The notes beneath the pieces are model-generated. The model made no database searches and was not told the DNA's origin. It worked only from the letters and a program-made list of their open reading frames with translations. This document shows, in pieces, positions 1-64,000 of a stretch of 64,000 nucleotides of DNA (positions are counted from its first letter, which is position 1; every line of letters starts with the position of its first letter). The position numbers and the translations under genes were made by a program. Location of the stretch: positions 49,341 to 113,340 of the IMG/VR virus record IMGVR_UViG_3300033073_001635; one strand, 5' to 3'. This DNA comes from a virus (taxonomy: Duplodnaviria > Caudoviricetes).

Positions 1-744
1 GCCAAAAGAATCAGTTTCATTATTTTGTTTTAAATCTTTTAAATATAAGAATTTGTTTTTGCTTCTATAATGAGTCTTTAATCCAATGTAAATTTTTTCT
101 TCAATTGGATTCATGAATTGATCATAACCTCTAAGAGTAACTGATATTTCTCCATTATAGTTAGATACAGGATTATTTTCGGAATAATAAAAAATTCTTT
201 TATCAGTATCGTATTCTTTATGAACAGTTACATAAATGTATTCGCCATCATAATTAAAGAAATAATTTAAACTTCTATGTTTGTCAGTAGTACTTAATAT
301 TAAAGAATTATTTTCATCAGTAATAAAAGTTTCAGATAATTTTACTCTAGTAGGAGGCATACTAAATAATAAATCAAAAGTATCAGAATTATAACATTGA
401 ATAATGTCATTTCCAATTTTCGCAGAAATTGAATTTATTTTAATTTTTTGCCTTGTTCTATTTACATTTAAACTATCCAAAAACAATCTAAAATGATTGT
501 CTTTTATAGAATTTAAAATAGAATCAGAATTTAATCTAATCATAAAAAATAAATCAGGTAATGTTACTGGATTGTTTAACAATACTTCTTTTTCTTTTTT
601 TGATTTTAATAAAAAATTTATAGGTTCATGCATTTTTGAACCAACTAAATCAAATATTTTTGCACCAACAGAATTGTCATCATTTCTGATTCTAGAATAA
701 TCAGGAAATCTGTTTCTATAAAATTGTCCAAAATAGCTTTTCAT
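1..744 (-). CDS. Partial ORF (runs off window), probable baseplate/tail structural protein
   Basis: Read manually: ATG at 742-744, frame open to position 1 (MKSYFGQFYRNRFPDYSRIRNDDNSVG...). Lies directly downstream of baseplate J and is absent from the ORF track because it has no stop in the window. Confidence 0.6.
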   Translation of the reverse strand, partial: MKSYFGQFYRNRFPDYSRIRNDDNSVGAKIFDLVGSKMHEPINFLLKSKKEKEVLLNNPVTLPDLFFMIRLNSDSILNSIKDNHFRLFLDSLNVNRTRQKIKINSISAKIGNDIIQCYNSDTFDLLFSMPPTRVKLSETFITDENNSLILSTTDKHRSLNYFFNYDGEYIYVTVHKEYDTDKRIFYYSENNPVSNYNGEISVTLRGYDQFMNPIEEKIYIGLKTHYRSKNKFLYLKDLKQNNETDSFG

Positions 745-748
745 TAAA

Positions 749-1990
749 TTAATCCTTTAGTTTAAATTCAAAAGTTATTTTTGCAATGTCTATCATTTCA
801 TCGTCTTGTAAAAAGATATCTTCGTTAATATTTATTAAAGAATATTCTTCTATGATATTATTGTTTGAAACTTTAGATGCTTGAATAGAGACATTATAAT
901 CTTTTGAAACAATCATGGATCTGGTTAAAAAAGAATTTATTGAATTGATTAATGAATTATGGAATTCTGATAAGAAGTAACTATTTTCTCCAATTCTTTC
1001 ATTAAAAAAATTTAAAACGTTTTGTTCAGCAGTACTTCGTATTCTATTTTTTATTTCATCAGTATAGTCTATTCTTGGTAAACTTAATGTAATTCTAATA
1101 TTTAAATTCAATCTTCTAGGCTCTATTGCAATAAAACGAAAATTACTTGAATCTTTTGTATCTATAATTCCTTGAACTTTTCTAACTAATTCAGCATTTG
1201 ATTGCTTTGCTTGTCCAAAACAAACTACAGCAGCAGTCCCAACTCCAAAATAAGAATTTATTATTTTAATATTAATAATACCTGGTACATTTAAGCTACT
1301 AAACAAAATGTTATTGTAATTTGTTGATTTTAAAGAATTCAAATGATTCATAATTCTAAATCTAAAATTATCATCAGATTCTGCATCTGAACCATTTAAA
1401 ATAGGATAAGTATTATTTACTAAAAGAGTATTGTTTTCCGAATCTGAGTAATTTAAAAAATCATGATAATTTAAACCTTTATTTAAATTATAACTTTTAC
1501 CAGAATTAATTGCTGTGGCTGATGCATAACCAGTTATAGAATTAGAAGCTAAAACTACATCTTCTGATATTGCATACCTAATGCCACCTATTGAATTTGT
1601 ACTTCCTGTAGTTGAAAGAATAGTGCCAGCAGGAATCAAAATAGAATTACCATTATTTATATCACCAAAACTAGTTTTACCTCTAGCTACTGTAAAATAT
1701 ATATTAAAGTCACTTGCTCTAACATTAGCTTTTCTTGCAGGATATCTAGTTAAACCATACATAGAATAAGCTAAACTATCAAGTGCTTCTCCTTTAGCAT
1801 TTAAAGGAGACATTGAATCCAAAACACTATTTAGCTGATTGATATAGTTACCTGACTCCTGACTAAAAACTTCAGATATAATATTAATTAATGAGTCATT
1901 AGTATAACTGCTATTGGAACCAAAAGATTCCATAATTCTAGTTCTTAAGCTAGAAGAATATCTAGCAACATCAACATTTTGTATTCTCAT
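749..1990 (-). CDS. Baseplate J-like wedge protein
   Basis: AKGEALDSLA..YGLTR, IPAGTIL, GSDAESDDNFRFRI and NVPGI motifs typical of baseplate J/gp47; follows a gp25-like gene. Confidence 0.85.
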   Translation of the reverse strand: MRIQNVDVARYSSSLRTRIMESFGSNSSYTNDSLINIISEVFSQESGNYINQLNSVLDSMSPLNAKGEALDSLAYSMYGLTRYPARKANVRASDFNIYFTVARGKTSFGDINNGNSILIPAGTILSTTGSTNSIGGIRYAISEDVVLASNSITGYASATAINSGKSYNLNKGLNYHDFLNYSDSENNTLLVNNTYPILNGSDAESDDNFRFRIMNHLNSLKSTNYNNILFSSLNVPGIINIKIINSYFGVGTAAVVCFGQAKQSNAELVRKVQGIIDTKDSSNFRFIAIEPRRLNLNIRITLSLPRIDYTDEIKNRIRSTAEQNVLNFFNERIGENSYFLSEFHNSLINSINSFLTRSMIVSKDYNVSIQASKVSNNNIIEEYSLININEDIFLQDDEMIDIAKITFEFKLKD

Positions 1991-1991
1991 T

Positions 1992-2429
1992 CTATCGACC
2001 TAATCTTCTTAAAATTCTAGGAGTAACATGATTGTTTTTTGTATCATAAACTATATTTAAATAAATAGGTAAATTTTTACTTTGTTCTATAGAGATTAAT
2101 AAATAAACTTCTGTTTCTAGTATTTCTTGATTTAAAAATTTCAAATTAGTTGAATCTATCAATCCATCATAAGTTAAGACATTATAAATGTTATACTTTA
2201 ATGTACTTAATAATTCTTGATTTATATTTTTTCCCAAATAATCTAAAAGATCTGCATTTAAAATATTATCTCTACTAGGTACTACATAATCAGAATATGT
2301 CGTTTGTAATCTTTTAATAATAGTTTGTTTTAATCTACTTAAATTAACATCGTCATTTGTTTTTGAAATATTTCTATTTTGATCTAAATAGAAATCACAA
2401 TCTTCAGTATATATTAAATCTCTAATCAT
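1992..2429 (-). CDS. gp25/GPW-like baseplate wedge (sheath initiator)
   Basis: 145 aa; DL..DFYLD, LKQTIIKRLQT and ADLLDYLGK pattern; sits immediately before baseplate J. Confidence 0.65.
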   Translation of the reverse strand: MIRDLIYTEDCDFYLDQNRNISKTNDDVNLSRLKQTIIKRLQTTYSDYVVPSRDNILNADLLDYLGKNINQELLSTLKYNIYNVLTYDGLIDSTNLKFLNQEILETEVYLLISIEQSKNLPIYLNIVYDTKNNHVTPRILRRLGR

Positions 2430-2797
2430 AATATAACTCCTAAAGAACCTAAAGCAGTACCAACTTGCACACCTTTTTTTAGCATATCTAAACTAAAAAA
2501 TGCGCTAGGTGCTTGAGTTACTCCTGGTAGCATTCTATTAAATATAATTGGGTTTTCATAATGTAAGGGTCCTTTAATAGAATAGGTACCTAAAGTAATT
2601 GATTGTCCCGATGAAGGCTGCATATAGATGCCATTGTCAGACACTTCAATTAAATTTGTTTTATTCTGACTACCTGCAGTAAGTACAATATTATTCATTT
2701 CACATACTAAAGCAGCAGTACAAAATGAATTAAATTGAGCTTTTATTATTTTGTTTTGTGGCCCTACAAATACATTGCTCATATTAAAGGTCTCCAA
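2426..2797 (-). CDS. Putative baseplate spike-associated protein
   Basis: Short beta-strand-like segments (NLIEVSDNGIYMQ); position between hub and gp25-like gene. Confidence 0.35.
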   Translation of the reverse strand: METFNMSNVFVGPQNKIIKAQFNSFCTAALVCEMNNIVLTAGSQNKTNLIEVSDNGIYMQPSSGQSITLGTYSIKGPLHYENPIIFNRMLPGVTQAPSAFFSLDMLKKGVQVGTALGSLGVIL

Positions 2798-3300
2798 TTG
2801 AAGCCAATATTTTCACTAGCTTCTTGATTGTAAAACATTCTATCTTCTTTTCTAGATGAATGTCCAAACATATTCCCATAACTAATAGGAACATTTCTAT
2901 CTTCGTTTTCATAATAAGTTGTTTCATATGGTGGGTCAAAATTAATTACACCACCTTTAATAGAAAACTCATCATAACCATTACATTCAATAACAATTCT
3001 TCTTCCAATAATATTAAAATCAGATCCATACTGTTGTCTGATTTGATCATAGCTTAAACTTTTAACTTGTATAGAAATTATTCTTTGTAGTTTTTCTACA
3101 CCACAAATTACAAAAAAACCACCTTGATCAAACTTTTCATTTGGTAAAAACCTGCTAGATGTCTTATTTCCACTAATGATATCAATAATTAAAGCATGTA
3201 CAAAAACTTTCATATCCTTATTAAAGGAAGCTTTGAATATTTCTGAATGATTAACTGCTTTATTAAAATTAGATCTAATGCCTTTGATTTTCTGACTCAT
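2779..3300 (-). CDS. Hypothetical baseplate-region protein
   Basis: 173-aa ORF in the tightly packed operon. Confidence 0.5.
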   Translation of the reverse strand: MSQKIKGIRSNFNKAVNHSEIFKASFNKDMKVFVHALIIDIISGNKTSSRFLPNEKFDQGGFFVICGVEKLQRIISIQVKSLSYDQIRQQYGSDFNIIGRRIVIECNGYDEFSIKGGVINFDPPYETTYYENEDRNVPISYGNMFGHSSRKEDRMFYNQEASENIGFNWRPLI

Positions 3301-3307
3301 AAAAAAC

Positions 3308-6300
3308 CTACTTTAATGATTTATTTATCAATTGATCTGGAGTGTAAGAATTCATATATCCTCTAAGTGTACCCTTTGGTAATTTAAATGGCAAAAGTGT
3401 TTGCCCTGCATCACTTAAAGTACCTATTGCTTCGGAAACAAAATTAGGTTCAGAATAAATGATATTTTCTTTGTTAGCATATTCTTTCAACATAATATTA
3501 AATGTTTCCATTGCATCTGAAAAATCAGTAAATATATTTCCAAACTTGTTTTTAATTCTTCGCTTTGTATTGATCTTATCATAACCAGCGTAAATTAATG
3601 GTTTATTGTTTTTATATAAAGGAAATATTTGCATAAGATTTCCATCTGCAACTTGAGAAACTAGCATATCTCCTGGAATTAATTTATTTGCTAAAAGACT
3701 ATCTGGAGAACGAAGTTGATTAGCTACTACGTTATTAAAATTTGCACTAGCTAAAGCTAAAGCAGAAAAGAATGCAATAGGTAATTTAGTAGTTCTAAAT
3801 TTAATAGTAGTGGCTAAAGCAATTGCAGCAGCACTACTTAAAAGACCAGTTATAGCACTTGTATCAATTAAAGAATCGATTGACGCATTTGGGTTGAGTA
3901 TTTCAGCTTGTAATATAATATTATTAGTTTGAATTTGCTTTAACAAGTCTTCTACAATTGATTCTTTAATTTTTTGTTGTGCTTCAGGTTTCATTTTTAA
4001 TAAATCTGAATATCCAACTTGAATAGTATTAGGAAAAAGACCAAACATTTCAAACGCACCTACTTCTTTTTCAAACCATTTATCAACTAATTCCTTTAAT
4101 CTTTTCTTAATTTGATCCTTACTACTTTGATCTTGATTTTTTCTGTACTTTTTTACAACTTCAACAAAATCAAAAGGTGATTTTTCTGCTAATTCTCGAC
4201 CAACATCATACATAACTACACTATTAATAATAGGATATGTTAAACCTTCATTTGCAGTAACTAAAGCATTTGGTTTGATTTCAGTAATGAATCCAGTATC
4301 CATACTAAAAATATGAGTCACAGCTTCTACTTCAATTGGTCCGTACATTTCAGTATACTGATCATCTAATAAAATAACATCATAAGGATTTATTTCAGGA
4401 TTCCCTAGTATAATAATTTCACCAGCATACATTTCCTTTGCAGCATTTAATAATTCAGAAGTACCATATCTAAGTGCACTGTTAAAGCCCTTGCAATTAT
4501 CATACTTAACAGCTTTTGCATGTATTTGATCTTCAGGTATATTTTCATGTGATCTAATAATTCTTTGTGTATATTCGGGATTCTCTGTGCTAGAATTGTT
4601 AACAAATAAAACAGCTATTTCATTAATCACATCATTATTAACACCTTTGATATTGTTTGCTACTAAATTAAATTTACTAGATACTAAATGATAATTTCTA
4701 AAAGGTATAAACCTCTTTTCAGTAATTCTATTCCATTCGTTTAAAAGTATACTTTTATAAATTTTTATTTTAGGAGCATTAATATTCTCACCTTGTGCTT
4801 TTAGAGATTGGCCAACGTTAGTTATGTCTAAATAATCATCGACAAGATTAGCTGTTTCTCCAACTAATCTACGCATACTTGCTAAATCATTATTAGATAT
4901 TGCTCTAATAATATCATTCATTCTATAAATTGTTCTGTTATTCAATGGTGTACCAAAGTATCTTTGGTTTGGTAAACCAAAAAACATTCTATATTCTAAA
5001 CCATTTCCATATTGTCTAGCACCATAAACCCATCCAGGGTGTCTTAAAGACATCTCATGAAAAACTTCCCAAATAGTATGGTTCTTTAATTTGAATATAT
5101 TTTCTCCAATACTAGCATACATTCTTTTATCCATAGCTAATGTTCGACCTAGTATTATATCTTTTTGAAGTTTTTCAGCAGTAGCTTCAGTACTATACAT
5201 AGAAAATGCATTTAAAAAAGCAATACCGGTTTTTTTAATTAAATCTTTAGATCTAACACTCATTACTTCATTAATAGGTTTTATATATCTATCTGGATGA
5301 GGTGCATAGATTGCATCATCTTGAGGGGATAAAGCAATCTTTTCAGAATAAGGATTTAAAGTATTATTTAATAAATCTACAAGATAATTAGTACTTGCAG
5401 AAACAACACTAGATATTATATCTATACTAGCTCCAATACCTAATGCAAGTAATGAAAATTTTGCTGATTTAACTACGCCTAAACTAACTGCTTCTAATGC
5501 TGAACGTCCTGCATATAAAAGATTAAAATTAGTAGACATTTCTTTTACTAATGCATTTGCTACTTTTTGATTCAATATACCTTGTTGAGTAGCTTTTTGA
5601 ATTCCTGATAGTAAAGCTTTAGGACTTACAGTTAATAAACGTTCTAAATTAGTTCCTGATCTTGCAATATTAAACCCAAAACTTTTTGCAACGCCAGTAA
5701 GGATAGCTCCCCTGCCTCCTGCAGCTGTAGCTTCTAAAGTAGCTCTAACACTAGCTTCAATTGCATCATCTGCTAAAGTTGCAGTTCCAGCTGCAATATC
5801 TTTTAATACAGAGTTTACAATTAAAGTATTTTTAGCTGGATTCCAACCAGAACCAAAAGCCCATCTAAAAGGTGCTAATAATCCCTTAGAATACCATTTA
5901 GTACCAGTTAAAACATTATCTACAATATTCATTGATGAGGCTAAATACTGTGCGGTTTTGCTTATAAAGCTACCTTTAGCCGTACTTTTAGCTGCTGCTT
6001 TTGTAGCTTCAGTTACTGTTGCTTCCGCAGCTTCTTTGGCACCTGCTTCTGCCGCTTCTTTAGCAGCACTTTTTGCTACAGCTTCAGCACCTTCAACTAC
6101 AGCTTCTTTTACAAGACCTTTTGCACCACCAATAAATACAGTACCTACAGAAAATAAAACATCAGCAAGTACAAACCATCCCCAATTTGATTGAAAGAAT
6201 TGGAACATACTATCACTGTAACCAGGAGGAGTTCCAAGATAGCTTTCTTTTGAAACAGCAATTTCTTTAGATTCAGAATTGTTAATACCAGTTTGAAATA

Positions 6301-9300
6301 ATCTTTCTTTTTTAAAGCGACCAAAATGTTTTAATTCGTTTCTAAACATACACCAACCGAGTAATTTGTGAGTAGTATGAAATTCTAATTCGCTTACACC
6401 AGAATCAGCATCTGAAGAACCATATTTCCTAACTTCTAATTCTACACCAAAAGATTGAATTACAACTTCACACATATCACCACTAGAAGACCAAGAAACA
6501 TCGGCAATTTTCCCTGATAAAAGAATAGTTAATTCTTTTGGATTAGATGAATAACCTGCTCTTAATTGACAAGAAACACCTGGTCTTAAAACTAAAGATT
6601 CTATTACTTGAGTATTACTTTGTTCAGCTTTCTTTTCTGCTTCAACTTCTTTAATTCGATTTGTAGCCATTTCATAATCAACATCTCTAATTACTCCAAG
6701 TTTAGTTCCATCAAGCACACCTGAAATATTTTGCAATTTAATAATTGCAGTATCTGCTGCTAATTTTTTAGATTTATAAACTGTAAAATCTTTTACTGCA
6801 CTAAATGAGTAAAAATCATCAAATACAAAATAAGTATCAGATTCGATTGCATCTTCTTCGATTAAAAATAATCTAAAAGTAGGATACGCTTTTTGCATTT
6901 TAAATTGTTTTTCAAATAATTTTCTACCAGATTGTTTCATTACTTCAGATATATCTTGTTTTTTATTGCTCAAATCTGCATCGTCAAAAATACCTAATTT
7001 ACCAGCAATAGCATTATCTGTGTCTGAATTTCCAAAAAATAAAGAATCACTTTTTTCATTATATTTTTTATAAAAATTTAATAGCTCTAATGGTTCATTT
7101 AAAAACCCAGTTCTAGAACCAAAAGCAACATCAATTGCATTCGTTTTATCTTCTATTTCTTTCAATTTATTATTTAATGTAGTTAATTTTTGTGCAGATT
7201 CAGAATTCTCTATTAAATTTTTTATATCTATAAAAGCAATATCATTTGCAGTTAAATTAACATTTGAATCTCGTTCAAATGTAATTTTAACGGATGCATT
7301 TGGATTTAAGATTAATTCTCTAAAACTATCTCCTGAACCACCTTTTATTATATATGAACTAGAAGAAGAATCTTGAGTGTCTATTAGAATATCTTTTATA
7401 TAATTATCCGATGCATTACCTTTTGTAATATTTTTCCCATCTTCAGTAACAAATCCTTTTTCTAAATCATTCATAAATTTTAAAGATTTTTTTAGAATAT
7501 TATTTGCACGTGCATCTATATCAGATAAAAGTTTATCATTAAAATCAGATTCGTAATAGAAAAATCCAGGATTTAAATTTACGTTTGAGTTGATTTCCGC
7601 AGGATCCATTGGCAAGTCTATATCGGGATAATTATTTCTATCTCCTCCAAAATCAAATAGATCCGATGTATTTTCATTCTCAGATATATTCAAATTTGCT
7701 TTAAATAATTCACTTGACAATAGCTCTTTAATTACTTCTTCTAATAGTAATTTTAAGAAAGCTATGGTTTTATCATTATGAGTTTTATATTCTTCAACTA
7801 TTTCTTTCTTCAAGAGAGAAGGAATATTAAAGAATAAATCTTTTAAATTTAAATATTTTAAATCTTCATTTTCCTTTGAAAAATCATAATCTTTTTCATT
7901 ATAATCTTGTTTGTCAAATAAAGATTCGATTTTATCTTCAAATTGAAAAGATTCTGAAATAGAAAATGAAGATTCATTTGTTTTATTTAAATAGTCGTCA
8001 AAATTATTTAAAAATTCTTCTTTTAAATAAGGTATTTTGTTATATAACTCATGCATTGAATCTTTTTCATTTATAGATATTGCAATATAGTTGTCAGTCA
8101 AAGTTAATTTTTCTTTAAAAGTTTTAATTACATTTTTCTTGTTTTCTTCAAACTTTGGTTCTTTTGGCAAATCATTACTAATAAAACTTAATTGAGAATA
8201 AAGAGTAGGCCAATCTGTATTAGAAAATTTTCCAGAAATAATTTCTCCAGAAGGATAAGCAATTTCTAATTCAGTGTTTTTATATGATTCTTTAGCTTGC
8301 TTAAAAATTTCATCTATAGTTAATGAAGAGTCAATTTTATTATAATCACTTTTTGCTTGTTCTAAATTCTTTTTAATATCTTCAATATTTATTATATAAG
8401 TTTCAACTTGTGTATTTAATGGCTCTAAAGTTTTATTAAAGTTTTCTGTTTTAATATTATATAGAGGTCCTCCTTTAACATTTTTTATAAAATCATTCTT
8501 CATTTGTTTTATTTGATTTTTTAAATTTGTTAAGTTTTCATTAGCCAACGCTAAATCATCTTCATACTTCTTTTTCTTATCTTGTAATTCATTTTTTCTT
8601 TTTTTATAATCTTCTTCAGTAATTAACCCTAAATTATCTGTATGAGAAAAAATTTCATTTGCTTCTTCTGTTTTTGATGAAAAATAGTCAAATGAAACTT
8701 CTTTATTTTCTGCGTCAAAATAAATATCATGGTTTTCTTTAAAAAATGGGGTTCCTTTTAAAAAAGGAAAACCTAAAATATATTTTAACCAATCTTCTGC
8801 AAATTTAACTTGAATAACATCATTATTTACTAAACCATTCTTTTCTTTAATTTCTCCTTCTTCAAAATAAGATTGATTAATAATATTGCTCAATGAAAAA
8901 CTTAAGCCTTGATTCATTTCTTTAAAAAAAATACTAGTCTTATAATACTTTAGAATTATAGGATTGTTAATTAAATATTGTTTCACTATATCTTTTGAAA
9001 AATCCCAAACCTCTTCTCCATTGTTTATTCTTTCTAAAAAGTCATTTAAACCAAAAGATAAAGATTCTTCATAATCTATTTGATTATATATTTGAGATAG
9101 AATAGATAGACCTGAGTTTTTATCAAAAGAAACTTTATTAATTCCAGATTGATCCAGAATGATTTGTTTTAAAACTACTATATTGATCCAATTACCTATA
9201 TTGCCGTAATCTTCTCCATAAAAAACTCTTTTATTTTTAATTGATTCATTTTTAAGCCCTGCCAAAAGAGGAACAGGTAGAACAGCTAGAGTAGCTAGTA

Positions 9301-12300
9301 CTAAAGCCATTGTTGTTATAACTGGCATTGTTGAAACGAATAAAACTGTACCCAAAGCACCAAGCACAGCACTGCCAAATATAGAGTTATCTATAATTCT
9401 AGTAAGGCTTGCTTGATTTACTGTTTTCAATAACTTAGCTGTAAAACTTTTTGGATTATGATTTAAAAACAAATCTTTATTAGCAATATTTGGAGTTTGT
9501 TGTTTTAACTTCACATCCTCAACATCATCTTCGTAACTTTCTAAAGATAGACCAGTAATACTATAATATAAATTATTAAAATATAATGGCGTTACATTTA
9601 TTCCATAAAAATTAGAATTTATTCTTTGTAACTCTTTATTGATTTCAGTTTCGCTATCTAAATATACATATGGTTCTATTAACAAAACACTAGCTAGTAA
9701 ATGAAAATCACAAATCATTGAAAGTAATTTTTTTACTTTCAATTCTTCTTTTGCATTTGAAGTTTCTCTTTTAGTAAAAGTTGAAGCAGTTAATGGATCT
9801 AATATATAAATTTTATATTCTAAATCATATTCTGTTCTTTTAGATTCAACAACAGCATCTATTTTATTTTCTTTAAAATAACGTCTTAATACCTCCTCTG
9901 TAGCGGGGTCTCTTTCTTTATTTGTAATTTTATATTTTTCTACGAAGTCATTGTACTTTTCTGATTTTGATAAATCATCAATCGCTTCAACATCATAAAC
10001 ATAAACAGTTGATTCATTTGTTACATTAGAGCTCATTAATTTTTGCTTTATAGAATTTTCTAAATCAACAAATCTTTTTTCTTCATAATTTGTTCCAAAA
10101 AAAGAATCAACTGAATCTCTATTAAAAAGCTCATCTAGTTGTTTTAAAAATTTATCTTGTCTCAAGCTTTCATCATATAAATTGGCTTCTTTTGAAAAAT
10201 TAATTTTAGTATTTTGAATAAAATCTGAATCAACATCATTATCTAATTCGTCTACACCATTCTCATTTTCAACAGGATTTAAAGTAGTGTTAGTATCTGA
10301 TCCAATATTGATTTTATTAAATAAATTTTTAAATTGAGGATGTATTCCAGGATCAGATCCTCCGCCTAATAAAGTTATACTCTCAATAATGTTATTATCT
10401 AAGTAGTCTTTATTTAAATAATAATTTAAAAAATCAAAAGTGTGACCGGTATCTAAATTAGGATTATTTATAATTTCATATATTGTATTCTGTCCCTCAC
10501 TAGGATACTTATCTTTAAAAATATCAACTTTATTTGAACCAAAATTAATTCCATACTTACCATTTTTATCAGCAGACCAAAAATAAGAATTTTGATATTC
10601 AGGTGAATAATTCTCATCAGTTTTAAAAGAATTTATTTTTAAATTTCTTAAAGCAAAATATAATTCTTTTTCTTCTTCATTTAAATTAGAAAACTTTTTT
10701 TTATCAAACTCTTTTAATGCAGCTACTGTAGTATCGTTTTGGTCAGCATATTCTGTTAGTTTTGAATCATAACTTGATTGATCCAACATATTAGATCTTA
10801 AATCAATATGTACAAAACCGGTTTCAGATTTTTGACCACCCATTACTGTAGCGTATTCAAATTCTAAAGCAGGAGTGCTTCCTGGAAATCTAAAAGAATT
10901 TCTTTTTAAAATATCATTACCATATACTCCAATTCCAATTTTACTCTTATTATTTTCAGCAATTTGTTTAAGTCTACGAAAGATATGAATTACATTAAAA
11001 TTTGGCACTACAATATCTACTGCAGATCCAAAATAATGTTGAGAAAAAGTAGTTCTTGTATCTTCTTCTTGAGTTGTAAACCCACTAGTTATTTGAACAC
11101 CTTTAAATAATTCTTTAAACTGCTGCAAATAATCAACTAATGGATCTAGATATTCAGTTGCTAATTTATATAAATTAGTATTTACAACTTTTGAAATTCG
11201 TTTTTGACTAAGTAATGTTTTTAATTCTTCTTTTTTGTTAACATAACTTTTAAAAAAATCCCAAGATTTAAAATATTTACTTTGCCATTCAAAAACATTG
11301 TCATCAGTAAATTCTTGCACTATACCTTGTTTTAAATCAAAATTTCTAGAACTATAATTAGAATTATCACAATTCATTAAAGCATAATTAACAACATCGT
11401 TATATAAATTTTCGTTCTTTGCTGTTTTGTTAGTAGTTAATTCTTTTAATCTTTCTGAATCATATACATTGGTTTCACTTAAACGCATAGTATATGCAGA
11501 AGCTCCAGGATTAGATTCTAAAGTTCTATATTCAGTACTTTCAATACTGATTGGTTTCTTTACATTTATAAAGTAACTTTCCTTATCGTCTATGTTTTCT
11601 TTAATTAGATATTCTTCTTTAAAAGAACCAAATAGTCTTGTAATAAAAGAATCAACTAAGATGCCAGTACCATCTGGTACAAATTTATATTCTCTAGCAG
11701 TTCTAAGTGTTGTAGTATTTATTTCCTCTAAACGTTTTATTGCATTTGGAAGATCACTTGCAGAATCTTCCAAACCATTTGCATGCATGTTATTAGAAGC
11801 AATTAAATTTAATTGATAATTTGGCTCCATACTACTTAAAAATTGTGTAGTAGGATATGCTTGTCCTAATATTGGAATATTTGCTGTTAAAGAATTGATT
11901 CCACCAGAAACTGAAACTAAAACATTATCTTTTGTTTTAAAATCAGGTCCATCTTCAATAGTTAAAGGGAGTACTTTTGTCTTAGTAAATATATTACTTA
12001 CATAGTTTTTTTCCAACCATGGTTGATATGGCGATTCATTTGTTTCAGATCCATTTAAAAACGAATTCATTGTTTTGAATGTTTTTAAATCATCTTCTGT
12101 TAAATATTTTAGTGGCCATGCTTCTTCAACAACAGGCGTTGGTGTCTGAATTTCAGGTTTTGGTTCTGGTTTCGGTGGTTCAGGTGGAATTTCAGCGACA
12201 GGAGCTGGTTCTACTACTGGTGGAGGTACTGGTTCAGGTATTGGTTGAGGTGGAGGCGCAGGCAGTTCAGGAGTAGCATTTGCAGGTACAATCGCTTGAG

Positions 12301-13711
12301 GTTTTACTTCTTCTTTTTTTGTATAAGGTCTTAGTTGCAGATAATACCTTAAGGTATTATCTGCAAATTTATAACCAAATTTATCAAAATAAAGCCTAAT
12401 AAAAGGGGCTATTATTTTAAAGACTTCTTCCTCTTTTACTAATTTGTCTAAACCTTTTCCATAAATAGCAAATCCTTCTGGGGTACCTGAACTAAAACGT
12501 AAATTTATTTCATTTTTTACATTATCATAATGTACTAAAATGGAACTGTTAATAGTTACTTTATTAAAATTAAGAAATTGGAATTGCATGTTTTCATCTA
12601 TATTACCTTGTTCTAATTTTCTTAATTTTTCCAAATTAGTTGTAAGTCTTTCTTTAGTATCTGTTGAACTAGGATTTTCAATTAAAAATTTTTCAATAAA
12701 TTTAATAGATTCAGGATTTTTCTTTAAAGAAATAGAAGGTAGATAAACTTCATTGCCAGAATCGTAAAACTCAGAAACTTGAGCATCGTTAAAATTTTCT
12801 GCAAGAAAAGTATAAAAGGAATTCTCGTTAGCTATTTCTAAATTTTTTCTTGATTTTAAAGTACGTAAAGCATCATTTATTTTTTCTCTTACTTCTTCAG
12901 ATACAGATTCTCCTTTAAAACTTTCTACTTGATTTCCCATATCAATAAAAAAATCCATTTTCTCTTTAAATGGAGTATTATTTGGTTTTTTTATTTGACT
13001 ATAGAATTCTTTTATAAAAAAGAATTCAGTTTTAGAATATTTATAAAATATATCATATGTTTTCTCTGACATTACATAAAAATGATCGTTAATTATTTCG
13101 TAATACTGTCCCATAGGCGCAGTAAATTCATTTTTTCCAGGCTCTACTGCGCCTGGTCTGTCTCCTGGTCTTTTTTCTGCTAGCCAACGAAAATGACTTC
13201 TACCGTCAGTGAAAAAGAATATAAAACAAAAATTTTCTTTAATATACTTTTTATATTCTTCTGAATTGTTAAATCCTAAAGAATTAATTAATTCTTTAGT
13301 TGTATTACTATAAAAACGAGAATAAGTATCATCTAATAAATATAGGGTTAAAGGCTTATCTACTTTTTTTAAATTAATCGAAATTGGAGAATTAGAAATA
13401 TTATCAAAAAACCCACCATGTAGAATTTGAAATCCCTCTACACAAGGTGGACAGCCTGTACTACCTTCTGTAAGAAAAATTACTTTTTTTGTAGCTTTAC
13501 TATATCTTTTTAATGCGGTTGCAAATGCAGTAGCTTTATTTTTTAAAGCTTGTCTGACTTTTGGTACATTGTAATCATCTGTAGAATCCCCAATACCAAA
13601 ATACATTACTTCAGCATATTCGTCAGAAATCCCTAATCTCTCAATTGACATGTTTTGTGCAGCTGCATATTCTTTTGCAGTCATTAATCCTTTGATACCT
13701 AATTCATTCAT
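3308..13711 (-). CDS. Giant baseplate hub protein (gp27/gpD-like) with M15 peptidase domain and hydrophobic insertions
   Basis: Hub-like segments LRPGVSCQLRAGYS..LLSGKIADV and GEIIILGNPEINPYD..VEAVTHIFS..GFITEI; M15 Zn motifs SQHYFGSAVD (H892) and GFVHIDLR (H968); position upstream of spike/wedge genes. Confidence 0.7.
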   Translation of the reverse strand: MNELGIKGLMTAKEYAAAQNMSIERLGISDEYAEVMYFGIGDSTDDYNVPKVRQALKNKATAFATALKRYSKATKKVIFLTEGSTGCPPCVEGFQILHGGFFDNISNSPISINLKKVDKPLTLYLLDDTYSRFYSNTTKELINSLGFNNSEEYKKYIKENFCFIFFFTDGRSHFRWLAEKRPGDRPGAVEPGKNEFTAPMGQYYEIINDHFYVMSEKTYDIFYKYSKTEFFFIKEFYSQIKKPNNTPFKEKMDFFIDMGNQVESFKGESVSEEVREKINDALRTLKSRKNLEIANENSFYTFLAENFNDAQVSEFYDSGNEVYLPSISLKKNPESIKFIEKFLIENPSSTDTKERLTTNLEKLRKLEQGNIDENMQFQFLNFNKVTINSSILVHYDNVKNEINLRFSSGTPEGFAIYGKGLDKLVKEEEVFKIIAPFIRLYFDKFGYKFADNTLRYYLQLRPYTKKEEVKPQAIVPANATPELPAPPPQPIPEPVPPPVVEPAPVAEIPPEPPKPEPKPEIQTPTPVVEEAWPLKYLTEDDLKTFKTMNSFLNGSETNESPYQPWLEKNYVSNIFTKTKVLPLTIEDGPDFKTKDNVLVSVSGGINSLTANIPILGQAYPTTQFLSSMEPNYQLNLIASNNMHANGLEDSASDLPNAIKRLEEINTTTLRTAREYKFVPDGTGILVDSFITRLFGSFKEEYLIKENIDDKESYFINVKKPISIESTEYRTLESNPGASAYTMRLSETNVYDSERLKELTTNKTAKNENLYNDVVNYALMNCDNSNYSSRNFDLKQGIVQEFTDDNVFEWQSKYFKSWDFFKSYVNKKEELKTLLSQKRISKVVNTNLYKLATEYLDPLVDYLQQFKELFKGVQITSGFTTQEEDTRTTFSQHYFGSAVDIVVPNFNVIHIFRRLKQIAENNKSKIGIGVYGNDILKRNSFRFPGSTPALEFEYATVMGGQKSETGFVHIDLRSNMLDQSSYDSKLTEYADQNDTTVAALKEFDKKKFSNLNEEEKELYFALRNLKINSFKTDENYSPEYQNSYFWSADKNGKYGINFGSNKVDIFKDKYPSEGQNTIYEIINNPNLDTGHTFDFLNYYLNKDYLDNNIIESITLLGGGSDPGIHPQFKNLFNKINIGSDTNTTLNPVENENGVDELDNDVDSDFIQNTKINFSKEANLYDESLRQDKFLKQLDELFNRDSVDSFFGTNYEEKRFVDLENSIKQKLMSSNVTNESTVYVYDVEAIDDLSKSEKYNDFVEKYKITNKERDPATEEVLRRYFKENKIDAVVESKRTEYDLEYKIYILDPLTASTFTKRETSNAKEELKVKKLLSMICDFHLLASVLLIEPYVYLDSETEINKELQRINSNFYGINVTPLYFNNLYYSITGLSLESYEDDVEDVKLKQQTPNIANKDLFLNHNPKSFTAKLLKTVNQASLTRIIDNSIFGSAVLGALGTVLFVSTMPVITTMALVLATLAVLPVPLLAGLKNESIKNKRVFYGEDYGNIGNWINIVVLKQIILDQSGINKVSFDKNSGLSILSQIYNQIDYEESLSFGLNDFLERINNGEEVWDFSKDIVKQYLINNPIILKYYKTSIFFKEMNQGLSFSLSNIINQSYFEEGEIKEKNGLVNNDVIQVKFAEDWLKYILGFPFLKGTPFFKENHDIYFDAENKEVSFDYFSSKTEEANEIFSHTDNLGLITEEDYKKRKNELQDKKKKYEDDLALANENLTNLKNQIKQMKNDFIKNVKGGPLYNIKTENFNKTLEPLNTQVETYIINIEDIKKNLEQAKSDYNKIDSSLTIDEIFKQAKESYKNTELEIAYPSGEIISGKFSNTDWPTLYSQLSFISNDLPKEPKFEENKKNVIKTFKEKLTLTDNYIAISINEKDSMHELYNKIPYLKEEFLNNFDDYLNKTNESSFSISESFQFEDKIESLFDKQDYNEKDYDFSKENEDLKYLNLKDLFFNIPSLLKKEIVEEYKTHNDKTIAFLKLLLEEVIKELLSSELFKANLNISENENTSDLFDFGGDRNNYPDIDLPMDPAEINSNVNLNPGFFYYESDFNDKLLSDIDARANNILKKSLKFMNDLEKGFVTEDGKNITKGNASDNYIKDILIDTQDSSSSSYIIKGGSGDSFRELILNPNASVKITFERDSNVNLTANDIAFIDIKNLIENSESAQKLTTLNNKLKEIEDKTNAIDVAFGSRTGFLNEPLELLNFYKKYNEKSDSLFFGNSDTDNAIAGKLGIFDDADLSNKKQDISEVMKQSGRKLFEKQFKMQKAYPTFRLFLIEEDAIESDTYFVFDDFYSFSAVKDFTVYKSKKLAADTAIIKLQNISGVLDGTKLGVIRDVDYEMATNRIKEVEAEKKAEQSNTQVIESLVLRPGVSCQLRAGYSSNPKELTILLSGKIADVSWSSSGDMCEVVIQSFGVELEVRKYGSSDADSGVSELEFHTTHKLLGWCMFRNELKHFGRFKKERLFQTGINNSESKEIAVSKESYLGTPPGYSDSMFQFFQSNWGWFVLADVLFSVGTVFIGGAKGLVKEAVVEGAEAVAKSAAKEAAEAGAKEAAEATVTEATKAAAKSTAKGSFISKTAQYLASSMNIVDNVLTGTKWYSKGLLAPFRWAFGSGWNPAKNTLIVNSVLKDIAAGTATLADDAIEASVRATLEATAAGGRGAILTGVAKSFGFNIARSGTNLERLLTVSPKALLSGIQKATQQGILNQKVANALVKEMSTNFNLLYAGRSALEAVSLGVVKSAKFSLLALGIGASIDIISSVVSASTNYLVDLLNNTLNPYSEKIALSPQDDAIYAPHPDRYIKPINEVMSVRSKDLIKKTGIAFLNAFSMYSTEATAEKLQKDIILGRTLAMDKRMYASIGENIFKLKNHTIWEVFHEMSLRHPGWVYGARQYGNGLEYRMFFGLPNQRYFGTPLNNRTIYRMNDIIRAISNNDLASMRRLVGETANLVDDYLDITNVGQSLKAQGENINAPKIKIYKSILLNEWNRITEKRFIPFRNYHLVSSKFNLVANNIKGVNNDVINEIAVLFVNNSSTENPEYTQRIIRSHENIPEDQIHAKAVKYDNCKGFNSALRYGTSELLNAAKEMYAGEIIILGNPEINPYDVILLDDQYTEMYGPIEVEAVTHIFSMDTGFITEIKPNALVTANEGLTYPIINSVVMYDVGRELAEKSPFDFVEVVKKYRKNQDQSSKDQIKKRLKELVDKWFEKEVGAFEMFGLFPNTIQVGYSDLLKMKPEAQQKIKESIVEDLLKQIQTNNIILQAEILNPNASIDSLIDTSAITGLLSSAAAIALATTIKFRTTKLPIAFFSALALASANFNNVVANQLRSPDSLLANKLIPGDMLVSQVADGNLMQIFPLYKNNKPLIYAGYDKINTKRRIKNKFGNIFTDFSDAMETFNIMLKEYANKENIIYSEPNFVSEAIGTLSDAGQTLLPFKLPKGTLRGYMNSYTPDQLINKSLK

Positions 13712-13713
13712 TT

Positions 13714-14925
13714 TTAATTACCTTCTTCATTTGAAATTTTGATTAAAGCTTGAGCTATTTTCTTTTGATTTTCAAGAATTCTAATTTTTTTTTCTTTAGG
13801 ATCACTTATGACTTCTGTACCATTTAGAATTTCTAGTCTATAGTTTTTTAACACTTCACCTGGTAAATTCAAATAGTAATATTGATTATAATAGATTTTC
13901 ATATTTAAATCTTTTTCTAACATTTTTAAAATCAATTTTATTTTTATGTATTCAGGTAAATATGCAGAATGCAATCCTATTACTAAATTTTGAAAATTCT
14001 CCCCAACTAAACCAGATTCTAAGACTTTCATTTCTTCTTTATTAAAGATTGATTGATCAACGCAATTAATTCCAAAGTTCTCAGTCAAAGATTTAATTTG
14101 CAAATAATTGTAATATCTAACATATACGTTACTAAAATAAGGTTCTCTAACACTCATTGAAAAATTATATTTTTTTAAATTTCTATACATTGAAGTAAAA
14201 TATGTTTCTGATTCTTTTTTAGTAGAATTAGAAGTAGAATTTGTTTCTGTAGTTGCTTCTTGATTTCGTGTTTGTGTTGTTAAAGTATATCTTATTTGTG
14301 CTAATTTTTTAATATCAAAAACAGGGAAAACAAAACTAGAAAAATAAGTATCGCTTATGGGTATTAAAAGTGATTCTAATTCTTTTCGAAACATCAAATT
14401 AGGAGAATAAGGATAATAATTAAAATATTTTAAATCCAATTCCGCTTCAAAAGAAGAAACACCAGCTTGATAAGAACTAATTCTAAATCCGACTACAGTG
14501 CAAAACAAATTAGTAGGATTATTTTTATCAAATGCTAAATTAGGATCAATTTCTAAAATAGAATTTTTAATATAATCATTCTTTACCCATACAAAAGGAT
14601 TATTCCTTATCTGAATAATCAATCTATGTAACATTAAAATCATCTCTCTATTAAATAATAATTTAATTTGAATACCAACACTACTTCTACCAGAAACAAC
14701 TTTAGTGGTTGTCTTTGATCTTAATGTTTTATAACCCCAATTAAAATTATCTTTTTGAATTTGAATAGAAATTGGTGGAATAGGAAATAAAATATCATTT
14801 AAAATAAATCCTGTATTTTCTCCTAATTCTCGTAAATGATTACTTACTTCTGAAAAAACCATTTCTCCAGTATATTCAAAATAATCTCTATTAATAATTT
14901 CTTTATTTAAGTCTAAAACAGCCAA
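13714..14925 (-). CDS. Putative tail-tube initiator/baseplate protein (TTG start)
   Basis: FPIPPISIQI..YKTLRSKTT pattern resembling tube-initiator folds; synteny between the tape-measure region and the hub. Confidence 0.4.
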   Translation of the reverse strand: MAVLDLNKEIINRDYFEYTGEMVFSEVSNHLRELGENTGFILNDILFPIPPISIQIQKDNFNWGYKTLRSKTTTKVVSGRSSVGIQIKLLFNREMILMLHRLIIQIRNNPFVWVKNDYIKNSILEIDPNLAFDKNNPTNLFCTVVGFRISSYQAGVSSFEAELDLKYFNYYPYSPNLMFRKELESLLIPISDTYFSSFVFPVFDIKKLAQIRYTLTTQTRNQEATTETNSTSNSTKKESETYFTSMYRNLKKYNFSMSVREPYFSNVYVRYYNYLQIKSLTENFGINCVDQSIFNKEEMKVLESGLVGENFQNLVIGLHSAYLPEYIKIKLILKMLEKDLNMKIYYNQYYYLNLPGEVLKNYRLEILNGTEVISDPKEKKIRILENQKKIAQALIKISNEEGN

Positions 14926-14927
14926 AA

Positions 14928-17900
14928 TTATTCTCCCATAAGTTGATCAAGATAACCACCTGTTAATGGTCTACGATTATCATTGATCATGATACTTGAA
15001 CTACCTCCATTTTGCAAAGCAATCTTATTCATATAATTCGCTTCTTCAATATTTCTAACGTTTCCTTTAATTAAATATGATTGATTTCTTGCAAGCATTG
15101 TACTCCCAGGACTTTGAACTCTACCAACCATATCTTTATAAAAAGGTCTTTGCATAGAGTCTGGAGACATTGATACATCTGAATTGTAATTTTGAACTTG
15201 AGCTAATTCTCTATTTTTAATTTTCTCATTTACTCTTGTATCAGTAAAAATTTCTTCAGGTCGAAGTTCTTCAGTATCATAAGAAGAAGATAATAAATAT
15301 GATGCGCCAACTACTGCTGCAGTAGCAGCAGTCATCTTCATGTTTGATAAATTAGCAATATTATCACCAATCATATTTAAAACATTTGATTGTCTATTAC
15401 CAAGTAGGTTTTCAAATAAAGCTTGTTGTTCAGGAGTACTTAAACCTTGAGATCCAACCGCAGCTTCAAGCACATCAAAATTTCTAACCAACTTTAAATA
15501 ATCTTCATTTGTAAAACGTTTATTCTTACCTGCGCTCATTAAAGCGCCTAGCATATTGTCAGAAGCGTAAGGACTTAAATTATTTGCTTTTACAGTTTTA
15601 ATAATATTTCTGAGCCCTTCAAAAATATCATCAAGATTAAATGTAATTCTCTCTTTATTTAAACCTTCTGTATAAGCTGAAGCTAATGGTTCAGGCATAT
15701 TTTCTACACTAACATTTTTTACAATTAAATCATTTAAGAAATCGGTGTCTTTAAAAACAGTTCCTCTCATAAAGTTTTCAAAATCAGTAGTATCCCCAGT
15801 TTCAAAAGCTGTGTTCAAAGTTTTAGTAAATAGCTCGCCGATATTAGTAGCTAAATCAAGAGATTTAGATTTAATAACAACAGATTCTTGAGAAGCAGAA
15901 ATCAATAATTGTGCTGCTAAATCTGTTTTTCTAAAATCATTTAAATTCATATTTCCTTTAGCTAAATTATAAGCTGCACCAACTGCTACTTTTTTAACTG
16001 CAACGTCAACAGAACCAGTACCAGCTTTAAGAATTCTTTCTTTTGAAGATTCTGATTTTAATAAATCTTGATATGTAATATTTGCAACATCCATTCTTTC
16101 TGCAACTTTTGACATTGCTTTTTTAGCAATCTCCATATTTACAACCATCATGGCACCGGTTTTTTGCATCTCTCTTATATTTCTTTGTATCTGACCCTTG
16201 AATGCATTACTGGTTTTTTCATTATTTAAAATGATTTGATAGATATCACCGTCAAAGTCACCCACTGCAGCTCTAGATATATCTGTACGTACTTTTATAT
16301 CGAAAGTATTAGATGGATCTTTTGTATTTTCAAATTTAAAAGTAGTTTCAAATTCAGGATACACTGCTCTACCAGCACCCAAACCAGTAGCTCTTGTATA
16401 ATTCTGATCATATAGATCTACAGCTTCATTAATAATATCATCTAAACTATGATATTGTTTTTCTTCAGTTAAATCTATATTTGCTATTTTATTATCTATC
16501 TCTGATATTTTAACATTTTCTTCTTCTATAAAACCTTGTAATTTTTCAATTTTTTCATTTTGCTCTAAAGTTGTTAAATCCATATTTCTCGGTGAACGAA
16601 GAATTGGTTTATAAAGTAATCTTTGAGAATCACCTTGTTCAAAATCGTCTAATTTTTGCAAAAGATTGTCTTCATTATTTTTTACTTTTTCCAATAATTG
16701 TTCTTGTTTTGTACGTACATCATCATGCTCTACATAATATGCTTCATCTTCTTCATGATAAAAATCATCATAAATAAGTTCATCCATTTCTGTAAAATAA
16801 TTATGCGCACGAATAAAGTTCTTTAATAAATCTTTATTTACTTTTTTTACAGTTATTCTCTCTGGTTCATCAGTTGGTATATGTGTACCTGTTTCAGGAT
16901 CGTAATTAGTTTTATAAACAATTTCTGATTCACCAGTTTCTTGATTATATTTAGTTAAATTAATTTCTTCTTCTTCAGTAAAAGCTTCTAATCCTAAAAT
17001 TATATCCGATTTACCTAGAAAAGTTTCTGGTTGTCTAGAAGTAATTGGCATCCCCATATCATCAAGTGCATTAACGTATGTAGGTTTACCTTCTGAATCA
17101 AGTATCACATTTCCTTCAGTATCTATTGCTAGATTTTTAAGTTCTCCCTTTTTTATTATATTACCATCAGTATCATACTCATCAAAATCAGAAGCTAATT
17201 CTTCATAATAGAAATTTGCACTAGTTTTTCGACTTAGACCATTATTTTCTAATTCATCAATTGATGAATCAATATTAAATTTTTCTCGTCTAGCTTCTTT
17301 TGCTTTTTCTTGTAAAGTAGCTAGTTTCTCTTCTTCTTCTTTAATTAACTGAGCATTTTTATTAATGCGCCCTACTTTATATTTTGTTCTTTCTTCTGCT
17401 TCGTATTTAGATATATCTTCATCTAATTCTTCTAAAGTGCTGTATTGTTTGCTTTCGTCATGATAAGTAGGTTTTGTTTTATCAGGTTTTCCATCGGGTC
17501 CTAATTCATAACCTTTGATTATTTTTACTTTAGAAAGTGCTTTCTTTTGTTTTTCACCTAAAGCCTCTTCTACTTTATTCTCTAAATGATTTTTATAAAA
17601 CTCTTTTTGATCATCATCTAACTCTTCAAAAGGTTTCATTAATCGAGTAGCAGATATTTTACCAAAAGTTGTTTGATCTGGATTCTGTTTTAAATTATCT
17701 TGAAAAGCTTTAATTAAAGCTTTGTCTTCGTCTGAATCTGTAATATTTCTAACAAATTTACCTTCATCATCAACAACATGATAATCATATTCATCACTAA
17801 AAAACGATTGAAGAAAATCTTTACGAGCTTGATAAATTTCTTGTTCTTCCCGTATGAGCATTTTAGGAATTATAGATTGTGCATAATATAACATTGAATT

Positions 17901-20900
17901 TACAAAGTTATTTGCACCTTTTGTTTTTCCTTGAATCATTGATTCTACAAATTGTTTTTTTAAAGTAAATTCTTGAATTTTTGCTTCAGAATTACTTGTA
18001 TTAGTTATTTGATCTTGGTATTTACCTTCTTTTAGATTCTCTAATAGATCAAAAAGCATTGAAGTTGCATGAAAATGATTTGTGGTTGGAACATCTGGAT
18101 CTTCCATTAATGTTTTTACAAAAGAAAACAAACTTTCAATCGCTTTCTTCTTTTCTTGTTTATGTAATTTTGAGAATGGTATCAATTTTCCATTCTCATC
18201 ATAAGTCATTGCTGTAAAATTATTTGATACATCACGCCTAAGATAATCCGAAGTAAACAATAATTCAGCAAAATCATCTTTGACTTCATGTAAAAATCTA
18301 GGCAATTCTAATAAATCTAATTGATCAGTATCAACTCCTAAAGTTCTATTTTGTTGTAAACCAAAATCTTGCAATGCAAAAATATCACTAATAGCTTGGC
18401 TATTTATTTCAGTAGGACTTATTGGACGCTTTAAATTTAAATTTTCTTTTAATGATTCTCGATACAGTTTAGAATCATTTAAAAATCTATTTAATCCTTT
18501 TTGTATGACATCTTCAGCTAGTGCAGGAGAATATCCAAAATGAGCATATGCTTCTTGTAATGTTTTGATTTCTTTATTAATACTACTAGCTTTTTCATTC
18601 ATTTTTTTATAATTAAAAATTTTAAAAAATGCTTTGTAAATAGGATTATCATTTAAATCTGAATGTTCGGTAGGATCACTACTTAATTGTTGAATATAAT
18701 TTTCTAAATAAGTATATACTGTTTTGCTATTTACACTTACTTGTTTATTTTTGTCAGAAATATATTTTACAATAGTTTTATTAGGATCATTAGGGTCTGC
18801 GTAATCAATTAAATTTCCATTCTCATCAATATTTTCAATATTATATTTTATATAATTAAACCCAGAATAAGTTCTTTCCTTGCCGTTTCTAGTTACAGTT
18901 TTTGATTCCCTATCAAAAGTTATGATTTTTCTAATTTTGTTACCTTCAGAGTCTTTTAGAAAATCAGATCCATCATGTTCATAAAAAACTTTTTGAGCAT
19001 CATCATCTAAAGAATCTATAAATGGTATAAATCTTTTAGCAACTCTAGCACGACCAAGTCCTTTGTTTTCAAGCTGTGTTCTTTCTTCAAAACTTAAATC
19101 GGAATTATTCATCTCATATAAGAAATCAAATAAATTTAATCTTGCTTTTTTATTCTTAAAAAAAGCATTAGCTTCATCTGATTGCATGGTATCTTTCATG
19201 CTTTCAAATACTTTATTAAACTCTTCTATTTTTGTTCTATTGTAAAATTCATGACTTCCAAAAGTTTCAAGAATCTCTTTATTTGTAATAGGAAAATCAG
19301 GATGTATGATTGTTAAATTTAAAAATTTCTCAGTTTGGGTTTTATAAACAGGTTTACCAAACTTATCAAGCATAGGCTTTCCTTTATTTTTTCCACTTTG
19401 ATGTAATACTTCGATTTGACTTAAAATTTCCTCTTCATGTCCACCAAAAGAATTAATAATTACTTTTTGAAAATCACGTTGTTTATTTAGTTTCTCTAAA
19501 TTACTTTTACTACGTTTACTTTGCGTCAAAAGTAATTTCAATCTATGAGATTGAAGATCAATTTCTCTATAATTTTTAATTATAGCTTCTTCATAAGTAT
19601 TGTCATATCCATATCCTCTATAATATCTATCTAAAGCATCAGTTCTTTTTATTTGATCTCCAACATTTTCAAAAGAAGTCCCTGTACTATCTAGTATCAT
19701 ATTAGGATTCAAACTGTTATAAGCATATCTAGAATCCTTACCTAATAACCTGCCTGCTTGAAGTCTTCGATTCCTATCATTTTTGATATCTTTTATATTA
19801 GAAGATTTTTGTTTATAATAATTTAAAAACCCTTTTCCTACTCTATCTACTGATTCTTCAACATTAGTATCTTTATTTATTCTAGTATAAGAAAAATTAC
19901 CTTTAAACATTTCACTTCTTTGTTGTCGTAAAGTTTGAATGAAATCTTGTTTTTGTTGTATATTCCCAGCTAAACGTTCTTGCTTTTGTTGCTTTTGATT
20001 TGAAAAGAATCTTGCTTTTGCTATTCTTTCTTGAAGATTTTCATAACTTGAAATTAGATTAGAATTTAAAGTATTTTCAATACCTTTTACATTTCTTTGA
20101 TATGCAGTTTGTAAATTAAAAATTCTTTCATTTAAATTAGAAACGTTACTTTCTATTTTATTTCTTTTATTAGTTAAATATTCCATTGTAGTTTTTTGAA
20201 AATCAAACGATAAATCTTTAAAAATACCAGTTTTGTTTAATTGATTTAAAACATTTAAAGTTTTAAAATTTAAAAAAGAAAAGTTATTTCCAGAATCGGC
20301 TGCTGATTGTATTGATTGATCAATGTAATTAATAACATCTTCGCCGCCATTCTGAATTATCTTATCTCTAAATGCACTGTTATTACCCATAAATTCAGAT
20401 AAAGATGATAAGAATATTTGCCCTTTAGTATTATAATTCAACACATCAGAATAATGAGATTCAGGTAGATTCTCCCCAATATATTTATACATATCAATAT
20501 TTAAAGCAATGTGAGACATACCTAGTTGTGGATTACGAAAATTTATACCCGAAATACCTTGAGGTTTAAAACTTCCATTTTCTAAACTATTTACTATTCT
20601 CATAGTTCCATCTGAAATTTGCAAAACATCCTCTTCCATACCAAATAAAAACTTTTTATATAGTTCTCGTTTTTCTGTTGGATCTTGTGCATTAAACGTT
20701 TTACTAGCATACATAAATGCTTGCGTATCCAAAAACATATTATAACCATTGGATTCAATAAAAGCTGCATTCATTTTTTGAAGAATTTTAGCATTATCTA
20801 AATCATCGCTTACAAATCTAGTAATTTGATCTTTTTCAGGATCACCTAAACGAACACCCTTACCTTCTAACGTTGCAGAACCAGACATTCTACCAGCTAA

Positions 20901-23900
20901 AATCTGTCGTTGCATACCCCCTAACATGTGTTGTAATTGTTTTACATGATACATTGCTTGATTTACTTTATTTGTTTGATCAACTTCTTCAGTTGAAGTA
21001 GATGCTTCTCTTAAAAAAGCAAAAATATCATTTACTTTTCTATATAATTCAGATTCAATTTTTAAATCTTTTTGATTACTTTTAATTTCAACACCAGAAA
21101 CAACATCTAAAACATTGCTTAAAGGCACTACAATTTCAGTTTTAGTTTCGCCAATTTGTTTTAAAAAGCTTTGATATGCAGCAGTATTTATATTTTCATT
21201 ACCTTCAACACCTCTAAGAAACATTTGTTGAATATCCATAACAAAGCCCATGGCTTGAGGATTTAATTCTTGTTGTTCTTTTAAAAAATTACTTAAAGCG
21301 GTAGCTGAATCAATATCAACATTTGCTCTTAAAAACTTTTTAGTAAATTCTTCATCGGCTCTAAACAAATAACCTTGACCTACAAAATCATCAATTGAAT
21401 GTTTCAAAGCACCTGCATCCATACTGGGATGCAATGACTGCCCCATTAATAGCAATGGTGTCATTGCTTGAGCTTTTTCAGCAACACCAGATTGTTTTGA
21501 AAATAATTCAGCCATATATTCTGCTGCTTCATCTTCATTCATTTGAAACATACCCATTAAATTACCCATTACAAAGTTAGCAAAACGAGGTTCTACTCTA
21601 GCCATTCTATCTTTGTTAATAGTAGATTGTGTACCAGCAAATGTAGACATTGCACCAATAAAAAATCCTCTTTCAGCAGTTTCAAAAACTACTTTTTGTT
21701 GCTCAGCAGTTAATCTTGTATTAGCTAAAAGACCTTTTAATTGATCTTTAAAAGCAACGGCTTTTTTACCAGGTTCAGTTGCTGGTTCTTTTAAATTATG
21801 GTACGCAGGAATTAACAAGTTTCCTAAAACTTCAGGAGTTACTTGTTGAGCTGTTGCGCCTGATGCAGTAGGTAATTCAGCATTATCAGCAATTAAATTA
21901 GAAAAAGTTTCAATGATATTTTCTGCTACAATCTTTTGATATTTAGGTGCATGCTGTTTTACCTTTGTATCCATTTCAGCAGCTTCAATTTTTCCTTGCA
22001 TATTAAAAACATTAGATTCAATAAAATCATCAGCATAACCTAACATTTTTAAAGAACCATAAAGTAAAGAAGACAAAAATTGTGGGCCCTTTGTAACAAC
22101 GTCCATACCTGCTAACATTGTACTTTCAATTTTACCACCAAATGTTTTCATATAAGTATTTTCAAAAAAACGACTAGCTTCTTGCATTGCAGCTTCTCTA
22201 TTTATAAATTTTCCAGTAACTGGATCTTTTTTATATAAAGCCTGCGCTAAAACATTTTTCATACCACCTTCATCAAGTATTTGTTCTTCACCAAAGAAAA
22301 CACCCTTAACAGCTTCTGAAAATATCTTACCTTCATGACTACCATAAACTTCACCAGCAATACTAAACATACCAGTTCTTTCAGTATTAACATTGGTATT
22401 CATTTTTAACTTCAAACCCATCATGCCTTTTTGTTTTTTTATCAAAGTAGGCATGTTATCTTTAAAACCTAAAACTAGATTTCCATCTTTATCTCCATAA
22501 TTTTTAAAAAAAGTTTCTAATTCACTTCCAAACAAATTAACTTCTTCACCAGCTAATATCTTTTGAAAAACATCAGATTCATAAATACTTAGATTAGTCA
22601 TCCCCTTAGTATATTGAAAAGATTTTTGTAAAGGTTCTGATACTAAATGCATACCACCTCTATATTGCATTGCATCTGCCAAACCTAATCTTTGACCTTT
22701 TTTAGCATTACTATTGAAATCTATAATTACACCAGTATTTGCACCTACTAAATCTAAATTTTGAAATTCTTTACCAACTACTAATAAATCAGCACCTTTA
22801 GTTGCAGATGTTTTAATAGAACCAGTTCTACCAAAACTTAAAGATTGCATTCCTCTTTGCATATCTTCAAAGGTTTCAAATTTAGTATTTGCAGGAAAAT
22901 AACCAAGCATAGCTTCTGGTTTAGCAAATAACTGAGCAATACGTGCAGAACCAGGTAATAAAGATTGATCTTTAATACCATGAGTTCTAGCAATATTATA
23001 AGGTATCACTGCAGGATTAGAAACGTTTTGACGTCCAAGAATTGCATTTGGATCAAGTATTACAGCTTGTTGTTCAAAAGAAGTGCTCTTTAATTCCTTT
23101 CTAATTGTACCTGCTTGACCTTGTGCAGGACCAAAAATACCAATATTTAAAGATACTAATTCATTTAAATCTACAGGAAATTGACCACCTGTTTTACCTC
23201 TATTAAAAAAATAAGCAGTATTTGACATTATTTGAATGCCGTGCTTTTGTTGAATACCAGCATAACCAAAATTCATTTGACCATGCGTAGGGTAATATTG
23301 AGTTAAACCAGAAAGAACTTCCATAAAAGAATTTCTTTCAGCTTGATTCATATAATGAATGTCTTCTGGAGAATAAGTTTTTAATAAATTAATTGCAAAA
23401 TCTTCAAAAGAAGATTTAGGCATTTTTTTTGCAAAAATATTTCTAGCAATTTTTTGTTTTTCAGCAAGATTCGCACCCTTACTAACTTCAGCAAAATCTG
23501 CTGCATCAAAATAATGATTATGTGCAACCTTTGCATTTCCGTAATCACTAGATAATCTTACATATCTTCCATGTGTACCTTCAGCAGCCATTAAAGGAAT
23601 TATTAATGGTTGTTTTGAAGATCTATTATGAGTAGAACTTATTCTAGCATAAACACCATATGCATCTTCATTAGCTTCTTTTATAATATCAAAAGAAACT
23701 TTAAAATTAGGATTATTATTTCCCAATCTCAAATGATCACTAATTATATTAAATCTATTTAGAACAGTGTTCTTTACTTCGTTACTTTTACCTTTAAAAA
23801 TACTCCATAGCTGATCATCTTGTAAAGATGATGCAGTTAAATTTTGTTTATGATAAATTGTATTCACATTCTTTTGCGCACTAAAAGTTTCGAATGGATT

Positions 23901-24596
23901 AGTGATAGTTACATTTCCACCATTATTAGTTCTTCGAGAGCTAGTAGATATTAAATGTGCAACACTAGAATTTTTTTGATGTAAACTAACATATTTTTCT
24001 TCGAGCGTTTTATTACTTCTAATTGAATCTAAAAAACCTGCTATATCTGCTTTGTCAGCATCACTCATTCTAGAAGAATCTTCAATTGCACCTCGAACCT
24101 TTGTTATTAATTTAGCTTTAGCTTCTTCATCTAAAGCTAAATCAGGATCATTAACCATATCTAATATAACTGATAAATGACTAATTCTTTGATTTTCTTT
24201 TGCAGCTAAAATTTCATCTAATTTTGATCGAGCATCTACAGTAGCCATTTCATCAAATAAATTAAGTGTAACTTCTTTTGCTTTCTCTTTTGCTAAAGCA
24301 TTTCTAGCTTGATAATCACTAATTGATCTATCTCTAATAGCTTTACCAATTTTTCTAGTAGGTAATGCAGTGTCTTCCTTTATCCCACTAGAATTCATAA
24401 AATTAGTTAAATTTCTAACACCAGGAATAGGGTTCTTCATATTAGGATTATCATTTGCAAATCCTAAGTAACCTGCACCTAAAACAAAAGAAGCACCACC
24501 AATAGTTTTTAAAACATCAAAACTATTTCTTGCAAAAGCTCTACGTTCTTCTGTGTCTTTTTTATAAACATTATAAATTAAACTTGGATTTGTCAT
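14928..24596 (-). CDS. Putative single-chain two-barrel (DPBB) RNA polymerase, probably virion-associated
   Basis: Catalytic GDFDGD (D2780-D2784, nt 16245-16259), FRNPQL RxP motif (R1354), beta-like lysine pair GKIFSEAVKG (K757/K764); located in the tail operon. Confidence 0.7.
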   Translation of the reverse strand: MTNPSLIYNVYKKDTEERRAFARNSFDVLKTIGGASFVLGAGYLGFANDNPNMKNPIPGVRNLTNFMNSSGIKEDTALPTRKIGKAIRDRSISDYQARNALAKEKAKEVTLNLFDEMATVDARSKLDEILAAKENQRISHLSVILDMVNDPDLALDEEAKAKLITKVRGAIEDSSRMSDADKADIAGFLDSIRSNKTLEEKYVSLHQKNSSVAHLISTSSRRTNNGGNVTITNPFETFSAQKNVNTIYHKQNLTASSLQDDQLWSIFKGKSNEVKNTVLNRFNIISDHLRLGNNNPNFKVSFDIIKEANEDAYGVYARISSTHNRSSKQPLIIPLMAAEGTHGRYVRLSSDYGNAKVAHNHYFDAADFAEVSKGANLAEKQKIARNIFAKKMPKSSFEDFAINLLKTYSPEDIHYMNQAERNSFMEVLSGLTQYYPTHGQMNFGYAGIQQKHGIQIMSNTAYFFNRGKTGGQFPVDLNELVSLNIGIFGPAQGQAGTIRKELKSTSFEQQAVILDPNAILGRQNVSNPAVIPYNIARTHGIKDQSLLPGSARIAQLFAKPEAMLGYFPANTKFETFEDMQRGMQSLSFGRTGSIKTSATKGADLLVVGKEFQNLDLVGANTGVIIDFNSNAKKGQRLGLADAMQYRGGMHLVSEPLQKSFQYTKGMTNLSIYESDVFQKILAGEEVNLFGSELETFFKNYGDKDGNLVLGFKDNMPTLIKKQKGMMGLKLKMNTNVNTERTGMFSIAGEVYGSHEGKIFSEAVKGVFFGEEQILDEGGMKNVLAQALYKKDPVTGKFINREAAMQEASRFFENTYMKTFGGKIESTMLAGMDVVTKGPQFLSSLLYGSLKMLGYADDFIESNVFNMQGKIEAAEMDTKVKQHAPKYQKIVAENIIETFSNLIADNAELPTASGATAQQVTPEVLGNLLIPAYHNLKEPATEPGKKAVAFKDQLKGLLANTRLTAEQQKVVFETAERGFFIGAMSTFAGTQSTINKDRMARVEPRFANFVMGNLMGMFQMNEDEAAEYMAELFSKQSGVAEKAQAMTPLLLMGQSLHPSMDAGALKHSIDDFVGQGYLFRADEEFTKKFLRANVDIDSATALSNFLKEQQELNPQAMGFVMDIQQMFLRGVEGNENINTAAYQSFLKQIGETKTEIVVPLSNVLDVVSGVEIKSNQKDLKIESELYRKVNDIFAFLREASTSTEEVDQTNKVNQAMYHVKQLQHMLGGMQRQILAGRMSGSATLEGKGVRLGDPEKDQITRFVSDDLDNAKILQKMNAAFIESNGYNMFLDTQAFMYASKTFNAQDPTEKRELYKKFLFGMEEDVLQISDGTMRIVNSLENGSFKPQGISGINFRNPQLGMSHIALNIDMYKYIGENLPESHYSDVLNYNTKGQIFLSSLSEFMGNNSAFRDKIIQNGGEDVINYIDQSIQSAADSGNNFSFLNFKTLNVLNQLNKTGIFKDLSFDFQKTTMEYLTNKRNKIESNVSNLNERIFNLQTAYQRNVKGIENTLNSNLISSYENLQERIAKARFFSNQKQQKQERLAGNIQQKQDFIQTLRQQRSEMFKGNFSYTRINKDTNVEESVDRVGKGFLNYYKQKSSNIKDIKNDRNRRLQAGRLLGKDSRYAYNSLNPNMILDSTGTSFENVGDQIKRTDALDRYYRGYGYDNTYEEAIIKNYREIDLQSHRLKLLLTQSKRSKSNLEKLNKQRDFQKVIINSFGGHEEEILSQIEVLHQSGKNKGKPMLDKFGKPVYKTQTEKFLNLTIIHPDFPITNKEILETFGSHEFYNRTKIEEFNKVFESMKDTMQSDEANAFFKNKKARLNLFDFLYEMNNSDLSFEERTQLENKGLGRARVAKRFIPFIDSLDDDAQKVFYEHDGSDFLKDSEGNKIRKIITFDRESKTVTRNGKERTYSGFNYIKYNIENIDENGNLIDYADPNDPNKTIVKYISDKNKQVSVNSKTVYTYLENYIQQLSSDPTEHSDLNDNPIYKAFFKIFNYKKMNEKASSINKEIKTLQEAYAHFGYSPALAEDVIQKGLNRFLNDSKLYRESLKENLNLKRPISPTEINSQAISDIFALQDFGLQQNRTLGVDTDQLDLLELPRFLHEVKDDFAELLFTSDYLRRDVSNNFTAMTYDENGKLIPFSKLHKQEKKKAIESLFSFVKTLMEDPDVPTTNHFHATSMLFDLLENLKEGKYQDQITNTSNSEAKIQEFTLKKQFVESMIQGKTKGANNFVNSMLYYAQSIIPKMLIREEQEIYQARKDFLQSFFSDEYDYHVVDDEGKFVRNITDSDEDKALIKAFQDNLKQNPDQTTFGKISATRLMKPFEELDDDQKEFYKNHLENKVEEALGEKQKKALSKVKIIKGYELGPDGKPDKTKPTYHDESKQYSTLEELDEDISKYEAEERTKYKVGRINKNAQLIKEEEEKLATLQEKAKEARREKFNIDSSIDELENNGLSRKTSANFYYEELASDFDEYDTDGNIIKKGELKNLAIDTEGNVILDSEGKPTYVNALDDMGMPITSRQPETFLGKSDIILGLEAFTEEEEINLTKYNQETGESEIVYKTNYDPETGTHIPTDEPERITVKKVNKDLLKNFIRAHNYFTEMDELIYDDFYHEEDEAYYVEHDDVRTKQEQLLEKVKNNEDNLLQKLDDFEQGDSQRLLYKPILRSPRNMDLTTLEQNEKIEKLQGFIEEENVKISEIDNKIANIDLTEEKQYHSLDDIINEAVDLYDQNYTRATGLGAGRAVYPEFETTFKFENTKDPSNTFDIKVRTDISRAAVGDFDGDIYQIILNNEKTSNAFKGQIQRNIREMQKTGAMMVVNMEIAKKAMSKVAERMDVANITYQDLLKSESSKERILKAGTGSVDVAVKKVAVGAAYNLAKGNMNLNDFRKTDLAAQLLISASQESVVIKSKSLDLATNIGELFTKTLNTAFETGDTTDFENFMRGTVFKDTDFLNDLIVKNVSVENMPEPLASAYTEGLNKERITFNLDDIFEGLRNIIKTVKANNLSPYASDNMLGALMSAGKNKRFTNEDYLKLVRNFDVLEAAVGSQGLSTPEQQALFENLLGNRQSNVLNMIGDNIANLSNMKMTAATAAVVGASYLLSSSYDTEELRPEEIFTDTRVNEKIKNRELAQVQNYNSDVSMSPDSMQRPFYKDMVGRVQSPGSTMLARNQSYLIKGNVRNIEEANYMNKIALQNGGSSSIMINDNRRPLTGGYLDQLMGE

Positions 24597-24599
24597 TTA

Positions 24600-27500
24600 T
24601 CAGTATCCACTTCTATAAGAATTAATGAATGCATTTATTTCATTTTGTCTATCATCGTTATACATCAATTGTGTTCTATTTTGAAAATCACTTGTTGTAT
24701 TTACAGTAAAATTACTATTTAATCTTTCATATGGGTTTGCATATCTTAACAAACTATCAACCATACCTCTATTTGAAAAAGACTCTTCATACATAAATTC
24801 ATGTGCTTTATTTAAAGCATGATGTCTTTTTACACGTCTAGCTTGAGAATCCCAAAGATCATAATCTCTCATTTCGTCCCCTAAAGAAGCAACATAATTT
24901 ACTTTTATATCATTTATATCTACTTCTTTATTCCAACCAACCCAATCAGGTTCAGGCATAGGATATTCTCCCATATCTAAGTTAGAATATTGTTCTTGTA
25001 GATATCGCTCATCATATCTTGGTTTTTCTTCAATCAAAGAAGTAGGATCTATACCTGCATCAAGATTACTCCATAATCCTTGATACAAGTGCTGTTGATC
25101 TTCTGGAATCATTTCCAAAATTCTATCTCGCTCAGATCCTTGTGCATTTGCAAATGCATCAAAAAATTTCTTTTCTTCACTAGGCAAAGACATATAGATA
25201 CTTAAAGGATCACCATAGGGATTTACACCAGCTCTAGTTTTGGCTGCTTGTGCTAACATTTGTTTCTTCTCATACATGCTGCCAGCCTGTTGAGAAAGAT
25301 TCATGAATTTGTAAAAATTCAATTGATCATATTGTTTAGACAGTGCTTCTCTATTTTCAACATATCCTGGCTTACCTTCCCAGCCTAAAGCATTCAATCC
25401 TGAATAAAATGCGGGTCTAACCCAATCTCTAATTGGTTTATCCCAAAAAGCTAATTGAGTACCATACAACCTTTCATACTCATATTGATCAATTGCATCT
25501 CTCTCTCCACCAAGTAATTTTTGTGCAGGTCTAAAACCAAAAGGAACAACAGATTCAACAGGTTGTGCTATCGTTCTAATACCTTCTTTTAATTGATAAT
25601 AACCTGCTTGAGTTACATCTGATAAAACAGGTATTTTTATTTGATTCTCGTAACCTTTAAATTCTTGCATGCCTAATACTTTAGCATGAGATTCCGCAAC
25701 CATATCCATTAAATTGTTTTCAAATTCACTAGTGATTCCAGCAGCTCTTCTTTCATAAAGTTGATTTCTTAATTTAACAACTTCTCTAGAAGTAGGGTCT
25801 ACATCTGCTAATATTTTATATTTAAATACATCAGGATAATCTTCTGGTTCAAATCCTTCTAGTACTGGAAATACAGCTTCAAAACCTTCACCAGGTAATC
25901 TAGCATAGGCATTTTGTATTTTTGTATATGGGTCGCCTCTTCTAAATTTATCAGGCATCCATGATGGCATAGTATTACTGATTGGATTATATTGTTCTAT
26001 TTCTTTTTTTGGTCTTGGATACAAACGTCTAAGTGCTTCAGACATAAACATCATACCCCCAAGATCTTTGTCCCAAAAAGCCGCAATTGAAGAATCTATT
26101 TGATTAGCACTAGCTAATACAGGATAATCTGTTCCATATATTTCTCTTCCGGTAACTGCTTTCTGAACCATATTTTTAACCCAACCAGTTAAACCTTCAA
26201 GTTCTCTAAATTGATATTGAATTTTACCAGGAAGTAATTTTCCTTCATAAGGTGAAATTGGTGGACCATTTGGTGTAGTACCACCAATTTCTCTTGTAGT
26301 ACCAACTTCAGGAGGATAATAATATTCTAATTCATTATTATCATTTACACGCATATATTCATTAGCATGCATTATCTTTGCTGGTTTTATTAAACGACCA
26401 ATAGTATGAGCCAGAATGGGTCCAAGAATAGGAACATTTTCAAAAGCAACACCAGTAATAGGATAAGGTCTATCATAAAAATGTTTTTCTTCTAAATGAT
26501 AAGTAAAGTTTTTTAAGAACCATTTAGATATAGGATTGTATTGTTCGTCTTCTTCTCCCCAAATAGATTTTTCTTCTGCTCTAGTCATTAATAAATGATA
26601 TGCATGTGGTCTTGAATATAAGACATCAGAACCTTCATAAGGCAAGCCACCACCTTCCCAGAATCTACCCTTTCTAACATCAACAAATTTATTACCACTA
26701 TATATCTCTTTTAATTCCCCTGGATTTTCCATTGTACCTAAAAGACTACCTGTCATTACTGAATGTAATAAGAAACCCCCAGCAAAAACAGTACCTAGTC
26801 TTCTAAAAAATGGAGTGTAATCAATTGATCTTGCAAGAGTATCAAATTCATCACCTTGCATAGTTGCACCTTGCATTGCATGATAAAACTCAGTAGCAAA
26901 TATCTCCATTCTTTCCATAATAGGTGCAAAAAGACTTTTACTGTTTAAATATGAAGCTTTAATACTTTCAACTCTATTCAATAAAGAGTAGTTCAAAAAA
27001 TTCTTAGTATTTTGTCTATCGTATACTCTTGTTTTTATTAAATTATGGATTTCATTATCAAAATCTAGTCTTCTGGATCTTGCTGTAATATCATCTTCGT
27101 TATTAAAAAATTCTTCAGTAATTATTTTAAAAAAATTATTTAAAAGGTTACTTTTACCAGTAGTTTCCATATTAACTGAAGAATATTCACCTACTCTACT
27201 ATTTAAAATATCAAAGTATCTTTTAAATACTGGAGATGTTCTTAATAAATTTTGTTTATTTGCTTTTAATGTTTCTAGTTCTTTATTTAAAGTTTCAATT
27301 TTACTTGCATCAGTAGGATTTACTTTAGAAATTACTTCATTTAAATTTTTAATTTGAGAATTTAAATTTTTAAAATTAGATTGTAAATCACTTAAACCTT
27401 CTATTTTATCTTGGTTTTGAAAAAATGTACCAAATATAGGATTGTACTTTTCAAATATTTCTGATTCAGTTTCGTAAAATAATTCTTTCAAAAGATTAAA

Positions 27501-29084
27501 ATGTTCAGTCTTTTTATCTGCACCAAGTATCAACCCCTTTTTATTTCGATACATATCTATCATGTTTCCAGTTGTTAAATCTGGAACTTGCATAAAACCA
27601 TATCTATTTAAAAATTTTTTAGGTAGTAAAGGTTTTGATTTTTCATCTAATAATCTATCTCTAAGGATATTAGAGTATGCTAACCCAACAGTAGCCAAAC
27701 CTACACCAATACCAATTGATGGATCAGTAAATCCTGGAAGTAATCCTTCAATACCTCTTCTATAAAAACTCATACCAGTAGCTAATCCAAGATAACTTCT
27801 ACCAACGTCTAAAGATGTAAACATAGTAGCTATACCTGGTACCAAACCTTCACTAAAGCCAGGTAACATTTGCATACCAAATGCAGCAATACCAATTTGT
27901 AAAGGTTTAAATTTTCTGGTTGCTGCTTCAGTCACAGAACCATACAAATGACTAGCTCCATAAGCTAAAGCACTACTTATAATTAAATGACTTGGAGTAT
28001 CAAATTTTCTTCTATAATGATCTATTGTTTCCAACCCTAAATAAGCTGCAGATAAAGCAGTAGCTTTAGCACCTAAAGAAAAAAATTGTTTATATGCTGG
28101 GCCAGGTGTAGTTCTTAAATTCAAATGTAATTTATCAGCAACCTTACCAACAAAATCTCCAAGTACAGGCACTTGATCAGCAGTAGCAGATAAAAGCCTA
28201 TTGAATCTGTTAAAACCAAAATTTAAATAAGAAGTTAAATATGCAGTGCGTCTTTTTAAATCAGGTATACTTTCTAATGAACCTCCAATTGATGGAATTA
28301 AAGAAAATTTAGCTGCACTCTTAATATTTCCATGTGCGTCTACTTCTGAAAATATCTTATTGAGTGCGCCTTCTTTTTGTGGAAGTTTACTTGGTATTTC
28401 TAAACTTTGTTGCACAGCTACATTTGCTGGATTTGGTTTTTGTTCAATATCAGCTGAAGTTAAAATATCATAAGCGTCTGCATTATAACCTCTAAACATC
28501 AACATAACTTCATCAGAAACTAACTCTTGATGTATTAATTCTTTTTGTGCATTAAAAGAACGTAAAAATAATTTACCCCTACCAGTATTGTCTAATTCTT
28601 GTTCGTATCGAAGTTCATGATTAATATCAACTGTTGGAATATCTATTTTATTTGCAATTTTTTGATAAGCTTTTTCTCCTAGAATTTCTTTTAAAGCAAC
28701 TTTCGTTTCGTTATTATCAAAATGTTTTTGTTGAAAAGTGTATTGACCAATTTGTTTTTTATTAGATGCATCTACACTGCGTTCTACACCTAAACCTAAA
28801 CCTTTAGGTGACATATATGGTGACATAAACTCTGGAATACGGAAAGTATTAAGTACGCCAAAAGTAAAAGGCAAAGTATTAAGTGTATTGCGCAATTGTT
28901 TTTGAACTAAATCATACGCAGTGTTTTTACCTTGAGCTAAATTGTATTGCGAAAGTTTTTTTGCTCCAAAATAACCAGCTACATAAACTGAATTTTCTAC
29001 TAAAAATTCAAATAAGAAACTATTTTCTGGAGGCGTACCTTCAGCGGTAAAGTAACCTCTACCACGACCTTCTGCTTGTTGCAT
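24600..29084 (-). CDS. Probable tape measure / ejected virion protein
   Basis: 1494 aa, directly after the tail chaperone genes; several Gly/Ala-rich hydrophobic helices and a coiled-coil segment. Confidence 0.5.
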   Translation of the reverse strand: MQQAEGRGRGYFTAEGTPPENSFLFEFLVENSVYVAGYFGAKKLSQYNLAQGKNTAYDLVQKQLRNTLNTLPFTFGVLNTFRIPEFMSPYMSPKGLGLGVERSVDASNKKQIGQYTFQQKHFDNNETKVALKEILGEKAYQKIANKIDIPTVDINHELRYEQELDNTGRGKLFLRSFNAQKELIHQELVSDEVMLMFRGYNADAYDILTSADIEQKPNPANVAVQQSLEIPSKLPQKEGALNKIFSEVDAHGNIKSAAKFSLIPSIGGSLESIPDLKRRTAYLTSYLNFGFNRFNRLLSATADQVPVLGDFVGKVADKLHLNLRTTPGPAYKQFFSLGAKATALSAAYLGLETIDHYRRKFDTPSHLIISSALAYGASHLYGSVTEAATRKFKPLQIGIAAFGMQMLPGFSEGLVPGIATMFTSLDVGRSYLGLATGMSFYRRGIEGLLPGFTDPSIGIGVGLATVGLAYSNILRDRLLDEKSKPLLPKKFLNRYGFMQVPDLTTGNMIDMYRNKKGLILGADKKTEHFNLLKELFYETESEIFEKYNPIFGTFFQNQDKIEGLSDLQSNFKNLNSQIKNLNEVISKVNPTDASKIETLNKELETLKANKQNLLRTSPVFKRYFDILNSRVGEYSSVNMETTGKSNLLNNFFKIITEEFFNNEDDITARSRRLDFDNEIHNLIKTRVYDRQNTKNFLNYSLLNRVESIKASYLNSKSLFAPIMERMEIFATEFYHAMQGATMQGDEFDTLARSIDYTPFFRRLGTVFAGGFLLHSVMTGSLLGTMENPGELKEIYSGNKFVDVRKGRFWEGGGLPYEGSDVLYSRPHAYHLLMTRAEEKSIWGEEDEQYNPISKWFLKNFTYHLEEKHFYDRPYPITGVAFENVPILGPILAHTIGRLIKPAKIMHANEYMRVNDNNELEYYYPPEVGTTREIGGTTPNGPPISPYEGKLLPGKIQYQFRELEGLTGWVKNMVQKAVTGREIYGTDYPVLASANQIDSSIAAFWDKDLGGMMFMSEALRRLYPRPKKEIEQYNPISNTMPSWMPDKFRRGDPYTKIQNAYARLPGEGFEAVFPVLEGFEPEDYPDVFKYKILADVDPTSREVVKLRNQLYERRAAGITSEFENNLMDMVAESHAKVLGMQEFKGYENQIKIPVLSDVTQAGYYQLKEGIRTIAQPVESVVPFGFRPAQKLLGGERDAIDQYEYERLYGTQLAFWDKPIRDWVRPAFYSGLNALGWEGKPGYVENREALSKQYDQLNFYKFMNLSQQAGSMYEKKQMLAQAAKTRAGVNPYGDPLSIYMSLPSEEKKFFDAFANAQGSERDRILEMIPEDQQHLYQGLWSNLDAGIDPTSLIEEKPRYDERYLQEQYSNLDMGEYPMPEPDWVGWNKEVDINDIKVNYVASLGDEMRDYDLWDSQARRVKRHHALNKAHEFMYEESFSNRGMVDSLLRYANPYERLNSNFTVNTTSDFQNRTQLMYNDDRQNEINAFINSYRSGY

Positions 29085-29086
29085 TA

Positions 29087-29800
29087 TTAACCCCGTTTAT
29101 GTCTAGCGTCTAATTCTCTTAACATTTTTAATTTTAATTCTTCTTCTCGTTCTTTTCTATATTTTTCTTCAGCTTCTTGCTTTTCCCAATAACCAACTGA
29201 ACTTTCCAAAGTAGACATATCAGAAGCAACAGCACTTACATCAATATTACTATGTACAATCTCTTTTTCCTTCTCTTTTTCTTTAGGTGGTGAATTTACA
29301 GAATCATATAGAGCTTTTAAATCTAAGCGTTTAAAATTAGGTGTTGTTTTTGTCATTACATTTTCTGCAACAACAAATAGCTCAACAAATTCATCTTGAG
29401 TCATTTGTTCAATTTCAGATAATTTATATGATTTAAAAACATTTAATATAACTGAACGCATATGCTCATAAACAGTGCCTAAACTATTCTTTTTTCTGAC
29501 TTTAGCTATTTTAAATAGAATATCAGTTTGCTTTTCTTCAGTACTTAATTTTAAAGCTAATTGACCAATAGTTATTAAATAACCAATTGGTGTTTTTTCG
29601 CTTAAATAAGATGTATCTCCAATATATACTAATTTAAATATTTCTTCATATAAAATTAAAGGCATCATACTTTTGCTTTCCATAATACCAATAAAGATTT
29701 TGCTTTCCTTAATAGTAAGATTCCTAAATACAAAACTTTGTTTTCCAAAGTTAATTTTATAATAAGTATGATTTGATTTAATTCTATCTAAAAAGTTCAT
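29087..29800 (-). CDS. Putative tail assembly chaperone
   Basis: FVFRNLTIKE motif, helical C-terminus, position between tube genes and tape measure. Confidence 0.5.
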   Translation of the reverse strand: MNFLDRIKSNHTYYKINFGKQSFVFRNLTIKESKIFIGIMESKSMMPLILYEEIFKLVYIGDTSYLSEKTPIGYLITIGQLALKLSTEEKQTDILFKIAKVRKKNSLGTVYEHMRSVILNVFKSYKLSEIEQMTQDEFVELFVVAENVMTKTTPNFKRLDLKALYDSVNSPPKEKEKEKEIVHSNIDVSAVASDMSTLESSVGYWEKQEAEEKYRKEREEELKLKMLRELDARHKRG

Positions 29801-29801
29801 T

Positions 29802-30821
29802 TTATAATTGTGCAGTTAAAAGCATTGCTTGTTGAGGAGTTAAAAATCCGCTATTTAAAAGAATCATTTGATAGAGAGAATCAATTACACCAGCCTTACA
29901 GTTTTCAACCCATTTTGTATCTAGCTTTGGATACAAAACACAACCAACGCAAACTTTTTCTTTTAATTTTTCTTCGACTTCATCGGATTGTTCTGGATCT
30001 AATTTAGACATAATGTCTTTAATTGTACGCCATTGTTTTCTAGTCAGATGATGATATACATATACATCGTCTTGACCAAAAGCCATAACATGTACACCTG
30101 ATTGACCATATTCATCTTTCCAAATTTTAATTTGATTAACAGTTGGAGCATCAGGTCTGTTTTCAAGTAATTCAAAAATTTGTTGTTTCATCATAACTTC
30201 GGGATTTTCATTTTGACCAGAAGTTTGATTTGCTAAAGATTCTAATTCATCGTCTAAATTCATTGTTAACTCTCTTTGGATTTCTAATTTTTTGTATAGT
30301 GGCGGGATAGCCTTTTCAAATAAGATACTATATTTTTCTAAAATATCAAGTGGTATCTGTTCATACTTATACAACTGTTCTAACTTTAATTTTTCTAAAG
30401 TAACTTTGTACATAGGAATTTTAAAATAAAAATCTTTTGTACATAAATCAAAAGTGTCAATAAACTCTTGAAAAATAGTGTCTTTATTTACACGATTTTT
30501 CGTGTAAATATTTACATTGTTTTCTGGCAAGTTATTGACACTTTCCGTTTCAGTAGATTGCATTTTTTTAAGTTGCAATCTACTAGGTTTTGCAGGTATT
30601 TCTTTTACAGAATTAACCTGTGTTTGAATTTTCAATTCTCTTTGAATCTTTTCAAGCAAAGCTTTTTCTTCTAATTCTGCTTGAATAAAAGCTTCTTTAG
30701 GAATTGCCTTTAAAATAACATCTGCAGTTGGAGAATTTCTTCTTAAAGCATTTAATGCTTTTTCGTTTAATTCGTCTCCAAATAAAACATACCCTCTTTC
30801 ATCCATTAAACCTTTTGGCAT
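29802..30821 (-). CDS. Putative tail assembly chaperone
   Basis: C-terminal half IKIWKDEYG..VYVYHHLTRKQW..CVLYP..AGVIDSL..ILLNSGF resembles phage tail chaperones; synteny. Confidence 0.55.
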   Translation of the reverse strand: MPKGLMDERGYVLFGDELNEKALNALRRNSPTADVILKAIPKEAFIQAELEEKALLEKIQRELKIQTQVNSVKEIPAKPSRLQLKKMQSTETESVNNLPENNVNIYTKNRVNKDTIFQEFIDTFDLCTKDFYFKIPMYKVTLEKLKLEQLYKYEQIPLDILEKYSILFEKAIPPLYKKLEIQRELTMNLDDELESLANQTSGQNENPEVMMKQQIFELLENRPDAPTVNQIKIWKDEYGQSGVHVMAFGQDDVYVYHHLTRKQWRTIKDIMSKLDPEQSDEVEEKLKEKVCVGCVLYPKLDTKWVENCKAGVIDSLYQMILLNSGFLTPQQAMLLTAQL

Positions 30822-30844
30822 TATTAATAATCCTATTCTTTTTA

Positions 30845-31276
30845 TTAATCTATATGTTCTATTTCTCTACCAATAAAATTATATTCAGTCAAGATAACAT
30901 TATCATCTATTTGAATAGATTGTCCATGACCCATAATAAAGCAATTTTTTAATTTCATTTTTTTTGAACTACTGCAATCCATCCAAAATTCAATAGTAAT
31001 ATCAAAAAAATCTATTTGAGAAAAATCAATATTTGAACCTGCTTTGACTTCAGAATAAACATCATTAGGAGATTTAAAATTAATAACAAATCTTCCTTGA
31101 ACAATATGTTTGCCTTCTAAAACTGCATCAAATTTATTCGAATAGTAAGAGTATACAGGTTGTTTTGAATAAGTTACTTGATAAGATACACCAACTGCAT
31201 CTATTTCATTATTATTAATTAATAATTTAATATTCGCACCAGAAAAATACTCATATGAATAATTATCAGTTGTCAT
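30845..31276 (-). CDS. Tail tube-like protein (paralogue 3)
   Basis: YFSGANIKL..VSYQV..KQPVY..VQGRF..IDDNVILTEYNFIGRE aligns by eye with the 246-aa tube protein. Confidence 0.65.
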   Translation of the reverse strand: MTTDNYSYEYFSGANIKLLINNNEIDAVGVSYQVTYSKQPVYSYYSNKFDAVLEGKHIVQGRFVINFKSPNDVYSEVKAGSNIDFSQIDFFDITIEFWMDCSSSKKMKLKNCFIMGHGQSIQIDDNVILTEYNFIGREIEHID

Positions 31277-31994
31277 TTTGCCGCCCCTTCACTTTATTGA
31301 TTTCTTCTTTAATCCTATTTATTTGTTTGTCTAATGTTTGTCTTTGTGCATCTGTTAAATTTTCATTAATTAAACCTAAAACTACATTCATTTGTTTTTC
31401 TAATTGATTTATAGTTTCTGACTCTGTTGCTTTTGGTGGTTCATTTGTAGCTACTTTCTTTTTGGCACTTCTTTCTATTAATTTGAAATCATCAAAATCT
31501 TTTGCCATAAATTGAAAAACCATTTCAGTCACCATGTCATTTACAGAAGTTACCATAGATTGAGAAATTAAACTAATTCCTTTAATTTTAAATTCTGAAT
31601 AAAAACTCTTATGACCTTCAGATTGATAAATTAAAAGCAAATCAAAACTTTGATTATTTAAAATACTTAAAGATCCTGAACGTGCAGAGTCTCCGTTTAC
31701 GCATTGAGTTTTAACTGCATTTTGTTCGCTTTCAGTAGCTTTTTTTAAAAAAGCTAATGGATGATCTTTCAATACAGTTAAAACTAAAGTTCCTGCAATA
31801 GTACGAATAGCTTTTGTAAATCCAACCGGAATAGCAAAACCTAATCTTCGAACAGGATTCCTCATTTCATTTACTTGAAATGAAATAGTAGAGAGTGAAT
31901 TCAATTTGTAAGTTTCATTACCTTGAATTATATATGCTTCAACATCTGTTCCCGAAAAAGAGAATGGATAATTATAATTATTTTCAATAGTCAT
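31266..31994 (-). CDS. Tail tube-like protein (paralogue 2)
   Basis: SFSGTDV..ISFQV..PVRRLG..RTIAGT..VNDMVTEMVFQFMAKD. Confidence 0.65.
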   Translation of the reverse strand: MTIENNYNYPFSFSGTDVEAYIIQGNETYKLNSLSTISFQVNEMRNPVRRLGFAIPVGFTKAIRTIAGTLVLTVLKDHPLAFLKKATESEQNAVKTQCVNGDSARSGSLSILNNQSFDLLLIYQSEGHKSFYSEFKIKGISLISQSMVTSVNDMVTEMVFQFMAKDFDDFKLIERSAKKKVATNEPPKATESETINQLEKQMNVVLGLINENLTDAQRQTLDKQINRIKEEINKVKGRQNDN

Positions 31995-32023
31995 AATAGT
32001 ATTATGGCCCTTTTATTTATTTA

Positions 32024-32764
32024 TTAAGCTTGAGTGCCTTGTTGATCTCTGTTACTGTTATTAAAATCACTACTAGTGCTTGCAACTGCTAAAGCAGTCC
32101 AAGGCAACAAAGTTCTACAAACATATGTCATTTGGTTTTCAATGACGATGTCATCAATTGAGAAACCAGAACCTTCATTCAAAATTTCACAACCAAACAA
32201 TCTCATTTGAGCAGAATTACCATATTCATTAACAGCATGAATAACAACATCAAAAGGCAAAATTTGATCAACATAAAAAACTTTATTCCAAGCATAATTA
32301 GCAGTAATATCATCTACCTTTAATGCTGCATTTTGTTGTTCATATTGAGTACGTTGTCCAGCACCACCACTACTTAAACTTAAACCTGTTTGATTACTGT
32401 TACCTAAAGCTTGTAGCATCTCAGATGAACCTTTAGCGCTAACATTTTTAGCAGCATCAGCATTTGTACCAATAGAAGCAAAAATTTCACCTTTATCCAA
32501 GTAAGCTTTTTCATTTTTAAAAGCATCTGAATTAAGCATATGTTGATTTAACATCAAACTAATCATTGTACCAGCAATACCACGTTTACCACGAGAAAAA
32601 CTGATTGGATCTACGGAACCCATTACATAAATAGGTGCTTTTTCACGTTGAATAGCATATGAAACAGCTTGCATAGAACCAGCAACTTGACCGTTCATAA
32701 CTACTTTAATATCTACACCTGCAAAAGAGGTATAAGTTTTAGCAAGATCTAAACTACTAGCCAT
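32024..32764 (-). CDS. Major tail tube protein
   Basis: SFAGVDIK..QAVSYAIQREKAPIYVMG..SRGKRGIAGT; immediately follows the sheath gene; SD GGAG. Confidence 0.75.
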   Translation of the reverse strand: MASSLDLAKTYTSFAGVDIKVVMNGQVAGSMQAVSYAIQREKAPIYVMGSVDPISFSRGKRGIAGTMISLMLNQHMLNSDAFKNEKAYLDKGEIFASIGTNADAAKNVSAKGSSEMLQALGNSNQTGLSLSSGGAGQRTQYEQQNAALKVDDITANYAWNKVFYVDQILPFDVVIHAVNEYGNSAQMRLFGCEILNEGSGFSIDDIVIENQMTYVCRTLLPWTALAVASTSSDFNNSNRDQQGTQA

Positions 32765-32780
32765 ATTAATTGTCTCCTAA

Positions 32781-35339
32781 TTATTGAGGAGGAAGAACTG
32801 TCATGTCTACATTAACAGTTTCCAAAGAAAAAGGTGGAATAAATGACACGGAAACATTCAATCTACCAGCTATTTCATCAGCTTTTGTAGCTGAAATTTT
32901 TGCTGGTTGATAACCTTGAATGTTACCAAGTCTAACTTCGCCGGTCATAAAACCTTCAATTCGTTGAGCCATTGTTGTTCTTGCAAAATCAACAGTTTTA
33001 CCCAAGAAAGGTAATGCCATATCTCTAATGTTTGAGAGAATTCTGTTAGCTGCTCTAAGAGTAGAAACTCTTGTATAATCACTAGTTGGCAATGCTGCTG
33101 TTCTAAGAATACTTAATGAACCAGCACTGTCAAACATGCAAACTCTACCAAGAGCTAAACTATTTAATAATGATTTTGGAACAGAAACACCAAGTACACT
33201 TACGCCAGCAATTCTACCATTAACTGGACCAATTGGTTCTTCGTTAATTGGTAAAGCTAATAACTTACCCATAACTGCAGGTGCAAGATTTACAAACTTT
33301 GAAACTTTTGGCAAAGCAAGAATCTTATCTGTTCTAGTATTTTGAGGAGTGATAGTACCCCAAGAACCAACAATAACAACATGCTTACCAATATCAATTG
33401 GCAATCCTTTTGAATCTACAGCTTCATCAGTATCATCAATACCATAGGGTTCGCCGTTTGGCAATTGATTACCAGTAGTTAGAATTATACCACCAAATGG
33501 TCTGCCACTTCTATAATCTGAAGCACCAAACAACAACTTGCAACCTTGAAGCATTGTACCATTTTGAGCTACTACCAATTCGCCAGTATCTTCATCAATT
33601 TGATACAAAGGAGATTTACCAGCCCATTTTTGAACACCATCGTTTGATGGTTTAGGTTGACTAACTGGTACAAAAGCAACGCATTGTCTATATACATTAG
33701 AAGCTTTATAGGCCATAGATGCAGCTTGATGTAAGAAACTAATCTCACGAATATATTCTGGTTTTATATTCAAGCTAACTGTTGTATTTAATGGCGTTGT
33801 CCAACTACTAAAGCTTAATAACTCTTCAATTACGGTTTCAGGTACCAATTGACCAGTTAATTTAAATGCACTAATTACAAAAGGATCACAATTAATTACT
33901 TTGTCATAATCAAGATTTGTATCATTCTTAGCAATCAAATAATCAGAAAGCGCTAAAGTTCCAGCCACCTTAGATGCTCTAATTGTAAATTTAGCTGTTT
34001 TACCTGCTAAACTATAGGTAGATTTAATTTTGATTGTAAAGATAATTTCATCTGGTTTACCAATCTTGATTTCCTTTGTAGTACCATCAGCAATTGATGC
34101 TGTTTTAACAGCAACTTTAATCTTTCCACTCTCTAATGGAAACATTTCAACACTATCACTAACAGCAGCTAAATCAAGAATTTCAACTTCAAATAAATTA
34201 AGCAGATCGCCAAGTTGAACACCAGCAGAACCTACTTGATAACTTAATTGAGTAACAGTACCACCAGCATTAGTAGCCAAAACTCTTTCAGCAGTAGAAA
34301 CGTTATCAGGATTTAATGCATCTTTTCTACCAAACATATAAAGATATGGGGTGCCTTCATGTACATATTTCCACATGTAACCTAAATTATAACTACCATA
34401 ATCAATTGCTTGAGAAATGGTTGCATTTTCTAAATCCAAAGGCAAAACATCTGCATAACAACCTTCAACATAAATCATGTCAGAAGTTAAATAATCTAAG
34501 TCTTGATATTTAACTTCTAAAGATGCATATTTATTTAAATAATCTGGTTCATAATCACTACTAGTTACATGTTTTGTAACTTTGTATGTTGAAGAATTAG
34601 CAGCTGCGGAAGCAGTAGTAGAACTACTGTTAAAAGAATGAATATCAGCTATAGTTAATTCGTCAAACTTTTTACAACCTGTCATTATTATTGTTTTTGA
34701 TACTGCATCACTAAGACTCAAAGGAGCACTTCCAGCGTATGCACTAGGTGTAAAAAGAATTTGATCATTGCCAACATCATTGTTAATTTCTACATCGAAA
34801 TCTGCAAGATTTTGAGTTAATTCTAACTCTGAATCATAAATAATAGATTGAGTAGATGCAGTTAATTCTTGAATAATAACAACTCTTTGCTTGTAAATAT
34901 TTCCTTTTTTAACAGGAACCAATGCTAAACGAAAAGCTTTGAAAGCATCAAGTTGTTGATTACCTACTAAAACATCTCCTTGTCTTTTAGGAGAAATCTT
35001 AATAACGGTTTCATATTCTGAAGAATTTGCTTGCACTAATTTTTGAATTAAAAGATGTTCTGATTTAGTTGCAATTCTAACTAAATCAACATTTGATGCT
35101 TCAGGTAAATTTGCAAGCGCTGTTTGATAAGCAGTTGCAAGTTCACTAAATTCACCAAATTCTGAAACAGTAGATTCTAAAGATTCTGCAGTAAATAAAC
35201 GACCGGCAATACCTTTTACGGCGCTAGCAGCAATCATAACTCTTGGTCCAGCTTCCTGATTCTTTGCAACAGAAAGTGAGCCATCATTGTAAGTGACATT
35301 TGCACCAGGTACTCGTGTATAAAAATCTTTGTAAGCCAT
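32781..35339 (-). CDS. Contractile tail sheath protein
   Basis: N-terminal VPGANV; C-terminal YTRVSTLRAANRI..PFLG..GRLNVSVSFIPPFSLETV; strong SD AGGAGG. Confidence 0.85.
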   Translation of the reverse strand: MAYKDFYTRVPGANVTYNDGSLSVAKNQEAGPRVMIAASAVKGIAGRLFTAESLESTVSEFGEFSELATAYQTALANLPEASNVDLVRIATKSEHLLIQKLVQANSSEYETVIKISPKRQGDVLVGNQQLDAFKAFRLALVPVKKGNIYKQRVVIIQELTASTQSIIYDSELELTQNLADFDVEINNDVGNDQILFTPSAYAGSAPLSLSDAVSKTIIMTGCKKFDELTIADIHSFNSSSTTASAAANSSTYKVTKHVTSSDYEPDYLNKYASLEVKYQDLDYLTSDMIYVEGCYADVLPLDLENATISQAIDYGSYNLGYMWKYVHEGTPYLYMFGRKDALNPDNVSTAERVLATNAGGTVTQLSYQVGSAGVQLGDLLNLFEVEILDLAAVSDSVEMFPLESGKIKVAVKTASIADGTTKEIKIGKPDEIIFTIKIKSTYSLAGKTAKFTIRASKVAGTLALSDYLIAKNDTNLDYDKVINCDPFVISAFKLTGQLVPETVIEELLSFSSWTTPLNTTVSLNIKPEYIREISFLHQAASMAYKASNVYRQCVAFVPVSQPKPSNDGVQKWAGKSPLYQIDEDTGELVVAQNGTMLQGCKLLFGASDYRSGRPFGGIILTTGNQLPNGEPYGIDDTDEAVDSKGLPIDIGKHVVIVGSWGTITPQNTRTDKILALPKVSKFVNLAPAVMGKLLALPINEEPIGPVNGRIAGVSVLGVSVPKSLLNSLALGRVCMFDSAGSLSILRTAALPTSDYTRVSTLRAANRILSNIRDMALPFLGKTVDFARTTMAQRIEGFMTGEVRLGNIQGYQPAKISATKADEIAGRLNVSVSFIPPFSLETVNVDMTVLPPQ

Positions 35340-35350
35340 AATAGCCTCCT

Positions 35351-36094
35351 CTAAATTTTGTTAATACTAATTAGTAATTCTCTAAGTATTGATTCAGCTT
35401 TAATATCGAATTCTCTAAAACGTAGAAAGAAATGAATTGGTCTATAAAACAATCTTTGACCACCAACTGTCATGTAAGTGTCAGAATGTCTTGCTTCCCA
35501 ATAGAATCTTTCTGCGCCTTTGATTTCAAATACAAAAGCATTGTTTATTAATAATTTTTCTAACCAAATAGCTCTATCATTTGCAAGTTTATTTGTTTTT
35601 GCCCAACAATTAAATTCTACAATGTGATCTACTGGTCTAGATTCTACAGTTAAAATCTTATTTGGATAATTTGGTGAGCCTGATTCAAATGAATAAGTTG
35701 ATTTACGTACAGGTCTGCCTGTACCAGTTTTATTCATCATACCAGGTTTCCTAGAAACTACTTTGAAAGTAATAACTTCATCTCCATAAGTATCCATCGT
35801 TTCTGGTGGATATTCTTCTACAAGTTTAACAATTTTATTTTCTAAAATTCCAGATCTTTTTTGTGCATCTGCAATTAAATTAGAAGCAGTAGAAAAAAAC
35901 TCTTCTAAAGTTAAAGGATTTGTGTTTGGTAAAAAATCATTTAAATTAATTTGATAAGGATTTTCTATTTTTATTTTAGATTCTAATTGATTCATTATAT
36001 TATCGTCTTGATCTAAAATTTGAAGAATTACATCTTGTTCTTTTTTTAAATCGTCCATATCATAATTAAAATTTAAAATATCTTTTTTCATCAA
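35351..36094 (-). CDS. Putative tail completion/terminator protein
   Basis: VEFNCWAKTNKLANDRAIWLE pattern; position between neck and sheath genes. Confidence 0.5.
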   Translation of the reverse strand: MMKKDILNFNYDMDDLKKEQDVILQILDQDDNIMNQLESKIKIENPYQINLNDFLPNTNPLTLEEFFSTASNLIADAQKRSGILENKIVKLVEEYPPETMDTYGDEVITFKVVSRKPGMMNKTGTGRPVRKSTYSFESGSPNYPNKILTVESRPVDHIVEFNCWAKTNKLANDRAIWLEKLLINNAFVFEIKGAERFYWEARHSDTYMTVGGQRLFYRPIHFFLRFREFDIKAESILRELLISINKI

Positions 36095-36633
36095 TTGTTC
36101 AACCTTATGGAGTTTTCTTCTCTACAATGAATTGCTAAATATTCAAGCCTTCCATTATCAGAACGATATTCTTGAATAGTTTCAGGTCTGTATATTACAT
36201 TTCTAACATATGGTATACTTGGATTACCATCATAATCAAGTTTTAACTCAATTATTTTATCTTTATATGTAAATAAAGTATCGTAACGAAAGAAAAAGGT
36301 TTTATAATCAGTTCTTATCTCACCTGCTTGAATTCTTCTAAATCGAGTATGAAAAGAATCTCCACCTCTCATCATCGAATAAGTTTCAGCCCATTCTTCG
36401 TCCCAAATATATTTTTCACCTAAACAAAAATTACAAGAAGATTCAGTTGTAGCTTCATCTGATAAAGGTGATGCGCATTTACATTTTAGTAATTCGTTAT
36501 TTTCATTGCGACGAAATCTTCTAATTAAAACTTTATGAGCATGTTTTATTCCACCAGATTTACCAAGAATAAAATCATCAAAAGTTTTTCTTAAATCTTT
36601 TTCTCTACTGATTTTATGAAATGAGCGTTTCAT
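36091..36633 (-). CDS. Putative head closure/neck protein with Zn-ribbon
   Basis: CKC..CNFCLG cysteine cluster; synteny. Confidence 0.5.
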   Translation of the reverse strand: MKRSFHKISREKDLRKTFDDFILGKSGGIKHAHKVLIRRFRRNENNELLKCKCASPLSDEATTESSCNFCLGEKYIWDEEWAETYSMMRGGDSFHTRFRRIQAGEIRTDYKTFFFRYDTLFTYKDKIIELKLDYDGNPSIPYVRNVIYRPETIQEYRSDNGRLEYLAIHCREENSIRLNN

Positions 36634-36634
36634 A

Positions 36635-37636
36635 TTATTGACCTCTACCTAATCTACCAGTAGTGAAGTAGTGATAGTTCCAAATAGTGTAACCTGACTT
36701 GTATTTGTTTTCACCAGGTTTCATATATTTACTATTATTGGTTGGTAACCAATAATATTCATTCCAAGGATCATGCCATTGGCGAGATATAAGATTTTTA
36801 TCAGATCTTTTAATTCCTTTTTCACCAAAAGTTGTACCAAATGATTGACCAAAAGTAACATGTCCACCAGCATTGATTACTCTCATCCATTCATCTCTTT
36901 GCTCTTTATATTCTTTTAACAAATCTTTAATATCTAAATCTAAATCAGCATTTTGAACAGATAGATCTCCAAGTGTTTTGTGTGTTTTAGAATTAGAGCC
37001 ATATGCACCAACAGGCATAGTAAATAAAGAGATTGCAGCGTCAAATAAAACAAATCTAGTTCTTGCATAAAAATAATTCTGACCTACAGGTTTTTTACAA
37101 GTAAATTGATCTGCTTTTATAGAAGACCAATGAATTGCTAATCCTAAAGTGTCATCTGGTATATCATTCATCCAAGTACCACATTCAACTCTAAGCATTT
37201 CAATAGGTGCATAAAATGGATTGAATTCTGTACAATAATAGAATTCATAATCTTCATTTAATTTATTGCCTTCAAAATCTGAAATGTTTGAATCTAAAGT
37301 TATTAAAATTAATTCATTATAATCTATAATATTTTGACCAGCTTTTATTTCTCCACCAGCAAAAACAGAAAAAGAAAAATCATATAGAATTTCTTCCCCA
37401 TCAATAACTGCAATCCATTCTTCTATATATTGACCAGCAATATCTGTTTGATCAAATTCATATACAAAGAATCCTGTTTCTAAATTTAAAAACCCGTCAT
37501 TAATAATAATTTGTTCTGAATTTGGTTTAGTAATTACTAATGTAATTTCAGATGGATTTACTGGTTGTGATTTAAAATTATTAAATACAACTTTTAATTT
37601 GATTGCAGTATTTAAACTTACACTTCTACTTGCCAT
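36635..37636 (-). CDS. Putative head-tail adaptor with N-terminal Ig-like domain
   Basis: N-terminal beta-sandwich pattern (ETGFFVYEF..AGQYIEEW); C-terminal KTLGDLSV adaptor-like motif. Confidence 0.5.
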   Translation of the reverse strand: MASRSVSLNTAIKLKVVFNNFKSQPVNPSEITLVITKPNSEQIIINDGFLNLETGFFVYEFDQTDIAGQYIEEWIAVIDGEEILYDFSFSVFAGGEIKAGQNIIDYNELILITLDSNISDFEGNKLNEDYEFYYCTEFNPFYAPIEMLRVECGTWMNDIPDDTLGLAIHWSSIKADQFTCKKPVGQNYFYARTRFVLFDAAISLFTMPVGAYGSNSKTHKTLGDLSVQNADLDLDIKDLLKEYKEQRDEWMRVINAGGHVTFGQSFGTTFGEKGIKRSDKNLISRQWHDPWNEYYWLPTNNSKYMKPGENKYKSGYTIWNYHYFTTGRLGRGQ

Positions 37637-37649
37637 ATTTAATAACTCC

Positions 37650-38771
37650 TTAAATTTCTATAATAATTTTATTTTCTACAACGGAAACTATTTTGTAAAG
37701 TTTTTTAGTTTTTGGATGAGAGCTATATACATTATTATAATAACCTGAAACTGGCAAAACATCTATTTTTACCGAATCTTGAGTTACAGAAGCAGGATCT
37801 AGTATTTTATTAAAATGAATTTCTATTAAATTGTTAGTCAAAGGCACATTGATTGCACCTTCATGTGGAGTAACTTTAATTATTGCTAGTGGTTCAAAAT
37901 TATTAATCAGAACAGTGTTGATAGGTGATGTTGACTTATAATCTGGTTCAGGTTCTGTATACACAGCTCCATTATTTGTGCTAAAATTAATTATATAACT
38001 AGATTCAAGAAAATCAGTTTTATAGCATTTAATAGTTATTAATTCACCAGCATTATATTGAATATTATCAAATTTAATATTTAAACCCTTATCTACGCTT
38101 CTCCATCTTGCAGAACATCTAGATAATCTTTCCATATTTTTATTTTGGTCATCAAAATAATAAATATATTGAGCAGCATTACCAATCCCAGTTTCTACTA
38201 TTTCAATAGTTAATAAACTACCAATTCCATTTTCGCCTCTATACAATCCTTTAACTTTAACTCTATCATCTACTGAATTATTAAATTTTGCAGAATATAT
38301 AGTTCTTAAAGAAATTGCATTATTGTTTTTATACATTGGATCTAAATTTTGAGTATTACTTCCAATTAAATATATCTGATACTCACTGTTTAAAGCTAAA
38401 GTTTTTTTAGGTTTAATTATTGCAGCGGTATAATAATTACTTCTGTCAAAATCATTTTCGGGTGTAACTATTTCTTTAGTTACAGGATCTAAAAAACTAA
38501 TTTCAACATCAAATTCACAAAAACCTTTATAACTAGGTGAACGTAAAAAGTTTTTATTTTCACCACTAGTTTCATTAATCCACAAAGCATTATCAGGCAT
38601 TGTAGTTCTATCAAAATCCAAACCAATTAAAATAACTGAATTCTTAATAGATTCGATATCTACTTCTTTGTCAAAAACTAATCTAAAAGTAGAACCATTA
38701 GGAATGTTTGTGCTTAGATTCTGTGGGTAACTCAGTGTTGGTAGAAAATTTATTGTCATTTTTGTTTTCAC
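37650..38771 (-). CDS. Virion protein with two Big_5-type Ig-like domains (start may be ATG 38759)
   Basis: SYPQNLSTNIP..FRLVFDKEVDIESI and VTPHEGAINVP..IEIHFNKILDPASV repeats. Confidence 0.6.
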   Translation of the reverse strand: MKTKMTINFLPTLSYPQNLSTNIPNGSTFRLVFDKEVDIESIKNSVILIGLDFDRTTMPDNALWINETSGENKNFLRSPSYKGFCEFDVEISFLDPVTKEIVTPENDFDRSNYYTAAIIKPKKTLALNSEYQIYLIGSNTQNLDPMYKNNNAISLRTIYSAKFNNSVDDRVKVKGLYRGENGIGSLLTIEIVETGIGNAAQYIYYFDDQNKNMERLSRCSARWRSVDKGLNIKFDNIQYNAGELITIKCYKTDFLESSYIINFSTNNGAVYTEPEPDYKSTSPINTVLINNFEPLAIIKVTPHEGAINVPLTNNLIEIHFNKILDPASVTQDSVKIDVLPVSGYYNNVYSSHPKTKKLYKIVSVVENKIIIEI

Positions 38772-38895
38772 CTATTTTAACTTCTATAAATTCTTCTTCA
38801 TCTATTACTTGATGATTGTATGGATTTGTTGGATCAAAAATAAAGTATTCTTCTTCAAATAATTCTAATTCTTTTTTTTCTTTAAACCAAGACAT
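38698..38895 (-). CDS. Small acidic hypothetical protein
   Basis: SD AGGAG upstream of ATG; overlaps the start of the next gene. Confidence 0.5.
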   Translation of the reverse strand: MSWFKEKKELELFEEEYFIFDPTNPYNHQVIDEEEFIEVKIGENKNDNKFSTNTELPTESKHKHS

Positions 38896-38914
38896 ATATA
38901 TCTCCTATAAAAGC

Positions 38915-38944
38915 AGAAAGGGAAGCGGATCCGCTTCCCTTTCT
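38915..38944. terminator. Intrinsic terminator after the major capsid gene (perfect 30-bp palindrome)
   Basis: AGAAAGGGAAGCGGA-TCCGCTTCCCTTTCT with T-rich tails on both strands. Confidence 0.8.
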
Positions 38945-38981
38945 TTTATACAAGAATCATTTACAGTTTACAAGCAATGAA

Positions 38982-40316
38982 TTACATTTGATTCTTTACT
39001 TGTGCTTCAGAGATATCACTCATTTCAGCAAGAGCCTTAACAGTGCCATCCCAGAATTGTTCAGTTCTCTTAACATTCTTGAATACGCCAACACCTTGAC
39101 CTTCGTGAGCTACAGCAAAACCATAACGTTCACGGATCTTAATCTTTACGGATTCAGTGTTTTCATCACGCCATTCAACAGTTGTAGGTTCTTCATCAAC
39201 CAAGTGATAACCAACATTACCACCAGAAAGCAAGAAGATATCGCCTGTTTCTGATTCTGGATCATAAGGACAAAGAGGAGAAACTTGAATTTGGAAATTG
39301 AATGGGAAATAGCTTGGAAGATTTGGAGCAGAAGTAGCTTGTTGTGAACGAGCAGTTACTGGAGAAATCTCAGAACCATTGCTACCTTGACCAGAAGAAC
39401 CAATGCCACGACCATTGTTAATCTTTGTACCATTTGAAGGACCCATTGAACCCATAGTACCATTGTTATATGGAGTGAGAACACCAGGTGCGCCACTATA
39501 AGCATTAAACCAAGATCCCCCACCATGCATCAACATCATTTGACGTAAAATAGGATCTTGAATGAATGAGTAATAGAATAAAGGATGCATAAGCAATGTT
39601 GTAGCAGAGAAACCTTCTTCAGCCATGTGAGCCATACCACGCATAAGATTATCCATAGTAAGAGCACCATTGCCAACCAAAACATTTCCAGACAAACCTC
39701 TACCTGTAGTTACACCATAGATAGAAGAAGATGGATTAATGTTATCATAAAGAGTAGTACCAAGTTGCTTCAAGAAAGCAACGGCTTTTTGTTCCTTGTG
39801 ACGGACAAGTGCATTACCCATAAGTTCAAGGTTCTTTGCCATGATATCAAATGTAGAATATCTCAATGCTTCATCCGTGAAAGAAGCAGCAATACCACTC
39901 TTACCGATATAAGCAGTAGAAACAGCACCACCCATTTGGAAATTAACTTCTGGATATGTACCAAGTTCTTGTACATCACCAGCATATACAGCGCCCATAG
40001 CACCCATCAAAATTTGAGTGTTAAGACCTTGTGCTTGAATACGTGTAAAGAGAGGTGTAATTACTGCATTTGGTTCAACTGGTTCACGGATTAAAATTTC
40101 CATAGAAGTTTGAAGCAAAGGTGTGATTTCAGAAGCCTTAACCATGTCCTTATTCTTAGGACTGATTGTTTCAGCAAAAGCTTTCCAAGATACTTTTTGT
40201 TCACTATCAGGTAATTGACCATTGTTACGGATCATATCAGCTAAATAACGTGAAGCTGCTTTTTGATTGCTAGGCAATTGAATTTGAGTGCCATCGACTA
40301 ATTTTAATACTGTCAT
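38982..40316 (-). CDS. Major capsid protein (HK97 fold)
   Basis: 444 aa; ELGTYPEV..IGKSGIAASFTDEALRYS and IKIRERYGFAV motifs; follows protease and a second capsid gene; terminator downstream. Confidence 0.85.
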   Translation of the reverse strand: MTVLKLVDGTQIQLPSNQKAASRYLADMIRNNGQLPDSEQKVSWKAFAETISPKNKDMVKASEITPLLQTSMEILIREPVEPNAVITPLFTRIQAQGLNTQILMGAMGAVYAGDVQELGTYPEVNFQMGGAVSTAYIGKSGIAASFTDEALRYSTFDIMAKNLELMGNALVRHKEQKAVAFLKQLGTTLYDNINPSSSIYGVTTGRGLSGNVLVGNGALTMDNLMRGMAHMAEEGFSATTLLMHPLFYYSFIQDPILRQMMLMHGGGSWFNAYSGAPGVLTPYNNGTMGSMGPSNGTKINNGRGIGSSGQGSNGSEISPVTARSQQATSAPNLPSYFPFNFQIQVSPLCPYDPESETGDIFLLSGGNVGYHLVDEEPTTVEWRDENTESVKIKIRERYGFAVAHEGQGVGVFKNVKRTEQFWDGTVKALAEMSDISEAQVKNQM

Positions 40317-40336
40317 ATTATTAACTCTCCTATAAA

Positions 40337-41695
40337 TTATTGAATCTTTACGTTGATAACAGCGATTTGATCAGCAACAATTTCATGAGAAAGAGTAATC
40401 AAATCTGAGAAGCCCTTTGTAGCACTACCAGGCATTTTACCAGTAGCGCCAAATTCATCACCTTGGAAACCAGTGCGAACTCTTTCAAGTAGACTCTTTG
40501 GTTCCTTGAAAACTTGTAGCAAACGACCACAAATCATACCATTAGCAAATGCTTCAGCAAGATCAGCAGGTTGAATTGCTTTGAAATTTGAATTTTCATC
40601 AAAAGTTACATAATCACCAGGACGACCAACACCTACAAAATGTTGCATTCTTTCTTGTGTAGAAGAAGCACCCACATAAGTATAGAATGAAAGATGCTTA
40701 CCTGAAAATACTCCGGGAAGATTTGTACCTTCACCATCTTCAGAGTAAATTACAACTAAACCTGTAAAATCATCAATGAACCAGTCGCCTTCTTTAGCAA
40801 GAAGATCAATACCACTACGCAAACGAGTAGAAGCACCATTAGCTAGATCAGTCCACTTAATTGGTGTACGAGTTGTATTACCAGCAATTTCAGAAGGAAT
40901 ACCAAATTGAACAGCTACAAGCTTTTCAACTGGAAGACCAGCAAAACGTGGCATTGCAGCAAGAGTTGCACCAGAAATTACATTTGCTTGAAGGATTTGT
41001 GCAGCTTCACCTTGTACAGCAACTTGAGGTACCTTTACTTGAATGTCAGTAAAGAATTGAATTAAATGTTGCTTTTGATAATTTGTAAAATGTAAATTAG
41101 CAGGATCATCACCAGCCCAAACAAAAACATCATAAGCTAAAACACCAACTGGAGAAGAAATACAATCATAAACAGCATTAGCTAATTTTGCCATTTCAGC
41201 TTGTCTATCAATTAAAGCGGCTTGATCATCAGCAATTACATCTAAATCTGCAGAAAAAGCTTCATGATCAAAAGCAATTAAACCATGATCTCTAAGCGCA
41301 GAGACAAAATCTAAAAGGCTAACTTGCTTAACACCATTAACAGCAACATCAACAAATTTACCAGTAGTAATATCAATTACTCTAGCATCTTCATCTTGTT
41401 GTTGATAAGTAAGCATTACTTGTTCTGGATTTAAATCCATAGCAGCCTTAGCAGCACGTGCTAAAAGACCTGCAGGAACTACTCTACCATCAGCAAAGAA
41501 AGATACAACTTTCCCAGCAGACATTACAAAGTAATCCTTGCTTCTTTGATTTTGCCAAATAACTGGTAACCAAGCAGCTGGCTTCCATTCGCCGGCAGGT
41601 ACAGAAACATTTGTTTGTACTACATTATTTGGGGTGATTTGATCCATCAAATCATTACGAGTTTTAAATCTACTCTGGAATCTATCAATAGACAT
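40337..41695 (-). CDS. Capsid-associated (decoration/cement) protein
   Basis: Between protease and MCP; SD GGAG; base composition similar to the MCP gene. Confidence 0.55.
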   Translation of the reverse strand: MSIDRFQSRFKTRNDLMDQITPNNVVQTNVSVPAGEWKPAAWLPVIWQNQRSKDYFVMSAGKVVSFFADGRVVPAGLLARAAKAAMDLNPEQVMLTYQQQDEDARVIDITTGKFVDVAVNGVKQVSLLDFVSALRDHGLIAFDHEAFSADLDVIADDQAALIDRQAEMAKLANAVYDCISSPVGVLAYDVFVWAGDDPANLHFTNYQKQHLIQFFTDIQVKVPQVAVQGEAAQILQANVISGATLAAMPRFAGLPVEKLVAVQFGIPSEIAGNTTRTPIKWTDLANGASTRLRSGIDLLAKEGDWFIDDFTGLVVIYSEDGEGTNLPGVFSGKHLSFYTYVGASSTQERMQHFVGVGRPGDYVTFDENSNFKAIQPADLAEAFANGMICGRLLQVFKEPKSLLERVRTGFQGDEFGATGKMPGSATKGFSDLITLSHEIVADQIAVINVKIQ

Positions 41696-41726
41696 ATTGG
41701 AACTCCTATATAATTAAGTTATCTAT

Positions 41727-44270
41727 TTAAAAGTTGTTAGGATGAAAACCACGTGGAAGATATGCGGATTTAGAATATAGATATTCTTCCGCTGCATCTA
41801 ATCCAAACTGCTCTACATATTGTTTATATGTATCTACTACAGTTTGTTCATAAGCTGCAAGCTTGCTTTGCTGAACAGTGGTTTTGACTTCATCATCTGC
41901 TTTTAAATGCTCTGATGGATTCTCTACTTTTTTGTTCAACAAATCAAGATTATTTTTGTCATTTTTTGCAAGAATAATTGTGTCAATATTTACACTATTT
42001 TCAGCGTCATTATTTACACTGTTTTCTTGGACTTTATTGACACTTTCTTGATCTTCAATAGGCTTATCTATTTCTAAACCTTTGTTTGCAAGAAATTCAA
42101 GTATTTGTTTAAATTTATCTTCTAAAAGATTAATTTTAATTAAAGCATCATTATAATTCTTCTTTAATTCTTCATAATCATTTTTACTTGAAGATTCACA
42201 TTCTAAGGTTTTTGCTTTAGTATTAACGCAAGCTAAAACTTTTTTCTTTTGATCATCTGAAATTTTGCTTTGATTAATCAATCTTCTAGCAGCTGTTACA
42301 TGCGCACAATCTGGTACTGGAAATGATTTATCTGGACCACAAAATACATCAGTGGGTAATCTGTTTCTAGCTTCTGCAGAAAGAGCTTTATCTTCCATTA
42401 ATGCAGTTAGAGCTAAGTCAAGTGTAAACCAGTCAATATCTAAATCATCACTAAAAGAATCATCATGTGCTTGTTGTTCTTCTGGTGTAGGTTCAACTAC
42501 TGGTTCTAACAAATCGTTATCTAGTTCGTTATTTTCGTTTGACATATTAAAATCTTTCTCTGTCTTTGATTTATTATTTGATTTTTTTGGATGCCCTGAA
42601 GGTAATAAGTCGTTGTCGGTTGTATATTTTGGATTAGAAGGACTTCCAGATCTAACTAATTTTAGAAATGCATTAACTCTTGCTACACCCCAACCAGAAC
42701 GAGACATTCCAGGTCTATGTGTGCTAGAGAAAGCACCAGCACCTCTACGGTAAACAGCTTTCAACATTCCCAATGTTACCTTTTTTCCTTCTTTATCTCC
42801 ATGTTTTTCGTTATGTTCTTTAACTTTTGCTTTTAATGATTCAAGTACAGAACCAACTTCAATTGATTTACTAGAATTAGATGCAGACCCCTCTTTATTA
42901 ACTTCTGAACCTTTTATTCTTTCAGAAGGTTTAGCAGGAGTTTTTGCTCCCTTACCTTCAGGTGAAGATCTTTCTGCATCTTCTACTTCGTCATTATTAG
43001 CTTCAGAAATTTTAATCGCCCAATCAATACCTGAAGTACCACCCCAACCCAACCACGCAACATATCCACGATCTTTCCATGGTTCAGATTTAAATTTAGG
43101 ATCAACTGTAGCATTCTTTCTGTGACGATTAAACATAGCCATACGTTTCACTGTGCTCAATCCAATTTCTGGTTTGGTAGCTAATTGTCTAGCACGAGCC
43201 CAACCAACAGAAGTCATACCTTTAACTTCAGATCCATGCTTTTCTTTCCAATCAAGTACTTGTTGTGCATTACCTTTAGCACCTGCAGGAACTTTAAATG
43301 TTTTTTCATCATTTAAATTAAAAAGATCAAAATCTTCTAATATTTCTTGGGTTGTTTCTTTGTTGTTTTCTTGGGTTTCATTGGTTTTTTCATTGGTGTT
43401 GGACTCATCGGAAGATCCTCTCTCGTTTTGAATGTCATTATCATTATCCATTTCGAAATCAGTAAAAATGATTTCAATTGCGTTGTTGTCTTTAATTTGT
43501 TTTTCATTAACTGGTAATTCTGAATCAGTCATTCTTTCAATAGAAACTACTTGTGAAAAATTATCAGCAGGTGTATTTACTACCGAACCTTCATGTACAT
43601 TAAAATCACCACAAACAAATACACACATTTCACCATCATAATCTCTACCATGATCATGTTCGCAAGGACCATCACTAGCCCAATCAGAATTACAAATAGA
43701 ACAAACATGTCTGTTAGTAGATGAGCCTGCGCTGAATGTTAAATATCTACCATCAAGAAATTTTTTAATTGCGTCTTCGTCAGTAATATTTGCTTTAACA
43801 CGCATTCTACCAACACCTGGCCAATCAGTATTTTTTAATAATGAGTATTTACTTAAAGATCTATAAATATGTTCTGGTTCATCAGAATCAAATGCATGTC
43901 TTAATTGATTATAAGCTGCTAAATCATTCTTTAAATGACCCATAATATGTTCTGATAAATCTTGATATTCTCCACCAATAAATCTACCAATAGGATCTGA
44001 ATGTTGATCATGGTGTCTAAGTATGGGCTTATTAAAGGGATTAGTTAAAGATTCAATGCCTTTGCGTTGTCCACGTGCACTATAAATTCTATTATTAATT
44101 TTTCTACCAGAGTGAGATAGGTCATAAGTAATTACAAGACCTTTACCTTTAGTATAAGAATTAGTAATTAAATTATCTGTAATTTTAATTTTGTCTTCTT
44201 TTGATAAACTCAAGATTCTTGAATCAGGATTTATCTGTACATAATCATTAAATTTAATTATATTAGGCAT
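41727..44270 (-). CDS. Prohead protease/scaffold with extra inserted domains
   Basis: INNRIY, KPILRHHD..PIGR, LDGRYLTFSAG, CSIC..CEH and EGSVVNTPAD motifs; acidic/coiled-coil C-terminus. Confidence 0.8.
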   Translation of the reverse strand: MPNIIKFNDYVQINPDSRILSLSKEDKIKITDNLITNSYTKGKGLVITYDLSHSGRKINNRIYSARGQRKGIESLTNPFNKPILRHHDQHSDPIGRFIGGEYQDLSEHIMGHLKNDLAAYNQLRHAFDSDEPEHIYRSLSKYSLLKNTDWPGVGRMRVKANITDEDAIKKFLDGRYLTFSAGSSTNRHVCSICNSDWASDGPCEHDHGRDYDGEMCVFVCGDFNVHEGSVVNTPADNFSQVVSIERMTDSELPVNEKQIKDNNAIEIIFTDFEMDNDNDIQNERGSSDESNTNEKTNETQENNKETTQEILEDFDLFNLNDEKTFKVPAGAKGNAQQVLDWKEKHGSEVKGMTSVGWARARQLATKPEIGLSTVKRMAMFNRHRKNATVDPKFKSEPWKDRGYVAWLGWGGTSGIDWAIKISEANNDEVEDAERSSPEGKGAKTPAKPSERIKGSEVNKEGSASNSSKSIEVGSVLESLKAKVKEHNEKHGDKEGKKVTLGMLKAVYRRGAGAFSSTHRPGMSRSGWGVARVNAFLKLVRSGSPSNPKYTTDNDLLPSGHPKKSNNKSKTEKDFNMSNENNELDNDLLEPVVEPTPEEQQAHDDSFSDDLDIDWFTLDLALTALMEDKALSAEARNRLPTDVFCGPDKSFPVPDCAHVTAARRLINQSKISDDQKKKVLACVNTKAKTLECESSSKNDYEELKKNYNDALIKINLLEDKFKQILEFLANKGLEIDKPIEDQESVNKVQENSVNNDAENSVNIDTIILAKNDKNNLDLLNKKVENPSEHLKADDEVKTTVQQSKLAAYEQTVVDTYKQYVEQFGLDAAEEYLYSKSAYLPRGFHPNNF

Positions 44271-44279
44271 TCTGCCTCC

Positions 44280-46037
44280 TTAATCTACTTTATTCGTAGA
44301 CTGAATAAAGTTTTCAAGTAATTCATTAATATCATCAGTAGATAATAAACTATTCATAGTATTAAAAATCAAGTTATTCAAATCTTTTTGATTATTTTCA
44401 TTTAAGCTATTGACACTTAAATTTTCGTGTACATTATCTTTAGTAAGCTTGGGTGCTAAGCGAACCCCCCGTTGGTTCGCTGGTCTAGCTTGATTATTAG
44501 ATTGATTAGCAGGTCCTGGTTTAATTACATTTCCTAAATTATTTGTTTTAACAGGTTGCTTTTCAGCAACTGCTTTCTTTTCATTTTTCTCTTTATTTAA
44601 TTGTTCAGTTGTAATATTTGAACTTGGATTAGATGCTAAAGCTTGTGCTGAGGCATCAGCAGCAGAACCCATTATTTTTAATAAAGCCGCAGGCTCTTCA
44701 TATAATTTATAATATGTGAATTCTCTATCTTTATCTTGTAAAGATTTTTCACCAAGACGTTTTCTAGCTTCGTCTTCAGTAATTAATTTATTTAACCAAA
44801 GTTGAATAGTTTGATTTTCCATCTTTGATTTTTCTTCTTTATCTACTGTACCAAATTTAATTTCAACTCTTTTATCTGGATCTAAAATAGCATCATCAAA
44901 TCCACCTTCTAAAAGCAATTCATTTATAATATAAGTATCAATAAACATTTTAATATTAGCTTGTAATGCTTCTACATCTTGAATAGCAGATTTAGATAAA
45001 GTGCTTGCTGTACTGCTATTTGCAGAATCTGCTTCACCCATATCCATTGGACTAACACCTAAACCTGCAAAAACTCTTCTTTTGAAATAATCTAGATATT
45101 CCATTGCATTCAATGCTTTTCCTTCAGATCCAATAGCTTCTATTTTGTGTCTATGATCAGACACAAAGATACCACCACTAGGCATGTATTCAATAGTCTG
45201 TCTTACTAAATCTGTTTCTTTTTGACCGTCAGGTCCATATCTTTCTGGATGTGAATCTGTACCTACAGTATAATGAAACAAAGGATGCAAGTTTGCATCA
45301 ACCATAGATTCTACATTTTCTTCTAATCTTCTTAATAAAGCTAAATCTTCCAATACAGGTAATATTTCAGGAGTTCCCATTGTAAATCCCGGTTTTTTAT
45401 TAGTAAAGAAATGCACTACATCTTCAGGTGCAAATTCTTTCATTTTACCTGTATTATGCATTATTTGCATAACTTTTTTAATTTCACCATTTGGTTTAAC
45501 TTTAAACCAAAGAGTTTCAAAAGGTAAAATAAAATAACCAGCTACAGGATCAACTTCTTTATTTTGATGAGGTCTAATAACTCCTGAAGAAGCTTCAGAA
45601 TTTCTAACTTTAACCCACATACAATTAGAAAAGCGAGCTAAATCATGTGCAGTATTAATAACCATCATATCAAATGGCATGCCAGAAACTATTTCAATTT
45701 CTCTTAAACGTTTCTTTATGTAATCTACAACTTCTTTGTCTTTACCTACAAATTCCCAACCAGCTAAAATGACTTTATGAACTTTTTTTTGAATTGCTTT
45801 AAACAAGTAAGCATCTGTGTCTTGAGCAATTTGCAATTCAGTTAAATCATATTCAGGTTTAAACCAATTTCCTCTAAAACGATCAGAATAAGAATAGGCT
45901 TTATTATCTACTTTTTTAATAGAGACACCATTTAGATTGTTTACCCAAACTGGTTTATTTTGATCTTGATGTAATTTGTTTTGCAAATCTAATGTTTGAA
46001 TAGCTTTGTTTATTAATTTAAATTTACTTGTTGACAT
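44280..46037 (-). CDS. Portal protein
   Basis: FILPFETL, FAPEDVVHF, GTPEILPV, FAGLGVSP, KLITEDEARKRLG motifs. ATG 46037 is preferred over GTG 46046. Confidence 0.85.
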   Translation of the reverse strand: MSTSKFKLINKAIQTLDLQNKLHQDQNKPVWVNNLNGVSIKKVDNKAYSYSDRFRGNWFKPEYDLTELQIAQDTDAYLFKAIQKKVHKVILAGWEFVGKDKEVVDYIKKRLREIEIVSGMPFDMMVINTAHDLARFSNCMWVKVRNSEASSGVIRPHQNKEVDPVAGYFILPFETLWFKVKPNGEIKKVMQIMHNTGKMKEFAPEDVVHFFTNKKPGFTMGTPEILPVLEDLALLRRLEENVESMVDANLHPLFHYTVGTDSHPERYGPDGQKETDLVRQTIEYMPSGGIFVSDHRHKIEAIGSEGKALNAMEYLDYFKRRVFAGLGVSPMDMGEADSANSSTASTLSKSAIQDVEALQANIKMFIDTYIINELLLEGGFDDAILDPDKRVEIKFGTVDKEEKSKMENQTIQLWLNKLITEDEARKRLGEKSLQDKDREFTYYKLYEEPAALLKIMGSAADASAQALASNPSSNITTEQLNKEKNEKKAVAEKQPVKTNNLGNVIKPGPANQSNNQARPANQRGVRLAPKLTKDNVHENLSVNSLNENNQKDLNNLIFNTMNSLLSTDDINELLENFIQSTNKVD

Positions 46038-46182
46038 TTGAATCACTCTTCTTTTCTACAGTTAGTTTTGAAATTAATTTTAAATTCATTTCAGAAAGCA
46101 ACAATTGAATCCTTTGAGGATCGTTTGCAAGTCTTTTTGCAGCATCAAAAAACAAAGTTGCCTTTAATTGATTTAAATCCAT
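46024..46182 (-). CDS. Small 52-aa hypothetical protein (not in ORF track)
   Basis: MDLNQLKATLFFDAAKRLANDPQRIQLLLSEMNLKLISKLTVEKKSDSNVNK; fills the gap before the portal; AAGGTG upstream. Confidence 0.6.
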   Translation of the reverse strand: MDLNQLKATLFFDAAKRLANDPQRIQLLLSEMNLKLISKLTVEKKSDSNVNK

Positions 46183-46183
46183 A

Positions 46184-48538
46184 TTACACCTTACCTGTAT
46201 GCATGTTCATTATTAATTCATTATAAACTTTATCTAAGTTTTCGTCATTTATTTTTACATTAGTAAACCCATTACATTCATCTGGATCTAAATAATACTT
46301 TTTGCCATTGTTTAAATTAGTAACTTGAACTTGTCCAAATAAACTTTGAGCATTTAAAGTATTTGTAGAAGCATTTAAAGGATTATTAACTACAGTATCG
46401 ATTTGGATTTGATTATTATAATTTTGTGCAATTATAGAGTTTACTAATTTTGGATTTTGTTTAAATTTTTTACAATCTGTTAAACCAGATTGTATTAATT
46501 TCCAAATAACTCTAACAAATCTAATTAAATGTAATAACTCTAAAATACTACCAGTAATTTGAATATCGTAATCTAAAGTTTCATTAATATATAATGATAA
46601 AGCCTTTATAGAATTTATTAAATCTCCCGTTAAGTCTTTTATAAATTTTTTTGTAGTTTTTAAAGTATTAATCCATTTTTCTAGTAATTGATTAACTGGA
46701 GAAGCAGTGTAACTTTTTAATAGTTCTGATTTAAATTTAATAGTAGGGCCATCTAAATAAGTATCTACATAATTTACTTTTCCATTCAAACCATATGGTT
46801 TTAATACTGGATCCATTGAATCAGTTATTTTTTTATTTATTTTATTTAACAAAGAATATTGTGAATTAAAAATTTTTGATACAGTCGGTCTTGTATTTGC
46901 CCTGAAGTCAAAAACATCTTTTTTCTCAACTCTATACTTTACATCTGTTTTATCAAGCTCTTCAAATAATTTTTTATCATTATCTAATTTTTCTTTGTAA
47001 TTTACTAGCAGCATCGTTATATCTGAAATATGAATTAGAGTTTGAAAGTTAAAATTTTGTTGCGTGTTTTCTTTTAAAAAACTAATAGAGATATTAGTGT
47101 CTTTAAAAGAGAAAACATCTTCCGAACCATTCATTAAAAATATTTCACTTTCATTTCCAATTTTAGAAATTAAACCTAAAGAATTTGTTTCAAACAAAGA
47201 TTCATTTAAAAGATTCTCGATAAACATTAATTTAAAAGATTTTTCAACTAACACCTCAATTACAGATAGCAAATAATCTGGATCAAATGGAATTTCTTCT
47301 TCTAGAATCAAACAAGCAGATAAATATTCTTCAGTAATAGTATTGTATAAATTAATCGCTTCCTTGTATTCATAATATTTTCCAGATTTAAAAAAATCTA
47401 AAGTTAATTCGACATTTGGATTAACTTTACTTTTTATTTTTCCAGAAAAATCATTTGCTACAATTTTTGCTTTTTGAGGTATATCTAGAAAAGCATTCAA
47501 TCCAGCAGTCACTTGATTAGCAGCTTTATCAGCTAATGATAAATAATTTTTAATTAAATAATTAACACCAATTAAACCGTTAATCATACAATCTAAAATA
47601 GGATTTACTAATTTTGGAATATTTTCTAAAGAAGAAACTAAAGCGCCAGCAACTGTTTTTATTAATGGTAGAAAAAAACCACTTAAAGATAACCTAACAT
47701 TTAATAAATCAAATGTGTATTTGGTAAATAAAGTAGGGAAAATTAAAGCTAATGGTGGTAAATTTTTTGGACAAATACCATTATTTTTTAAAGCCTCTAA
47801 TAAAGCACAAATTCCTAGCATAGGTCCTGTTGGATCTAATGCAGCATTCATCTTTTTTAAAAAATCTTTTAATTTATTTAAAATTTTTTTAAAATCAAAA
47901 CTCCATTCTAAAGAAGGTATGTGTAAATCCAATTTAAAATCAACTAAGCAATTTAAACAATTTTCTAATCCAAAATTAGTTTTCCAACCAAATAAATTAA
48001 TTTTATCTTGTAAACCATCCCCATTAGAATCATAGACTCCCATTTTTTCATTTAAATATCTAGTAATATTTTTATTTCTAATTGTATCTAACGAGTATTT
48101 AAAATCATTAGTTGCTTTGTATCCAAAAGCTGCTTTAGGAGTTTTTTTAGGAGTCCAACTATACATATCTCCAATATCAATATCAACATCTGAAAAAGCT
48201 TTATTTGCAATAATGCTTGGATTAGCAGAACCAGTTATATGTTTGCCATCAATAGTACACTCTTCATAAAATGAAGTTTGCTGTTTTTTGGAAACATAAT
48301 TTATATTATCATTTTTCGGTTCTAATAACTCTTCTTTTACACTTTTTGCTGATTCACAAATTGACAATCCAAAACCTAATTCGCCAGTTTCAACAGCAGC
48401 TTCCATGTTAACAACTTGAGCCATCATTAATATTTTAGGAGTAGTTTCTGTTTCTTTCTTAGGTACAGATAATATCAGACCTCTTTCATAAGCATTAACT
48501 AATTCACAAACAGATAAATATAATTTCTCAGTGCTCAT
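46184..48538 (-). CDS. Hypothetical helical protein, 784 aa
   Basis: Long ORF in the operon with amphipathic helices and scattered cysteines; no family recognised. Confidence 0.6.
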   Translation of the reverse strand: MSTEKLYLSVCELVNAYERGLILSVPKKETETTPKILMMAQVVNMEAAVETGELGFGLSICESAKSVKEELLEPKNDNINYVSKKQQTSFYEECTIDGKHITGSANPSIIANKAFSDVDIDIGDMYSWTPKKTPKAAFGYKATNDFKYSLDTIRNKNITRYLNEKMGVYDSNGDGLQDKINLFGWKTNFGLENCLNCLVDFKLDLHIPSLEWSFDFKKILNKLKDFLKKMNAALDPTGPMLGICALLEALKNNGICPKNLPPLALIFPTLFTKYTFDLLNVRLSLSGFFLPLIKTVAGALVSSLENIPKLVNPILDCMINGLIGVNYLIKNYLSLADKAANQVTAGLNAFLDIPQKAKIVANDFSGKIKSKVNPNVELTLDFFKSGKYYEYKEAINLYNTITEEYLSACLILEEEIPFDPDYLLSVIEVLVEKSFKLMFIENLLNESLFETNSLGLISKIGNESEIFLMNGSEDVFSFKDTNISISFLKENTQQNFNFQTLIHISDITMLLVNYKEKLDNDKKLFEELDKTDVKYRVEKKDVFDFRANTRPTVSKIFNSQYSLLNKINKKITDSMDPVLKPYGLNGKVNYVDTYLDGPTIKFKSELLKSYTASPVNQLLEKWINTLKTTKKFIKDLTGDLINSIKALSLYINETLDYDIQITGSILELLHLIRFVRVIWKLIQSGLTDCKKFKQNPKLVNSIIAQNYNNQIQIDTVVNNPLNASTNTLNAQSLFGQVQVTNLNNGKKYYLDPDECNGFTNVKINDENLDKVYNELIMNMHTGKV

Positions 48539-48846
48539 ATTATATCCTTATATTTTTTCTTTTTATTAGATGCAGTATTTAAATTCTTTTCATATTCCAA
48601 TGCAATTGATTTTGCATGATTTTGTTCATCTAAGCTATTTAAAGATGCAGAAATAGAAATCAAAGCAGTAGGATTATTTGCTGCTAAATGTGTTAAAACC
48701 TCTGAAAGTATTTGTTTGAAATCTTCTTTAGTTAAAAAATCTCTAGCAATCTTTTTAAATAATTTTTCATATTGTTCTTCATCTACATTTTCAGCAGATG
48801 CACTATCCAAAGTTTCGTTTTTGTTTAATTTACTCAAAAATGGCAT
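48535..48846 (-). CDS. Hypothetical protein
   Basis: Overlapping start/stop coupling with neighbours. Confidence 0.55.
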   Translation of the reverse strand: MPFLSKLNKNETLDSASAENVDEEQYEKLFKKIARDFLTKEDFKQILSEVLTHLAANNPTALISISASLNSLDEQNHAKSIALEYEKNLNTASNKKKKYKDII

Positions 48847-49324
48847 TTTCTTCCTCTAACAGTAAATTTGTTTGCTCATCTATTTCCATTTGTTTTTTTA
48901 ATTCTAATAAAGTTACATAATCTTCATAAGATATTTTATTTTTGCTAGTATTAAAAACTTCGATTGAAGCTTTTTTTAAAGCTTCATTCTTGCTAATATC
49001 TAAAGCAAATTTATCTGTTTGTTGAGATATATTATCATGTAATAAAGATTTAAATCTATACAACTGATCTTTAATTATAGGTACTTCTTTTTTTAAATCC
49101 TCAATAAACTTATTTGCTTTTTTTACTTCTAACTCACTAAATGGTCTATCAACATCATTTCTTGAATTAACTAATATTGCTTCAATTTCTTCTTCAGTTA
49201 CGTTAACAACATCTAAAGAATTATTTCTATTAGAGAGAATGTTTTGCGCTTCTTTTTTTAACAAAGAACCATAATTAATATCTAATTCGTTTTTATAGAT
49301 TTGATTAAAAAAATCTTTAAGCAT
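48830..49324 (-). CDS. Hypothetical protein
   Basis: Overlapping start/stop coupling with neighbours. Confidence 0.55.
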   Translation of the reverse strand: MLKDFFNQIYKNELDINYGSLLKKEAQNILSNRNNSLDVVNVTEEEIEAILVNSRNDVDRPFSELEVKKANKFIEDLKKEVPIIKDQLYRFKSLLHDNISQQTDKFALDISKNEALKKASIEVFNTSKNKISYEDYVTLLELKKQMEIDEQTNLLLEEENAIFE

Positions 49325-49724
49325 TTACCAATCTTTCTAAATACTTTAATTTTAAAGAAATATTATTTTTAATTTGTGCAGGAGTTAATCCAGGACAATA
49401 AACACGCACCCAATAGCTTATTGGATTCATAGTATTTAAAACAGAAACTACACATTCCTGATTTATAAAAACTTTATTCCATTCGAATTCTGTAGGTTGA
49501 ATTTCTGTTTGTTTTATTTTTACAGACCAACCAGATTCAGTTAAAATATTATTAGAAATTAAATCTGGGAATACAGCAGATAAAACTACGTTTTCATAAT
49601 ATTTATTTGAATCATCATTTTGTAAATATAATTTAAATTCATAACTGCCTCCGGTATAACCATTGTGTGTTGTTTTGAACTCAATTACAGAATTCAAATC
49701 AGCATCTAAAACATTTAAACTCAT
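49317..49724 (-). CDS. Hypothetical beta-rich structural protein
   Basis: Beta-strand pattern (YWVRVYCPG); operon coupling. Confidence 0.5.
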   Translation of the reverse strand: MSLNVLDADLNSVIEFKTTHNGYTGGSYEFKLYLQNDDSNKYYENVVLSAVFPDLISNNILTESGWSVKIKQTEIQPTEFEWNKVFINQECVVSVLNTMNPISYWVRVYCPGLTPAQIKNNISLKLKYLERLVNA

Positions 49725-51859
49725 ATTCTATTTCCTCTGTTTGCGTTGAATCCTCTTCTATGATCTCTTTTTTTAGGTGTAAAAGCTACACCAGCAAGTG
49801 CAGCGCCACTCAAAGTCATAGCTCTACCGCCTGTTACAGCAGAGTTTTCAAACATGTTACTTGTACCAAAATTTTTTGTTAGTTTATCTTTATACATTTT
49901 ATCCATAAAATCAAGTGCTTCGTCATCTAAACTTTCAACCGCTTCTAATTGTTGAGGTCTAGTTTTTCCTTTAGCGCTATCTTTTAATAAACTATTTATC
50001 ATTTTGCCTTCAAACATTTCAGTATTATTGCGTAATAAACTTGCAGCATTTCTACCTATACTTGCACCAACCATACCTGCTACAAAACCAGCCTCTGGAT
50101 TATCATCTGTTGCAGTTCCGATTGCTGCACCAGCTATACCACCAATAATAGATCTACCTGCAAATTTTCTAAAATTATCATCAGAATTAGTAGAAAAGAA
50201 ACCTTCTTGTTTATTATCCATTTTTTGATTTACAGATAATCTAGCTTGTCTAGGTGTCATGTTTTCGTTTAAATTCTGACTATATTGTTGAAACCAACCT
50301 TCAACCCCTTCTTCATCCATATTTTCAAAACTTGAATTAAAAAATGCCTTTAGCGGTTCCGCTTCTTTATCATCTATAACTCCTTGATTTTTATAAAAAT
50401 CTATTCTTTGATTCACAGTTTCTGGATTGTTATTTCTTGCTGCACCTATAAGCTCGTTTTGAAGCATTATATTTTCTTTGTCTCCCATTGCTCTTCTAAA
50501 TACATCAGAAGCAATACTGCCGTCATCAGGCATTGCTTCTAGATTTCTAGTATTATTTAAAGCAGCATAATTAGGATTGTTTTTTAATCTTGCTTCATGA
50601 GATGTTTTTCTTTTTTCTGCAAGTATTTCTGCGTCTGTTTTAACTGGCGGCGGTGGGCTTATTTGTTGTGTTGGTTTTGTAGTATTGGTATTAGTTGGTG
50701 GAGATGAACTATTTAATACTTGATCTAAGGGATTGGGTGTTTGAGATTGATTAATTAAAGGATTGTTCGTCGAGGGAGTTGGATTTGACAGTTGATTTAC
50801 TGATTGTGGATTAACAAAAGGTGAATTTAGTTGTTGTATTGGTGTAATTGGTGGTGGTGGGGGTATTAGACTTCCATTTTGATTAAAGGAAGGTATTTGA
50901 TTTGTTGGATGTGAAATAAGAAAATTTTGAGTTGGTGGTGGTAGTGGTATAATTGGTGGTGGTGGTGGTGGTACTTGGTTTAGATTTGGATTTATTGGTG
51001 TATCGTTTGTTGTACTTCGAAAAAAATCATCTAATTCATCATCAAAATCATCACTAGGTGTATTTATCTGATTAGTGTTTTGTGGTTCATTTTCATGGAT
51101 TTGATTTATAACATTTCGGAAACCTTGAGCATCTTCTTTATGTTTTTGAAGTATATTTTGTCTCGCTGTAACTAAAGTCTTATAATTTTCTTGACTATAA
51201 TTTTCATTTTTATCTGAGATTATTCTTGCTATATTTTCATTTTCATTTTGGTTATTTGCTAATACAGAATCATAATTCTTCAAATAATTATAATGCGTTA
51301 CTTGTGCCTCTTGTAAAATTTCATTAGATACAGTTATTTCTCCTGATCTAATTTGATCCATTTTTTTTGTAACAACGGGCTTAAAAGATTTTAAATACTC
51401 GAACTCTTTTTCGTCAAGCAATTCCTTATGCCGGAATGTTTTTTCATTTAAAAAAAATAATTTTTCTGAGTCCTTATCTGCCAATTCTTTTTCATTTGAA
51501 TTCAATAATTTATTTGGATTTATAAAATCAAATTCATCATCAAGAATAAGGTTGCGACCTTGCAAAGCATTAGTAAAAATTTTCCTATCCTCAGAAATTT
51601 GATGACCTTTTATAGCATTAATATAATCAGTGTCGTTGCTTAAAGTACCAAAAATTTTATCTCTAGCAACCGCTAGATCTCCTGAACCAGATACATCCAT
51701 ATGTGCATGTAGATTAAAATGAAATTTATCTTGTACATATTGTAAAGCCATTGCTTCATCAGATGCATCATTTGACAACCTTTCTGCTACATTACTTAAA
51801 GTACCTGATCTTACTTTAGTTAAAATTCTTCCAAAAGCTTCTACGCCCATAATTACCAA
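49721..51859 (-). CDS. Hypothetical protein with Pro/Gln/Asn-rich linker and C-terminal Gly/Ala hydrophobic helices
   Basis: Poly-Pro tracts at about 50640-51000; IIGGIAGAAIG and AGFVAGMVGASIG segments. Confidence 0.6.
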   Translation of the reverse strand: MVIMGVEAFGRILTKVRSGTLSNVAERLSNDASDEAMALQYVQDKFHFNLHAHMDVSGSGDLAVARDKIFGTLSNDTDYINAIKGHQISEDRKIFTNALQGRNLILDDEFDFINPNKLLNSNEKELADKDSEKLFFLNEKTFRHKELLDEKEFEYLKSFKPVVTKKMDQIRSGEITVSNEILQEAQVTHYNYLKNYDSVLANNQNENENIARIISDKNENYSQENYKTLVTARQNILQKHKEDAQGFRNVINQIHENEPQNTNQINTPSDDFDDELDDFFRSTTNDTPINPNLNQVPPPPPPIIPLPPPTQNFLISHPTNQIPSFNQNGSLIPPPPPITPIQQLNSPFVNPQSVNQLSNPTPSTNNPLINQSQTPNPLDQVLNSSSPPTNTNTTKPTQQISPPPPVKTDAEILAEKRKTSHEARLKNNPNYAALNNTRNLEAMPDDGSIASDVFRRAMGDKENIMLQNELIGAARNNNPETVNQRIDFYKNQGVIDDKEAEPLKAFFNSSFENMDEEGVEGWFQQYSQNLNENMTPRQARLSVNQKMDNKQEGFFSTNSDDNFRKFAGRSIIGGIAGAAIGTATDDNPEAGFVAGMVGASIGRNAASLLRNNTEMFEGKMINSLLKDSAKGKTRPQQLEAVESLDDEALDFMDKMYKDKLTKNFGTSNMFENSAVTGGRAMTLSGAALAGVAFTPKKRDHRRGFNANRGNRI

Positions 51860-54039
51860 CTCCTATTTTTAGAACCAAATCTGCCTCTTTTTTGTACTGC
51901 ACCAAAAGAAGCTGTTTGATTGTTTTTTAATGATTCAAGTATAGAAATTTCTTCTTTAGGATTCAAATCTCTAGATTTCTTATTTGTATTTGGTTGATAT
52001 GCAGGTAAATTATTCTTTTTATTATCTGGGTCTTTTTCATTGAATTCACCACGCATTATTTTTAATACATTTATTTGCCCTGGATATGATTTTTTTTGCA
52101 AATCACTAATTTTTTGATTAGCTTCTTCATCTGGAGTTAAAGATTCATAAGTATTTTTGCCAGTAGAAATAAATTTAGGAGCGCTTATTCCAATTCCTTT
52201 ACCACTAAATACTGATTCTTCAATTACTAAAGCTCCCAAAGCTAACATCATTGCATCTAATCTGTGATCTCCTATTTTTTCATTCTGCATGCCATATACT
52301 GGTTTTCCAGTTTGTGCATTTCTTTTTAATATAATATAATTAGCTAACTGTAATTTTAATCTTTCATCTTCTGCCGGAAATATAATTAAATTCTCTTGAA
52401 AAATTCTAATAGCATTTTCTACTAAGAAATTTTTAGCAGCTTTTTTAACTACATCATTTGTAATTGGATCTTTTAGTTCAACATTTCCTGAAAAATTAAA
52501 AGAAGTTAATCTGTCTGGTATTAAAACAGTTTCAACATCTATTGCAGTTTTATTTCTTTTTTCTCTCAACTGATAAGCTTGAAATCTTAAATCTTCGATA
52601 ATAGTATGTCCATAACCTTCATCTGCATAAATATAATTTGGTTTCCATTTATAATTTAAAGCAATCAATTCTTTAATCCAACGTTTTGCAGAGTATTCTT
52701 CTGCAGGTACATTTATTGCATCTAAAGCAACCCATAATTGTGACTCTGGAAAATAACCAATTACATAAAATTCAGTGCCTGCATTTTTATTCCAATCTAT
52801 GCCAATCGAAACAATTCTTGAATTTGGTGCTTGTATACCAATTCTTGCTAAAGTGTGATTATTAGAAGCATCTAAATAAGTGTAATCAGTTCTTGCTTTT
52901 TGAATCCAATCAGATCTAAATACTCCGCTTTCAGAATCAATAAATTCAGCCATATACTCTGCTAAAAAAGATTCTTTAGTAGACTCTCTAATTATTTCTT
53001 CTTTAATTTGTTCCCAGTGAGGAATCACTGTTGATGGATGAAAATCTTCTTTAAAATCTGGACGCTCTAAACACCATTCATAAAATTTAGATTTCTTACC
53101 AATTGGTGTAGATGTTGCAATTAACATTGTATCTGGTGTAGTAGCTAAAATAGGATTGATAACTTTATCTAATACATCTTTTGGAATCATATCCATTTCA
53201 TCTAGATAAACAATATCTGCAGAAAAACCACGCATAGTACCACCACCAGAACCATCTTGACGCATACCAATACCTGAAACAAAACCTGTAATTGTAGCTT
53301 GATTTTTGAATTCCATTTTAAAAGTTGGAGTTTTTACATAGAGATTATCTCCGGTGCCTGATGTAACTTCTAAACGTAATTCATAATTACGTTTAACTAA
53401 CTTTTCCATTTCTTCAAAAATATTAGTTAATTGAGCTTGATAAGGTGTTACTATCATTATACTTGGACCAAGCATGACTTCATTACCTTGCAAATCTCTA
53501 CCTTTAGATACTTTCAAATTAAATGCATAGTAAAGTAATTTAAGTGCGCTCATAAATGTTTTACCAGAACGACGTCCTTCTCTAATTGCAATACGCTTAG
53601 AAGTACATCTCAATTGCTCTTTTTGGTATGCTCTTAATTTCCATTTATTATCTTTATCATCAAAGCCAAAAATTAATTCAGCCCAAGCCACAGGATCAAT
53701 TGTAGCAAGCATTAATTTTTTAGCATGTTCTTTATCCATTTTTGTAGTCTTTACAATTTCATCTAATCTTTCAGCAGAACCTGGAGGCAACCCTCTAGGG
53801 ATGCCTTTGCAAGGTATAATAAACTTACTTTCTTCAGGATATTTTTCTATTTGTCTAATTTGACAAGATATACACGTCTTATGTACATCAGTTCTGATTC
53901 CATGATTTTCTTTATAATACTGCACAACTTCTTCAGGTATATCTGCATGTATTTTATGATGTCGAATTCCATATTCATTTATTTCATATAAAGTGTTAAT
54001 ATCTGGTTTTTTCATTTTATAATCTTCCAAAAGTAGCAA
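51853..54039 (-). CDS. terL: Terminase large subunit
   Basis: LRAYQ adenine-binding motif, Walker A GRRSGKT, Walker B VYLDE, coupling TSTP, nuclease IGIDWN and GDHRLDA. True start may be ATG 54015. Confidence 0.92.
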   Translation of the reverse strand: MLLLEDYKMKKPDINTLYEINEYGIRHHKIHADIPEEVVQYYKENHGIRTDVHKTCISCQIRQIEKYPEESKFIIPCKGIPRGLPPGSAERLDEIVKTTKMDKEHAKKLMLATIDPVAWAELIFGFDDKDNKWKLRAYQKEQLRCTSKRIAIREGRRSGKTFMSALKLLYYAFNLKVSKGRDLQGNEVMLGPSIMIVTPYQAQLTNIFEEMEKLVKRNYELRLEVTSGTGDNLYVKTPTFKMEFKNQATITGFVSGIGMRQDGSGGGTMRGFSADIVYLDEMDMIPKDVLDKVINPILATTPDTMLIATSTPIGKKSKFYEWCLERPDFKEDFHPSTVIPHWEQIKEEIIRESTKESFLAEYMAEFIDSESGVFRSDWIQKARTDYTYLDASNNHTLARIGIQAPNSRIVSIGIDWNKNAGTEFYVIGYFPESQLWVALDAINVPAEEYSAKRWIKELIALNYKWKPNYIYADEGYGHTIIEDLRFQAYQLREKRNKTAIDVETVLIPDRLTSFNFSGNVELKDPITNDVVKKAAKNFLVENAIRIFQENLIIFPAEDERLKLQLANYIILKRNAQTGKPVYGMQNEKIGDHRLDAMMLALGALVIEESVFSGKGIGISAPKFISTGKNTYESLTPDEEANQKISDLQKKSYPGQINVLKIMRGEFNEKDPDNKKNNLPAYQPNTNKKSRDLNPKEEISILESLKNNQTASFGAVQKRGRFGSKNRSW

Positions 54040-55504
54040 AGTAATCTCTATTAGTATGCATTATTGCAGCTTCATTACCTAAAGCATTTCTAGCATTCAT
54101 ATGAGAAGAACTCATTGCTTGTAAAGCTCTTTGACGCATCGTTACTGCATTTCTAGAGAAAAACGGTTGAGGATCTTTAGCAAAATCAAATCGATTATGT
54201 GCTTCGCCAATTCTTTTAAATCCTTCTCCCATTATACCACTTGCTGCAGAAGTTGCAAGCATAGCAGAACCAGCAACTGCAGCAGTTACTGCTAAACTAC
54301 CAATATTACTAAACGCCATAGAACCAACAGGTGCTAATGCAGCAGCACCAAAAATACCACCACCAACACCTGCAATAAAGGTATTATCTGCGCCTAACAT
54401 TTCAGAAGCAGATGTAGCTAAAGAGCTACCTATTGAATAACCAACCGATGCAAACATATAAGAACCTATACCAGGTGCAATTAAACCTAAAGCTCTATCG
54501 ATATATGGAATTGCTTTCATTGCACCAAAGCTACCAACTCTAAAAAAAGAATTTGCTTGATAAACTTTTGAAGTTTCTGTTATAGCTGGCTCAGCTTGAA
54601 CTTGTTGATTTAATTTAAAAATAGAACCTTCGATTAGTTTTGTATCAACTTGTAATGCTTTAGCTCTTTGTATTTTCTTTTCTAATCTGGCTGTTACTTT
54701 TGGATTTCTTTCAGAACCAGAAACGTATTTTCGTTTTTGTGTTTCTAGGTTTTTTATTTCTTGTTCTCTTTTTAAGTTACTTTCTAATCTTCTTTCTAAT
54801 CTTGGAATTTGTTCTCTTTTTTGAGTTAATTTACCTTTAGGTTGAGAAGGATCTTTAGCATGTATTTTATCTTGATTTCTATTTTCTATATATCTGTTTA
54901 TTTCATTTTGAGTAAAACCACCTTGTTGCATAAATTTACTAAGTTTTCTATCACTTAAATTTCCTACAGTATGTTCTCGTTGAGAAGCTTGTATGCCATA
55001 ACCATAAGACAAACTCATAGTAGTTGCTTCTTGAAAAACCCCTTCTGCACCATTTTCGCTATAACCAGAATATAATCCATATGCAAAACCTAAAGGATTT
55101 AAAACTCTAAAAAGCATAGGCATGGGAACATTCCCAATACCTCTACCAGGAGTTAAATTATCAGTTAAATTTACAATACTTTTATTTACTTCCGATGCTG
55201 ATAAAGCTCTACCAAATCCATTTTCATTATATATTTTAGGTCCATTAGTTGTCATTTTGTAAAAATTAGTATTATTATTCATCTCTTGATTATAGAATAC
55301 AGGAGCAATAGTTGTACTATTTAAATTATTACCTTGAACATTCATAGAAGAAAAAATACTAGAGTGAGCACCTCTAGATAACATTTCTCTAGAACCATAA
55401 CCTACACCCATTAAAGCTGCACCACCAGTAAGCATGGAAATAGTATCCGCTTTGCTTACATTCTTCTCTTTTTTCTCTTTATATATCTCTGAATAATCTG
55501 CCAT
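54017..55504 (-). CDS. Hypothetical Gly/Ala-rich hydrophobic protein (candidate ejected/internal virion protein)
   Basis: Long GA-rich hydrophobic C-terminal half and a basic coiled-coil middle. Confidence 0.55.
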   Translation of the reverse strand: MADYSEIYKEKKEKNVSKADTISMLTGGAALMGVGYGSREMLSRGAHSSIFSSMNVQGNNLNSTTIAPVFYNQEMNNNTNFYKMTTNGPKIYNENGFGRALSASEVNKSIVNLTDNLTPGRGIGNVPMPMLFRVLNPLGFAYGLYSGYSENGAEGVFQEATTMSLSYGYGIQASQREHTVGNLSDRKLSKFMQQGGFTQNEINRYIENRNQDKIHAKDPSQPKGKLTQKREQIPRLERRLESNLKREQEIKNLETQKRKYVSGSERNPKVTARLEKKIQRAKALQVDTKLIEGSIFKLNQQVQAEPAITETSKVYQANSFFRVGSFGAMKAIPYIDRALGLIAPGIGSYMFASVGYSIGSSLATSASEMLGADNTFIAGVGGGIFGAAALAPVGSMAFSNIGSLAVTAAVAGSAMLATSAASGIMGEGFKRIGEAHNRFDFAKDPQPFFSRNAVTMRQRALQAMSSSHMNARNALGNEAAIMHTNRDYFATFGRL

Positions 55505-55506
55505 TT

Positions 55507-58500
55507 TTACATCCTAGTGTGATTTTGTTTTAAGTGAATTAAAGCTTTATGTTGAGCATTTTGCATATTGTTAAATCTTCTAGCTCTAATTGCTTTATTA
55601 GTTGTTTGATTTGTTATTTTTGTAATTTCAGAATTATTGCTTGTTGTTTGTACAGTTTCTATTAAATCAATATTATTCTGTAACATTTGTCCAGAATATT
55701 TAAGTTTATTTTCAACATCTTTACTACCTTTAGTTTCTATTAAACGTTTTAAATCATATTGTAAACTAGGCATATGTTCATTATGTCTAGCCATTTTTCT
55801 ATGTTGATCAAAATCTGCATCAAAAGGTCTAATATTCTTTTTTTGAGAATATTTCTTTTTTAAATCTTCTGAAATTAAAACACTAGGTTCAATAGAAACT
55901 TGCCTAGTATTATTCTTAATTTCATTAAAAGTTTGATCCATTTCTTCTCTATGAAAGTCAGATATTCTACCTTGTTTTTGCGCACTTAACATAATACCTA
56001 ATATATTAGTTAAATTTGCGTTTTCAGCACTTTTAGTTTTATTTGCAAAAGTATTAAAAGTAACAGTTTGTTGAGTTTGTTTATTCATTTCATTATATAC
56101 TTGAAAAAATGGTTCACTCCACATACCTCGACGTTGTTCTACTGCATATTTTTGAGCGGCACTAAAAGCTTTTTCATTGTACATTTGCTCTTGACCTTTA
56201 CCTTCATAAGGTAAGTAAGCAACCGCACCTCTCTTTAATAATTCTAAATTTAAATTTCTGTCTCCAGCAAATAAAGTAGCAACTTGACGTCCATAAGTAA
56301 TATTTGTTGGATCAAATACTAAAGACAATTCTTTTCCTTGCATTAAAGATTTCAACATTTCTTTTGAAATCTCAGCATGTGGCTGTGCTGCTCTTTCATC
56401 ATGTGAAGTTTCAGGAGCATCAATACCAGCCAAACGAAATGAATAATTACCGCTACCCATAAACTTAGAAAGAGGATTATCTGTAACGCCCTTTCTTTGT
56501 AATGTAATAGTATCGGCGTCTTCTACTGAGATATGAAAATCATCTTTGTTTATTACTAAACGCTTTAAATTATTACCTTTTAAACTTAATAATTGTTCTT
56601 GAGTTAATCCTTGATTAGGGCTAGCAAATTCTCTAAATATCTCTCTCATTTCAGGTTTGTAAGCTACGTGACTTCTTAAAAGATTAAATATATCTCCTCT
56701 TTCAGTAAAATGTCTTTCGTTAAACATATAAGAAGAATATTTTTGGCGTTCTCTTATTAATTCTTGATCTTCAAAAACACTATATGATGTTGCAGGACCT
56801 TGATAAGGAGAACCGAAATCTGTATTTACTTTACGCATTAAAGATGCTAAACCATTTTCAGCCAAACCATCATTTTCTGCAAAATATTTATCTTTAATTG
56901 CAGTTTTAAAATTACTTTCAGATCCAAAAAATTTCTTTTGATTTTCAAACCATCTATCATAACTAGGAGAAAGATTAGATGTTTCACTTGCCTTTGTTAA
57001 AGGTGAATCTTGAACTAAACTTAATGTAGCTAAAGCAGCTGCACCAACACCATACATACCAAAAAATTTTAAGCCTGCAGGAGAACTAGCAAATTCTGTA
57101 AATACTTTATTTAAACCATTATCAAAATTTTGTTCAATAATAGTATTTGCAATATTATCTAACTCGGAAACACTTAAACCAGCAGGTAATGCTTTTATAT
57201 TGCTAGCTGCAGTTTCTAATGCAACTGCACTAGGTTGCAAGAATGGTTTAGATTGTATATTCTCTGGTACTTTTCTATCAAAAACATAATTCTTTATTTC
57301 TTTTTCAGTATATAAAGGCACAGCACCTTTATCGTTTTTTGGCATATTAAAAGATTCTTCTAATCTAAAATTCAAATCAGCATATCTTTTAGCTTGTTCA
57401 TTTAAATCTACTGAAGCATCATGCGCAGGATCCGTATAAGTAGCACCATAAGAAGTTTTTATTTCACCATAATCTATATAATTTCTAAAACCAGACTTAT
57501 AATCTCCTAAAGTTTTTTGGTTATAAACAGGCACTTTATTTAAATCTTGTTCAAATTTTAAATTCGTATCGCCTAAATCAATTTGTCTTTGAGCAGATTG
57601 TTCAATTACTTTTTTTGTTAACTCTCCATAATTTGAAGCTCTTGATGTTACATATTGTTTTGAATCCATTACTTGACCAGTGGTTTCGTAATGTTTTATC
57701 TCAAAAAAAGCTCTTCCAAAAGCAGCTTCTCTATTTGTTTCAGGCGGAGTAATAAAAATTTTTTCATTTTTTTGTGCAACTAATGGTTCTCCTGCAAGAA
57801 ATTTTTCTTTAGCTAAATTAATTTCCGCTTCAGAATAACCACTAGTAGTTTTCTGATAACCAGGTTCAGCAACAAATGCATGATGTTGTATTTCATTAAT
57901 CATCGCTTCAACAGGTATTGGTTTTGATCTAGATTGTAATAAACTAGCTGTATGTTTGTGTTCTGTAGCTTTTTTAATTACATCTCTGATTTTCTCAGTA
58001 GTCTTTACTTCATGCGGTTTTTTAAATTTTTCTAAATTTAATTGAGGTAATTTTTTTGGAGTTCTTGATGTTAAAGACAAATCTACTCTATTTGTAAAGT
58101 CAGAAGATATAAACCTTTCAGATAATGATTCAAATCCTTTTATTAAATCGTGTACTTTATTACCTCTAGTACTTAAAAAATTCTTTAGATCTGCACGTTT
58201 TTTTATTGCAGTTTCACTTTGTTTTCTACTATCTAATAGATCAGAATCAAATTCATAAGATTCACCGGTATGATAAATAAAATTTCTCTCTAGTAATTCT
58301 TGTTCTAAAGTTTCTATTTCTTTAGCTCTACCTGAGTAATTATATAAATTGTTTTGAATTAAACTCTTTTTAAAAGAATTATAAGAAGCAATTATCTTTC
58401 TATTATAAGATGGTGTCTTTATTTTTTCAGTAACAATAGTATCTGAATACAAGCTTTTTAATTGTTGAACATTCTCTTCTGGAACTCCTTGATTCCTTAA

Positions 58501-60357
58501 AACTTGTTCTGCGCTTTGAATATGTTGTTGTTCTCTATATAAAGGTGTTTCAGTTAATTGAGAAGCTGAAATTTGTGCGGTATCTGCAATTTCTCCTAAA
58601 TCTGAAACAATTCTAGATTGTAAATTAATTTCTTGAATCTTAGGTACAATCTCTTCAAAAATTTTAGAATATGTAGCCGCTCTATATAAAGGGTCTGTTC
58701 TTTTTAAATTTTTTATATGTGCTATTTTTTCTTCTTCTGACATTTTAGAAAAACGTGACAAAGCTTCTGCTTGCACTACTGATTCTCTTAATACTATATT
58801 TTCATGTATTAAAGTATCCAAACCTGCAGTGTGAGTTTCTTTAAAACTAGAAAGTATTTCTTTTAATTCTGCTTCTGGAGCGTTTTCACTTAAAGCATTT
58901 GTAAACATATACAAACGAGATTGTGCTTCAATTGAAAGCCCTAAAGGAGACGAGACGTTTGAAAGTAAACCTTCTTTAACCAACATAGATTGTTGGGATC
59001 TAATTACATCTTGAATATCTCTTGCACTGCCTGGTTTTGTAGTTTGAAAAAATACATCAGAAACATTGCTATAATCACCATGTACTCTTGCTTCTGCTAG
59101 AGCAGCATTATACTCAATGCCAGTAGAGTAAAAAGGTTCACCAGTAGAAGCAGATGCAGGGATTCCTGCAATAGTCATAAATGGATTATTTTTTATAAAT
59201 GCACGACTTCTTAAATCTGCAATTTGACGTTTAGTTAAAGAAACGTTATCTGGGATTGCATTTTCTTTTCTATAAGCTTCCTCTGCAAGAATCATTTCCT
59301 CTCTTGCTTCAGAAGCAATTTGTGAACCAAATTTTTTCGCTTCAAATTTAATATTAGCAACATAAAGAGCTTTGTTTTTCATTAGCTGTGCTAATTGTTG
59401 TTGCATTTGTTTCATTGAAACATTGGTATGCACATTTATTTTAACATCTTTTGTTAAACCGGAAATTCTTTGACTAGAATATTTAAATTTAGAAAAGTAA
59501 TCTTGCATCAAAGCATTAAAAGTACTTGAATCGTATTGCATATTTCTAGTACGCATATACCTTAAATACTCTGCTTCAGCAGGATTTGAAGTTAAAAATT
59601 TATTAAAACTTTCAGAACCTTCCAATATATATCTTGAAAGAAACGGTTCATCTCTCTCAAACGCAGCATGCAACCCAACTTCTTTTAATAATCTAGTATC
59701 TTCTAATTGAGGATTTAAAGCATCGTTTTCTATTAACAAAGTTTCTGCTTTTAAAATTTCATTAGCAGCGCTAGAATCCTTATCAAAATTTTTTACTTTA
59801 ATTAATTTCTTTTCTAAAGATTCTATTTGATTCTGTAATACAGTATCTAAATTATTAAAATAGGTAGCATTTCTTTTTAAATTTTTTATATTTTCAAGTA
59901 TTTCATTGTAACTATTCTTATTCATTAAATAGTCAACAATAGCAATATCTCTAAAAGACATCTGCTTTACTAAATCAGGATGCATGCCTTTCAATACATT
60001 TACTTGATTCAACTTAGAAGAGGAAACCATATTGGCATTAGTATCTTCTAATTTTCTAATTAAATTAGCTTCCGGAATAAATATATTTAATTCATTTTGC
60101 TCTAAATTGAATAAAGCAACTTCATGCATAGATTCAGTTTTTAAACCTAGAGTTTCAATATCTAAAATCGCTGCATTTTTTAAAATATCTTTAGAATCAG
60201 TAAAAGGTAAAGACTTAGTATCTAAGGTACTAGTTGCTACTTGCTGTTCTCTTTTTTGAATTTGAAAAATAAAACTTTCTGATTCAGAAAAAGCAAGACT
60301 TGATTTAGAAGTATCTAAGGGTTTGTAAGTAGTTCTGAGATATTTTTGCTGTGTCAT
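55507..60357 (-). CDS. Large protein with N-terminal DEDDh 3'-5' exonuclease and C-terminal SNase (thermonuclease) domains
   Basis: ExoI ILDIETLG (D66), ExoII-like ANIKFE, ExoIII HTAGLD (H509/D514); SNase EDADT (D1280), RLAGIDAPE, YGRQVA, LNLELLKRG, RRGMWS. Confidence 0.75.
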   Translation of the reverse strand: MTQQKYLRTTYKPLDTSKSSLAFSESESFIFQIQKREQQVATSTLDTKSLPFTDSKDILKNAAILDIETLGLKTESMHEVALFNLEQNELNIFIPEANLIRKLEDTNANMVSSSKLNQVNVLKGMHPDLVKQMSFRDIAIVDYLMNKNSYNEILENIKNLKRNATYFNNLDTVLQNQIESLEKKLIKVKNFDKDSSAANEILKAETLLIENDALNPQLEDTRLLKEVGLHAAFERDEPFLSRYILEGSESFNKFLTSNPAEAEYLRYMRTRNMQYDSSTFNALMQDYFSKFKYSSQRISGLTKDVKINVHTNVSMKQMQQQLAQLMKNKALYVANIKFEAKKFGSQIASEAREEMILAEEAYRKENAIPDNVSLTKRQIADLRSRAFIKNNPFMTIAGIPASASTGEPFYSTGIEYNAALAEARVHGDYSNVSDVFFQTTKPGSARDIQDVIRSQQSMLVKEGLLSNVSSPLGLSIEAQSRLYMFTNALSENAPEAELKEILSSFKETHTAGLDTLIHENIVLRESVVQAEALSRFSKMSEEEKIAHIKNLKRTDPLYRAATYSKIFEEIVPKIQEINLQSRIVSDLGEIADTAQISASQLTETPLYREQQHIQSAEQVLRNQGVPEENVQQLKSLYSDTIVTEKIKTPSYNRKIIASYNSFKKSLIQNNLYNYSGRAKEIETLEQELLERNFIYHTGESYEFDSDLLDSRKQSETAIKKRADLKNFLSTRGNKVHDLIKGFESLSERFISSDFTNRVDLSLTSRTPKKLPQLNLEKFKKPHEVKTTEKIRDVIKKATEHKHTASLLQSRSKPIPVEAMINEIQHHAFVAEPGYQKTTSGYSEAEINLAKEKFLAGEPLVAQKNEKIFITPPETNREAAFGRAFFEIKHYETTGQVMDSKQYVTSRASNYGELTKKVIEQSAQRQIDLGDTNLKFEQDLNKVPVYNQKTLGDYKSGFRNYIDYGEIKTSYGATYTDPAHDASVDLNEQAKRYADLNFRLEESFNMPKNDKGAVPLYTEKEIKNYVFDRKVPENIQSKPFLQPSAVALETAASNIKALPAGLSVSELDNIANTIIEQNFDNGLNKVFTEFASSPAGLKFFGMYGVGAAALATLSLVQDSPLTKASETSNLSPSYDRWFENQKKFFGSESNFKTAIKDKYFAENDGLAENGLASLMRKVNTDFGSPYQGPATSYSVFEDQELIRERQKYSSYMFNERHFTERGDIFNLLRSHVAYKPEMREIFREFASPNQGLTQEQLLSLKGNNLKRLVINKDDFHISVEDADTITLQRKGVTDNPLSKFMGSGNYSFRLAGIDAPETSHDERAAQPHAEISKEMLKSLMQGKELSLVFDPTNITYGRQVATLFAGDRNLNLELLKRGAVAYLPYEGKGQEQMYNEKAFSAAQKYAVEQRRGMWSEPFFQVYNEMNKQTQQTVTFNTFANKTKSAENANLTNILGIMLSAQKQGRISDFHREEMDQTFNEIKNNTRQVSIEPSVLISEDLKKKYSQKKNIRPFDADFDQHRKMARHNEHMPSLQYDLKRLIETKGSKDVENKLKYSGQMLQNNIDLIETVQTTSNNSEITKITNQTTNKAIRARRFNNMQNAQHKALIHLKQNHTRM

Positions 60358-61091
60358 TTCGCATCATCCAAGAGAATTTCATCTTTTACAACTATAACAT
60401 TCTCTTGTGCAATTAATAAAGCTTCTCTAAGTTTTTGAATTTCGCCTAAAACCTTTGAATTTTGATTTTCATTACCTAATCTAGAAACAAAATCTGCTTT
60501 AGACTTTCTAGTTTCCATCAATTTTTCTAACCAACGTTCTCTTCTTCTCTCTAATTTATCAATTAATTCTAACAATGGATGTAATTTAGTTTGAGTAGCT
60601 ACATCTCCATTTTCATTAAAACCAGTAATTTCAGTTAAAAGAAAATCTCTACCAAAACCATTCTTATCTCCATTGCTCAAAACAGTAATAGAACGTTGTT
60701 TATATAAATCAATTAAAGCTAACTCATTAATAATACTCATCTCTACAGGGTTGGAAGGATCTACATCTAAATGCTGTATATAATCTATAATCTGTTGCTC
60801 TACAAAATTTTTCTCTAAAACACAAGACATACCAATAGGATAGTCTTGTAAATTTGCTTTTTGAATCTTGCCATTGACATCTACATCGTTAATTGGACAA
60901 CTAGCAAAAAAAGGACATTTATCTGGGCCATGACAAGTCAAGGGAGAAGCAGTATAAACTCCTTGATTTTTTAAATTAACTGCAATTTTAGATTTTTTTT
61001 CTTCAGTTAATTTATTTAAATAATTGTCATATCTAGAATTACTATTTCCTAATTTATTAAAATATTCTAATTGACGTGCTTCTTTAGACAT
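60354..61091 (-). CDS. Putative terminase small subunit
   Basis: First gene of the packaging/structural module; Cys cluster CHGPDKCPFFASC..C; helical C-terminus with LHP motif. Confidence 0.4.
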   Translation of the reverse strand: MSKEARQLEYFNKLGNSNSRYDNYLNKLTEEKKSKIAVNLKNQGVYTASPLTCHGPDKCPFFASCPINDVDVNGKIQKANLQDYPIGMSCVLEKNFVEQQIIDYIQHLDVDPSNPVEMSIINELALIDLYKQRSITVLSNGDKNGFGRDFLLTEITGFNENGDVATQTKLHPLLELIDKLERRRERWLEKLMETRKSKADFVSRLGNENQNSKVLGEIQKLREALLIAQENVIVVKDEILLDDAK

Positions 61092-61173
61092 AAAATTTCC
61101 TTATAGGCGATTTTTTTTGGTTAATTATTTTTTTAGAATACTGCTTTTTTCAGAATTAATAAAGCGAAAAATA

Positions 61174-61299
61174 CAGACCACCCCGGTCTACTATTAGTAA
61201 TTTTAAATATAGTGTCGATTGGGGGGAGGTAATATATATATTGCGCCAGAACTTTTCATTCTTTTTCAGCCCACCCCGGTGCTAGGTACATGTCGTACC
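61174..61299. promoter_or_regulatory. GC-rich repeated/hairpin motifs in divergent intergenic region
   Basis: CAG(A/C)CCACCCCGGT at 61174-61187 and 61267-61280; hairpins AGACC-ACCCC-GGTCT and GGTAC-ATGTC-GTACC; G6 run at 61221-61226. Confidence 0.45.
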
Positions 61300-61341
61300 A
61301 AGAAGAGTTGCAATCACCTGTACACAGAAAGGATTTCATAA

Positions 61342-62310
61342 ATGTACACTTTTTTCCTCAATTTTCTAAGTTGCTTTGTATTCTCCGAAAAAGAAGCAAA
61401 CCTAGGAAGTCTAGGCTATGTCCTAGGTCGTTTAACCATACCAATTCTCTTGCTTCACGTAAGCATCGAATGTGGTTCGTACTATTGTGTACCCCTTAAT
61501 GGTTTCCTTGGAATTATTGTTTTAGGTTGTCAAACCAGTAATCTACCAATCTTCTATGTTGCTGCAACTGAACGCTTTGAAGTGGAAGCGGCAAAAAGCA
61601 TAGATAAGCTGACATCTCTAATCATTATGATTCAAACAGTGCTCACCCTTGTAATTCTTTCAGGTACTTATCAAGATCCCAACTTGGTAGTAGTAGCTCC
61701 TGATGAAATTAATGCCTTCTCTAAAAGCGCTTTCTTCCATGAGAAAGTGTTAAGTAAAGAAGAGCTGATTTCTTACTGGAAAGAAAAAGAAGGTGCACTT
61801 GATGTTTCTAAGGAAATCTCTGAAGATTTCCTTAAACAACAGCATGATCTCAGAGTGTTCTTTTTAAAGAATCCTCAAGTTTGTATTGTAGGTGTTCCTG
61901 AACCCTATATGGGAGCTTTTGAAGCTACCAGAGGGTTAACTAGGCTTTTGTGGTCAGTACCACAAGCTTGGTATCATGAAAGAATGCACAGTTGCAAAAT
62001 TGGTTTATCTTTTTCCCATGGAGATAATGATCATATTAAAGTTCTCTCTTCCAAGAGGGCTTCAAAGGGTCATGATTCTGCCAGATGGATAGCTGCAGAA
62101 GACATGAAAAAAGCTTTTTCTCAGATAGATCTTGTGTTTATCACCTGTAGAGGTGATAGAGAACCTTTCTATGAAGGGGATTTTATCCTAGATCATCAAA
62201 CTGCAATTTGGTGGTCTACGGAAAAAGGCAGATCAACATCTGCTGATTGGCTATGGCATGTATACAATAACGGCAATTTGCAAAAATTTGTAGATATGTA
62301 TCGTTATTAA
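61342..62310 (+). CDS. Hypothetical membrane protein, 322 aa
   Basis: SD AAAGGA; several N-terminal hydrophobic segments and a soluble C-terminal domain. Confidence 0.65.
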   Translation: MYTFFLNFLSCFVFSEKEANLGSLGYVLGRLTIPILLLHVSIECGSYYCVPLNGFLGIIVLGCQTSNLPIFYVAATERFEVEAAKSIDKLTSLIIMIQTVLTLVILSGTYQDPNLVVVAPDEINAFSKSAFFHEKVLSKEELISYWKEKEGALDVSKEISEDFLKQQHDLRVFFLKNPQVCIVGVPEPYMGAFEATRGLTRLLWSVPQAWYHERMHSCKIGLSFSHGDNDHIKVLSSKRASKGHDSARWIAAEDMKKAFSQIDLVFITCRGDREPFYEGDFILDHQTAIWWSTEKGRSTSADWLWHVYNNGNLQKFVDMYRY

Positions 62311-62335
62311 ACTCTTTACAACAACCCTTAACAGG

Positions 62336-62387
62336 GAGGTCCACAGGTAGTGCCCTGTGCTGATGATGGCTTAGAAGCCGAAACCTC
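62336..62387 (+). ncRNA. Type III hammerhead ribozyme, copy 1 (cleavage after C62341)
   Basis: GAGGUC / stem I CACAGG-UAGUGC-CCUGUG / CUGAUGA / U / stem II GGCU-UAGA-AGCC / GAAA / CCUC closing stem III. Confidence 0.93.
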
Positions 62388-62422
62388 AGAAAACAAAACC
62401 CAAAACAAAAAGGAAGTCCCAT

Positions 62423-62632
62423 ATGGCTACTCTCAACTATAAAGACAGACATGGCAACAAAATGAGCGTATTGAACGTTCCAGTCGAAGTTGCGCAATCA
62501 TTAATTCTTAACAAAAAGCAATTCAACAAAATTAACCGATCTTGGTTAAGAAACGAAGAAGCAAATGTGGTATTTGATTGTTGCTGTTCCGAAAAAGTAG
62601 ATTACTTAATTTGGAGTCGTTTCTCTAAGTAA
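62423..62632 (+). CDS. 69-aa hypothetical protein between two hammerheads
   Basis: SD AAAGGA after an unstructured A/C-rich leader; the ORF fills the inter-ribozyme space. Confidence 0.7.
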   Translation: MATLNYKDRHGNKMSVLNVPVEVAQSLILNKKQFNKINRSWLRNEEANVVFDCCCSEKVDYLIWSRFSK

Positions 62633-62659
62633 TCGATTAACAAAAAAACCTTTTAAAAG

Positions 62660-62711
62660 GAGGTCCATGCGTAGTGCCGCATGCTGATGATGGCTTAGAA
62701 GCCGAAACCTC
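62660..62711 (+). ncRNA. Type III hammerhead ribozyme, copy 2 (cleavage after C62665)
   Basis: GAGGUC / stem I CAUGCG-UAGUGC-CGCAUG / CUGAUGA / U / GGCU-UAGA-AGCC / GAAA / CCUC; three compensatory pair changes relative to copy 1. Confidence 0.93.
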
Positions 62712-62772
62712 AGAACACACACTTGTAAGAGTCTTTAAGTTTAAAGACTTTAAATAAATAAACTTATCTCAA

Positions 62773-63384
62773 ATGTTAAAATCAATTATTTTCAGTTTAA
62801 TTTTCAGTATTTTATGTTTTGTAGTTTTAGACTACAAAACGCTGGTTTTCTTAAACAATGTTGTCATTCTATTGGTGCCAATATATGGAGCACCAATGTT
62901 TGTTGGTAAACCTGAGAAATGTAAAGACCCAATTATCATCTTATTTTTAATGGTATTTGCTTTCTCATTTTGTATTAGCCCAATCAAAATGATGTCTTCT
63001 CAAGAGAAACAACAATTACCTTGTAAAGGGTATATTGATCCTGAATTGGAAAGTAAATTCAACTATTTGCCAGAATATTCTCACAAATGCACCAGTGTGT
63101 TTCATGCTGGTCATGGAAGAATTGTAAATGGAGTACATCTACTCAGTTACAAAGATGTAGAATATTCTACAAGAGATATGATCGACCAATACAAACAAAA
63201 GAAGCAATATGTCTTTTCTTGTAGAGGAAAACAAAATCCAATATTGGATTTGATGAAACTGAATATCTCGTTTTTGTTTCAAGACAAAAACATTGAAGAG
63301 CAAGATGATAAAGAGATTATTTGGTTTGCCAAAGAAGGCACATTATTAGTGTCACTAATAAGTGTATGGGTCGATTTTAATTAA
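62773..63384 (+). CDS. Hypothetical membrane protein, 203 aa
   Basis: Two to three N-terminal hydrophobic helices. Confidence 0.65.
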   Translation: MLKSIIFSLIFSILCFVVLDYKTLVFLNNVVILLVPIYGAPMFVGKPEKCKDPIIILFLMVFAFSFCISPIKMMSSQEKQQLPCKGYIDPELESKFNYLPEYSHKCTSVFHAGHGRIVNGVHLLSYKDVEYSTRDMIDQYKQKKQYVFSCRGKQNPILDLMKLNISFLFQDKNIEEQDDKEIIWFAKEGTLLVSLISVWVDFN

Positions 63385-63436
63385 CACATGTAACCGTCTA
63401 GCTTAAAGACATTAAAGAAAAGCAAAGGATGAAATC

Positions 63437-64000
63437 ATGGATGTTTTGTTTATGAAAAAAGTTTCTGCTATTGATTTAATTGATAGCGTTGAGAAAGCAA
63501 AGAGTGTCACTTCTCAGCCTTGTACATCTCAGGGGATGTTTAGGGAAGTTTGGGTGGGTAATTATGGAGTATTGAAGAAAGGCAAAGATGTACCTGGAGG
63601 AGGTTTTGATATCTCTCTTGGGGGAGGAGAGATGAATAGGAGGGAATTTGAAGTGTGGACAAAGTATAACCATCTTGGTCTTTTGGCAAAAATCAATTGG
63701 GTCTCTCCTGATAATTTATATTTGTCCATGGAAAAGTTGAATATGAACGAAGGCTTGAAAAACAAAGCAATTAAAGATCTATTCTTTGATTTTTGGGTAG
63801 ACCAAAATGACGACAGAGAATCTGCTATCAATTGTTTAAACAGGGTGAAACTAGTGTTGTGGGCTTTATTAAAAGCTAACAACGAAAGAAAGTTGGCAAC
63901 TTATTTGATTAAATTGAATGGCTTTGATGGGTTGATGAACCCAGGAAAAGTCGATTTAAATAGGGAAATCTATGGGAAGTTATTACAACTTCCCAAAGAT
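63437..64000 (+). CDS. Partial ORF, protein kinase-like N-lobe
   Basis: Read manually: SD AAAGGA, ATG 63437, frame open to the window end; SQGMFREVW, VLKK, NRREFEVW, LLAKI..YLSMEK. Confidence 0.55.
   Translation, partial: MDVLFMKKVSAIDLIDSVEKAKSVTSQPCTSQGMFREVWVGNYGVLKKGKDVPGGGFDISLGGGEMNRREFEVWTKYNHLGLLAKINWVSPDNLYLSMEKLNMNEGLKNKAIKDLFFDFWVDQNDDRESAINCLNRVKLVLWALLKANNERKLATYLIKLNGFDGLMNPGKVDLNREIYGKLLQLPKD

Follow-up and report, generated by a model that had tools for sequence, protein, structure and literature searches.

P0001, the product of a giant gene in the window (the whole stretch of 64,000 nucleotides that was analysed), appears to be a very diverged one-chain relative of the cellular RNA polymerase. 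Judged from its sequence, from modelled folds and from analogy, it is rather likely to be a tape-measure-slot protein with a putative single-chain two-barrel RNA polymerase, which would be carried in the tail, ejected and used for the transcription of the first phage genes; the phage probably takes P0001 along in its particle and injects it, so that its own transcription can begin. The source phage is an uncultured myovirus of ~160 kb and a distant relative of Bacillus phage 0305phi8-36. To our knowledge, only a few phage groups deliver a two-barrel RNA polymerase with the virion (phiKZ/AR9-type jumbo phages, crAss-like podoviruses and Thermus phage P23-45). In the P0001 family, a predicted two-barrel enzyme occupies the tape-measure slot of phages with contractile tails and, if this is true, delivery of a transcriptase through the tail lumen would be a widespread strategy beyond Thermus, and it would explain how phages of ~160 kb without a recognisable sigma factor or RNA polymerase gene start an infection. 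The features of the gene and of its neighbourhood are given in Table 1.

Table 1. Features of P0001 and of the surrounding tail operon, with positions in the window
Feature	Position	Strand	Basis or remark
P0001, whole gene	14928..24596	-	open frame, 3222 codons/aa; tape-measure-slot protein, predicted single-chain two-barrel-type RNA polymerase core
N-terminal hydrophobic Gly/Ala-rich segment, aa 35-47, ASFVLGAGYLGFA	24456..24494	-	read from sequence
Conserved N-part, aa 520-939, candidate beta-like module	21780..23039	-	alignment to homologues
Within aa 520-939: GANTGVIIDF (618-627), LGLADAMQYRGG (637-648), K-x6-K pair			
K757-I-F-S-E-A-V-K764 (KIFSEAVK)	22305..22328	-	family-invariant K-x-F-x4-K; candidate basic pair, second barrel
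N-half of beta'-like module, aa 940-1375	20472..21779	-	profile match; first catalytic-barrel strands
R1354-N-P1356, conserved RxP(x)L of catalytic barrel	20529..20537	-	alignment counts
Insertion, aa 1376-2731, 1356 aa	16404..20471	-	missing from base-form homologues
C-half of beta'-like module and C-terminal tail, aa 2732-3222	14931..16403	-	C-terminal module in 117 representatives
G2779-D-F-D-G-D2784, candidate metal-binding triad	16245..16262	-	three Asp invariant in all aligned homologues
QESVVIKSKSL, aa 2903-2913	15858..15890	-	invariant E2904; K2909 and K2911 nearly invariant; helices after catalytic loop
C-terminal hydrophobic segment, aa 3088-3104, MTAATAAVVGASYLLSS	15285..15335	-	kept in A4 and A9 consensus
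C-terminal tail motif INDNRRPLTGGYLDQLMGE	14931..14987	-	family form IND.RRPIT..Y.DR..GE
Tail sheath	32781-35339	-	PHROG sheath match; BLASTP to 0305phi8-36 and ME3
Three tube-family paralogues	30845-32764	-	BLASTP to 0305phi8-36 and ME3
Two chaperonin-like genes	29087-30821	-	BLASTP to 0305phi8-36 and ME3
Upstream neighbour, 1494 aa	24600..29084	-	tblastn and BLASTP: homologue of 0305phi8-36 gp145 / ME3 gp35
Downstream neighbours, 403 aa and 3467 aa	3308..14925	-	baseplate-hub-type giant with cell-wall hydrolase

Distant homologues were collected by exhaustive HMMER, and 117 representatives were obtained, the family size being counted as clusters at 50% identity. A base-form profile built solely from homologues of 1650-1830 aa was found to match aa 39-1375 (E 7.5e-91) and aa 2732-3222 (E 2.4e-73) of P0001, which apart from its insert was covered end to end. 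The sequence-only reading had pointed to a K-x6-K pair, an RxP motif and GDFDGD in one chain, in beta-like then beta-prime-like order, and this order was found to hold (K757-K764, followed by R1354-P1356 and D2780-D2784). All three motifs were found to be invariant or nearly so in ~100 distant homologues of 20-30% identity. In DFDGD, without whose conservation that reading would have fallen, the three Asp were found to be invariant (75/75 in A2, 99 rows in A1). The RxP was found to contain R in 85/87 and P in 86/86 homologues (71/72 and 72/72 in A2), whereas the other RxP matches of P0001 (aa 2521, 2667 and 3208) differ from the conserved one. The K-x-F-x4-K was conserved in A2 (K 65/65, F 63/65, K 63/65) and invariant in A5 and A6. 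By itself a DxDxD says little, as an unconserved DSDED is found at aa 2287 too; what counts is the conservation. The N-half of the beta'-like module was also found to contain a GRMSGS motif (family form GK..GS). The conserved residues after the catalytic loop, E2904, K2909 and K2911, correspond to E214, K219 and K221 in the C-part alignment, in which the residues D516, R518 and P520 of the C-terminal tail motif were found to be nearly invariant.

From this layout, the polymerase core would be formed by two stretches. The first (aa ~520-1375) would contain the K-x6-K of the presumed beta-like barrel followed by the first half of the beta'-like barrel up to the RNP, and the second (aa 2732-~3020) would contain the remaining beta'-like barrel with the DFDGD, together with the helices that come after it. 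The intervening 1356 residues would loop out at a place where two-barrel polymerases commonly hold lineage-specific inserts.

The claim of a two-barrel RNA polymerase was upheld for the beta'-type half, which was found to be folded in the model of family member P0049, whereas K757-x6-K764 falls upstream of the modelled region. In this model, a beta'-type DPBB fold with surrounding beta'/Rpb1-like architecture was found, and the region homologous to the beta'-like module of P0001 was found to superpose on beta'/Rpb1 and QDE-1. The DxDxD loop was placed after three strands and before one strand both in this model and in that of the P0001 C-half, the latter having a pLDDT of 62 (core 75-94) and matching mostly helical bundles. 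The best structural matches were the RNA-dependent enzymes QDE-1 and RDR2, and the non-virion RNA polymerases P23-45 gp64 and those of phiKZ and AR9 were also found among the fold matches. When the PDB was searched by Foldseek with the P0049 model, no match at E <= 0.001 was found, and AR9, phiKZ and Thermus RNA polymerase chains appeared as weak rows only. A complex prediction of aa 940-1400 with aa 2691-3222 of P0001 gave a score of 0.32 (runs 0.50, 0.05 and 0.32) and a best control of 0.00, which is weak support; at least 28% of the contacts agreed between runs and the partner pLDDT was at least 44. The mark of this score was reached by 58/80 solved complexes and 2/110 mismatched pairs, and a score of 0.60 or under was found for 7 of those 80 complexes and for both mismatches, these calibration counts being only rough for P0001, for which custom alignments were used; little weight is therefore put on this prediction. 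The comparison of the family profile with E. coli rpoB by hhalign was not significant and uninformative. Protein-language-model look-alikes of aa 520-940 in the ESM Atlas were tape-measure families (score ~0.8), which is taken as a lead only.

The gene was found to lie in a contractile-tail operon, as had been read from the sequence. Upstream of it lie the sheath gene, the paralogues of the tube family and the chaperonin-like genes, and downstream of it a hub protein that includes a peptidoglycan hydrolase. The block 29087..35339 (minus strand) was matched by BLASTP to gp139-gp144 of 0305phi8-36 and gp29-gp33 of ME3, and the gene order around P0001 was matched by BLAST to both phages and was also found in 12 metagenomic loci. 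The earlier placement of P0001, with a probable tape measure on one side and the baseplate hub on the other, had to be revised, as BLAST synteny puts P0001 itself in the tape-measure slot, at the position of 0305phi8-36 gp146. The upstream 1494-aa protein is no established tape measure and is homologous to the virion structural protein gp145. This neighbour shares 31-40% identity with the corresponding proteins of three distant base-form loci, in which the polymerase-like C-part was 22-24% identical; an ESM Atlas search with the neighbour found nothing. The 403-aa and 3467-aa pair was found to contain a weak M15 match and phrog_20474 and to match ME3 gp37 and the 0305phi8-36 gp147 hub; in relatives the pair is fused into single proteins of 2786-2988 aa (L008, L010 and L012). 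The gp146 protein bears the annotation 'hypothetical tape measure' and was found in virions by mass spectrometry. With 2537 aa it shares with P0001 the slot, the giant size and a similar C-terminus of ~70 residues, the last 67 family columns being aligned to its C-terminus by hhalign (E 0.031), whereas it contains no DxDxD and shows no detectable similarity to P0001 beyond the C-terminus. No Pfam tape-measure domain was matched by P0001, and a TMP_3 match in family member P0015 (E 0.022) is a lead only.

P0001 is most unusual in the insertion by which its catalytic barrel is split, a feature that the sequence-only reading did not mention. Compared with the base forms, the extra residues lie between the RxP and the DxDxD, the spacing of which was found to be 110-150 aa in 62 representatives, 210-1510 aa in 24 others and 1426 aa in P0001; the giant nested form was confined to P0001 and its close relatives. 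The insertion was found to be charged (30-40% DEKR), Pro/Gly-poor and non-repetitive and, with 53% identity between P0001 and P0003 against 90-92% in the flanks, it is fast-evolving. It stands in place of a helical excursion that the base forms already show (P0049 aa ~479-553), and insert domains are tolerated at the equivalent barrel position of two-barrel polymerases (PMC7824862). An origin as an intein or mobile element was rejected, as no Pfam intein or endonuclease match was found in P0001, and it is also disfavoured by the continuous insert length across the family and by the charged, non-repetitive composition.

P0001 would be expressed late, alongside the tail proteins, and built into the tail lumen, where it may be anchored in a tape-measure-like manner by the conserved C-terminal tail and the hydrophobic segments, of which that at aa 35-47 may be a membrane or lumen segment. 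Upon sheath contraction it would be expelled, would fold or become active in the host and would then transcribe the first phage genes without the host polymerase, as P23-45 gp96 does. The variable insert would probably set the length of the tail or act as a spacer in it. A bolder version, considered somewhat unlikely, takes the insert (0 to ~1500 aa across the family) as a tail-length ruler and the one chain as tape measure and ejection-activated RNA polymerase together. While the chain is stretched in the tail lumen, a long distance would separate the two parts of the active site and the enzyme would be off, and after ejection the insert would fold back, the barrel would close and transcription would begin. 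The length of the insert was found to co-vary with that of the hub protein (Spearman 0.75, n = 10, uncorrected). The nested insert is a natural experiment on the tolerance of the double-psi barrel and on the coupling of tail-length determination to enzyme activation.

That P0001 has an essentially structural role, as a tape measure or an ejection protein, with a polymerase-like fold that is an inactive relic and catalysis destroyed here by the 1356-aa interruption, was considered quite improbable. The position of the insert within the catalytic barrel and the weak complex score of the two barrel halves fit such a relic, and the slot proteins of 0305phi8-36 and MTATph1 were found to be without any DxDxD, therefore a non-enzyme can fill the slot. 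However, DxDxD, RxP and K-x6-K were kept in every insert-bearing member, with inserts from 210 to 1510 aa, and the retention of catalytic motifs beside a diverging insert, as seen between P0001 and P0003, points to purifying selection on the active site; replacement of the base-form excursion at an insert-tolerant position (PMC7824862) also argues against a destroyed barrel. A late-made polymerase that is not packaged and serves late or sustained transcription, its gene merely lying within the tail operon, has counterparts in the non-virion two-barrel enzymes of P23-45 (gp64), phiKZ and AR9, but it was considered very improbable here. The position between the gp145 homologue and the hub was strictly kept in 12/12 metagenomic loci and in ME3 and WH1, the hydrophobic segments and the gp146-like C-terminal tail resemble tape-measure features, length co-varies with that of the hub protein, and an enzyme first made with the tail proteins would come too late for use unless carried to the next cell.

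A true two-barrel homologue might also be carried in the virion for another job, such as the priming of DNA synthesis, the copying of RNA or the making of an anti-defence short RNA or nucleotide product. The RNA-dependent QDE-1 and RDR2 as best structural matches would suit the copying of RNA; these RNA-silencing enzymes are eukaryotic and cellular, act on RNA templates, are ~10% identical and stand in an unrelated context, and their likeness speaks for the fold, not the function. The phage relatives of the same structural clade, gp66, gp96 and gp62/gp64, are DNA-dependent transcriptases (PMC10770324), the phage was found to carry its own DnaG-type primase-helicase, and another job was considered decidedly improbable. 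This record and two complete relatives, with one copy of the P0001-type gene per genome, gave no match to sigma70 region 2 or to a canonical Rpb1 domain; a search for T7-type RNA polymerase families found nothing but, run without a positive control, carries no weight. Early expression would therefore hang wholly on the host if P0001 were not a transcriptase. A k-mer search for a shared promoter-like motif in 16 intergenic regions found A/T-rich words only.

P0001 belongs to a large family without annotation, for which Pfam and PHROG models are lacking. P0001 and five family members gave no match to Pfam and PHROGs, phmmer and the family profile gave chance helical matches only among PDB sequences, and no paper describing the family was found. 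No match was found by tblastn of the P0001 C-part and P0040 in 50,697 phage records, and no relative was found in 185,579 prokaryote genomes with the patterns of one base-form subgroup.

The likening of P0001 to P23-45 gp96 and phi14:2 gp66 was found to be apt. P23-45 gp96 is a virion two-barrel RNA polymerase that is fused to the tape measure (Chaban et al. 2024, PMC10770324), with homologues in P74-26, G20c and TSP4 (PMC10770324), whereas no sequence similarity to P0001 was detectable. P23-45 is a siphovirus with a non-contractile tail and the P0001 phage is a 0305phi8-36-type myovirus; in gp96 the polymerase is N-terminal and followed by the tape measure, whereas in P0001 the core spans the chain and the length-variable part is nested in the catalytic barrel. 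P23-45 also contains the paralogous non-virion gp64, whereas a second copy was not found in the P0001 genome. Cellulophaga phage phi14:2 gp66 (PDB 6VR4), a crAss-like virion RNA polymerase, gave an hhalign E of 0.14 with the family profile, which is not significant; it is podovirus capsid cargo and not the product of a tail-operon gene, and contains no comparable nested insert. In 0305phi8-36 a separate YonO-like RNA polymerase is encoded at another locus (PMC7824862), and hhalign of the family profile with 0305phi8-36 gp145 and with ME3 gp36 was not significant.

The idea can be tested in two phages that are in culture, ME3 and WH1. In both, the slot after the gp145 homologue is occupied by a protein annotated only as hypothetical or virion structural, which falls below tblastn detection with P0001 and is without the large nested insert. 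Acinetobacter vB_AbaM_ME3 gp36 (1603 aa) was found to contain GGDHDQD 386 aa from its C-terminus, and the family model matched the BFVD ME3 entry A0A172Q021_2 (802 residues; Foldseek E 6.4e-5), which was assigned to gp36 by length because 802 is half of 1603. Bacillus vB_BceM_WH1 gp095 (2515 aa) was found to contain RYP followed after 38 aa by ADHDGD, together with a weak profile match ending at the RxP (E 0.008).

The gene of P0001, the RNA-polymerase-like protein under study, was found to be uninterrupted over 3222 codons, in a virus record of 113,340 bp (29% GC, estimated 69% complete) of which the window covers bases 49341-113340. The sequence-only reading had claimed a K-x6-K pair, an RxP motif and GDFDGD in one chain. 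The GDFDGD was located at aa 2779-2784; a second, unconserved DxDxD was present at aa 2287, so that DxDxD alone is weak evidence and its conservation was therefore checked. With a word-indexed search, no more than five close relatives were found. An exhaustive HMMER search with P0001 aa 2200-3222 against 1.84 billion cluster representatives found 117 proteins, nearly all of which contained a module of ~490 aa (P0001 aa 2732-3222) at the C-terminus of a chain of 1650-3280 aa. In homologues aligned at 17-30% identity the three Asp were found to be invariant, with variants such as DFDGD, DFDAD, DWDGD, DQDGD and others, constant at positions 1, 3 and 5. The RxP motif (R1354-N-P1356) retained R in 85 of 87 homologues and P in 86 of 86, and K757..K764 (K-x-F-x4-K) retained its first K in 65 of 65, F in 63 of 65 and second K in 63 of 65. 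All three motifs are present in the claimed order, and the alignments mark each as a family signature and not as chance. The gene is intact and strongly conserved, and its catalytic-type motifs are family-invariant.

The neighbouring genes were paired one to one with those of cultured phages by BLASTP (table below), which places P0001 in the slot of 0305phi8-36 gp146, annotated as 'hypothetical tape measure protein; identified as virion protein by mass spectrometry'.

Features of the window, from the terminase onwards in the direction of transcription (last two rows apart), with BLASTP counterparts
Feature	Window position (strand)	0305phi8-36	ME3
Terminase
Portal
Major capsid protein
Sheath (852 aa)		gp139	gp29
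Three tube-family paralogues	30845-32764 (-)	gp140, gp141, gp142	gp30, gp31, gp32
Two small genes
1494-aa protein	24600-29084 (-)	gp145	gp35
P0001	14928..24596 (-)
P0001 insert (aa 1376-2731)	16404-20471
403-aa protein and 3467-aa protein with cell-wall hydrolase (hub-type giant)	3308-14925 (-)	gp147 (hub)	gp37
339-aa gene		gp144 (chaperonin)	gp33
1616-aa protein, upstream of the terminase region	55507-60357 (-)

Within the contractile-tail operon, the position of P0001 in the tape-measure slot is fixed. The earlier placement between tape measure and hub was right in the tail operon and the adjoining hub, but P0001 itself occupies the tape-measure slot. The same gene order was found in 12 of 12 metagenomic loci with base-form members (1650-1830 aa, without the large insert), intermediate members or long-insert members. 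The window terminase was found to be distant kin of those of Moorella phage MTATph1, Bacillus phage 0305phi8-36, ME3, WH1 and Edson. By hhalign, the last 67 family columns (RPIN.G.TY ... IND.RRPIT..Y.DR..GE) fell on the C-terminus of gp146 (E 0.031), and DxDxD was absent from gp146. The slot gene of MTATph1 (12513-19869) was apparently broken up by a transposase gene, and DxDxD was absent from all of its pieces.

Two cultured phages were found to contain the signature in their slot proteins. ME3 gp36 (1603 aa) contained GGDHDQD at residue 1217; a BFVD model from ME3 of 802 residues, assigned to gp36 because 802 is half of 1603, matched the model of P0049, a base-form fragment, with a Foldseek E of 6.4e-5. 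WH1 gp095 (2515 aa) contained RYP followed after 38 aa by ADHDGD, a spacing that resembles canonical beta', and gave a weak family-profile match ending exactly at RxP.

Around the slot, the C-terminal ~800 aa of the 1494-aa protein shared 31-40% identity with their counterparts at three distant base-form loci, in which the polymerase-like C-part was less conserved (22-24%). This protein contains Gly-rich hydrophobic stretches, lies outside any known family, and has a C-terminus (..YNDDRQNEINAFI..) similar to the D-x-R tail motif of slot proteins. The hub-type giant was split in the window and likewise in L007 (394 + ~3030 aa), whereas L008, L010 and L012 contained one protein of 2786-2988 aa; the lineages differed in its hydrolase domain, with a weak M15 in the window, M23 in L008 and, in L010, a weak tail-lysozyme family match below threshold (E 0.0036). 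The tube-family paralogues matched phrog_9206, labelled 'major head protein'; since their counterparts in 0305phi8-36 are the tail tube gp140 and its paralogues, this label, which the MTATph1 annotation has taken over, appears to be mistaken. The sole match of the 1616-aa protein was a weak endonuclease PHROG near its C-terminus.

In short homologues, the stretch aligned to P0001 aa 520-1373 immediately precedes the C-terminal module, and in one of these, P0015, the blocks aligned to P0001 (472-1255 and 1271-1812) were contiguous. A profile built from base-form members only matched P0001 at aa 39-1375 (E 7.5e-91, profile positions 30-1132) and aa 2732-3222 (E 2.4e-73, positions 1193-1669), ~60 profile positions being replaced by 1356 residues. 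The RxP-to-DxDxD spacing was 110-150 aa in 62 representatives, 210-1510 aa in 24 others and 1426 aa in P0001. The insert was 30-40% charged and Pro/Gly-poor, and neither internal repeats nor a Pfam domain were found in it. Compared with its close relative P0003, P0001 was 90% identical over the N-part and 92% over the C-part but 53% over the insert, the insert thus evolving far faster than its flanks, whereas the catalytic-site residues were invariant at every insert length across the family. The insert stands in place of the base-form helical excursion (P0049 ~479-553). As Iyer et al. (PMC7824862) describe a barrel site that tolerates inserts in two-barrel polymerases, this nested, variable insert occupies a permissive site; what is new here, in the window and close relatives, is its extreme size of 1356 aa.

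Across ten loci (window, L007, L008, L010, L012, L014-L016, L018 and L020), the lengths of the polymerase-like slot protein (1668-3222 aa) and the hub protein (2786-3870 aa) were correlated (Spearman 0.75, p 0.013; Pearson 0.83; shared ancestry uncorrected), and the gp145 homologue also tended to be longer with longer slot and hub proteins (1305-1358 aa vs 1464-1494 aa). This co-variation is only suggestive and would be compatible with both proteins scaling with tail length.

P0049 (1029 aa, from ~460 aa upstream of RxP through the C-terminus) was modelled from a 51-sequence family alignment with pLDDT 78.4 and pTM 0.74. Two-barrel RNA polymerases predominated among the matches that VIA-align found in 48,161 representative chains: QDE-1 (9.3; rmsd 4.2, 260 aligned), ZmRDR2 (9.0), Pol II Rpb1 (7.5), Vaccinia RNAP (7.3), Pol I (7.3), archaeal A' (7.1), P74-26 gp62 (7.0), Pol IV (7.0), ASFV RNAP (6.6), phiKZ nvRNAP (6.5), phi14:2 gp66 (6.5; 364 aligned), AR9 nvRNAP (6.5), M. 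tuberculosis beta' (6.3) and P23-45 gp96 (5.9). Of the two-barrel fold proposed from sequence, the beta'-type half was recovered in this model, gp66 and QDE-1 being among its matches. Foldseek of the same model against the PDB gave no significant match. In the model, strand 452-458 ends at RxP and is followed by strand 467-474, a helical excursion (~476 to 552), three strands (565-586), DxDxD (596-600) and a last strand (601-605). P0049 is accordingly a family member with a predicted beta'-type two-barrel-polymerase fold. Since it superposes on beta'-type chains only, it is taken as the beta'-like module, and a beta-like barrel must then lie upstream, where K-x6-K at 757-764 marks a candidate region in P0001. 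An hhalign comparison with E. coli rpoB was uninformative, and the look-alikes that a language model gave for aa 520-940 belonged to tape-measure families (score ~0.8, a lead only). Complex prediction of the two halves of P0001 gave weak support (0.32 vs best control 0.00).

P0001 is very probably homologous to two-barrel polymerases, with its active site preserved; the full reading, a putative virion-delivered early transcriptase, is moderately favoured. Assembly would place the protein in the lumen of the tail, where its hydrophobic segments (aa 35-47 and 3088-3104) and its conserved C-terminal tail would hold it, with the insert as possible length or spacer material. It would be expelled upon contraction and then transcribe the first genes, by analogy with P23-45, whose ejected virion RNAP does so (PMC10770324). 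In concept P23-45 gp96 is the closest known system; however, the P0001 family has no sequence similarity to it, occurs in myoviruses and is spread across many lineages, and whereas in gp96 a tape measure is appended to the enzyme, here the variable material is nested inside the barrel. A literature search found no published description of the family, and for 0305phi8-36 Iyer et al. (PMC7824862) give only a separate YonO-like enzyme.

Other transcription genes were sought in this record (69% complete, the early region possibly missing) and in the complete ~160-kb relatives G003 and G004; no sigma-70 region 2, canonical Rpb1 domain 2 or second copy of the P0001 family was found in them, and a search for T7-type RNAP, run without a positive control, was uninformative. 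No common promoter-like motif was found in the few intergenic regions. Among the products encoded elsewhere in the genome were DnaE, in split form, a primase-helicase and nucleases. Outside the window, DnaE (G000 bases 3892-7855 and 15879-17180) was found in at least three separate ORFs, containing PHP and the NTPase start, the NTPase end and finger, and HHH and OB; the second of these pieces ended in a weak intein-splicing match. At the record edge (G000 bases 283-1119, also outside the window), an ORF gave a strong match (E 2e-41) to the C-terminal specificity domain of Type ISP restriction enzymes.

Follow-up and report, generated by a model that had tools for sequence, protein, structure and literature searches.

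The window analysed here (the whole stretch of viral DNA, 64,000 nucleotides) carries one very long open reading frame, P0001, on its minus strand. The gene lies between putative sheath and tube genes and a giant hub gene, the slot usually occupied by the tape measure; a PHROG sheath match was obtained within the window, and at each of the three loci inspected the polymerase gene is preceded by another giant gene (1,367-1,675 aa). The parts of the chain were located as follows.

14928-24596, minus strand: whole ORF P0001 (3,222 aa), a divergent single-chain two-barrel RNA polymerase-like protein in a tail-gene block.
22302-22328, minus strand: KIFSEAVKG (K757 to K764), two-lysine motif of the beta-like barrel (DPBB-B).
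20481-20894, minus strand: first half of DPBB-A, aa 1235-1372, placed by alignment to the P0009 model and by the secondary structure of that model.
20529-20537, minus strand: R1354-N1355-P1356 (FRNP, aa 1353-1356), putative counterpart of beta-prime N-R425-A-P.
20370-20480, minus strand: entry helices, aa 1373-1409, of a small helical subdomain found family-wide between the barrel halves.
16497-20369, minus strand: hypervariable insertion proper, aa 1410-2700 (~1,290 aa), K/E/D/N-rich and mostly helical.
16389-16496, minus strand: exit helix of the subdomain, aa 2701-2736, conserved, with Y2729 and Y2733 invariant.
16221-16388, minus strand: second half of DPBB-A, aa 2737-2792, comprising GLGAG, two strands, a short helix, the DFDGD loop and a last strand IYQIIL.
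16245-16259, minus strand: D2780-F-D-G-D2784, putative metal-binding triad (GDFDGD, aa 2779-2784).
15858-15890, minus strand: QESVVIKSKSL, family-wide ExxxIKxKK helix after the barrel, a candidate bridge helix.

The KIFSEAVKG motif is comparable to K-MAGRHGN-KG of the E. coli beta subunit, as read from the E. coli sequence. The first half of DPBB-A runs from strand 1 (GRMSGSATLEGKGVRL) through helical inserts to the strand ending in R1354-N-P and then to the strand SHIALNIDMY; aa 1231-1250 align to strand 1 of the P0009 model. The basal helical subdomain corresponds to residues 670-735 of that model (pLDDT ~90). Its entry-helix residues V1385, L1399 and F1409 are invariant in profile A1, and its exit helix matches helix 712-729 in the model of P0009 and helix 1043-1062 in that of L001.

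P0001 was matched by the family profile A3 in three blocks (E = 9e-65, 8e-52 and 5e-9). Seven close homologues and 150 family representatives, all metagenomic, were collected; most family members are 1,650-1,830 aa long. Among 96 full-length homologues the RxP motif is nearly invariant (R in 95, P in 96), each Asp of the catalytic motif D-x-D-[GA]-D is present in all 96, and the two lysines of KxFSxxxKG are kept in 94 and 93, respectively. The catalytic residues are intact in every homologue that bears an insertion. The 'GD-x-DGD-x-Y/W' pattern resembles the RDR motif.

The separation of R1354 and D2780 was confirmed from the translation as 1,426 residues. The first-pass annotation had contrasted this distance with the few tens of residues between the same motifs in cellular beta-prime, and the E. 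coli subunit bears it out, with 35 residues from R425 to D460. When the insertion length was compared among homologues, the RxP-to-DxDGD spacing was found to be 109-150 aa in most family members and to grow stepwise, nested within one clade, through 225/250, 363, 683 and 855 aa to the 1,056-1,509 aa of P0001's own group. One further case, with a spacing of 423 aa, is independent. The insertion-free homologue P0009 aligns to both flanks of the P0001 insertion (residues 782-1147 to 910-1336 and 1271-1740 to 2737-3222).

Searches of P0001 against Pfam and PHROGs and against the PDB with phmmer gave no match linking the core to a known polymerase, and hmmsearch of the PDB with profiles A1 and A2 returned only coiled-coil and designed-repeat noise. 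The Pfam profiles PF05183 (RdRP) and PF00623 gave nothing useful against the genome, with no match to PF05183. Alignment of A3 with E. coli beta-prime aa 330-500 in hhalign covered 18 columns around DFDGD/NADFDGD at a non-significant probability of 2.5%. No description of the family or of the insert was found in the literature searched (open-access papers and preprints).

The fold was therefore approached through an AlphaFold model of insertion-free P0009 (pLDDT 77.5, pTM 0.78). In an unbiased structural search against 48,161 chains, this model gave QDE-1 (Z = 10.4), P74-26 gp62 (Z = 9.3) and RDR2 (Z = 9.1) as best matches, followed by Rpb2- and Rpb1-type chains, P23-45 gp96 (Z = 6.7) and phi14:2 gp66 (Z = 5.0); the model is a prediction for a relative only 22% identical to P0001, and Z scores of 8-10 are moderate. 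Two-barrel polymerases made up all of the top 50 entries in one structure search with the P0009 model and the first 18 of 18 in the unbiased one. A Foldseek search of the PDB with the first model also placed only polymerase subunits at the top (E = 0.014 or worse). Residues 1-324 of the model, which contain the two-lysine motif, align to Rpb2, beta and Rpo132 chains with Z = 7.6-8.4.

At least eight isolated DPBB domains align over 85/86 residues (rmsd 2.3-2.9 Å) to residues 541-783 of the P0009 model, a span that contains RHP (653-655), the insertion site (670-735) and DxDGD (767-771); the RxP strand ends at R653, within the barrel span. Since the span to which isolated barrels align takes in the insertion site as well as both motifs, the insertion is assigned to the connector that joins the barrel halves. 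Motif and strand order suggest that the R1354-type arginine is equivalent to beta-prime R425. The sequence that follows the insertion contributes no more than half a barrel (beta-beta-alpha-beta), and this half around DFDGD is not a complete barrel. Nor does a closer arginine serve, as R2743 of GRAVYP is not conserved (Q or F in close homologues). The proposal of a very large non-spliced insertion in the DFDGD barrel, made originally from P0001 alone, thus gained support from the spacing in insertion-free homologues, from the DPBB superposition and from the outcome of these two checks. A different assignment, which would place FRNPQLG and AGRMSGS...GKG in the beta-like barrel and make the 1,400 aa an inter-barrel linker, was rejected: the two-lysine motif lies at aa 757-765, Rpb2-type chains align only to model residues 1-324, and AGRMSG forms strand 1 of the catalytic barrel.

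The insert differs in composition from its flanks, as had been noticed, with 19.8% K+E and 8.1% A+G (aa 1410-2720) against ~14% and 15-16%. Its description as coiled-coil-like holds in part: heptad periodicity is enriched about threefold, but it occurs in only 4% of windows, mainly at aa 1414-1514 and 2583-2625, which lie at the two ends of the insert, where Pro/Gly-free segments are also found. Identity to P0003 drops from 90-92% in the flanks to 53% in the insert, with sharp edges, and to 7-20% with many indels in distant homologues. Insert length is roughly maintained among close relatives (1,425 against 1,429 aa) despite this 53% identity, and a difference of 31 aa separates homologues that are 74% identical. 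Self-BLAST revealed no internal repeats; against the inserts of other clades, BLAST matches were confined to the first 200-300 aa, in P0004 and P0005, and a search of the insert in the ESM Atlas gave no usable match. No recognisable domain was found in 10 of the 11 inserts scanned; that of P0142 holds a helix-hairpin-helix DNA-binding motif (E = 7.5e-7). Fast divergence and few Pfam domains are also expected of a functionless, tolerated expansion.

The 1,291 insert codons contain no stop (P ~ 1e-57 by chance) at a GC content of 27%, against 73-222 stops in the other frames, and the frame is continuous in eight homologues. The absence of intein splice ends was upheld, with no Cys in the whole protein and no HN[CST] in aa 1340-2790, and Pfam gave no Hint/intein domain at E values up to 1. 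No Rfam intron family reached its gathering score in 14000-25500, and no other ORF of at least 80 aa overlaps the insert region. The edges of the insert are helices common to insertion-free relatives.

A model of L001 (aa 1240-2439, with a 1,025-aa insert) was poor overall (pLDDT 60.8, pTM 0.39). Its helices 221-314 and 855-911 were predicted with pLDDT ~74-85 and superpose on the antiparallel SMC-type arm of JetC (Z = 10.2, rmsd 5.7 Å, 134 residues), where a Z of ~10 is the long-helix background of the tool; the structure search with this model was dominated by long helices. With low confidence, the insert may be modelled as an antiparallel helical stalk.

The ORF is probably a single-chain two-barrel RNA polymerase of the cellular/QDE-1 type, the catalytic barrel halves of which are split by a retained insertion of ~1,300 residues. 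The homology, motif conservation, insertion site, graded growth, hypervariability and maintained open frame were established by computation. The chain would consist of a beta-like barrel with the two lysines (aa ~757-764), a connector and a beta-prime-like catalytic barrel built of two sequence-distant halves (aa ~1235-1372 and aa ~2737-2792). The link between the halves, ~6 residues in cellular beta-prime, would be a helical subdomain of ~65-80 residues in the phage family, expanded stepwise in the P0001 lineage to an excursion of ~1,300 residues that would be translated within the protein and not spliced out. Most likely the excursion projects from the barrel as a stalk of antiparallel helices, at the far end of which sits a large, mainly helical mass that evolves fast. 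Such a stalk would bring the two ends of the insert together, so that the barrel can close. The enzyme is presumably active and delivered from the virion, and retention of the insert in the mature enzyme as an accessory arm (a tether to DNA or a partner, or a spacer), rather than its removal, is favoured. The first-pass annotation had named a ruler, a regulatory segment and proteolytic removal as mere possibilities for the insert.

Several known systems may be compared. The virion RNA polymerase of Thermus phage P23-45, gp96, is fused to the tape measure (Chaban et al. 2024, PMC10770324; PDB entries 8H2M/8H2N). Like P0001 it is a single-chain two-barrel protein that carries DFDGD, has its gene among the tail genes of a tailed phage and escapes sequence searches, and its fold matches the family model over ~300 residues at Z = 6.7, below QDE-1 and gp62. 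In gp96, however, a compact N-terminal polymerase (DFDGD at 779-783) is followed by the ruler, whereas in P0001 the extra mass lies inside the catalytic barrel. No metallopeptidase domain was found in P0001, the tail of its phage appears contractile from the PHROG sheath match, unlike that of the gp96 phage, and no sequence similarity between gp96 and the P0001 family was found in the PDB searches.

QDE-1 and eukaryotic RDR polymerases (PDB entries 2J7N, 7Y7P and 7W84) and P74-26 gp62 (PDB entry 8F5M) are the best matches (Z = 10.4, 9.1 and 9.3, respectively) and span both barrels. They share with the family the order beta-like barrel, connector and catalytic barrel in one chain, but identity is ~8-10%, and in them no large insert separates the RxP strand from the catalytic loop. 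Both cellular and jumbo-phage polymerases have known insert domains in their beta-prime barrel (Iyer et al. 2021, PMC7824862). Like the insert of P0001, these and lineage-specific insertions such as the SI3 of E. coli beta-prime are extra domains in loops of the catalytic subunit that leave the barrel in place. The published inserts lie before the RxP strand (in the helical bundle at E. coli beta-prime aa ~370-415) and measure tens to a few hundred residues; that of P0001 follows RxP, in the connector between the halves, and is hypervariable and 1,000-1,500 residues long. The crAss-like phi14:2 gp66 (PDB entry 6VR4) is likewise a giant single-chain two-barrel polymerase; it is packaged in the virion and contains large regions without an assignment. 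Its fold match is weak (Z = 5.0 over 441 residues). It differs in its motif (DFDID), in coming from a podovirus and in an unsplit barrel whose extra regions flank the core. Assignment of P0001 as a crAss-like virion polymerase was rejected, given the lack of a tblastn match in 50,697 phage records, the PHROG sheath match and this weak fold match.

It is unlikely that the insert is functionless, that is, the product of runaway growth of a permissive surface loop tolerated since the barrel is undisturbed. The stepwise growth, the independent expansion in P0086, the very fast divergence and the lack of repeats, of domains in most inserts and of ESM Atlas matches would all agree with this. Yet all members of this AT-rich lineage retain an open frame of 1,000-1,500 codons, and packaging almost 4 kb of DNA carries a real cost; the stalk helices have moderate prediction confidence, and one insert has acquired the helix-hairpin-helix motif.

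Quite unlikely is a role of the insert as tail ruler or tail-lumen spacer, in which a long helical hairpin within the polymerase sets or fills the tail length and holds the barrel halves apart until ejection and refolding. Fusion of a virion polymerase to a tape measure has a precedent in P23-45 gp96 (PMC10770324), P0001 is free of Cys, and the roughly constant insert length in spite of low identity is typical of rulers, as is the position of the gene in the tape-measure slot. Against this, the slot does not need the insert, since most family members (1,650-1,830 aa) occupy it without one; the giant gene before the polymerase in 3/3 loci could itself be the ruler; the length changes by 31 aa between homologues of 74% identity; and heptad periodicity is confined to ~4% of windows. 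The bolder version, in which the excursion acts as a ruler or tether keeping the halves apart in the tail, so that the polymerase becomes active only on ejection when they snap together, is very unlikely.

Cleavage or excision of the insert after translation by a prohead or other protease, giving a two-chain enzyme with halves associating in trans, is highly improbable. Active sites assembled from separate chains are already the case in cellular enzymes, and the copy at L004 has an in-frame TGA ~160 codons before DFDGD (TCA in its twin L001) that, if real, would yield exactly such a two-piece protein. The TGA nevertheless reflects one changed base in a single assembly and could be erroneous, and the insert edges carry no conserved motif beyond the helices shared with insertion-free relatives. 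That the protein is no polymerase, being a tape-measure or ejection protein with FRNP and DFDGD by chance, can practically be dismissed: it would suit the absence of Pfam, PHROG and PDB sequence matches and the 'minor tail protein' label of relatives in BFVD, but both motifs and the two lysines are kept in 93-96 of 96 homologues and two-barrel polymerases filled 50/50 and 18/18 top entries in the structure searches.

Double-psi barrels are ancient, small folds with tight packing, and no element of cellular transcription is more conserved than the DxDGD barrel. With P0001 taken as a polymerase with a split barrel, the link between the pseudo-symmetric barrel halves would be a very permissive site, the barrel being closed across 110, 225, 363, 683, 855 and up to 1,500 residues. 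This natural series could serve as a test set for barrel folding, for the design of split or circularly permuted polymerases and for the effects of accessory arms. A large unannotated polymerase-like family is added to the tail-gene blocks of uncultured phages, which would extend a concept, so far proven in a single Thermus phage, of tailed phages bringing in a two-barrel polymerase of their own.

Downstream of the barrel, the ExxxIKxKK helix has residues E889, K894 and K896 invariant or nearly so in A2 and A3. It lies within the long model helices 793-892, and alignment to Rpb1 and beta-prime chains extends up to residue 1030; QESVVIKSKSL may thus be the bridge helix of P0001.

The two motifs of the catalytic double-psi beta-barrel (DPBB) lie 1,426 residues apart in P0001 (R1354 to D2780; FRNP at aa 1353–1356, GDFDGD at aa 2779–2784), the distance read in the first-pass annotation; the few tens of residues that it gave for cellular beta-prime also agree with E. 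coli, in which R425 and D460 are separated by 35 residues. The P0001 sequence gave no match to Pfam, PHROG or the PDB and none in a tblastn search of 50,697 phage genomes. A word-indexed protein search retrieved seven homologues (2,819–3,283 aa), all of which share invariant FRNP and GDFD[GA]D motifs, 1,057–1,510 residues apart, with identity of only 7–20% and many indels in between. An insertion-free relative, P0009 (1,741 aa, locus L005), was found by a metagenome scan; its residues 782–1147 and 1271–1740 align to both flanks of the insertion (P0001 910–1336 and 2737–3222, respectively), leaving ~124 residues where P0001 has ~1,400. An exhaustive HMMER search with P0009 yielded 150 representatives, mostly of 1,650–1,830 aa, with E < 1e-10 for 138. 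Motifs were counted across 96 full-length family members aligned with MAFFT. Within RxP the Arg is kept in 95/96 and the Pro in 96/96; each Asp of DxDxD is present in 96/96, so that the triad never varies, and the Gly is found in 80/96, with Ala in 13 (DxDAD). An upstream motif, KxFSxxxKG, has the pattern of the bacterial beta motif K-MAGRHGN-KG (E. coli rpoB sequence), and its two Lys residues occur in 94/96 and 93/96 members. Judged by this conservation, the catalytic-type motifs are not chance occurrences. The residue before the first Asp is L, A, Q or W rather than G in about one third of the family (e.g. LDQDGD, ADMDGD).

The source record is a 113,340 bp linear IMG/VR virus with a completeness estimate of 69%; the window has a GC content of 25–35% and its minus strand holds nearly all genes. 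The genes around P0001 are given here in transcription order.

Genes around P0001 in the window
Upstream: major-head-protein-like gene
Upstream: gene of 852 aa, matched by PHROG 'tail sheath' (E 3e-16)
Upstream: two genes of tube size
24600–29084, minus strand: P0010, upstream giant gene, 1,494 aa, rich in hydrophobic segments, several of them membrane-like
14928–24596, minus strand: P0001, 3,222 aa, the ORF that encloses the whole finding
13714–14925, minus strand: downstream gene, 403 aa
3308–13711, minus strand: downstream hub-like gene, 3,467 aa, weak lysin and peptidase matches

The gene order at L005 is the same, running from a giant upstream gene through the polymerase-like gene to a giant hub gene. 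Both downstream proteins, of 403 aa and 3,467 aa, are matched by the long PHROG 20474 ('endolysin'), and a Peptidase_M15_3 match in the hub-like one (aa 857–917) is sub-threshold; the L005 hub counterpart (3,035 aa) has lysozyme-type PHROG matches as well. P0010 may be the true tape measure. Its C-terminus (...NDDRQNEINAFINSYRSGY) resembles the conserved C-terminus of the polymerase (...INDNRRPLTGGYLDQLMGE), and on this likeness the two proteins may share a docking or ejection signal.

An AlphaFold2 model of P0009 aa 542–1741 was built from a 45-sequence alignment (mean pLDDT 77.5, pTM 0.78). The top Foldseek matches in the PDB were polymerase subunits only, but weak (E at least 0.014). When the Foldseek candidates were aligned with VIA-align, two-barrel polymerases made up 50 of the 50 entries among the matches listed: QDE-1 (Z 10.4–10.6) covered model residues 1–1040, Rpb2/beta-type chains (Z ~8) residues 1–324 and Rpb1/beta-prime-type chains (Z ~8) residues 384–1030. 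A second, Foldseek-independent search of 48,161 chains returned QDE-1 (Z 10.4), P74-26 gp62, the non-virion polymerase of the P23-45 group (Z 9.3), maize RDR2 (Z 9.1), vaccinia Rpo132 (Z 8.3), Pol II Rpb1 (Z 7.8), P23-45 gp96 (Z 6.7) and phi14:2 gp66 (Z 5.0). Such Z-scores are of moderate size, and P0009, the protein modelled, is only 22% identical to P0001. Since the family profile matches P0001 in three blocks (E 9e-65, 8e-52 and 5e-9), the polymerase assignment transfers from the P0009 model to P0001, which these computations show, at the level of a predicted structure, to be a divergent two-barrel polymerase in a single chain, with all catalytic signatures preserved. A placement of FRNP in the beta-like barrel was rejected: the two-Lys motif is at aa 757–765, and Rpb2-type chains align only to the first 324 model residues.

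Elements of the P0009 model in the catalytic barrel
538–552: long strand
593–596: strand, then helices
647–653: strand ending in R653-H-P
662–669: strand
670–735: helical subdomain, confident (pLDDT ~90)
736–748 and 752–757: strands
760–763: short helix
D767/D769/D771: loop
772–777: strand

After the helical subdomain the model contains a beta-beta-alpha-beta unit, one half of a DPBB, which pairs motif by motif with E. coli beta-prime (hhalign, 18 columns, not significant). In the search of 48,161 chains, at least eight isolated DPBBs aligned 85 of their ~86 residues to model residues 541–783 with an rmsd of 2.3–2.9 Å; among them are the N-domains of VAT, CDC48, PEX1, NSF and Sec18 and two symmetric DPBBs obtained by protein design. 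Because isolated barrels align across this span, a complete barrel needs strands from either side of the subdomain, the RxP strand included. P0001 aa 1231–1250 aligns to strand 1 of the catalytic barrel. The barrel span and the strand order together place the insertion where the two pseudo-symmetric halves of the barrel are linked. In E. coli beta-prime this connector comprises ~6 residues (TLHRLG), in the phage family ~80 and in P0001 ~1,380, of which aa 1410–2700 form the hypervariable part. The earlier proposal that the insertion splits the barrel of DFDGD is upheld by this superposition across the site, with RxP and DxDGD both inside the span. A full local DPBB using the closer Arg of GRAVYP was not found: R2743 is Gln or Phe in close homologues and the local segment is a half barrel. 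The computations thus put a giant excursion at the link between the halves, across which the catalytic barrel would close.

Inserts in the beta-prime barrel are known: bacteria have a helical bundle there, archaea and eukaryotes a RAGNYA domain, and jumbo-phage enzymes carry unique inserts (PMC7824862). The published cellular inserts precede the RxP strand, whereas the hypervariable insert of P0001 follows it and exceeds them several-fold in size. No description of the polymerase family or of the insert was found in the literature searched (open-access papers and preprints).

In a tree of the conserved core (FastTree, midpoint rooting) the RxP–DxDGD spacing is 109–150 aa in most clades, and the large spacings fall within a single clade. 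In this clade one branch has spacings of 250, 363, 683 and then 854/857, and its sister branch, which includes the group of P0001, 225 and then 1,056–1,509; one independent expansion (423 aa) occurs elsewhere. Stepwise growth of the insert is what this sequence-based reconstruction shows. No internal repeats were found in the insert, and BLAST-level similarity between the inserts of different subclades is confined to the first 200–300 residues. The close homologue P0003 is 90–92% identical to P0001 in both flanks and 53% identical in aa 1401–2730, with sharp edges and only 23 gapped positions; P0002, another close homologue, is ~91% identical over aa 1–1250 and ~98–100% beyond. These mosaic identities indicate that the insert behaves as a separate module, either fast-changing or exchanged. 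The pattern is one of mosaic evolution, with breakpoints around aa 1250 and at either edge of the insert. That such a variable segment is a tolerated expansion without function is considered unlikely.

The insert frame contains no stop in 1,291 codons, against a stop rate of 9.7% per codon expected from base composition (P ~1e-57), and the other five frames contain 73–222 stops. No Rfam intron and no internal ORF were found in the insert, and the reported lack of intein splice ends was confirmed, since P0001 has no Cys, no Hint domain and, between aa 1340 and 2790, no HN[CST]; these results together indicate that the insert is translated and not spliced. The whole protein has 0 Cys and 1 Trp. 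Of the twin homologous metagenomic loci L001 and L004, the latter has TGA at 16553–16555 where the former has TCA (Ser), a one-base difference ~160 codons before DFDGD between what seem to be copies of the same contig. The TGA splits the polymerase gene into ORFs of 2,184 and 545 aa; it may have arisen in assembly or mark a natural variant in two pieces.

The composition of the insert differs from that of the flanks as first described (K+E 19.8%, A+G 8.1%). Its coiled-coil-like character was sustained in part: heptad periodicity is concentrated at aa 1414–1514 and 2583–2625, the enrichment being only modest. These segments adjoin long Pro/Gly-free runs at both insert ends, and PDB sequence searches with P0001 bring up nothing but coiled-coil 'hits', at aa 1427–1515. 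A second model, of L001 aa 1240–2439, covered both barrel halves and the whole 1,025-aa insert of an intact homologue. It is poor overall (pLDDT 60.8, pTM 0.39), with barrel flanks at pLDDT 70–88, long helices at 221–314 and 855–911 at ~74–85 and a largely helical remainder of low confidence. The long helices match the antiparallel arm of SMC-like JetC (Z 10.2, rmsd 5.7 Å, 134 residues) within the long-helix background of the tool, so that the match is used solely to back a helical stalk that runs out and returns, a geometry that a loop insertion needs anyway. A ruler or spacer role of the insert is quite unlikely. Pfam domains were absent from ten of the 11 inserts scanned; the sole recognisable domain is HHH_3, a helix-hairpin-helix at aa 1648–1688 in the 683-aa insert of the relative P0142 (E 7.5e-7, 29.6 bits against a curated cut-off of 27).

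As the catalytic residues are all invariant in the insertion-bearing lineages, the P0001 enzyme is probably active. Virion two-barrel polymerases are already known from crAss-like gp66, and one fused to a tape measure from P23-45 gp96 (PMC10770324); gene position and analogy with P23-45 gp96, phi14:2 gp66 and N4 vRNAP (PMC10770324) suggest that the virion would deliver the P0001 polymerase. The mature protein would keep the insert as an arm that extends out of the barrel; its proteolytic removal, raised in the first-pass annotation, is very unlikely. Our best guess is that the retained arm would serve to tether or handle DNA or a partner in early transcription, to which the P0142 motif is the only direct hint.

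Cultured phages may carry distant relatives, as two signals indicate. With E 0.0014, the family profile gives only a weak match, in the DxDGD region, to a 3,562-aa hypothetical protein, ORF80 of the cultured cyanophage Ma-LMM01 of Microcystis (AB231700.1, 57700–68388). In BFVD, models from Ma-LMM01, from MaMV-DC (also a Microcystis phage) and from Acinetobacter phage ME3 match the polymerase model with E values of 1e-5 to 2e-9; they carry the labels 'uncharacterized' or 'minor tail protein'.

Follow-up and report, generated by a model that had tools for sequence, protein, structure and literature searches.

A plus-strand operon at the end of the window

The stretch of DNA analysed here (hereafter, the window) comprises 64,000 nt, namely positions 49,341–113,340 of the viral record IMGVR_UViG_3300033073_001635 (Duplodnaviria; Caudoviricetes), and ends where the 113-kb contig ends. 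Its final part carries a unit on the plus strand, oriented divergently to the block of structural genes. In order, the unit contains a 322-aa ORF with a hydrophobic N-terminus (61342–62310), a 69-aa ORF (62423–62632), a 203-aa ORF encoding a predicted membrane protein (62773–63384), and a possibly kinase-like ORF (63437–64000) that is cut by the contig end after the first 188 of its 214 residues (full form: P0005). PHROGs and Pfam searches gave no family match for the 322-, 69- or 203-aa ORFs, nor for a 1829/1885-aa ORF. Two of the intergenic gaps hold hammerhead ribozyme motifs, which are the subject of the following section.

Comparison with related phages reveals that the gene content between the ribozymes is mosaic. 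The 322-aa ORF shares 62% identity with the first operon gene of relatives L001/L122, while in relative L136 the same slot is filled by an unrelated, 237-aa gene. The 69-aa ORF has a counterpart of 93% identity in L136 that is also flanked by hammerheads (93–96% identity for the 69-aa and 214-aa genes together), the 203-aa ORF shares 33% identity with a 219-aa gene in the equivalent L136 slot, and a 106-aa gene is either present or absent. Compared with L122, the window carries an extra cassette between two near-identical hammerheads. The assemblies break within a shared, 32-nt stretch.

The truncated final gene had been described, in a preliminary description of this DNA, as kinase-like. Two lines of evidence point this way: (i) motifs that can be read from the 214-aa protein sequence, namely VLKK (K47/K48) for the strand-3 lysine, WDLHYSN (D192, N197) for the HxDxxxxN-type loop and ILDYAG (D210) for the DFG-type aspartate of kinases, and (ii) a language-model Atlas search, in which the leads were Bud32 (TM 0.49) and, with a score of 0.96, a cluster of T7 kinase 0.7-like proteins. 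However, Pfam (E≤10) and a PDB profile search gave no match for the protein, hhalign did not match it to T7 gp0.7, and its AlphaFold model is unusable (pLDDT 37). The kinase identity is thus only a lead.

The gap between the last two genes (63385–63436, plus strand) is the sole gap in the unit without a ribozyme, and is an exception to the earlier proposal that every intergenic gap holds a structured RNA. The possible pseudoknot previously noted here reduces to a hairpin of 4–5 bp (z −2.3) with no Rfam match (E≤10); covariation in this gap cannot be judged because the sequence is invariant in relatives. No relative in which this junction exists has a hammerhead there, and hence the 203-aa and 214-aa genes are probably carried on one message.

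Upstream of the first gene lies a repeat, CAG[A/C]CCACCCCGGT, at positions 61174 and 61267. The first copy of the CCACCCCGG motif (61173–61191, plus strand) forms a hairpin (AGACC, ACCCC loop, GGUCU), and so the hairpin/repeat region of the preliminary description is real. On the minus strand, the 61173–61191 hairpin resembles a terminator and is followed by a T run. An alignment of six relatives shows two further invariant elements on the plus strand. The first, at 61219–61245, consists of GGGGAGGT followed by a TATATA box, and is a candidate promoter or operon leader start. The 113-kb contig has no second instance of this combination; GGGGAGG has a single other copy, inside the 63437–64000 ORF. 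The second element, TTTT-N-AGCCCACCCCGGT, lies 47 nt downstream of GGGGAGGT (61262–61280), presumably within the transcribed 5' leader, since a hammerhead starts inside it in relatives L128 and L136. No sigma-70 promoter stands out upstream of the operon, where there are fewer such sites than in shuffled sequences. Beyond the clade, the leader motif was found in one other viral contig only (L145), which appears unrelated and has neither hammerheads nor the DFDGD protein discussed below. A small upstream ORF that runs over the invariant AGCCCACCCCGG and has SPPR as its last residues was considered and rejected: its starts, frames and ribosome-binding site are not conserved in relatives.

Type III hammerheads between the genes

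Hammerhead 1 (62336–62387) and hammerhead 2 (62660–62711) lie on the plus strand, are 52 nt each, and were found with both a motif descriptor and a covariance model. The descriptor, consisting of the three stems and the core, was run on both strands of the 113-kb contig and matched exactly these two positions; shuffled genomes gave 5 matches per 100 shuffles, at looser stem limits. The covariance model (R1), built from 24 hammerheads on unrelated IMG/VR contigs with the window copies excluded, scored hammerhead 1 at 50.6 bits (E 6e-11) and hammerhead 2 at 49.5 bits (E 1e-10), both over 232 kb, and returned no further match in the 113-kb contig. Both hammerheads are intergenic and point in the same direction as the adjoining ORFs.

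Hammerhead 1 is made up of stem III (GAGGU/ACCUC), the GUC cleavage triplet, stem I (CACAGG/CCUGUG), the core CUGAUGA with an extra U, stem II (GGCU/AGCC), and then GAAA. Hammerhead 2 differs solely by three double compensatory pair changes in stem I (CAUGCG/CGCAUG). In both copies, stems I, II and III measure 6, 4 and 5 bp, respectively, loops close stems I and II, and stem III is open, as in type III topology. The core is complete (C3 U4 G5 A6 U7 G8 A9, G12 A13 A14, and C17 within the GUC triplet), including the A15.1-U16.1 closing pair. The minimum-energy fold of each 52-mer is a three-way junction (−16.6 kcal/mol for hammerhead 1). The extra U sits between A9 and G10.1, a position known to tolerate an additional residue; when the additional A10 of the CChMVd hammerhead was replaced by U, cleavage rose 3–4 fold (PMC3705267). 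Orthologous copies in L136 are without the extra U. From their sequences, 62336–62387 and 62660–62711 are complete, well-formed type III hammerheads that are predicted to self-cleave. The predicted cuts, at 62341|62342 and 62665|62666, fall exactly where the preliminary description had placed them.

Each hammerhead is directly preceded by a small, weak hairpin on the plus strand (CCCU/UAAC/AGGG at 62325–62336, and CCUUUU/AAAAGG at 62649–62660), and a similar hairpin is seen upstream of most GGAGGUC hammerheads. After cleavage, that at 62325–62336 would sit at the 3' terminus of the upstream product. A role for these hairpins as stabilisers of upstream products was discarded; their folding energy is no better than that of shuffled sequence.

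The preliminary description had suggested scanning the genome with the Rfam Hammerhead_3 model for more copies. That scan found none, at gathering score or at E≤10: Rfam searches of the window (gathering score) and of 61000–64000 (E≤10) gave no hammerhead and no other ribozyme class, and RF00008 gave no hammerhead match over the whole contig. The gathering score of RF00008 is 48.5 bits; this model gives no more than 27 bits to a similar phage hammerhead, that of L107, and treats its extra U as an insertion. RF00008 misses a whole subclass of phage type III hammerheads with a U after A9. Hammerheads of this subclass were found on more than 120 unrelated viral contigs, and the loop sequences match a phage-specific consensus common to more than 40 IMG/VR contigs. 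A search of IMG/VR for the 28-nt core as an exact string gave no match. Given that the Rfam type III model misses a subclass present on well over 100 viral contigs, annotation pipelines probably record too few phage hammerheads.

Related phages carry 3–7 hammerheads within the same operon (3–5 in relatives recruited via a neighbouring 245-aa protein), and L136 has 6–7 within 3.6 kb. Contigs L133/L139 match the end of the window at 100% identity and continue past it, into a third (50.8 bits) and a fourth hammerhead (39.6 bits); the third lies at L133 1422–1479, 25 nt past the stop of the 214-aa gene. Judged from these identical contigs, the array of this phage has at least four hammerheads, the third and fourth being located just beyond the contig end. 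All hammerheads of the clade are intergenic and oriented with the genes, and in L128 and L136 one of them would also cut the 5' leader. Compensatory changes affect 14 of the 15 pairs in a set of 20 hammerhead copies from the clade; these counts are partly circular because structure-aware searches supplied the copies. In the same 20 copies, 94.9% of cells are paired, versus 34–44% with slid partners, in an alignment fitted to the structure and hence biased towards it. The distant relatives G004 and G005 have the same operon start but no hammerhead, indicating that the array is dispensable.

Candidate roles of the array

On balance, we think it probable that these are genuine type III hammerheads forming an array of at least four, and that they cut a long transcript into one- or two-gene messages. 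The array would lie where a long plus-strand transcription unit begins, in its gene-variable portion. Each ribozyme would fold during transcription and cut itself 3' of its GUC triplet, leaving (i) an upstream message with a 2',3'-cyclic phosphate end, and (ii) a downstream message with a 5'-OH start, paired from its first nucleotide (in the cleaved form, stem I begins at nucleotide 1). The likely effect would be to uncouple neighbouring, often exchanged genes in both expression and stability, independently of host RNases. Cleavage in vivo, an effect on stability or translation, and early timing are what we infer from this arrangement. Clustered phage hammerheads that flank genes have been reported to cleave in vitro, and a role in mRNA processing has been proposed for them (PMC3088659; PMC6765202). 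The RNA-processing part of the preliminary description is in keeping with both the anatomy of the array and a published hypothesis on phage clusters (PMC3088659; PMC6765202), but the link to a virion RNA polymerase, with which it had been combined, is not upheld.

According to that link, an injected virion RNA polymerase transcribes the operon first, and the ribozymes are functionally coupled to it; they exist because virion-polymerase transcripts must mature without host factors. The candidate polymerase is the 3222-aa DFDGD protein (14928–24596, minus strand), which is encoded among tail genes and carries GDFDGDIYQ at residues 2779–2787. The motif is well conserved: GDFDGD(I/L)YQ and an upstream GxGRxxxP are kept in a homologue at only 24% identity, DxDGDxYQ is the consensus of the family (120 cluster representatives, mostly proteins of 1650–3265 aa), and IGDxDGDxYQ is that of 24 aligned family members. 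Neighbouring genes encode tail and ejected proteins. There are also precedents: phage P23-45 has a virion polymerase, fused to the tape measure, for transcription of its pre-early genes (PMC10770324), and a further case is gp66 of crAss-like phage (bioRxiv 10.1101/2020.03.07.982082). Furthermore, the invariant GGGGAGGT and TATATA box are promoter-like, unlike sigma-70, and unique in the contig.

Two sets of results speak against this reading. Firstly, the RNA polymerase identity of the DFDGD protein is putative. The protein has no sequence match in Pfam, PHROGs or the PDB, and tblastn of its C-terminal half against 50,697 phage records gave no match. The structural model of residues 2700–3222 has a pLDDT of 60 (below 50 around the motif), and Foldseek found no PDB match for it at E≤0.001. 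VIA-align of the C-terminal region against the PDB places RNA polymerase large-subunit entries at Z 4.3–5.3, which is noise level. Secondly, hammerheads and protein do not always travel together in a co-occurrence check covering 12 records. G005 (73% completeness) has a DFDGD homologue but no hammerhead in 108 kb. Conversely, five unrelated phage records with several hammerheads each are without the DFDGD family, including three with a completeness of 90% or more and two proviruses. The spread of the hammerhead subclass over unrelated viral contigs, described above, likewise counts against a dedicated coupling. We therefore regard a polymerase-coupled array as rather unlikely, with the 3222-aa protein retained as a candidate virion RNA polymerase on its motif and gene context.

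A broader version of the same idea is that the array, including a copy that takes off the 5' leader with its triphosphate, amounts to built-in mRNA maturation for the first-expressed genes, on transcripts made by an injected RNA polymerase encoded at the tape-measure locus. If this were true, each rapidly shuffled host-takeover cassette would obtain a 5'-OH, hairpin-capped message independent of host RNases, and the array would do in nature what ribozyme insulators do in synthetic constructs, while also providing a junction for cassette exchange. We consider this combination of roles distinctly unlikely.

Cassette exchange could alternatively be the main function. Here, the hammerheads would serve mainly as module boundaries at the DNA level, providing conserved linkers of ~50 bp for homologous exchange of cassettes, with RNA cleavage being secondary or merely carried along with every cassette. 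The mosaic gene slots between hammerheads in the comparison with L136, the extra cassette bounded by two near-identical hammerheads in the comparison with L122, and assembly breaks inside the shared 32-nt stretch are all consistent with such exchange. However, in a pure DNA linker there would be no need for the catalytic core to stay intact or for all three helices to be preserved by compensatory changes, and the differences in stem I between adjacent copies make their DNA less homologous, not more. A primary role as module boundaries is thus very doubtful.

Finally, pairs of hammerheads might free gene-sized RNAs (for example, the 324-nt segment 62342–62665) that are then circularised, either by the ribozyme running in reverse or through an RtcB-type ligase. 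The stem III strands of hammerheads 1 and 2 are identical, and so, once the 69-aa segment is excised, pairing between its two ends could re-form a hammerhead with a nick. Ends of the 5'-OH and 2',3'-cyclic phosphate type are RtcB substrates. This outcome is highly improbable: Perreault et al., who raised the possibility, tested tandem phage hammerheads for products that were spliced or circular and detected none (PMC3088659), stem III sequences vary among the L123 and L124 copies, and the segments span ~0.3 to more than 7 kb.

Processing of a polycistronic transcript into one- or two-gene messages remains our preferred reading. Reviews have called for further work on why hammerheads are present in bacteria and phages (PMC6765202). 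In this respect the clade is an unusually clear natural case, with up to seven ribozymes filling almost every gap of one operon. The density of the array, the leader-cutting copy of some members, and the mosaic genes make the processing and insulation hypothesis directly testable.

Comparison with known systems

At the level of the motif, the closest reference is the RF00008 Hammerhead_3 model, which is based on type III hammerheads from viroids, satellites and plants. The phage copies share its topology (stem III open), its 13 core nucleotides and its GUC triplet, and are of similar length (52 nt versus a 54-position model). They differ from it in the extra U between A9 and G10.1 and in the phage-specific loop consensus. 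An extra core residue at the same position is present in the CChMVd (+) hammerhead, where a U reportedly allows cleavage and even speeds it up (PMC3705267). In CChMVd, the motif is part of a rolling-circle viroid RNA, whereas here it would be part of the mRNA of a DNA phage.

At the level of the operon, phage T7 provides a parallel. Its early polycistronic mRNA is cut by RNase III at structured intergenic sites, giving separate, stable messages; the early operon is transcribed by the host RNA polymerase, and its genes are small ones for host takeover, among them that for a protein kinase. In T7 the cutting depends on a host enzyme, whereas here the cut would come from the RNA itself (with both the kinase identity and the early timing being putative). 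A second parallel is RiboJ, an insulator engineered from a hammerhead of a plant satellite RNA. Placed upstream of a gene, RiboJ removes variable 5' context and leaves a defined 5'-OH and a structured start. The phage arrays differ in being natural, and their insulating effect is putative.

P23-45 gp96 (PMC10770324) and phi14:2 gp66 (bioRxiv 10.1101/2020.03.07.982082) are two-barrel virion RNA polymerases fused to large ejected proteins. The DFDGD protein resembles them in its giant size, in having a motif of the metal-binding DxDxD type, and in the location of its gene amid those for tail and ejected proteins. It has no detectable sequence similarity and no confident fold similarity to either, and its motif lies near the C-terminus, whereas that of gp96 is N-terminal. 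No ribozyme link has been reported for P23-45 or the crAss-like phi14:2 phages.

The nearest known systems are the hammerhead clusters described by Perreault et al. in 2011 in prophages, at the Agrobacterium tumefaciens ardA locus, in Clostridium scindens, and in Azorhizobium caulinodans (PMC3088659). As in those clusters, several intergenic hammerheads occur per transcription unit and flank single genes or short blocks of variable identity, and the proposed role is the same: conversion of long phage transcripts into gene-length mRNAs. The present arrays are different in that (i) they are denser, with at least four hammerheads here and 6–7 in 3.6 kb in a relative, (ii) all copies are type III, and in some relatives one of them would cut the 5' leader, and (iii) they belong to a large, uncultured tailed phage rather than to a prophage. 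Most likely, then, the array described here is not a new, polymerase-linked system, but a dense further case of a layout known since 2011.

Two type III hammerhead ribozymes between operon genes

The plus-strand operon that starts at ~61.2 kb of the window contains two hammerhead ribozymes (hammerheads 1 and 2, at 62336–62387 and 62660–62711), both of which, read by eye, show the complete type III layout. In each, stem III is formed by a 5' strand GAGGU and a 3' strand ACCUC, with C17 following the GUC triplet; stem I consists of 6 bp with the closing loop UAGUGC and is followed by CUGAUGA and one extra U; and stem II consists of 4 bp (GGCU/AGCC, loop UAGA), with GAAA between it and the 3' strand of stem III. 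The cleavage sites predicted from this layout, 62341/62342 and 62665/62666, are those named in the preliminary description. Sequence differences between the two 52-nt ribozymes are confined to stem I, where three pairs are altered on both sides (C-G to U-A, A-U to G-C, and G-C to C-G), and the minimum-energy fold of each is a three-way junction. When the entire contig was searched on either strand with a descriptor that demands the core and all three stems, these two sites alone matched; with looser stem limits, shuffled genomes gave 5 matches per 100.

Rfam reports no hammerhead at the gathering score. At E ≤ 10 it returns none over 61000–64000, and its Hammerhead_3 model (RF00008), the route to further copies proposed earlier, has no match anywhere in the contig. 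This silence is a limit of the model, not of the motif. In IMG/VR, more than 120 contigs matched a loose core pattern, and of 121 loci examined, 42 contain a full type III hammerhead, almost always with a U after A9; Rfam recovers one of these at 27 bits, where it reads the U as inserted, and none of the rest. A covariance model (R1) built from 24 unrelated phage hammerheads, with the window and its relatives left out, gives hammerhead 1 a score of 50.6 bits (E 6e-11) and hammerhead 2 one of 49.5 bits (E 1e-10) in a search of 232 kb, and finds no other match in the contig. The extra U sits at the position of A10 in the CChMVd hammerhead, where a U is reported to accelerate cleavage 3–4 fold (PMC3705267). 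Here the U looks neutral, because orthologous copies in the related contig L136 lack it.

Ribozyme arrays and mosaic genes in related contigs

Searches with the 322-aa gene that opens the operon and with its divergent 245-aa neighbour recovered related contigs, and the 214-aa protein led to additional ones. Closer relatives (245-aa protein 67–92% identical) carry 3–5 hammerheads in the same operon, all intergenic and all on the operon strand. Those of L136 lie at 55–113, 495–547, 1319–1370, 1643–1697 and 3111–3168, with a weak one at 3595–3650, filling every gap but the junction of the 219-aa and 214-aa genes. Two distant relatives (245-aa protein 52% identical; G004 and G005) have no hammerhead in their 40 and 108 kb. 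Alignment of 20 clade copies reveals compensatory changes in 14 of 15 pairs, and 94.9% of cells pair (versus 34–44% with slid partners), in an alignment that was fitted to the structure and is hence biased towards it. The ribozymes are real and their arrangement is conserved; cleavage itself is predicted from sequence.

Since the window is the last part of a linear record, position 64000 is the contig end. Two contigs, L133 and L139, are 100% identical to window positions 62686–64000 and reach beyond them: the last ORF, truncated in the window, needs 26 more codons to reach its stop, hammerhead 3 lies 25 nt past that ORF's end (50.8 bits), and hammerhead 4 lies downstream of 1885-aa and 129-aa genes (39.6 bits). 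Plus-strand genes are closely packed over the following 11.6 kb, and no hammerhead occurs there. Logan contigs L133, L134 and L135 all begin at 62686, 2 nt into a 32-nt stretch common to hammerheads 1 and 2; repeated ribozymes fragment short-read assemblies, and independent assemblies break there. The same effect may be why the window's own contig stops just short of hammerhead 3.

Across the relatives, the gene slots between ribozymes form a mosaic: identity is 93–96% for the 69-aa and 214-aa genes but 33% in the 203-aa slot, and an unrelated gene takes the place of the 322-aa one. The gap at 63385–63436, earlier described as a possible pseudoknot, contains no ribozyme and no supported structure. 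For the 214-aa protein, previously called kinase-like, motifs are readable and the Atlas gives a lead to proteins resembling T7 kinase 0.7 and Bud32, while all alignment-based tests were negative or unusable; the kinase assignment stands as a lead. A terminator-like 12-bp hairpin and, after it, a U-rich run (62815–62850, plus strand) lie 40 nt into the 203-aa ORF; they may have arisen by chance or form an internal attenuator. After the ribozyme-rich region comes a giant plus-strand ORF (L139:2256–7913, 1885 aa) with no Pfam or PHROG match, whose L122 form (L122:974–6463, minus strand, 1829 aa) has a HELDH (HExxH-like) motif near residue 300. Further along the same phage, ~16 kb beyond the window end, adjacent genes encode adenylosuccinate synthetase, Lyase_1 and 2OG-Fe(II) oxygenase domains (L139:16695–19643); in a phage, such a synthetase homologue may be an enzyme of the PurZ type, serving 2-aminoadenine DNA.

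Structural block and candidate virion polymerase

The IMG/VR record is 113,340 bp, linear and 69% complete (CheckV), the window being its final 64 kb. Its genes lie on the plus strand to ~28.5 kb, followed by a minus-strand structural block; the plus-strand operon begins at window position 61.2 kb. The block encodes a portal, major head protein, terminase large subunit and sheath-like tail protein, along with three giant proteins (1494, 3222 and 3467 aa). The last of these (3308–13711, minus strand), which matches an endolysin-like PHROG over residues 3075–3154 and gives a weak Peptidase_M15 signal over 857–917, is probably an ejected protein that degrades the cell wall. Gene 2 of the block encodes a 1616-aa protein (55507–60357, minus strand) with a staphylococcal nuclease domain (residues 1307–1415; Pfam E 5e-16), kept in relatives (1612 aa in L001).

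The preliminary description paired the operon with a virion RNA polymerase, and the DFDGD protein it names is the 3222-aa one (14928–24596, minus strand). This protein carries GDFDGDIYQ. A homologue at only 24% identity retains the motif, which is the consensus in the protein's family, comprising at least 120 cluster representatives. Most members are 1650–3265 aa long and have only their last ~490 residues in common, with the consensus GGGxxxFP ... IGDxDGDxYQ and, in the conserved C-terminal tail, INDxRRPIT. A reasonable precedent is the polymerase of phage P23-45, which is fused to a tape measure (PMC10770324). The 3222-aa protein is recognised by none of the sequence libraries searched. When its last 523 residues were modelled (pLDDT 60), no fold matched with confidence; large subunits of RNA polymerase reach just Z 4.3–5.3, amid helical-bundle noise. 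The co-occurrence proposed earlier fails in a small sample: G005 has the DFDGD protein without hammerheads, and the family is absent from five unrelated records that each hold several hammerheads, of which three are at least 90% complete and two are proviruses. The joint system of ribozymes and virion polymerase is speculation.

Operon leader and proposed message processing

The upstream hairpin/repeat region noted previously is real and conserved. It comprises two G/C-rich elements in an AT-rich spacer (61219–61280, plus strand), invariant in six relatives (L122, L123, L124, L125, L128 and L136) and marking the operon start in all relatives. The first is GGGGAGGT plus a TATATA box; the second, TTTT-N-AGCCCACCCCGGT (G/C-rich element AGCCCACCCCGG), follows exactly 47 nt downstream (44 nt in one relative). 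In L128 and L136 a hammerhead starts within the second motif, so the motif is transcribed as part of the RNA leader, and in these two the 5' leader itself would be cut off. No sigma-70-like promoter stands out upstream of the operon, and the elements are candidates for a phage-polymerase promoter or a protein/RNA binding site. A reading of the leader motif as a small upstream ORF was rejected.

Most likely, the operon yields a polycistronic message that processes itself. After cleavage, each downstream RNA would begin with stem I, paired from nucleotide 1, then stem II and an A-rich leader carrying the ribosome-binding site; each upstream RNA would end a few nucleotides past a small hairpin that is recurrent, but weak. 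With its 5'-OH buried in a hairpin, a downstream RNA would be expected to withstand RNases that depend on the 5' end. Because the slots are mosaic, the ribozymes would render every exchanged cassette independent of its neighbours. Perreault et al. 2011 proposed the same explanation for prophage hammerhead clusters and saw in vitro cleavage in three of them (PMC3088659); a 2019 review still called the explanation unproven (PMC6765202). The array is a dense example of an already known arrangement, for which the processing idea dates from 2011.

What the first reader, a model, noticed from the sequence alone, without database searches (positions are those of the whole stretch)
62336..62711. Two intact type III hammerhead ribozymes with compensatory covariation
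Seen: the 52-nt copies are identical except in stem I, where CACAGG/CCUGUG becomes CAUGCG/CGCAUG. All six differences preserve three base pairs. The core CUGAUGA, GAAA, GUC cleavage triplet and both loops (UAGUGC, UAGA) are unchanged. Known: this is the hammerhead consensus, and loop I-loop II contacts give fast in vivo cleavage. The covariation indicates selection on structure in both copies. Both are intergenic and on the coding strand.
Basis: partly seen in the sequence, partly recalled or inferred. Interest (0 to 1): 0.9.

Follow-up and report, generated by a model that had tools for sequence, protein, structure and literature searches.

The report
Hammerhead ribozymes punctuating phage gene cassettes
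Two genuine self-cutting hammerhead RNAs sit between small genes of a large uncultured freshwater phage; this kind of arrangement was described in 2011, and relatives of this phage show it densely, with up to six ribozymes marking the borders of shuffled gene cassettes.

Summary
Window 62336-62387 and 62660-62711 (+) are two 52-nt type III hammerhead motifs. They are identical except for six bases that keep three stem I pairs. Both lie in intergenic spacers on the coding strand.

They carry the full core, a GUC cleavage triplet and one extra U between A9 and G10.1. Rfam misses them, and that inserted U is the likely reason: a near-identical relative without it scores 39.4 bits.

Nine related freshwater metagenome loci and a 158-kb related contig carry 2-6 hammerheads each, nearly one per intergenic spacer. 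Across 25 distinct sequences, 12 of 15 pairs show compensatory changes. The core is invariant except at N7. H17 is never G.

The genes between the ribozymes are ORFans whose order differs between relatives. Assembly contigs break inside the ribozymes, or switch there to other ribozyme variants.

The best reading is co-transcriptional cleavage of a polycistronic RNA into single-gene messages. Cleavage itself is untested, because no RNA data were available.

Clustered hammerheads flanking phage genes were described by Perreault et al. (2011), and this scan has noted similar arrays on other DNA. This is a new member of a known kind. The extras worth noting are swapped ribozyme interiors, cassette borders, and an upstream hairpin that re-uses the stem III arm.

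The parts
62336..62387 (+). Hammerhead 1 (type III). Stem III 62336-62340 with 62383-62387. C17 = 62341 (cut after it). Stem I 62342-62347 with 62354-62359; loop 1 62348-62353. Core CUGAUGA 62360-62366; extra U 62367. Stem II 62368-62371 with 62376-62379; loop 2 62372-62375. GAA 62380-62382.
   Evidence: 70.0 bits with lineage model R1
62660..62711 (+). Hammerhead 2 (type III), same layout. C17 = 62665; core 62684-62690; extra U 62691. Stem I is CAUGCG/CGCAUG.
   Evidence: 69.6 bits with R1
61342..62310 (+). Gene B (322 aa, ORFan), the anchor gene upstream of HH1. Its stop codon lies 25 nt before HH1.
   Evidence: homologues in L126, L132, L140, L142, L161
62423..62632 (+). Gene G (69 aa, ORFan), the cassette flanked by the two hammerheads. 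It starts 35 nt after HH1 and ends 27 nt before HH2.
   Evidence: homologues in L133 and L136, each between different hammerhead variants
62773..63384 (+). Gene D (203 aa, ORFan), a cassette absent from relative L126 and from one X4 contig.
   Evidence: (joint 62714->63389)
63437..64000 (+). Gene A (truncated by the contig end). In relatives it is followed by another hammerhead.
62321..62340 (+). Upstream sequence that can pair with the 5' arm of HH1 stem III. After cleavage it would form a 3'-terminal hairpin on the upstream RNA.
   Evidence: prediction only
62648..62664 (+). The same feature for HH2: ACCUUUU-AAA-AGGAGGU, leaving a 1-nt overhang after cleavage.
   Evidence: prediction only
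62730..62749 (+). Second recurrent element, the hairpin AGTCTTTAA-GT-TTAAAGACT, preceded by CTTGTAAG and followed by TTAAATAAATAA, 23 nt before the ATG of D. A shorter copy lies at 63396-63410 before gene A. Its role is unknown.
61143..61322 (+). Conserved leader or promoter region of the + strand cluster. It is shared with relatives, which place a hammerhead directly after it; the window does not.

Best explanation
The two elements are functional type III hammerhead self-cleaving ribozymes. They belong to a lineage-specific set of hammerheads that occupies almost every intergenic spacer of a same-strand cluster of small ORFan genes, in a group of large freshwater phages.

Inferred mechanism. 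The cluster is transcribed as one RNA from the leader at about 61140-61320. Each hammerhead folds as it emerges and cuts after C62341 and after C62665. This releases single-gene RNAs. Each downstream piece starts with a 5'-OH and the compact ribozyme body (46 nt), then has an unstructured A/C-rich leader with its own Shine-Dalgarno sequence. Each upstream piece ends in GGAGGUC with a 2',3'-cyclic phosphate, and that end can snap back onto upstream sequence to form a terminal hairpin. The likely effect is to uncouple the stability and translation of neighbouring cassettes.

Shown here: motif, topology, conservation, covariation, regular placement, and replacement of one hammerhead variant by another at the same junction. 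Inferred only: co-transcription, cleavage in vivo, and the effect on mRNA fate.
For: Motif and fold.

Relatives: L126 has hammerheads at the syntenic spacer. Loci L129-L142 and the 158-kb contig L161 carry 2-6 each on the coding strand.

Placement: each starts mostly 25-31 nt after a stop codon and ends 24-36 or about 50-64 nt before the next ATG.

Covariation: in alignment A2 of 25 distinct sequences, 91.7% of cells are paired against 30-41% when partners are slid, and 12 of 15 pairs have changes on both sides. The covariation score is 0.548 against 0.233 in shuffles (0 of 500 reach it). RNAalifold independently returns the same junction.

Core: C3, U4, G5, A6, G8, A9, G12-A14 and U16.1 are invariant. 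N7 is U, A or C. H17 is C, A or U and never G.

Functional replacement: at the junction before gene D, window and L133 differ by 1.9% in D but by 25% inside the hammerhead. All 13 differences lie in stems I/II and their loops, and the fold is kept.

The extra U: 40 distinct type III hammerheads from other phage contigs share it. In the CChMVd hammerhead a U at this position raised the trans-cleavage rate 3-4-fold (PMC3705267, citing De la Pena & Flores 2001).

Loops: loop 1 starts with U and loop 2 ends with A, as in the loop-loop motif of PMC2632901.

Precedent: three clustered prophage arrays cleaved in vitro, and one also cleaved in E. coli (PMC3088659).
Against: There is no direct evidence of cleavage or of transcription.

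Rfam RF00008 gives no hit at E <= 10 on the window copies.

In their genomic context, the thermodynamic MFE of 130-150 nt prefers an alternative in which the stem III 5' arm pairs upstream and CUGA pairs with the downstream UCAG. The active fold may therefore be transient or regulated.

Several lineage members have only 3 bp in stem III.

The many sequences share ancestry, so the shuffle statistics overstate independence.

The biological benefit of processing is unproven for any phage hammerhead (PMC6765202).
Confidence: 0.85

Rival explanations
1. The hammerheads are active, but their main evolutionary significance is as portable joints of a hypervariable cassette array. The near-identical 50-nt ribozymes, and the motif next to them, provide homology for recombination that inserts, deletes and reorders single-gene cassettes, much as repeated promoter stem-loops do in T4-type hyperplastic regions (that comparison is from my own knowledge). 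RNA processing then simply keeps each newly placed cassette expressible.
For: Gene order between anchors B and C/F differs in every relative, with hammerheads at nearly all borders. Relative to L126, the window carries an extra 991-nt block that begins exactly at the 3' end of HH1.

The same hammerhead variant occurs at different junctions, and different variants occur at the same junction.

In public DNA assemblies, contigs end at both ribozymes and word depth rises there. Loose ends switch inside the ribozyme to other variants. One contig joins 62714 to 63389, leaving out gene D.

Some stem III arms are mismatched, as expected for chimeras: GGAGGUC with ACCAG.
Against: Any repeated sequence breaks assemblies and recombines, so this may be a by-product rather than a function. 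It does not explain the strict conservation of the catalytic core. Some breakpoints lie just outside the ribozyme, at the gene's stop codon or at the CTTGTAA motif.
Confidence: 0.4
2. The 324-nt RNA between the two cuts (62342-62665) is circularised, either by the ribozyme's reverse reaction or by an RtcB-type ligase, as happens with viroids and retrozymes. This would give a stable circular mRNA for the 69-aa gene.
For: Both hammerheads have identical stem III arms, so the 3' end of the excised RNA (GAGGUC>p) can pair with ACCUC of its own 5' ribozyme body and bring the ends together. The ends have the right chemistry for RtcB (established knowledge).
Against: Perreault et al. looked for circular or spliced products from clustered prophage hammerheads and found none (PMC3088659). 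In relatives, the arm of one ribozyme often does not match the next one any better than it matches its own partner. The predicted upstream hairpin would compete for the 3' end. No RNA data are available.
Confidence: 0.07
3. The motifs are hammerhead-shaped but not catalytically relevant. They would be inactive relics, or hairpin pairs that serve as protein-binding or terminator-like elements.
For: There is an extra U in the core. Rfam is silent. An alternative fold is favoured in context.
Against: The 11 core positions are invariant in 25 distinct sequences, while the stems change freely with compensation and N7 and H17 vary only as catalysis allows. The extra U is common in phage hammerheads and is tolerated experimentally (PMC3705267). 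Neither hairpin is followed by a U tract.
Confidence: 0.05

Closest known systems
Clustered hammerhead ribozymes flanking single genes or short gene blocks in prophages (Perreault et al. 2011, PMC3088659; e.g. the triple arrays of Agrobacterium tumefaciens, Azorhizobium caulinodans and Clostridium scindens)
   Same: Several hammerheads in one orientation sit between genes of phage origin, and the genes between them are not constant. The proposed role is the same: processing long phage transcripts into single-gene RNAs.
   Different: This is a lytic-type large phage (portal about 36% identical to jumbo myoviruses) rather than a prophage. All copies are type III. The density is higher in relatives (6 in 3.6-4.3 kb, nearly every spacer). 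Cassette shuffling and swapped ribozyme interiors are documented at nucleotide level.
Natural type III hammerheads of viroids and plant satellite RNAs (Rfam RF00008), e.g. sTRSV(+) and cscRNA, with helix I/loop 1 of 6/6-7 and helix II/loop 2 of 4/4 (table in PMC1636495)
   Same: Same topology, core, GUC site and nearly the same helix and loop sizes (6/6, 4/4, stem III 5 bp). Loop 1 has a 5' U and loop 2 a 3' A, as in the common loop-loop motif (PMC2632901).
   Different: It is encoded in double-stranded DNA phage intergenic spacers, not in a circular RNA replicon. It has an extra U after A9. It is below the Rfam threshold.
CChMVd (+) hammerhead with an extra nucleotide between A9 and G10.1 (De la Pena & Flores 2001, as summarised in PMC3705267)
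   Same: An inserted nucleotide at exactly this core position.
   Different: There the natural residue is A and U was an engineered improvement. Here U is the natural residue, and relatives have U, A, G or nothing.
Ribozyme neighbourhoods in bacteria and phages (hammerhead, twister, twister-sister, pistol and hatchet found close together; review PMC6765202)
   Same: Self-cleaving ribozymes concentrated near phage genes, with function still unknown.
   Different: Only hammerheads were found in this genome. A twister-sister next to a hammerhead was seen only in the unrelated locus L020.

Membership tests
Hammerhead ribozyme, type III | Three helices around one junction, with the open end in stem III (order: III-5', cleavage site, hairpin I, core, hairpin II, GAA, III-3') | tested here: met
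   MFE folds, descriptor scan, RNAalifold consensus of 25 relatives
Hammerhead ribozyme, type III | Invariant core C3 U4 G5 A6 N7 G8 A9 and G12 A13 A14 | tested here: met
   CUGAUGA and GAA are present in both copies. They are invariant in A2 except at N7, which is U, A or C. One extra U follows A9, a position where an insertion is known to be tolerated (PMC3705267).
Hammerhead ribozyme, type III | A15.1-U16.1 pair, and a cleavage-site nucleotide H17 that is not G | tested here: met
   GUC in both copies. U16.1-A15.1 is present in 25 of 25. H17 is C, A or U in relatives.
Hammerhead ribozyme, type III | Stems supported by compensatory changes | tested here: met
   12 of 15 pairs change on both sides and 91.7% of cells are paired; slid controls give 30-41%
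Hammerhead ribozyme, type III | Loop 1-loop 2 tertiary contact | tested here: inconclusive
   Loop 1 UAGUGC has the 5' U and loop 2 UAGA the 3' A of the motif in PMC2632901. Loop types co-vary by class in relatives. No structural test was possible.
Hammerhead ribozyme, type III | Score at or above the Rfam RF00008 gathering threshold (48.5 bits) | tested here: not met
   No hit, even at E <= 10. The model also misses all obvious phage hammerheads in 16 other loci at the gathering threshold. In E-value mode it gives 39.4 bits to the near-identical L133 copy without the extra U, and 20-22 bits to extra-U copies from other phages. I read this as a limit of the model, not a failed biological criterion.
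Hammerhead ribozyme, type III | Site-specific Mg2+-dependent self-cleavage giving 5'-OH and 2',3'-cyclic phosphate ends | not testable with these tools
   It needs in vitro transcription or RNA end mapping, which these tools do not provide.
Clustered phage/prophage hammerheads (Perreault 2011) | Two or more hammerheads in the same orientation flanking single genes in phage DNA | tested here: met
   Window: B-HH-G-HH-D-A. Relatives have up to six. The phage nature is shown by capsid and portal hits.
Viroid-like or retrozyme circular RNA units | A unit bounded by hammerheads that accumulates as circular RNA | not testable with these tools
   No RNA data. Perreault et al. report a negative result for prophage arrays (PMC3088659).

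The most novel reading that the evidence does not exclude
In this phage lineage the hammerhead is one part of a standard cassette joint with two built-in properties that I did not find described. (a) The 5' arm of stem III has a second partner just upstream, so that after cleavage the released upstream mRNA is capped by a 3'-terminal hairpin with a cyclic phosphate, while the ribozyme body caps the 5' end of the next mRNA. (b) The repeated joints are the places where single-gene cassettes and ribozyme interiors are exchanged between genomes. Together these would give an integron-like, self-processing variable region of early ORFan genes.
Probability: 0.3. Interest if true: 0.6.

Novelty: new member of a known kind. 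Interest (0 to 1): 0.4.

Why it matters
The biological role of the thousands of bacterial and phage hammerheads is still open (PMC6765202). This lineage offers an unusually clean natural data set for that question:
- one ribozyme per spacer
- at least 25 distinct functional-looking variants
- orthologous junctions that carry different variants
- population data showing cassette gain and loss at the joints

It also shows that standard annotation with Rfam thresholds overlooks this common phage variant, which has an extra U after A9. As a single finding it does not change what is known, because the arrangement and the processing hypothesis date from 2011.

Tried and rejected
- **Rfam cmscan:** run at gathering threshold on the window and on the rest of the genome, and in E-value mode on 62200-62850. 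There was no hammerhead hit. RF00008 through the genome search also gave none.
- **Exact 25-nt search in viral contigs:** none.
- **Model from unrelated phages:** I aligned 38 unrelated phage hammerheads to build an independent covariance model. MAFFT did not keep the 5' halves in register, so I did not build it. The lineage model R1 contains the window copies, so their 70-bit scores are not independent.
- **RNA evidence:** no RNA holder was listed among public runs, so expression and cleavage could not be examined. The runs laid were DNA contigs only.
- **Function of the genes:** Pfam and PHROGs on genes B, G, D, A, C, E, H, I, J, K, L and F gave nothing usable.
- **T7-like promoter idea:** I considered that the conserved AACCCTTAACAGGGAGG before the ribozyme might be a T7/T3-like promoter. 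PF00940 is not found in the contig, and the control genomes did not ring either, so this is uninformative. I dropped it.
- **Small ORF in loop 1:** the SD-like GGAGG with a GTG in loop 1 could start a small ORF (62350-62442). I rejected this because relatives lose the GTG while keeping the RNA pairs.
- **Other ribozyme types:** type I and type II hammerhead scans of the genome found none.
- **Chance pattern matches:** the high-GC pattern matches (L128, L131, L134 and others; L149-L156 except L151) lack the stems and are chance hits.

Full report
**Setting.** The window is the last 64 kb of a 113,340-bp IMG/VR phage contig, estimated 69% complete. GC content is about 29%. The minus strand carries capsid, portal and several giant ORFs. 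The portal is about 36% identical to those of jumbo myoviruses such as Bacillus phage 0305phi8-36. From 61342 to the contig end, a cluster of small genes runs on the + strand. Public runs that hold this DNA are riverine, freshwater or aquatic metagenomes.

**Observation.** At 62336-62387 and 62660-62711 the + strand reads GAGGUC / stem I hairpin / CUGAUGA-U / GGCU-UAGA-AGCC / GAA / ACCUC.
- The two copies differ only in stem I, CACAGG/CCUGUG versus CAUGCG/CGCAUG. That is six differences in three pairs, all compensated.
- Each isolated copy folds into the hammerhead three-way junction as its MFE structure.
- My descriptor scan of the whole contig finds only these two type III motifs, with stems of 6, 4 and 5 bp. 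Shuffled genomes give about 0.35 hits of minimal quality. No type I or II motif exists in the genome.
- Both copies are intergenic and on the coding strand: 25 and 27 nt after a stop codon, and 35 and 61 nt before the next ATG.
- The predicted cuts are after C62341 and C62665, 324 nt apart.

**Why Rfam is silent.** Rfam gives no match at the gathering threshold or at E <= 10.
- The same library at the gathering threshold also misses every obvious hammerhead in 16 other phage loci. It does find a twister-sister there, so the pipeline works.
- In E-value mode RF00008 gives 39.4 bits (E 6.6e-6) to L133:130-184. That copy has the same stem I as HH2 and the same stem II and loop 2, but lacks the extra U.
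- The L133 copy that is identical to HH1, which has the extra U, gets no hit. Extra-U hammerheads of other phages get only 20-22 bits.
- The single inserted U between A9 and G10.1 is therefore the likely reason for the miss.
- This insertion is not exotic. The pattern CUGAUGA-U-GGC...GCC-GAAAC occurs in more than 120 viral contigs, mostly in complete type III or type I hammerheads.
- In the CChMVd (+) hammerhead, a U at exactly this position raised the trans-cleavage rate 3-4-fold (PMC3705267, summarising De la Pena & Flores 2001).
- DNA contigs from other samples include variants of both sites without the U (table 4).

**Relatives.** A protein search with the upstream gene found L126 (62% identity). 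It has a hammerhead in the same spacer and two more downstream. A pattern built on the shared stem III found low-GC metagenome loci L129, L130, L132, L133, L136, L140, L141 and L142. It also found a 158-kb contig binned into a Bacteriovoracaceae MAG (L151/L161).
- Each carries 2-6 type III hammerheads on the coding strand. L136 has six in 3.6 kb and L142 has six in 4.3 kb.
- Placement is regular: mostly 25-31 nt after the stop codon, and 24-36 or about 50-64 nt before the next ATG.

**Conservation and covariation.** Alignment A2 holds 25 distinct sequences.
- C3, U4, G5, A6, G8, A9, G12, A13, A14 and U16.1 are invariant. N7 is U, A or C. H17 is C, A or U and never G.
- For the hammerhead structure, 91.7% of cells are paired, against 30-41% when partners are slid by 1-3 columns.
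- Twelve of 15 pairs show changes on both sides. The covariation score is 0.548 against 0.233 +/- 0.020 in shuffles.
- RNAalifold predicts the same junction on its own.
- A covariance model built from A2 scores the window copies at 70.0 and 69.6 bits. It finds nothing else in the 113-kb contig, and that score is not independent.
- In the 2.8-Mb MAG it hits only the phage-like contig.

**Strongest functional argument.** At the junction in front of gene D, window and L133 differ by 1.9% in the D coding region. Inside the hammerhead they differ by 25%. All 13 differences lie in stems I/II and their loops, while the core, stem III and immediate flanks are identical. One working hammerhead has been replaced by another at the same place. 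This is what selection for self-cleavage predicts, and it also shows exchange among paralogous copies. For this reason I read the six differences between HH1 and HH2 as an exchange of pre-existing variants, not as new compensatory mutations. CAUGCG is the commonest stem I in the lineage, and CACAGG turns up at other junctions.

**Cassettes.** I clustered the ORFs of all loci into letter-named families:

| Locus | Gene order (HH = hammerhead) |
|---|---|
| window | B-HH-G-HH-D-A... |
| L126 | B-HH-A-HH-J-HH-C-F |
| L132 | B-HH-H-HH-A-HH-C-F |
| L140 | B-HH-L-HH-A-HH-C |
| L142 | HH-B-HH-H-HH-E-HH-K-HH-D-A-HH-C |
| L136 | HH-I-HH-E-HH-G-HH-D-A-HH-J-HH-C-F |
| L161 | B-HH-K-HH-A-HH-C-F-x-HH |

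- None of these proteins has a Pfam or PHROG assignment.
- Relative to L126, the window has an extra 991-nt block, 62392-63382 (G, HH2, D), that starts exactly at the 3' end of HH1.
- L133 is 100% identical to window 61190-61322 and then runs straight into a hammerhead and gene G, with no gene B. Other relatives have a hammerhead directly after the conserved leader.
- In DNA assemblies of four other samples, contigs stop at both hammerheads and word depth rises there 3- to 9-fold. Loose ends switch inside the ribozyme to other variants. One contig joins 62714 to 63389, omitting D.
- The window contig ends inside gene A. In all relatives A is followed by another hammerhead, so the real phage almost certainly has more than two.

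**Mechanism.** The best-supported reading is the one proposed in 2011: a long phage transcript is cut into single-gene RNAs (PMC3088659, where three prophage arrays cleaved in vitro and one also cleaved in E. coli).

Two details seen here refine it, as predictions only.
- First, the 5' arm of stem III (GGAGGU) has a second partner just upstream: 62321-62340 for HH1 and 62648-62664 for HH2. In 130-150-nt contexts this alternative even wins thermodynamically, together with a CUGA/UCAG pairing.
- Of the 30 distinct lineage 5' cleavage products, 26 are predicted to end in a hairpin with a 0-2-nt overhang. They are more stable than local background (Mann-Whitney p = 2e-5; the sequences are related, so this is indicative only).
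- The GGAGG arm is conserved even where the 3' arm no longer matches it, which fits a second role.
- In 41 unrelated phage type III hammerheads, the 40 nt before the cut are also more structured than background (mean z -1.0, p = 4e-4).
- I infer that cleavage leaves the upstream mRNA with a hairpin and a cyclic phosphate at its 3' end. The downstream mRNA keeps the ribozyme body and a 5'-OH. Both ends are expected to slow the usual decay routes (established knowledge about 5'-end-dependent RNase E/J and 3' exonucleases; not tested here).
- Second, the alternative fold could make cleavage conditional or irreversible. I cannot tell which.

**Rivals.**
- A recombination-joint role is compatible with the above and fairly likely as a consequence (0.4).
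- Circularisation of the 324-nt unit is chemically possible, because both ribozymes share stem III. However, Perreault et al. looked for such products and found none, and relatives give no extra support (0.07).
- A non-catalytic reading is very unlikely, given the pattern of invariance and variation (0.05).

**Novelty and score.** Clustered hammerheads flanking changing genes in phage DNA are published (PMC3088659; review PMC6765202). This scan has already noted hammerhead-punctuated arrays in many other genomes. The finding is real and well supported, but it is a new member of a known kind. The parts I did not find described are the swapped ribozyme interiors at orthologous joints, the population-level cassette borders, and the dual-use stem III arm. 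They rest on prediction and comparison only. Interest 0.4.

Noticed in passing
window 62730-62749 and 63396-63410; L132:7445-7464; L133:525-544 and 1002-1021; the reverse strand of L142 (3637-3656 counted on that strand): A second recurrent intergenic element: TGTAA(G/C), then a hairpin AGTCYTTAA...RRGACT (or the shorter GTCT...AGAC), then (T/G)TAAATA. It lies 22-26 nt before the ATG of genes D, A, K and E. The stem covaries (AGTCTT/AAGACT versus AGTCC/GGGACT). It could be a promoter, an operator or an RNA element. A shorter CTGTAA(C) motif follows many hammerheads.
   Followed up: partly
window 61143-61322; L133:1-133; L142:4600-4747 (-): A conserved leader upstream of the cluster, containing TTGGGGGGAGGTAATATAT and two CCACCCCGG hairpin-like motifs. 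Relatives place a hammerhead of a distinct type (UGUA cut site, stem I UAUAAGG) directly after it. The window goes straight into gene B. L133 is 100% identical to 61190-61322 but lacks gene B.
   Followed up: partly
41 type III hammerheads in loci L009-L123 (unrelated phage contigs): A stable, often GC-rich hairpin frequently sits within a few nucleotides upstream of the cleavage site (e.g. L020, L034, L035, L044, L045, L059, L110). The mean z-score against local background is -1.0. This suggests a general 'hairpin plus hammerhead' module for forming 3' ends.
   Followed up: partly
L020:4894-4973 (-): A twister-sister ribozyme (Rfam RF02681, 75.6 bits) in an unrelated viral contig that also carries a type III hammerhead.
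   Followed up: no
L151/L161 = G001:C1 (158,217-bp contig binned in an uncultured Bacteriovoracaceae MAG): This looks like a near-complete genome of a related phage. Its size matches the CheckV-implied full length of the window's phage. The binning hints at a Bdellovibrionota host but may be an artefact. It has a fourth hammerhead about 7 kb downstream, after a 1859-aa gene.
   Followed up: partly
window 3308-13711 (-), 14928-24596 (-), 24600-29084 (-), 55507-60357 (-): Giant ORFs of 3467, 3222, 1494 and 1616 aa. The first has an endolysin-like PHROG hit near its C-terminus, and the last has a staphylococcal-nuclease domain. The 3222-aa protein has no family hit. Another note of this scan proposes that it is a virion RNA polymerase; I did not test that.
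   Followed up: no
L065 (three matches about 360 nt apart), L110 (three type III), L117 and L035 (two each): Other unrelated viral contigs also carry tandem arrays of hammerheads with the extra U, at gene-sized spacing.
   Followed up: no
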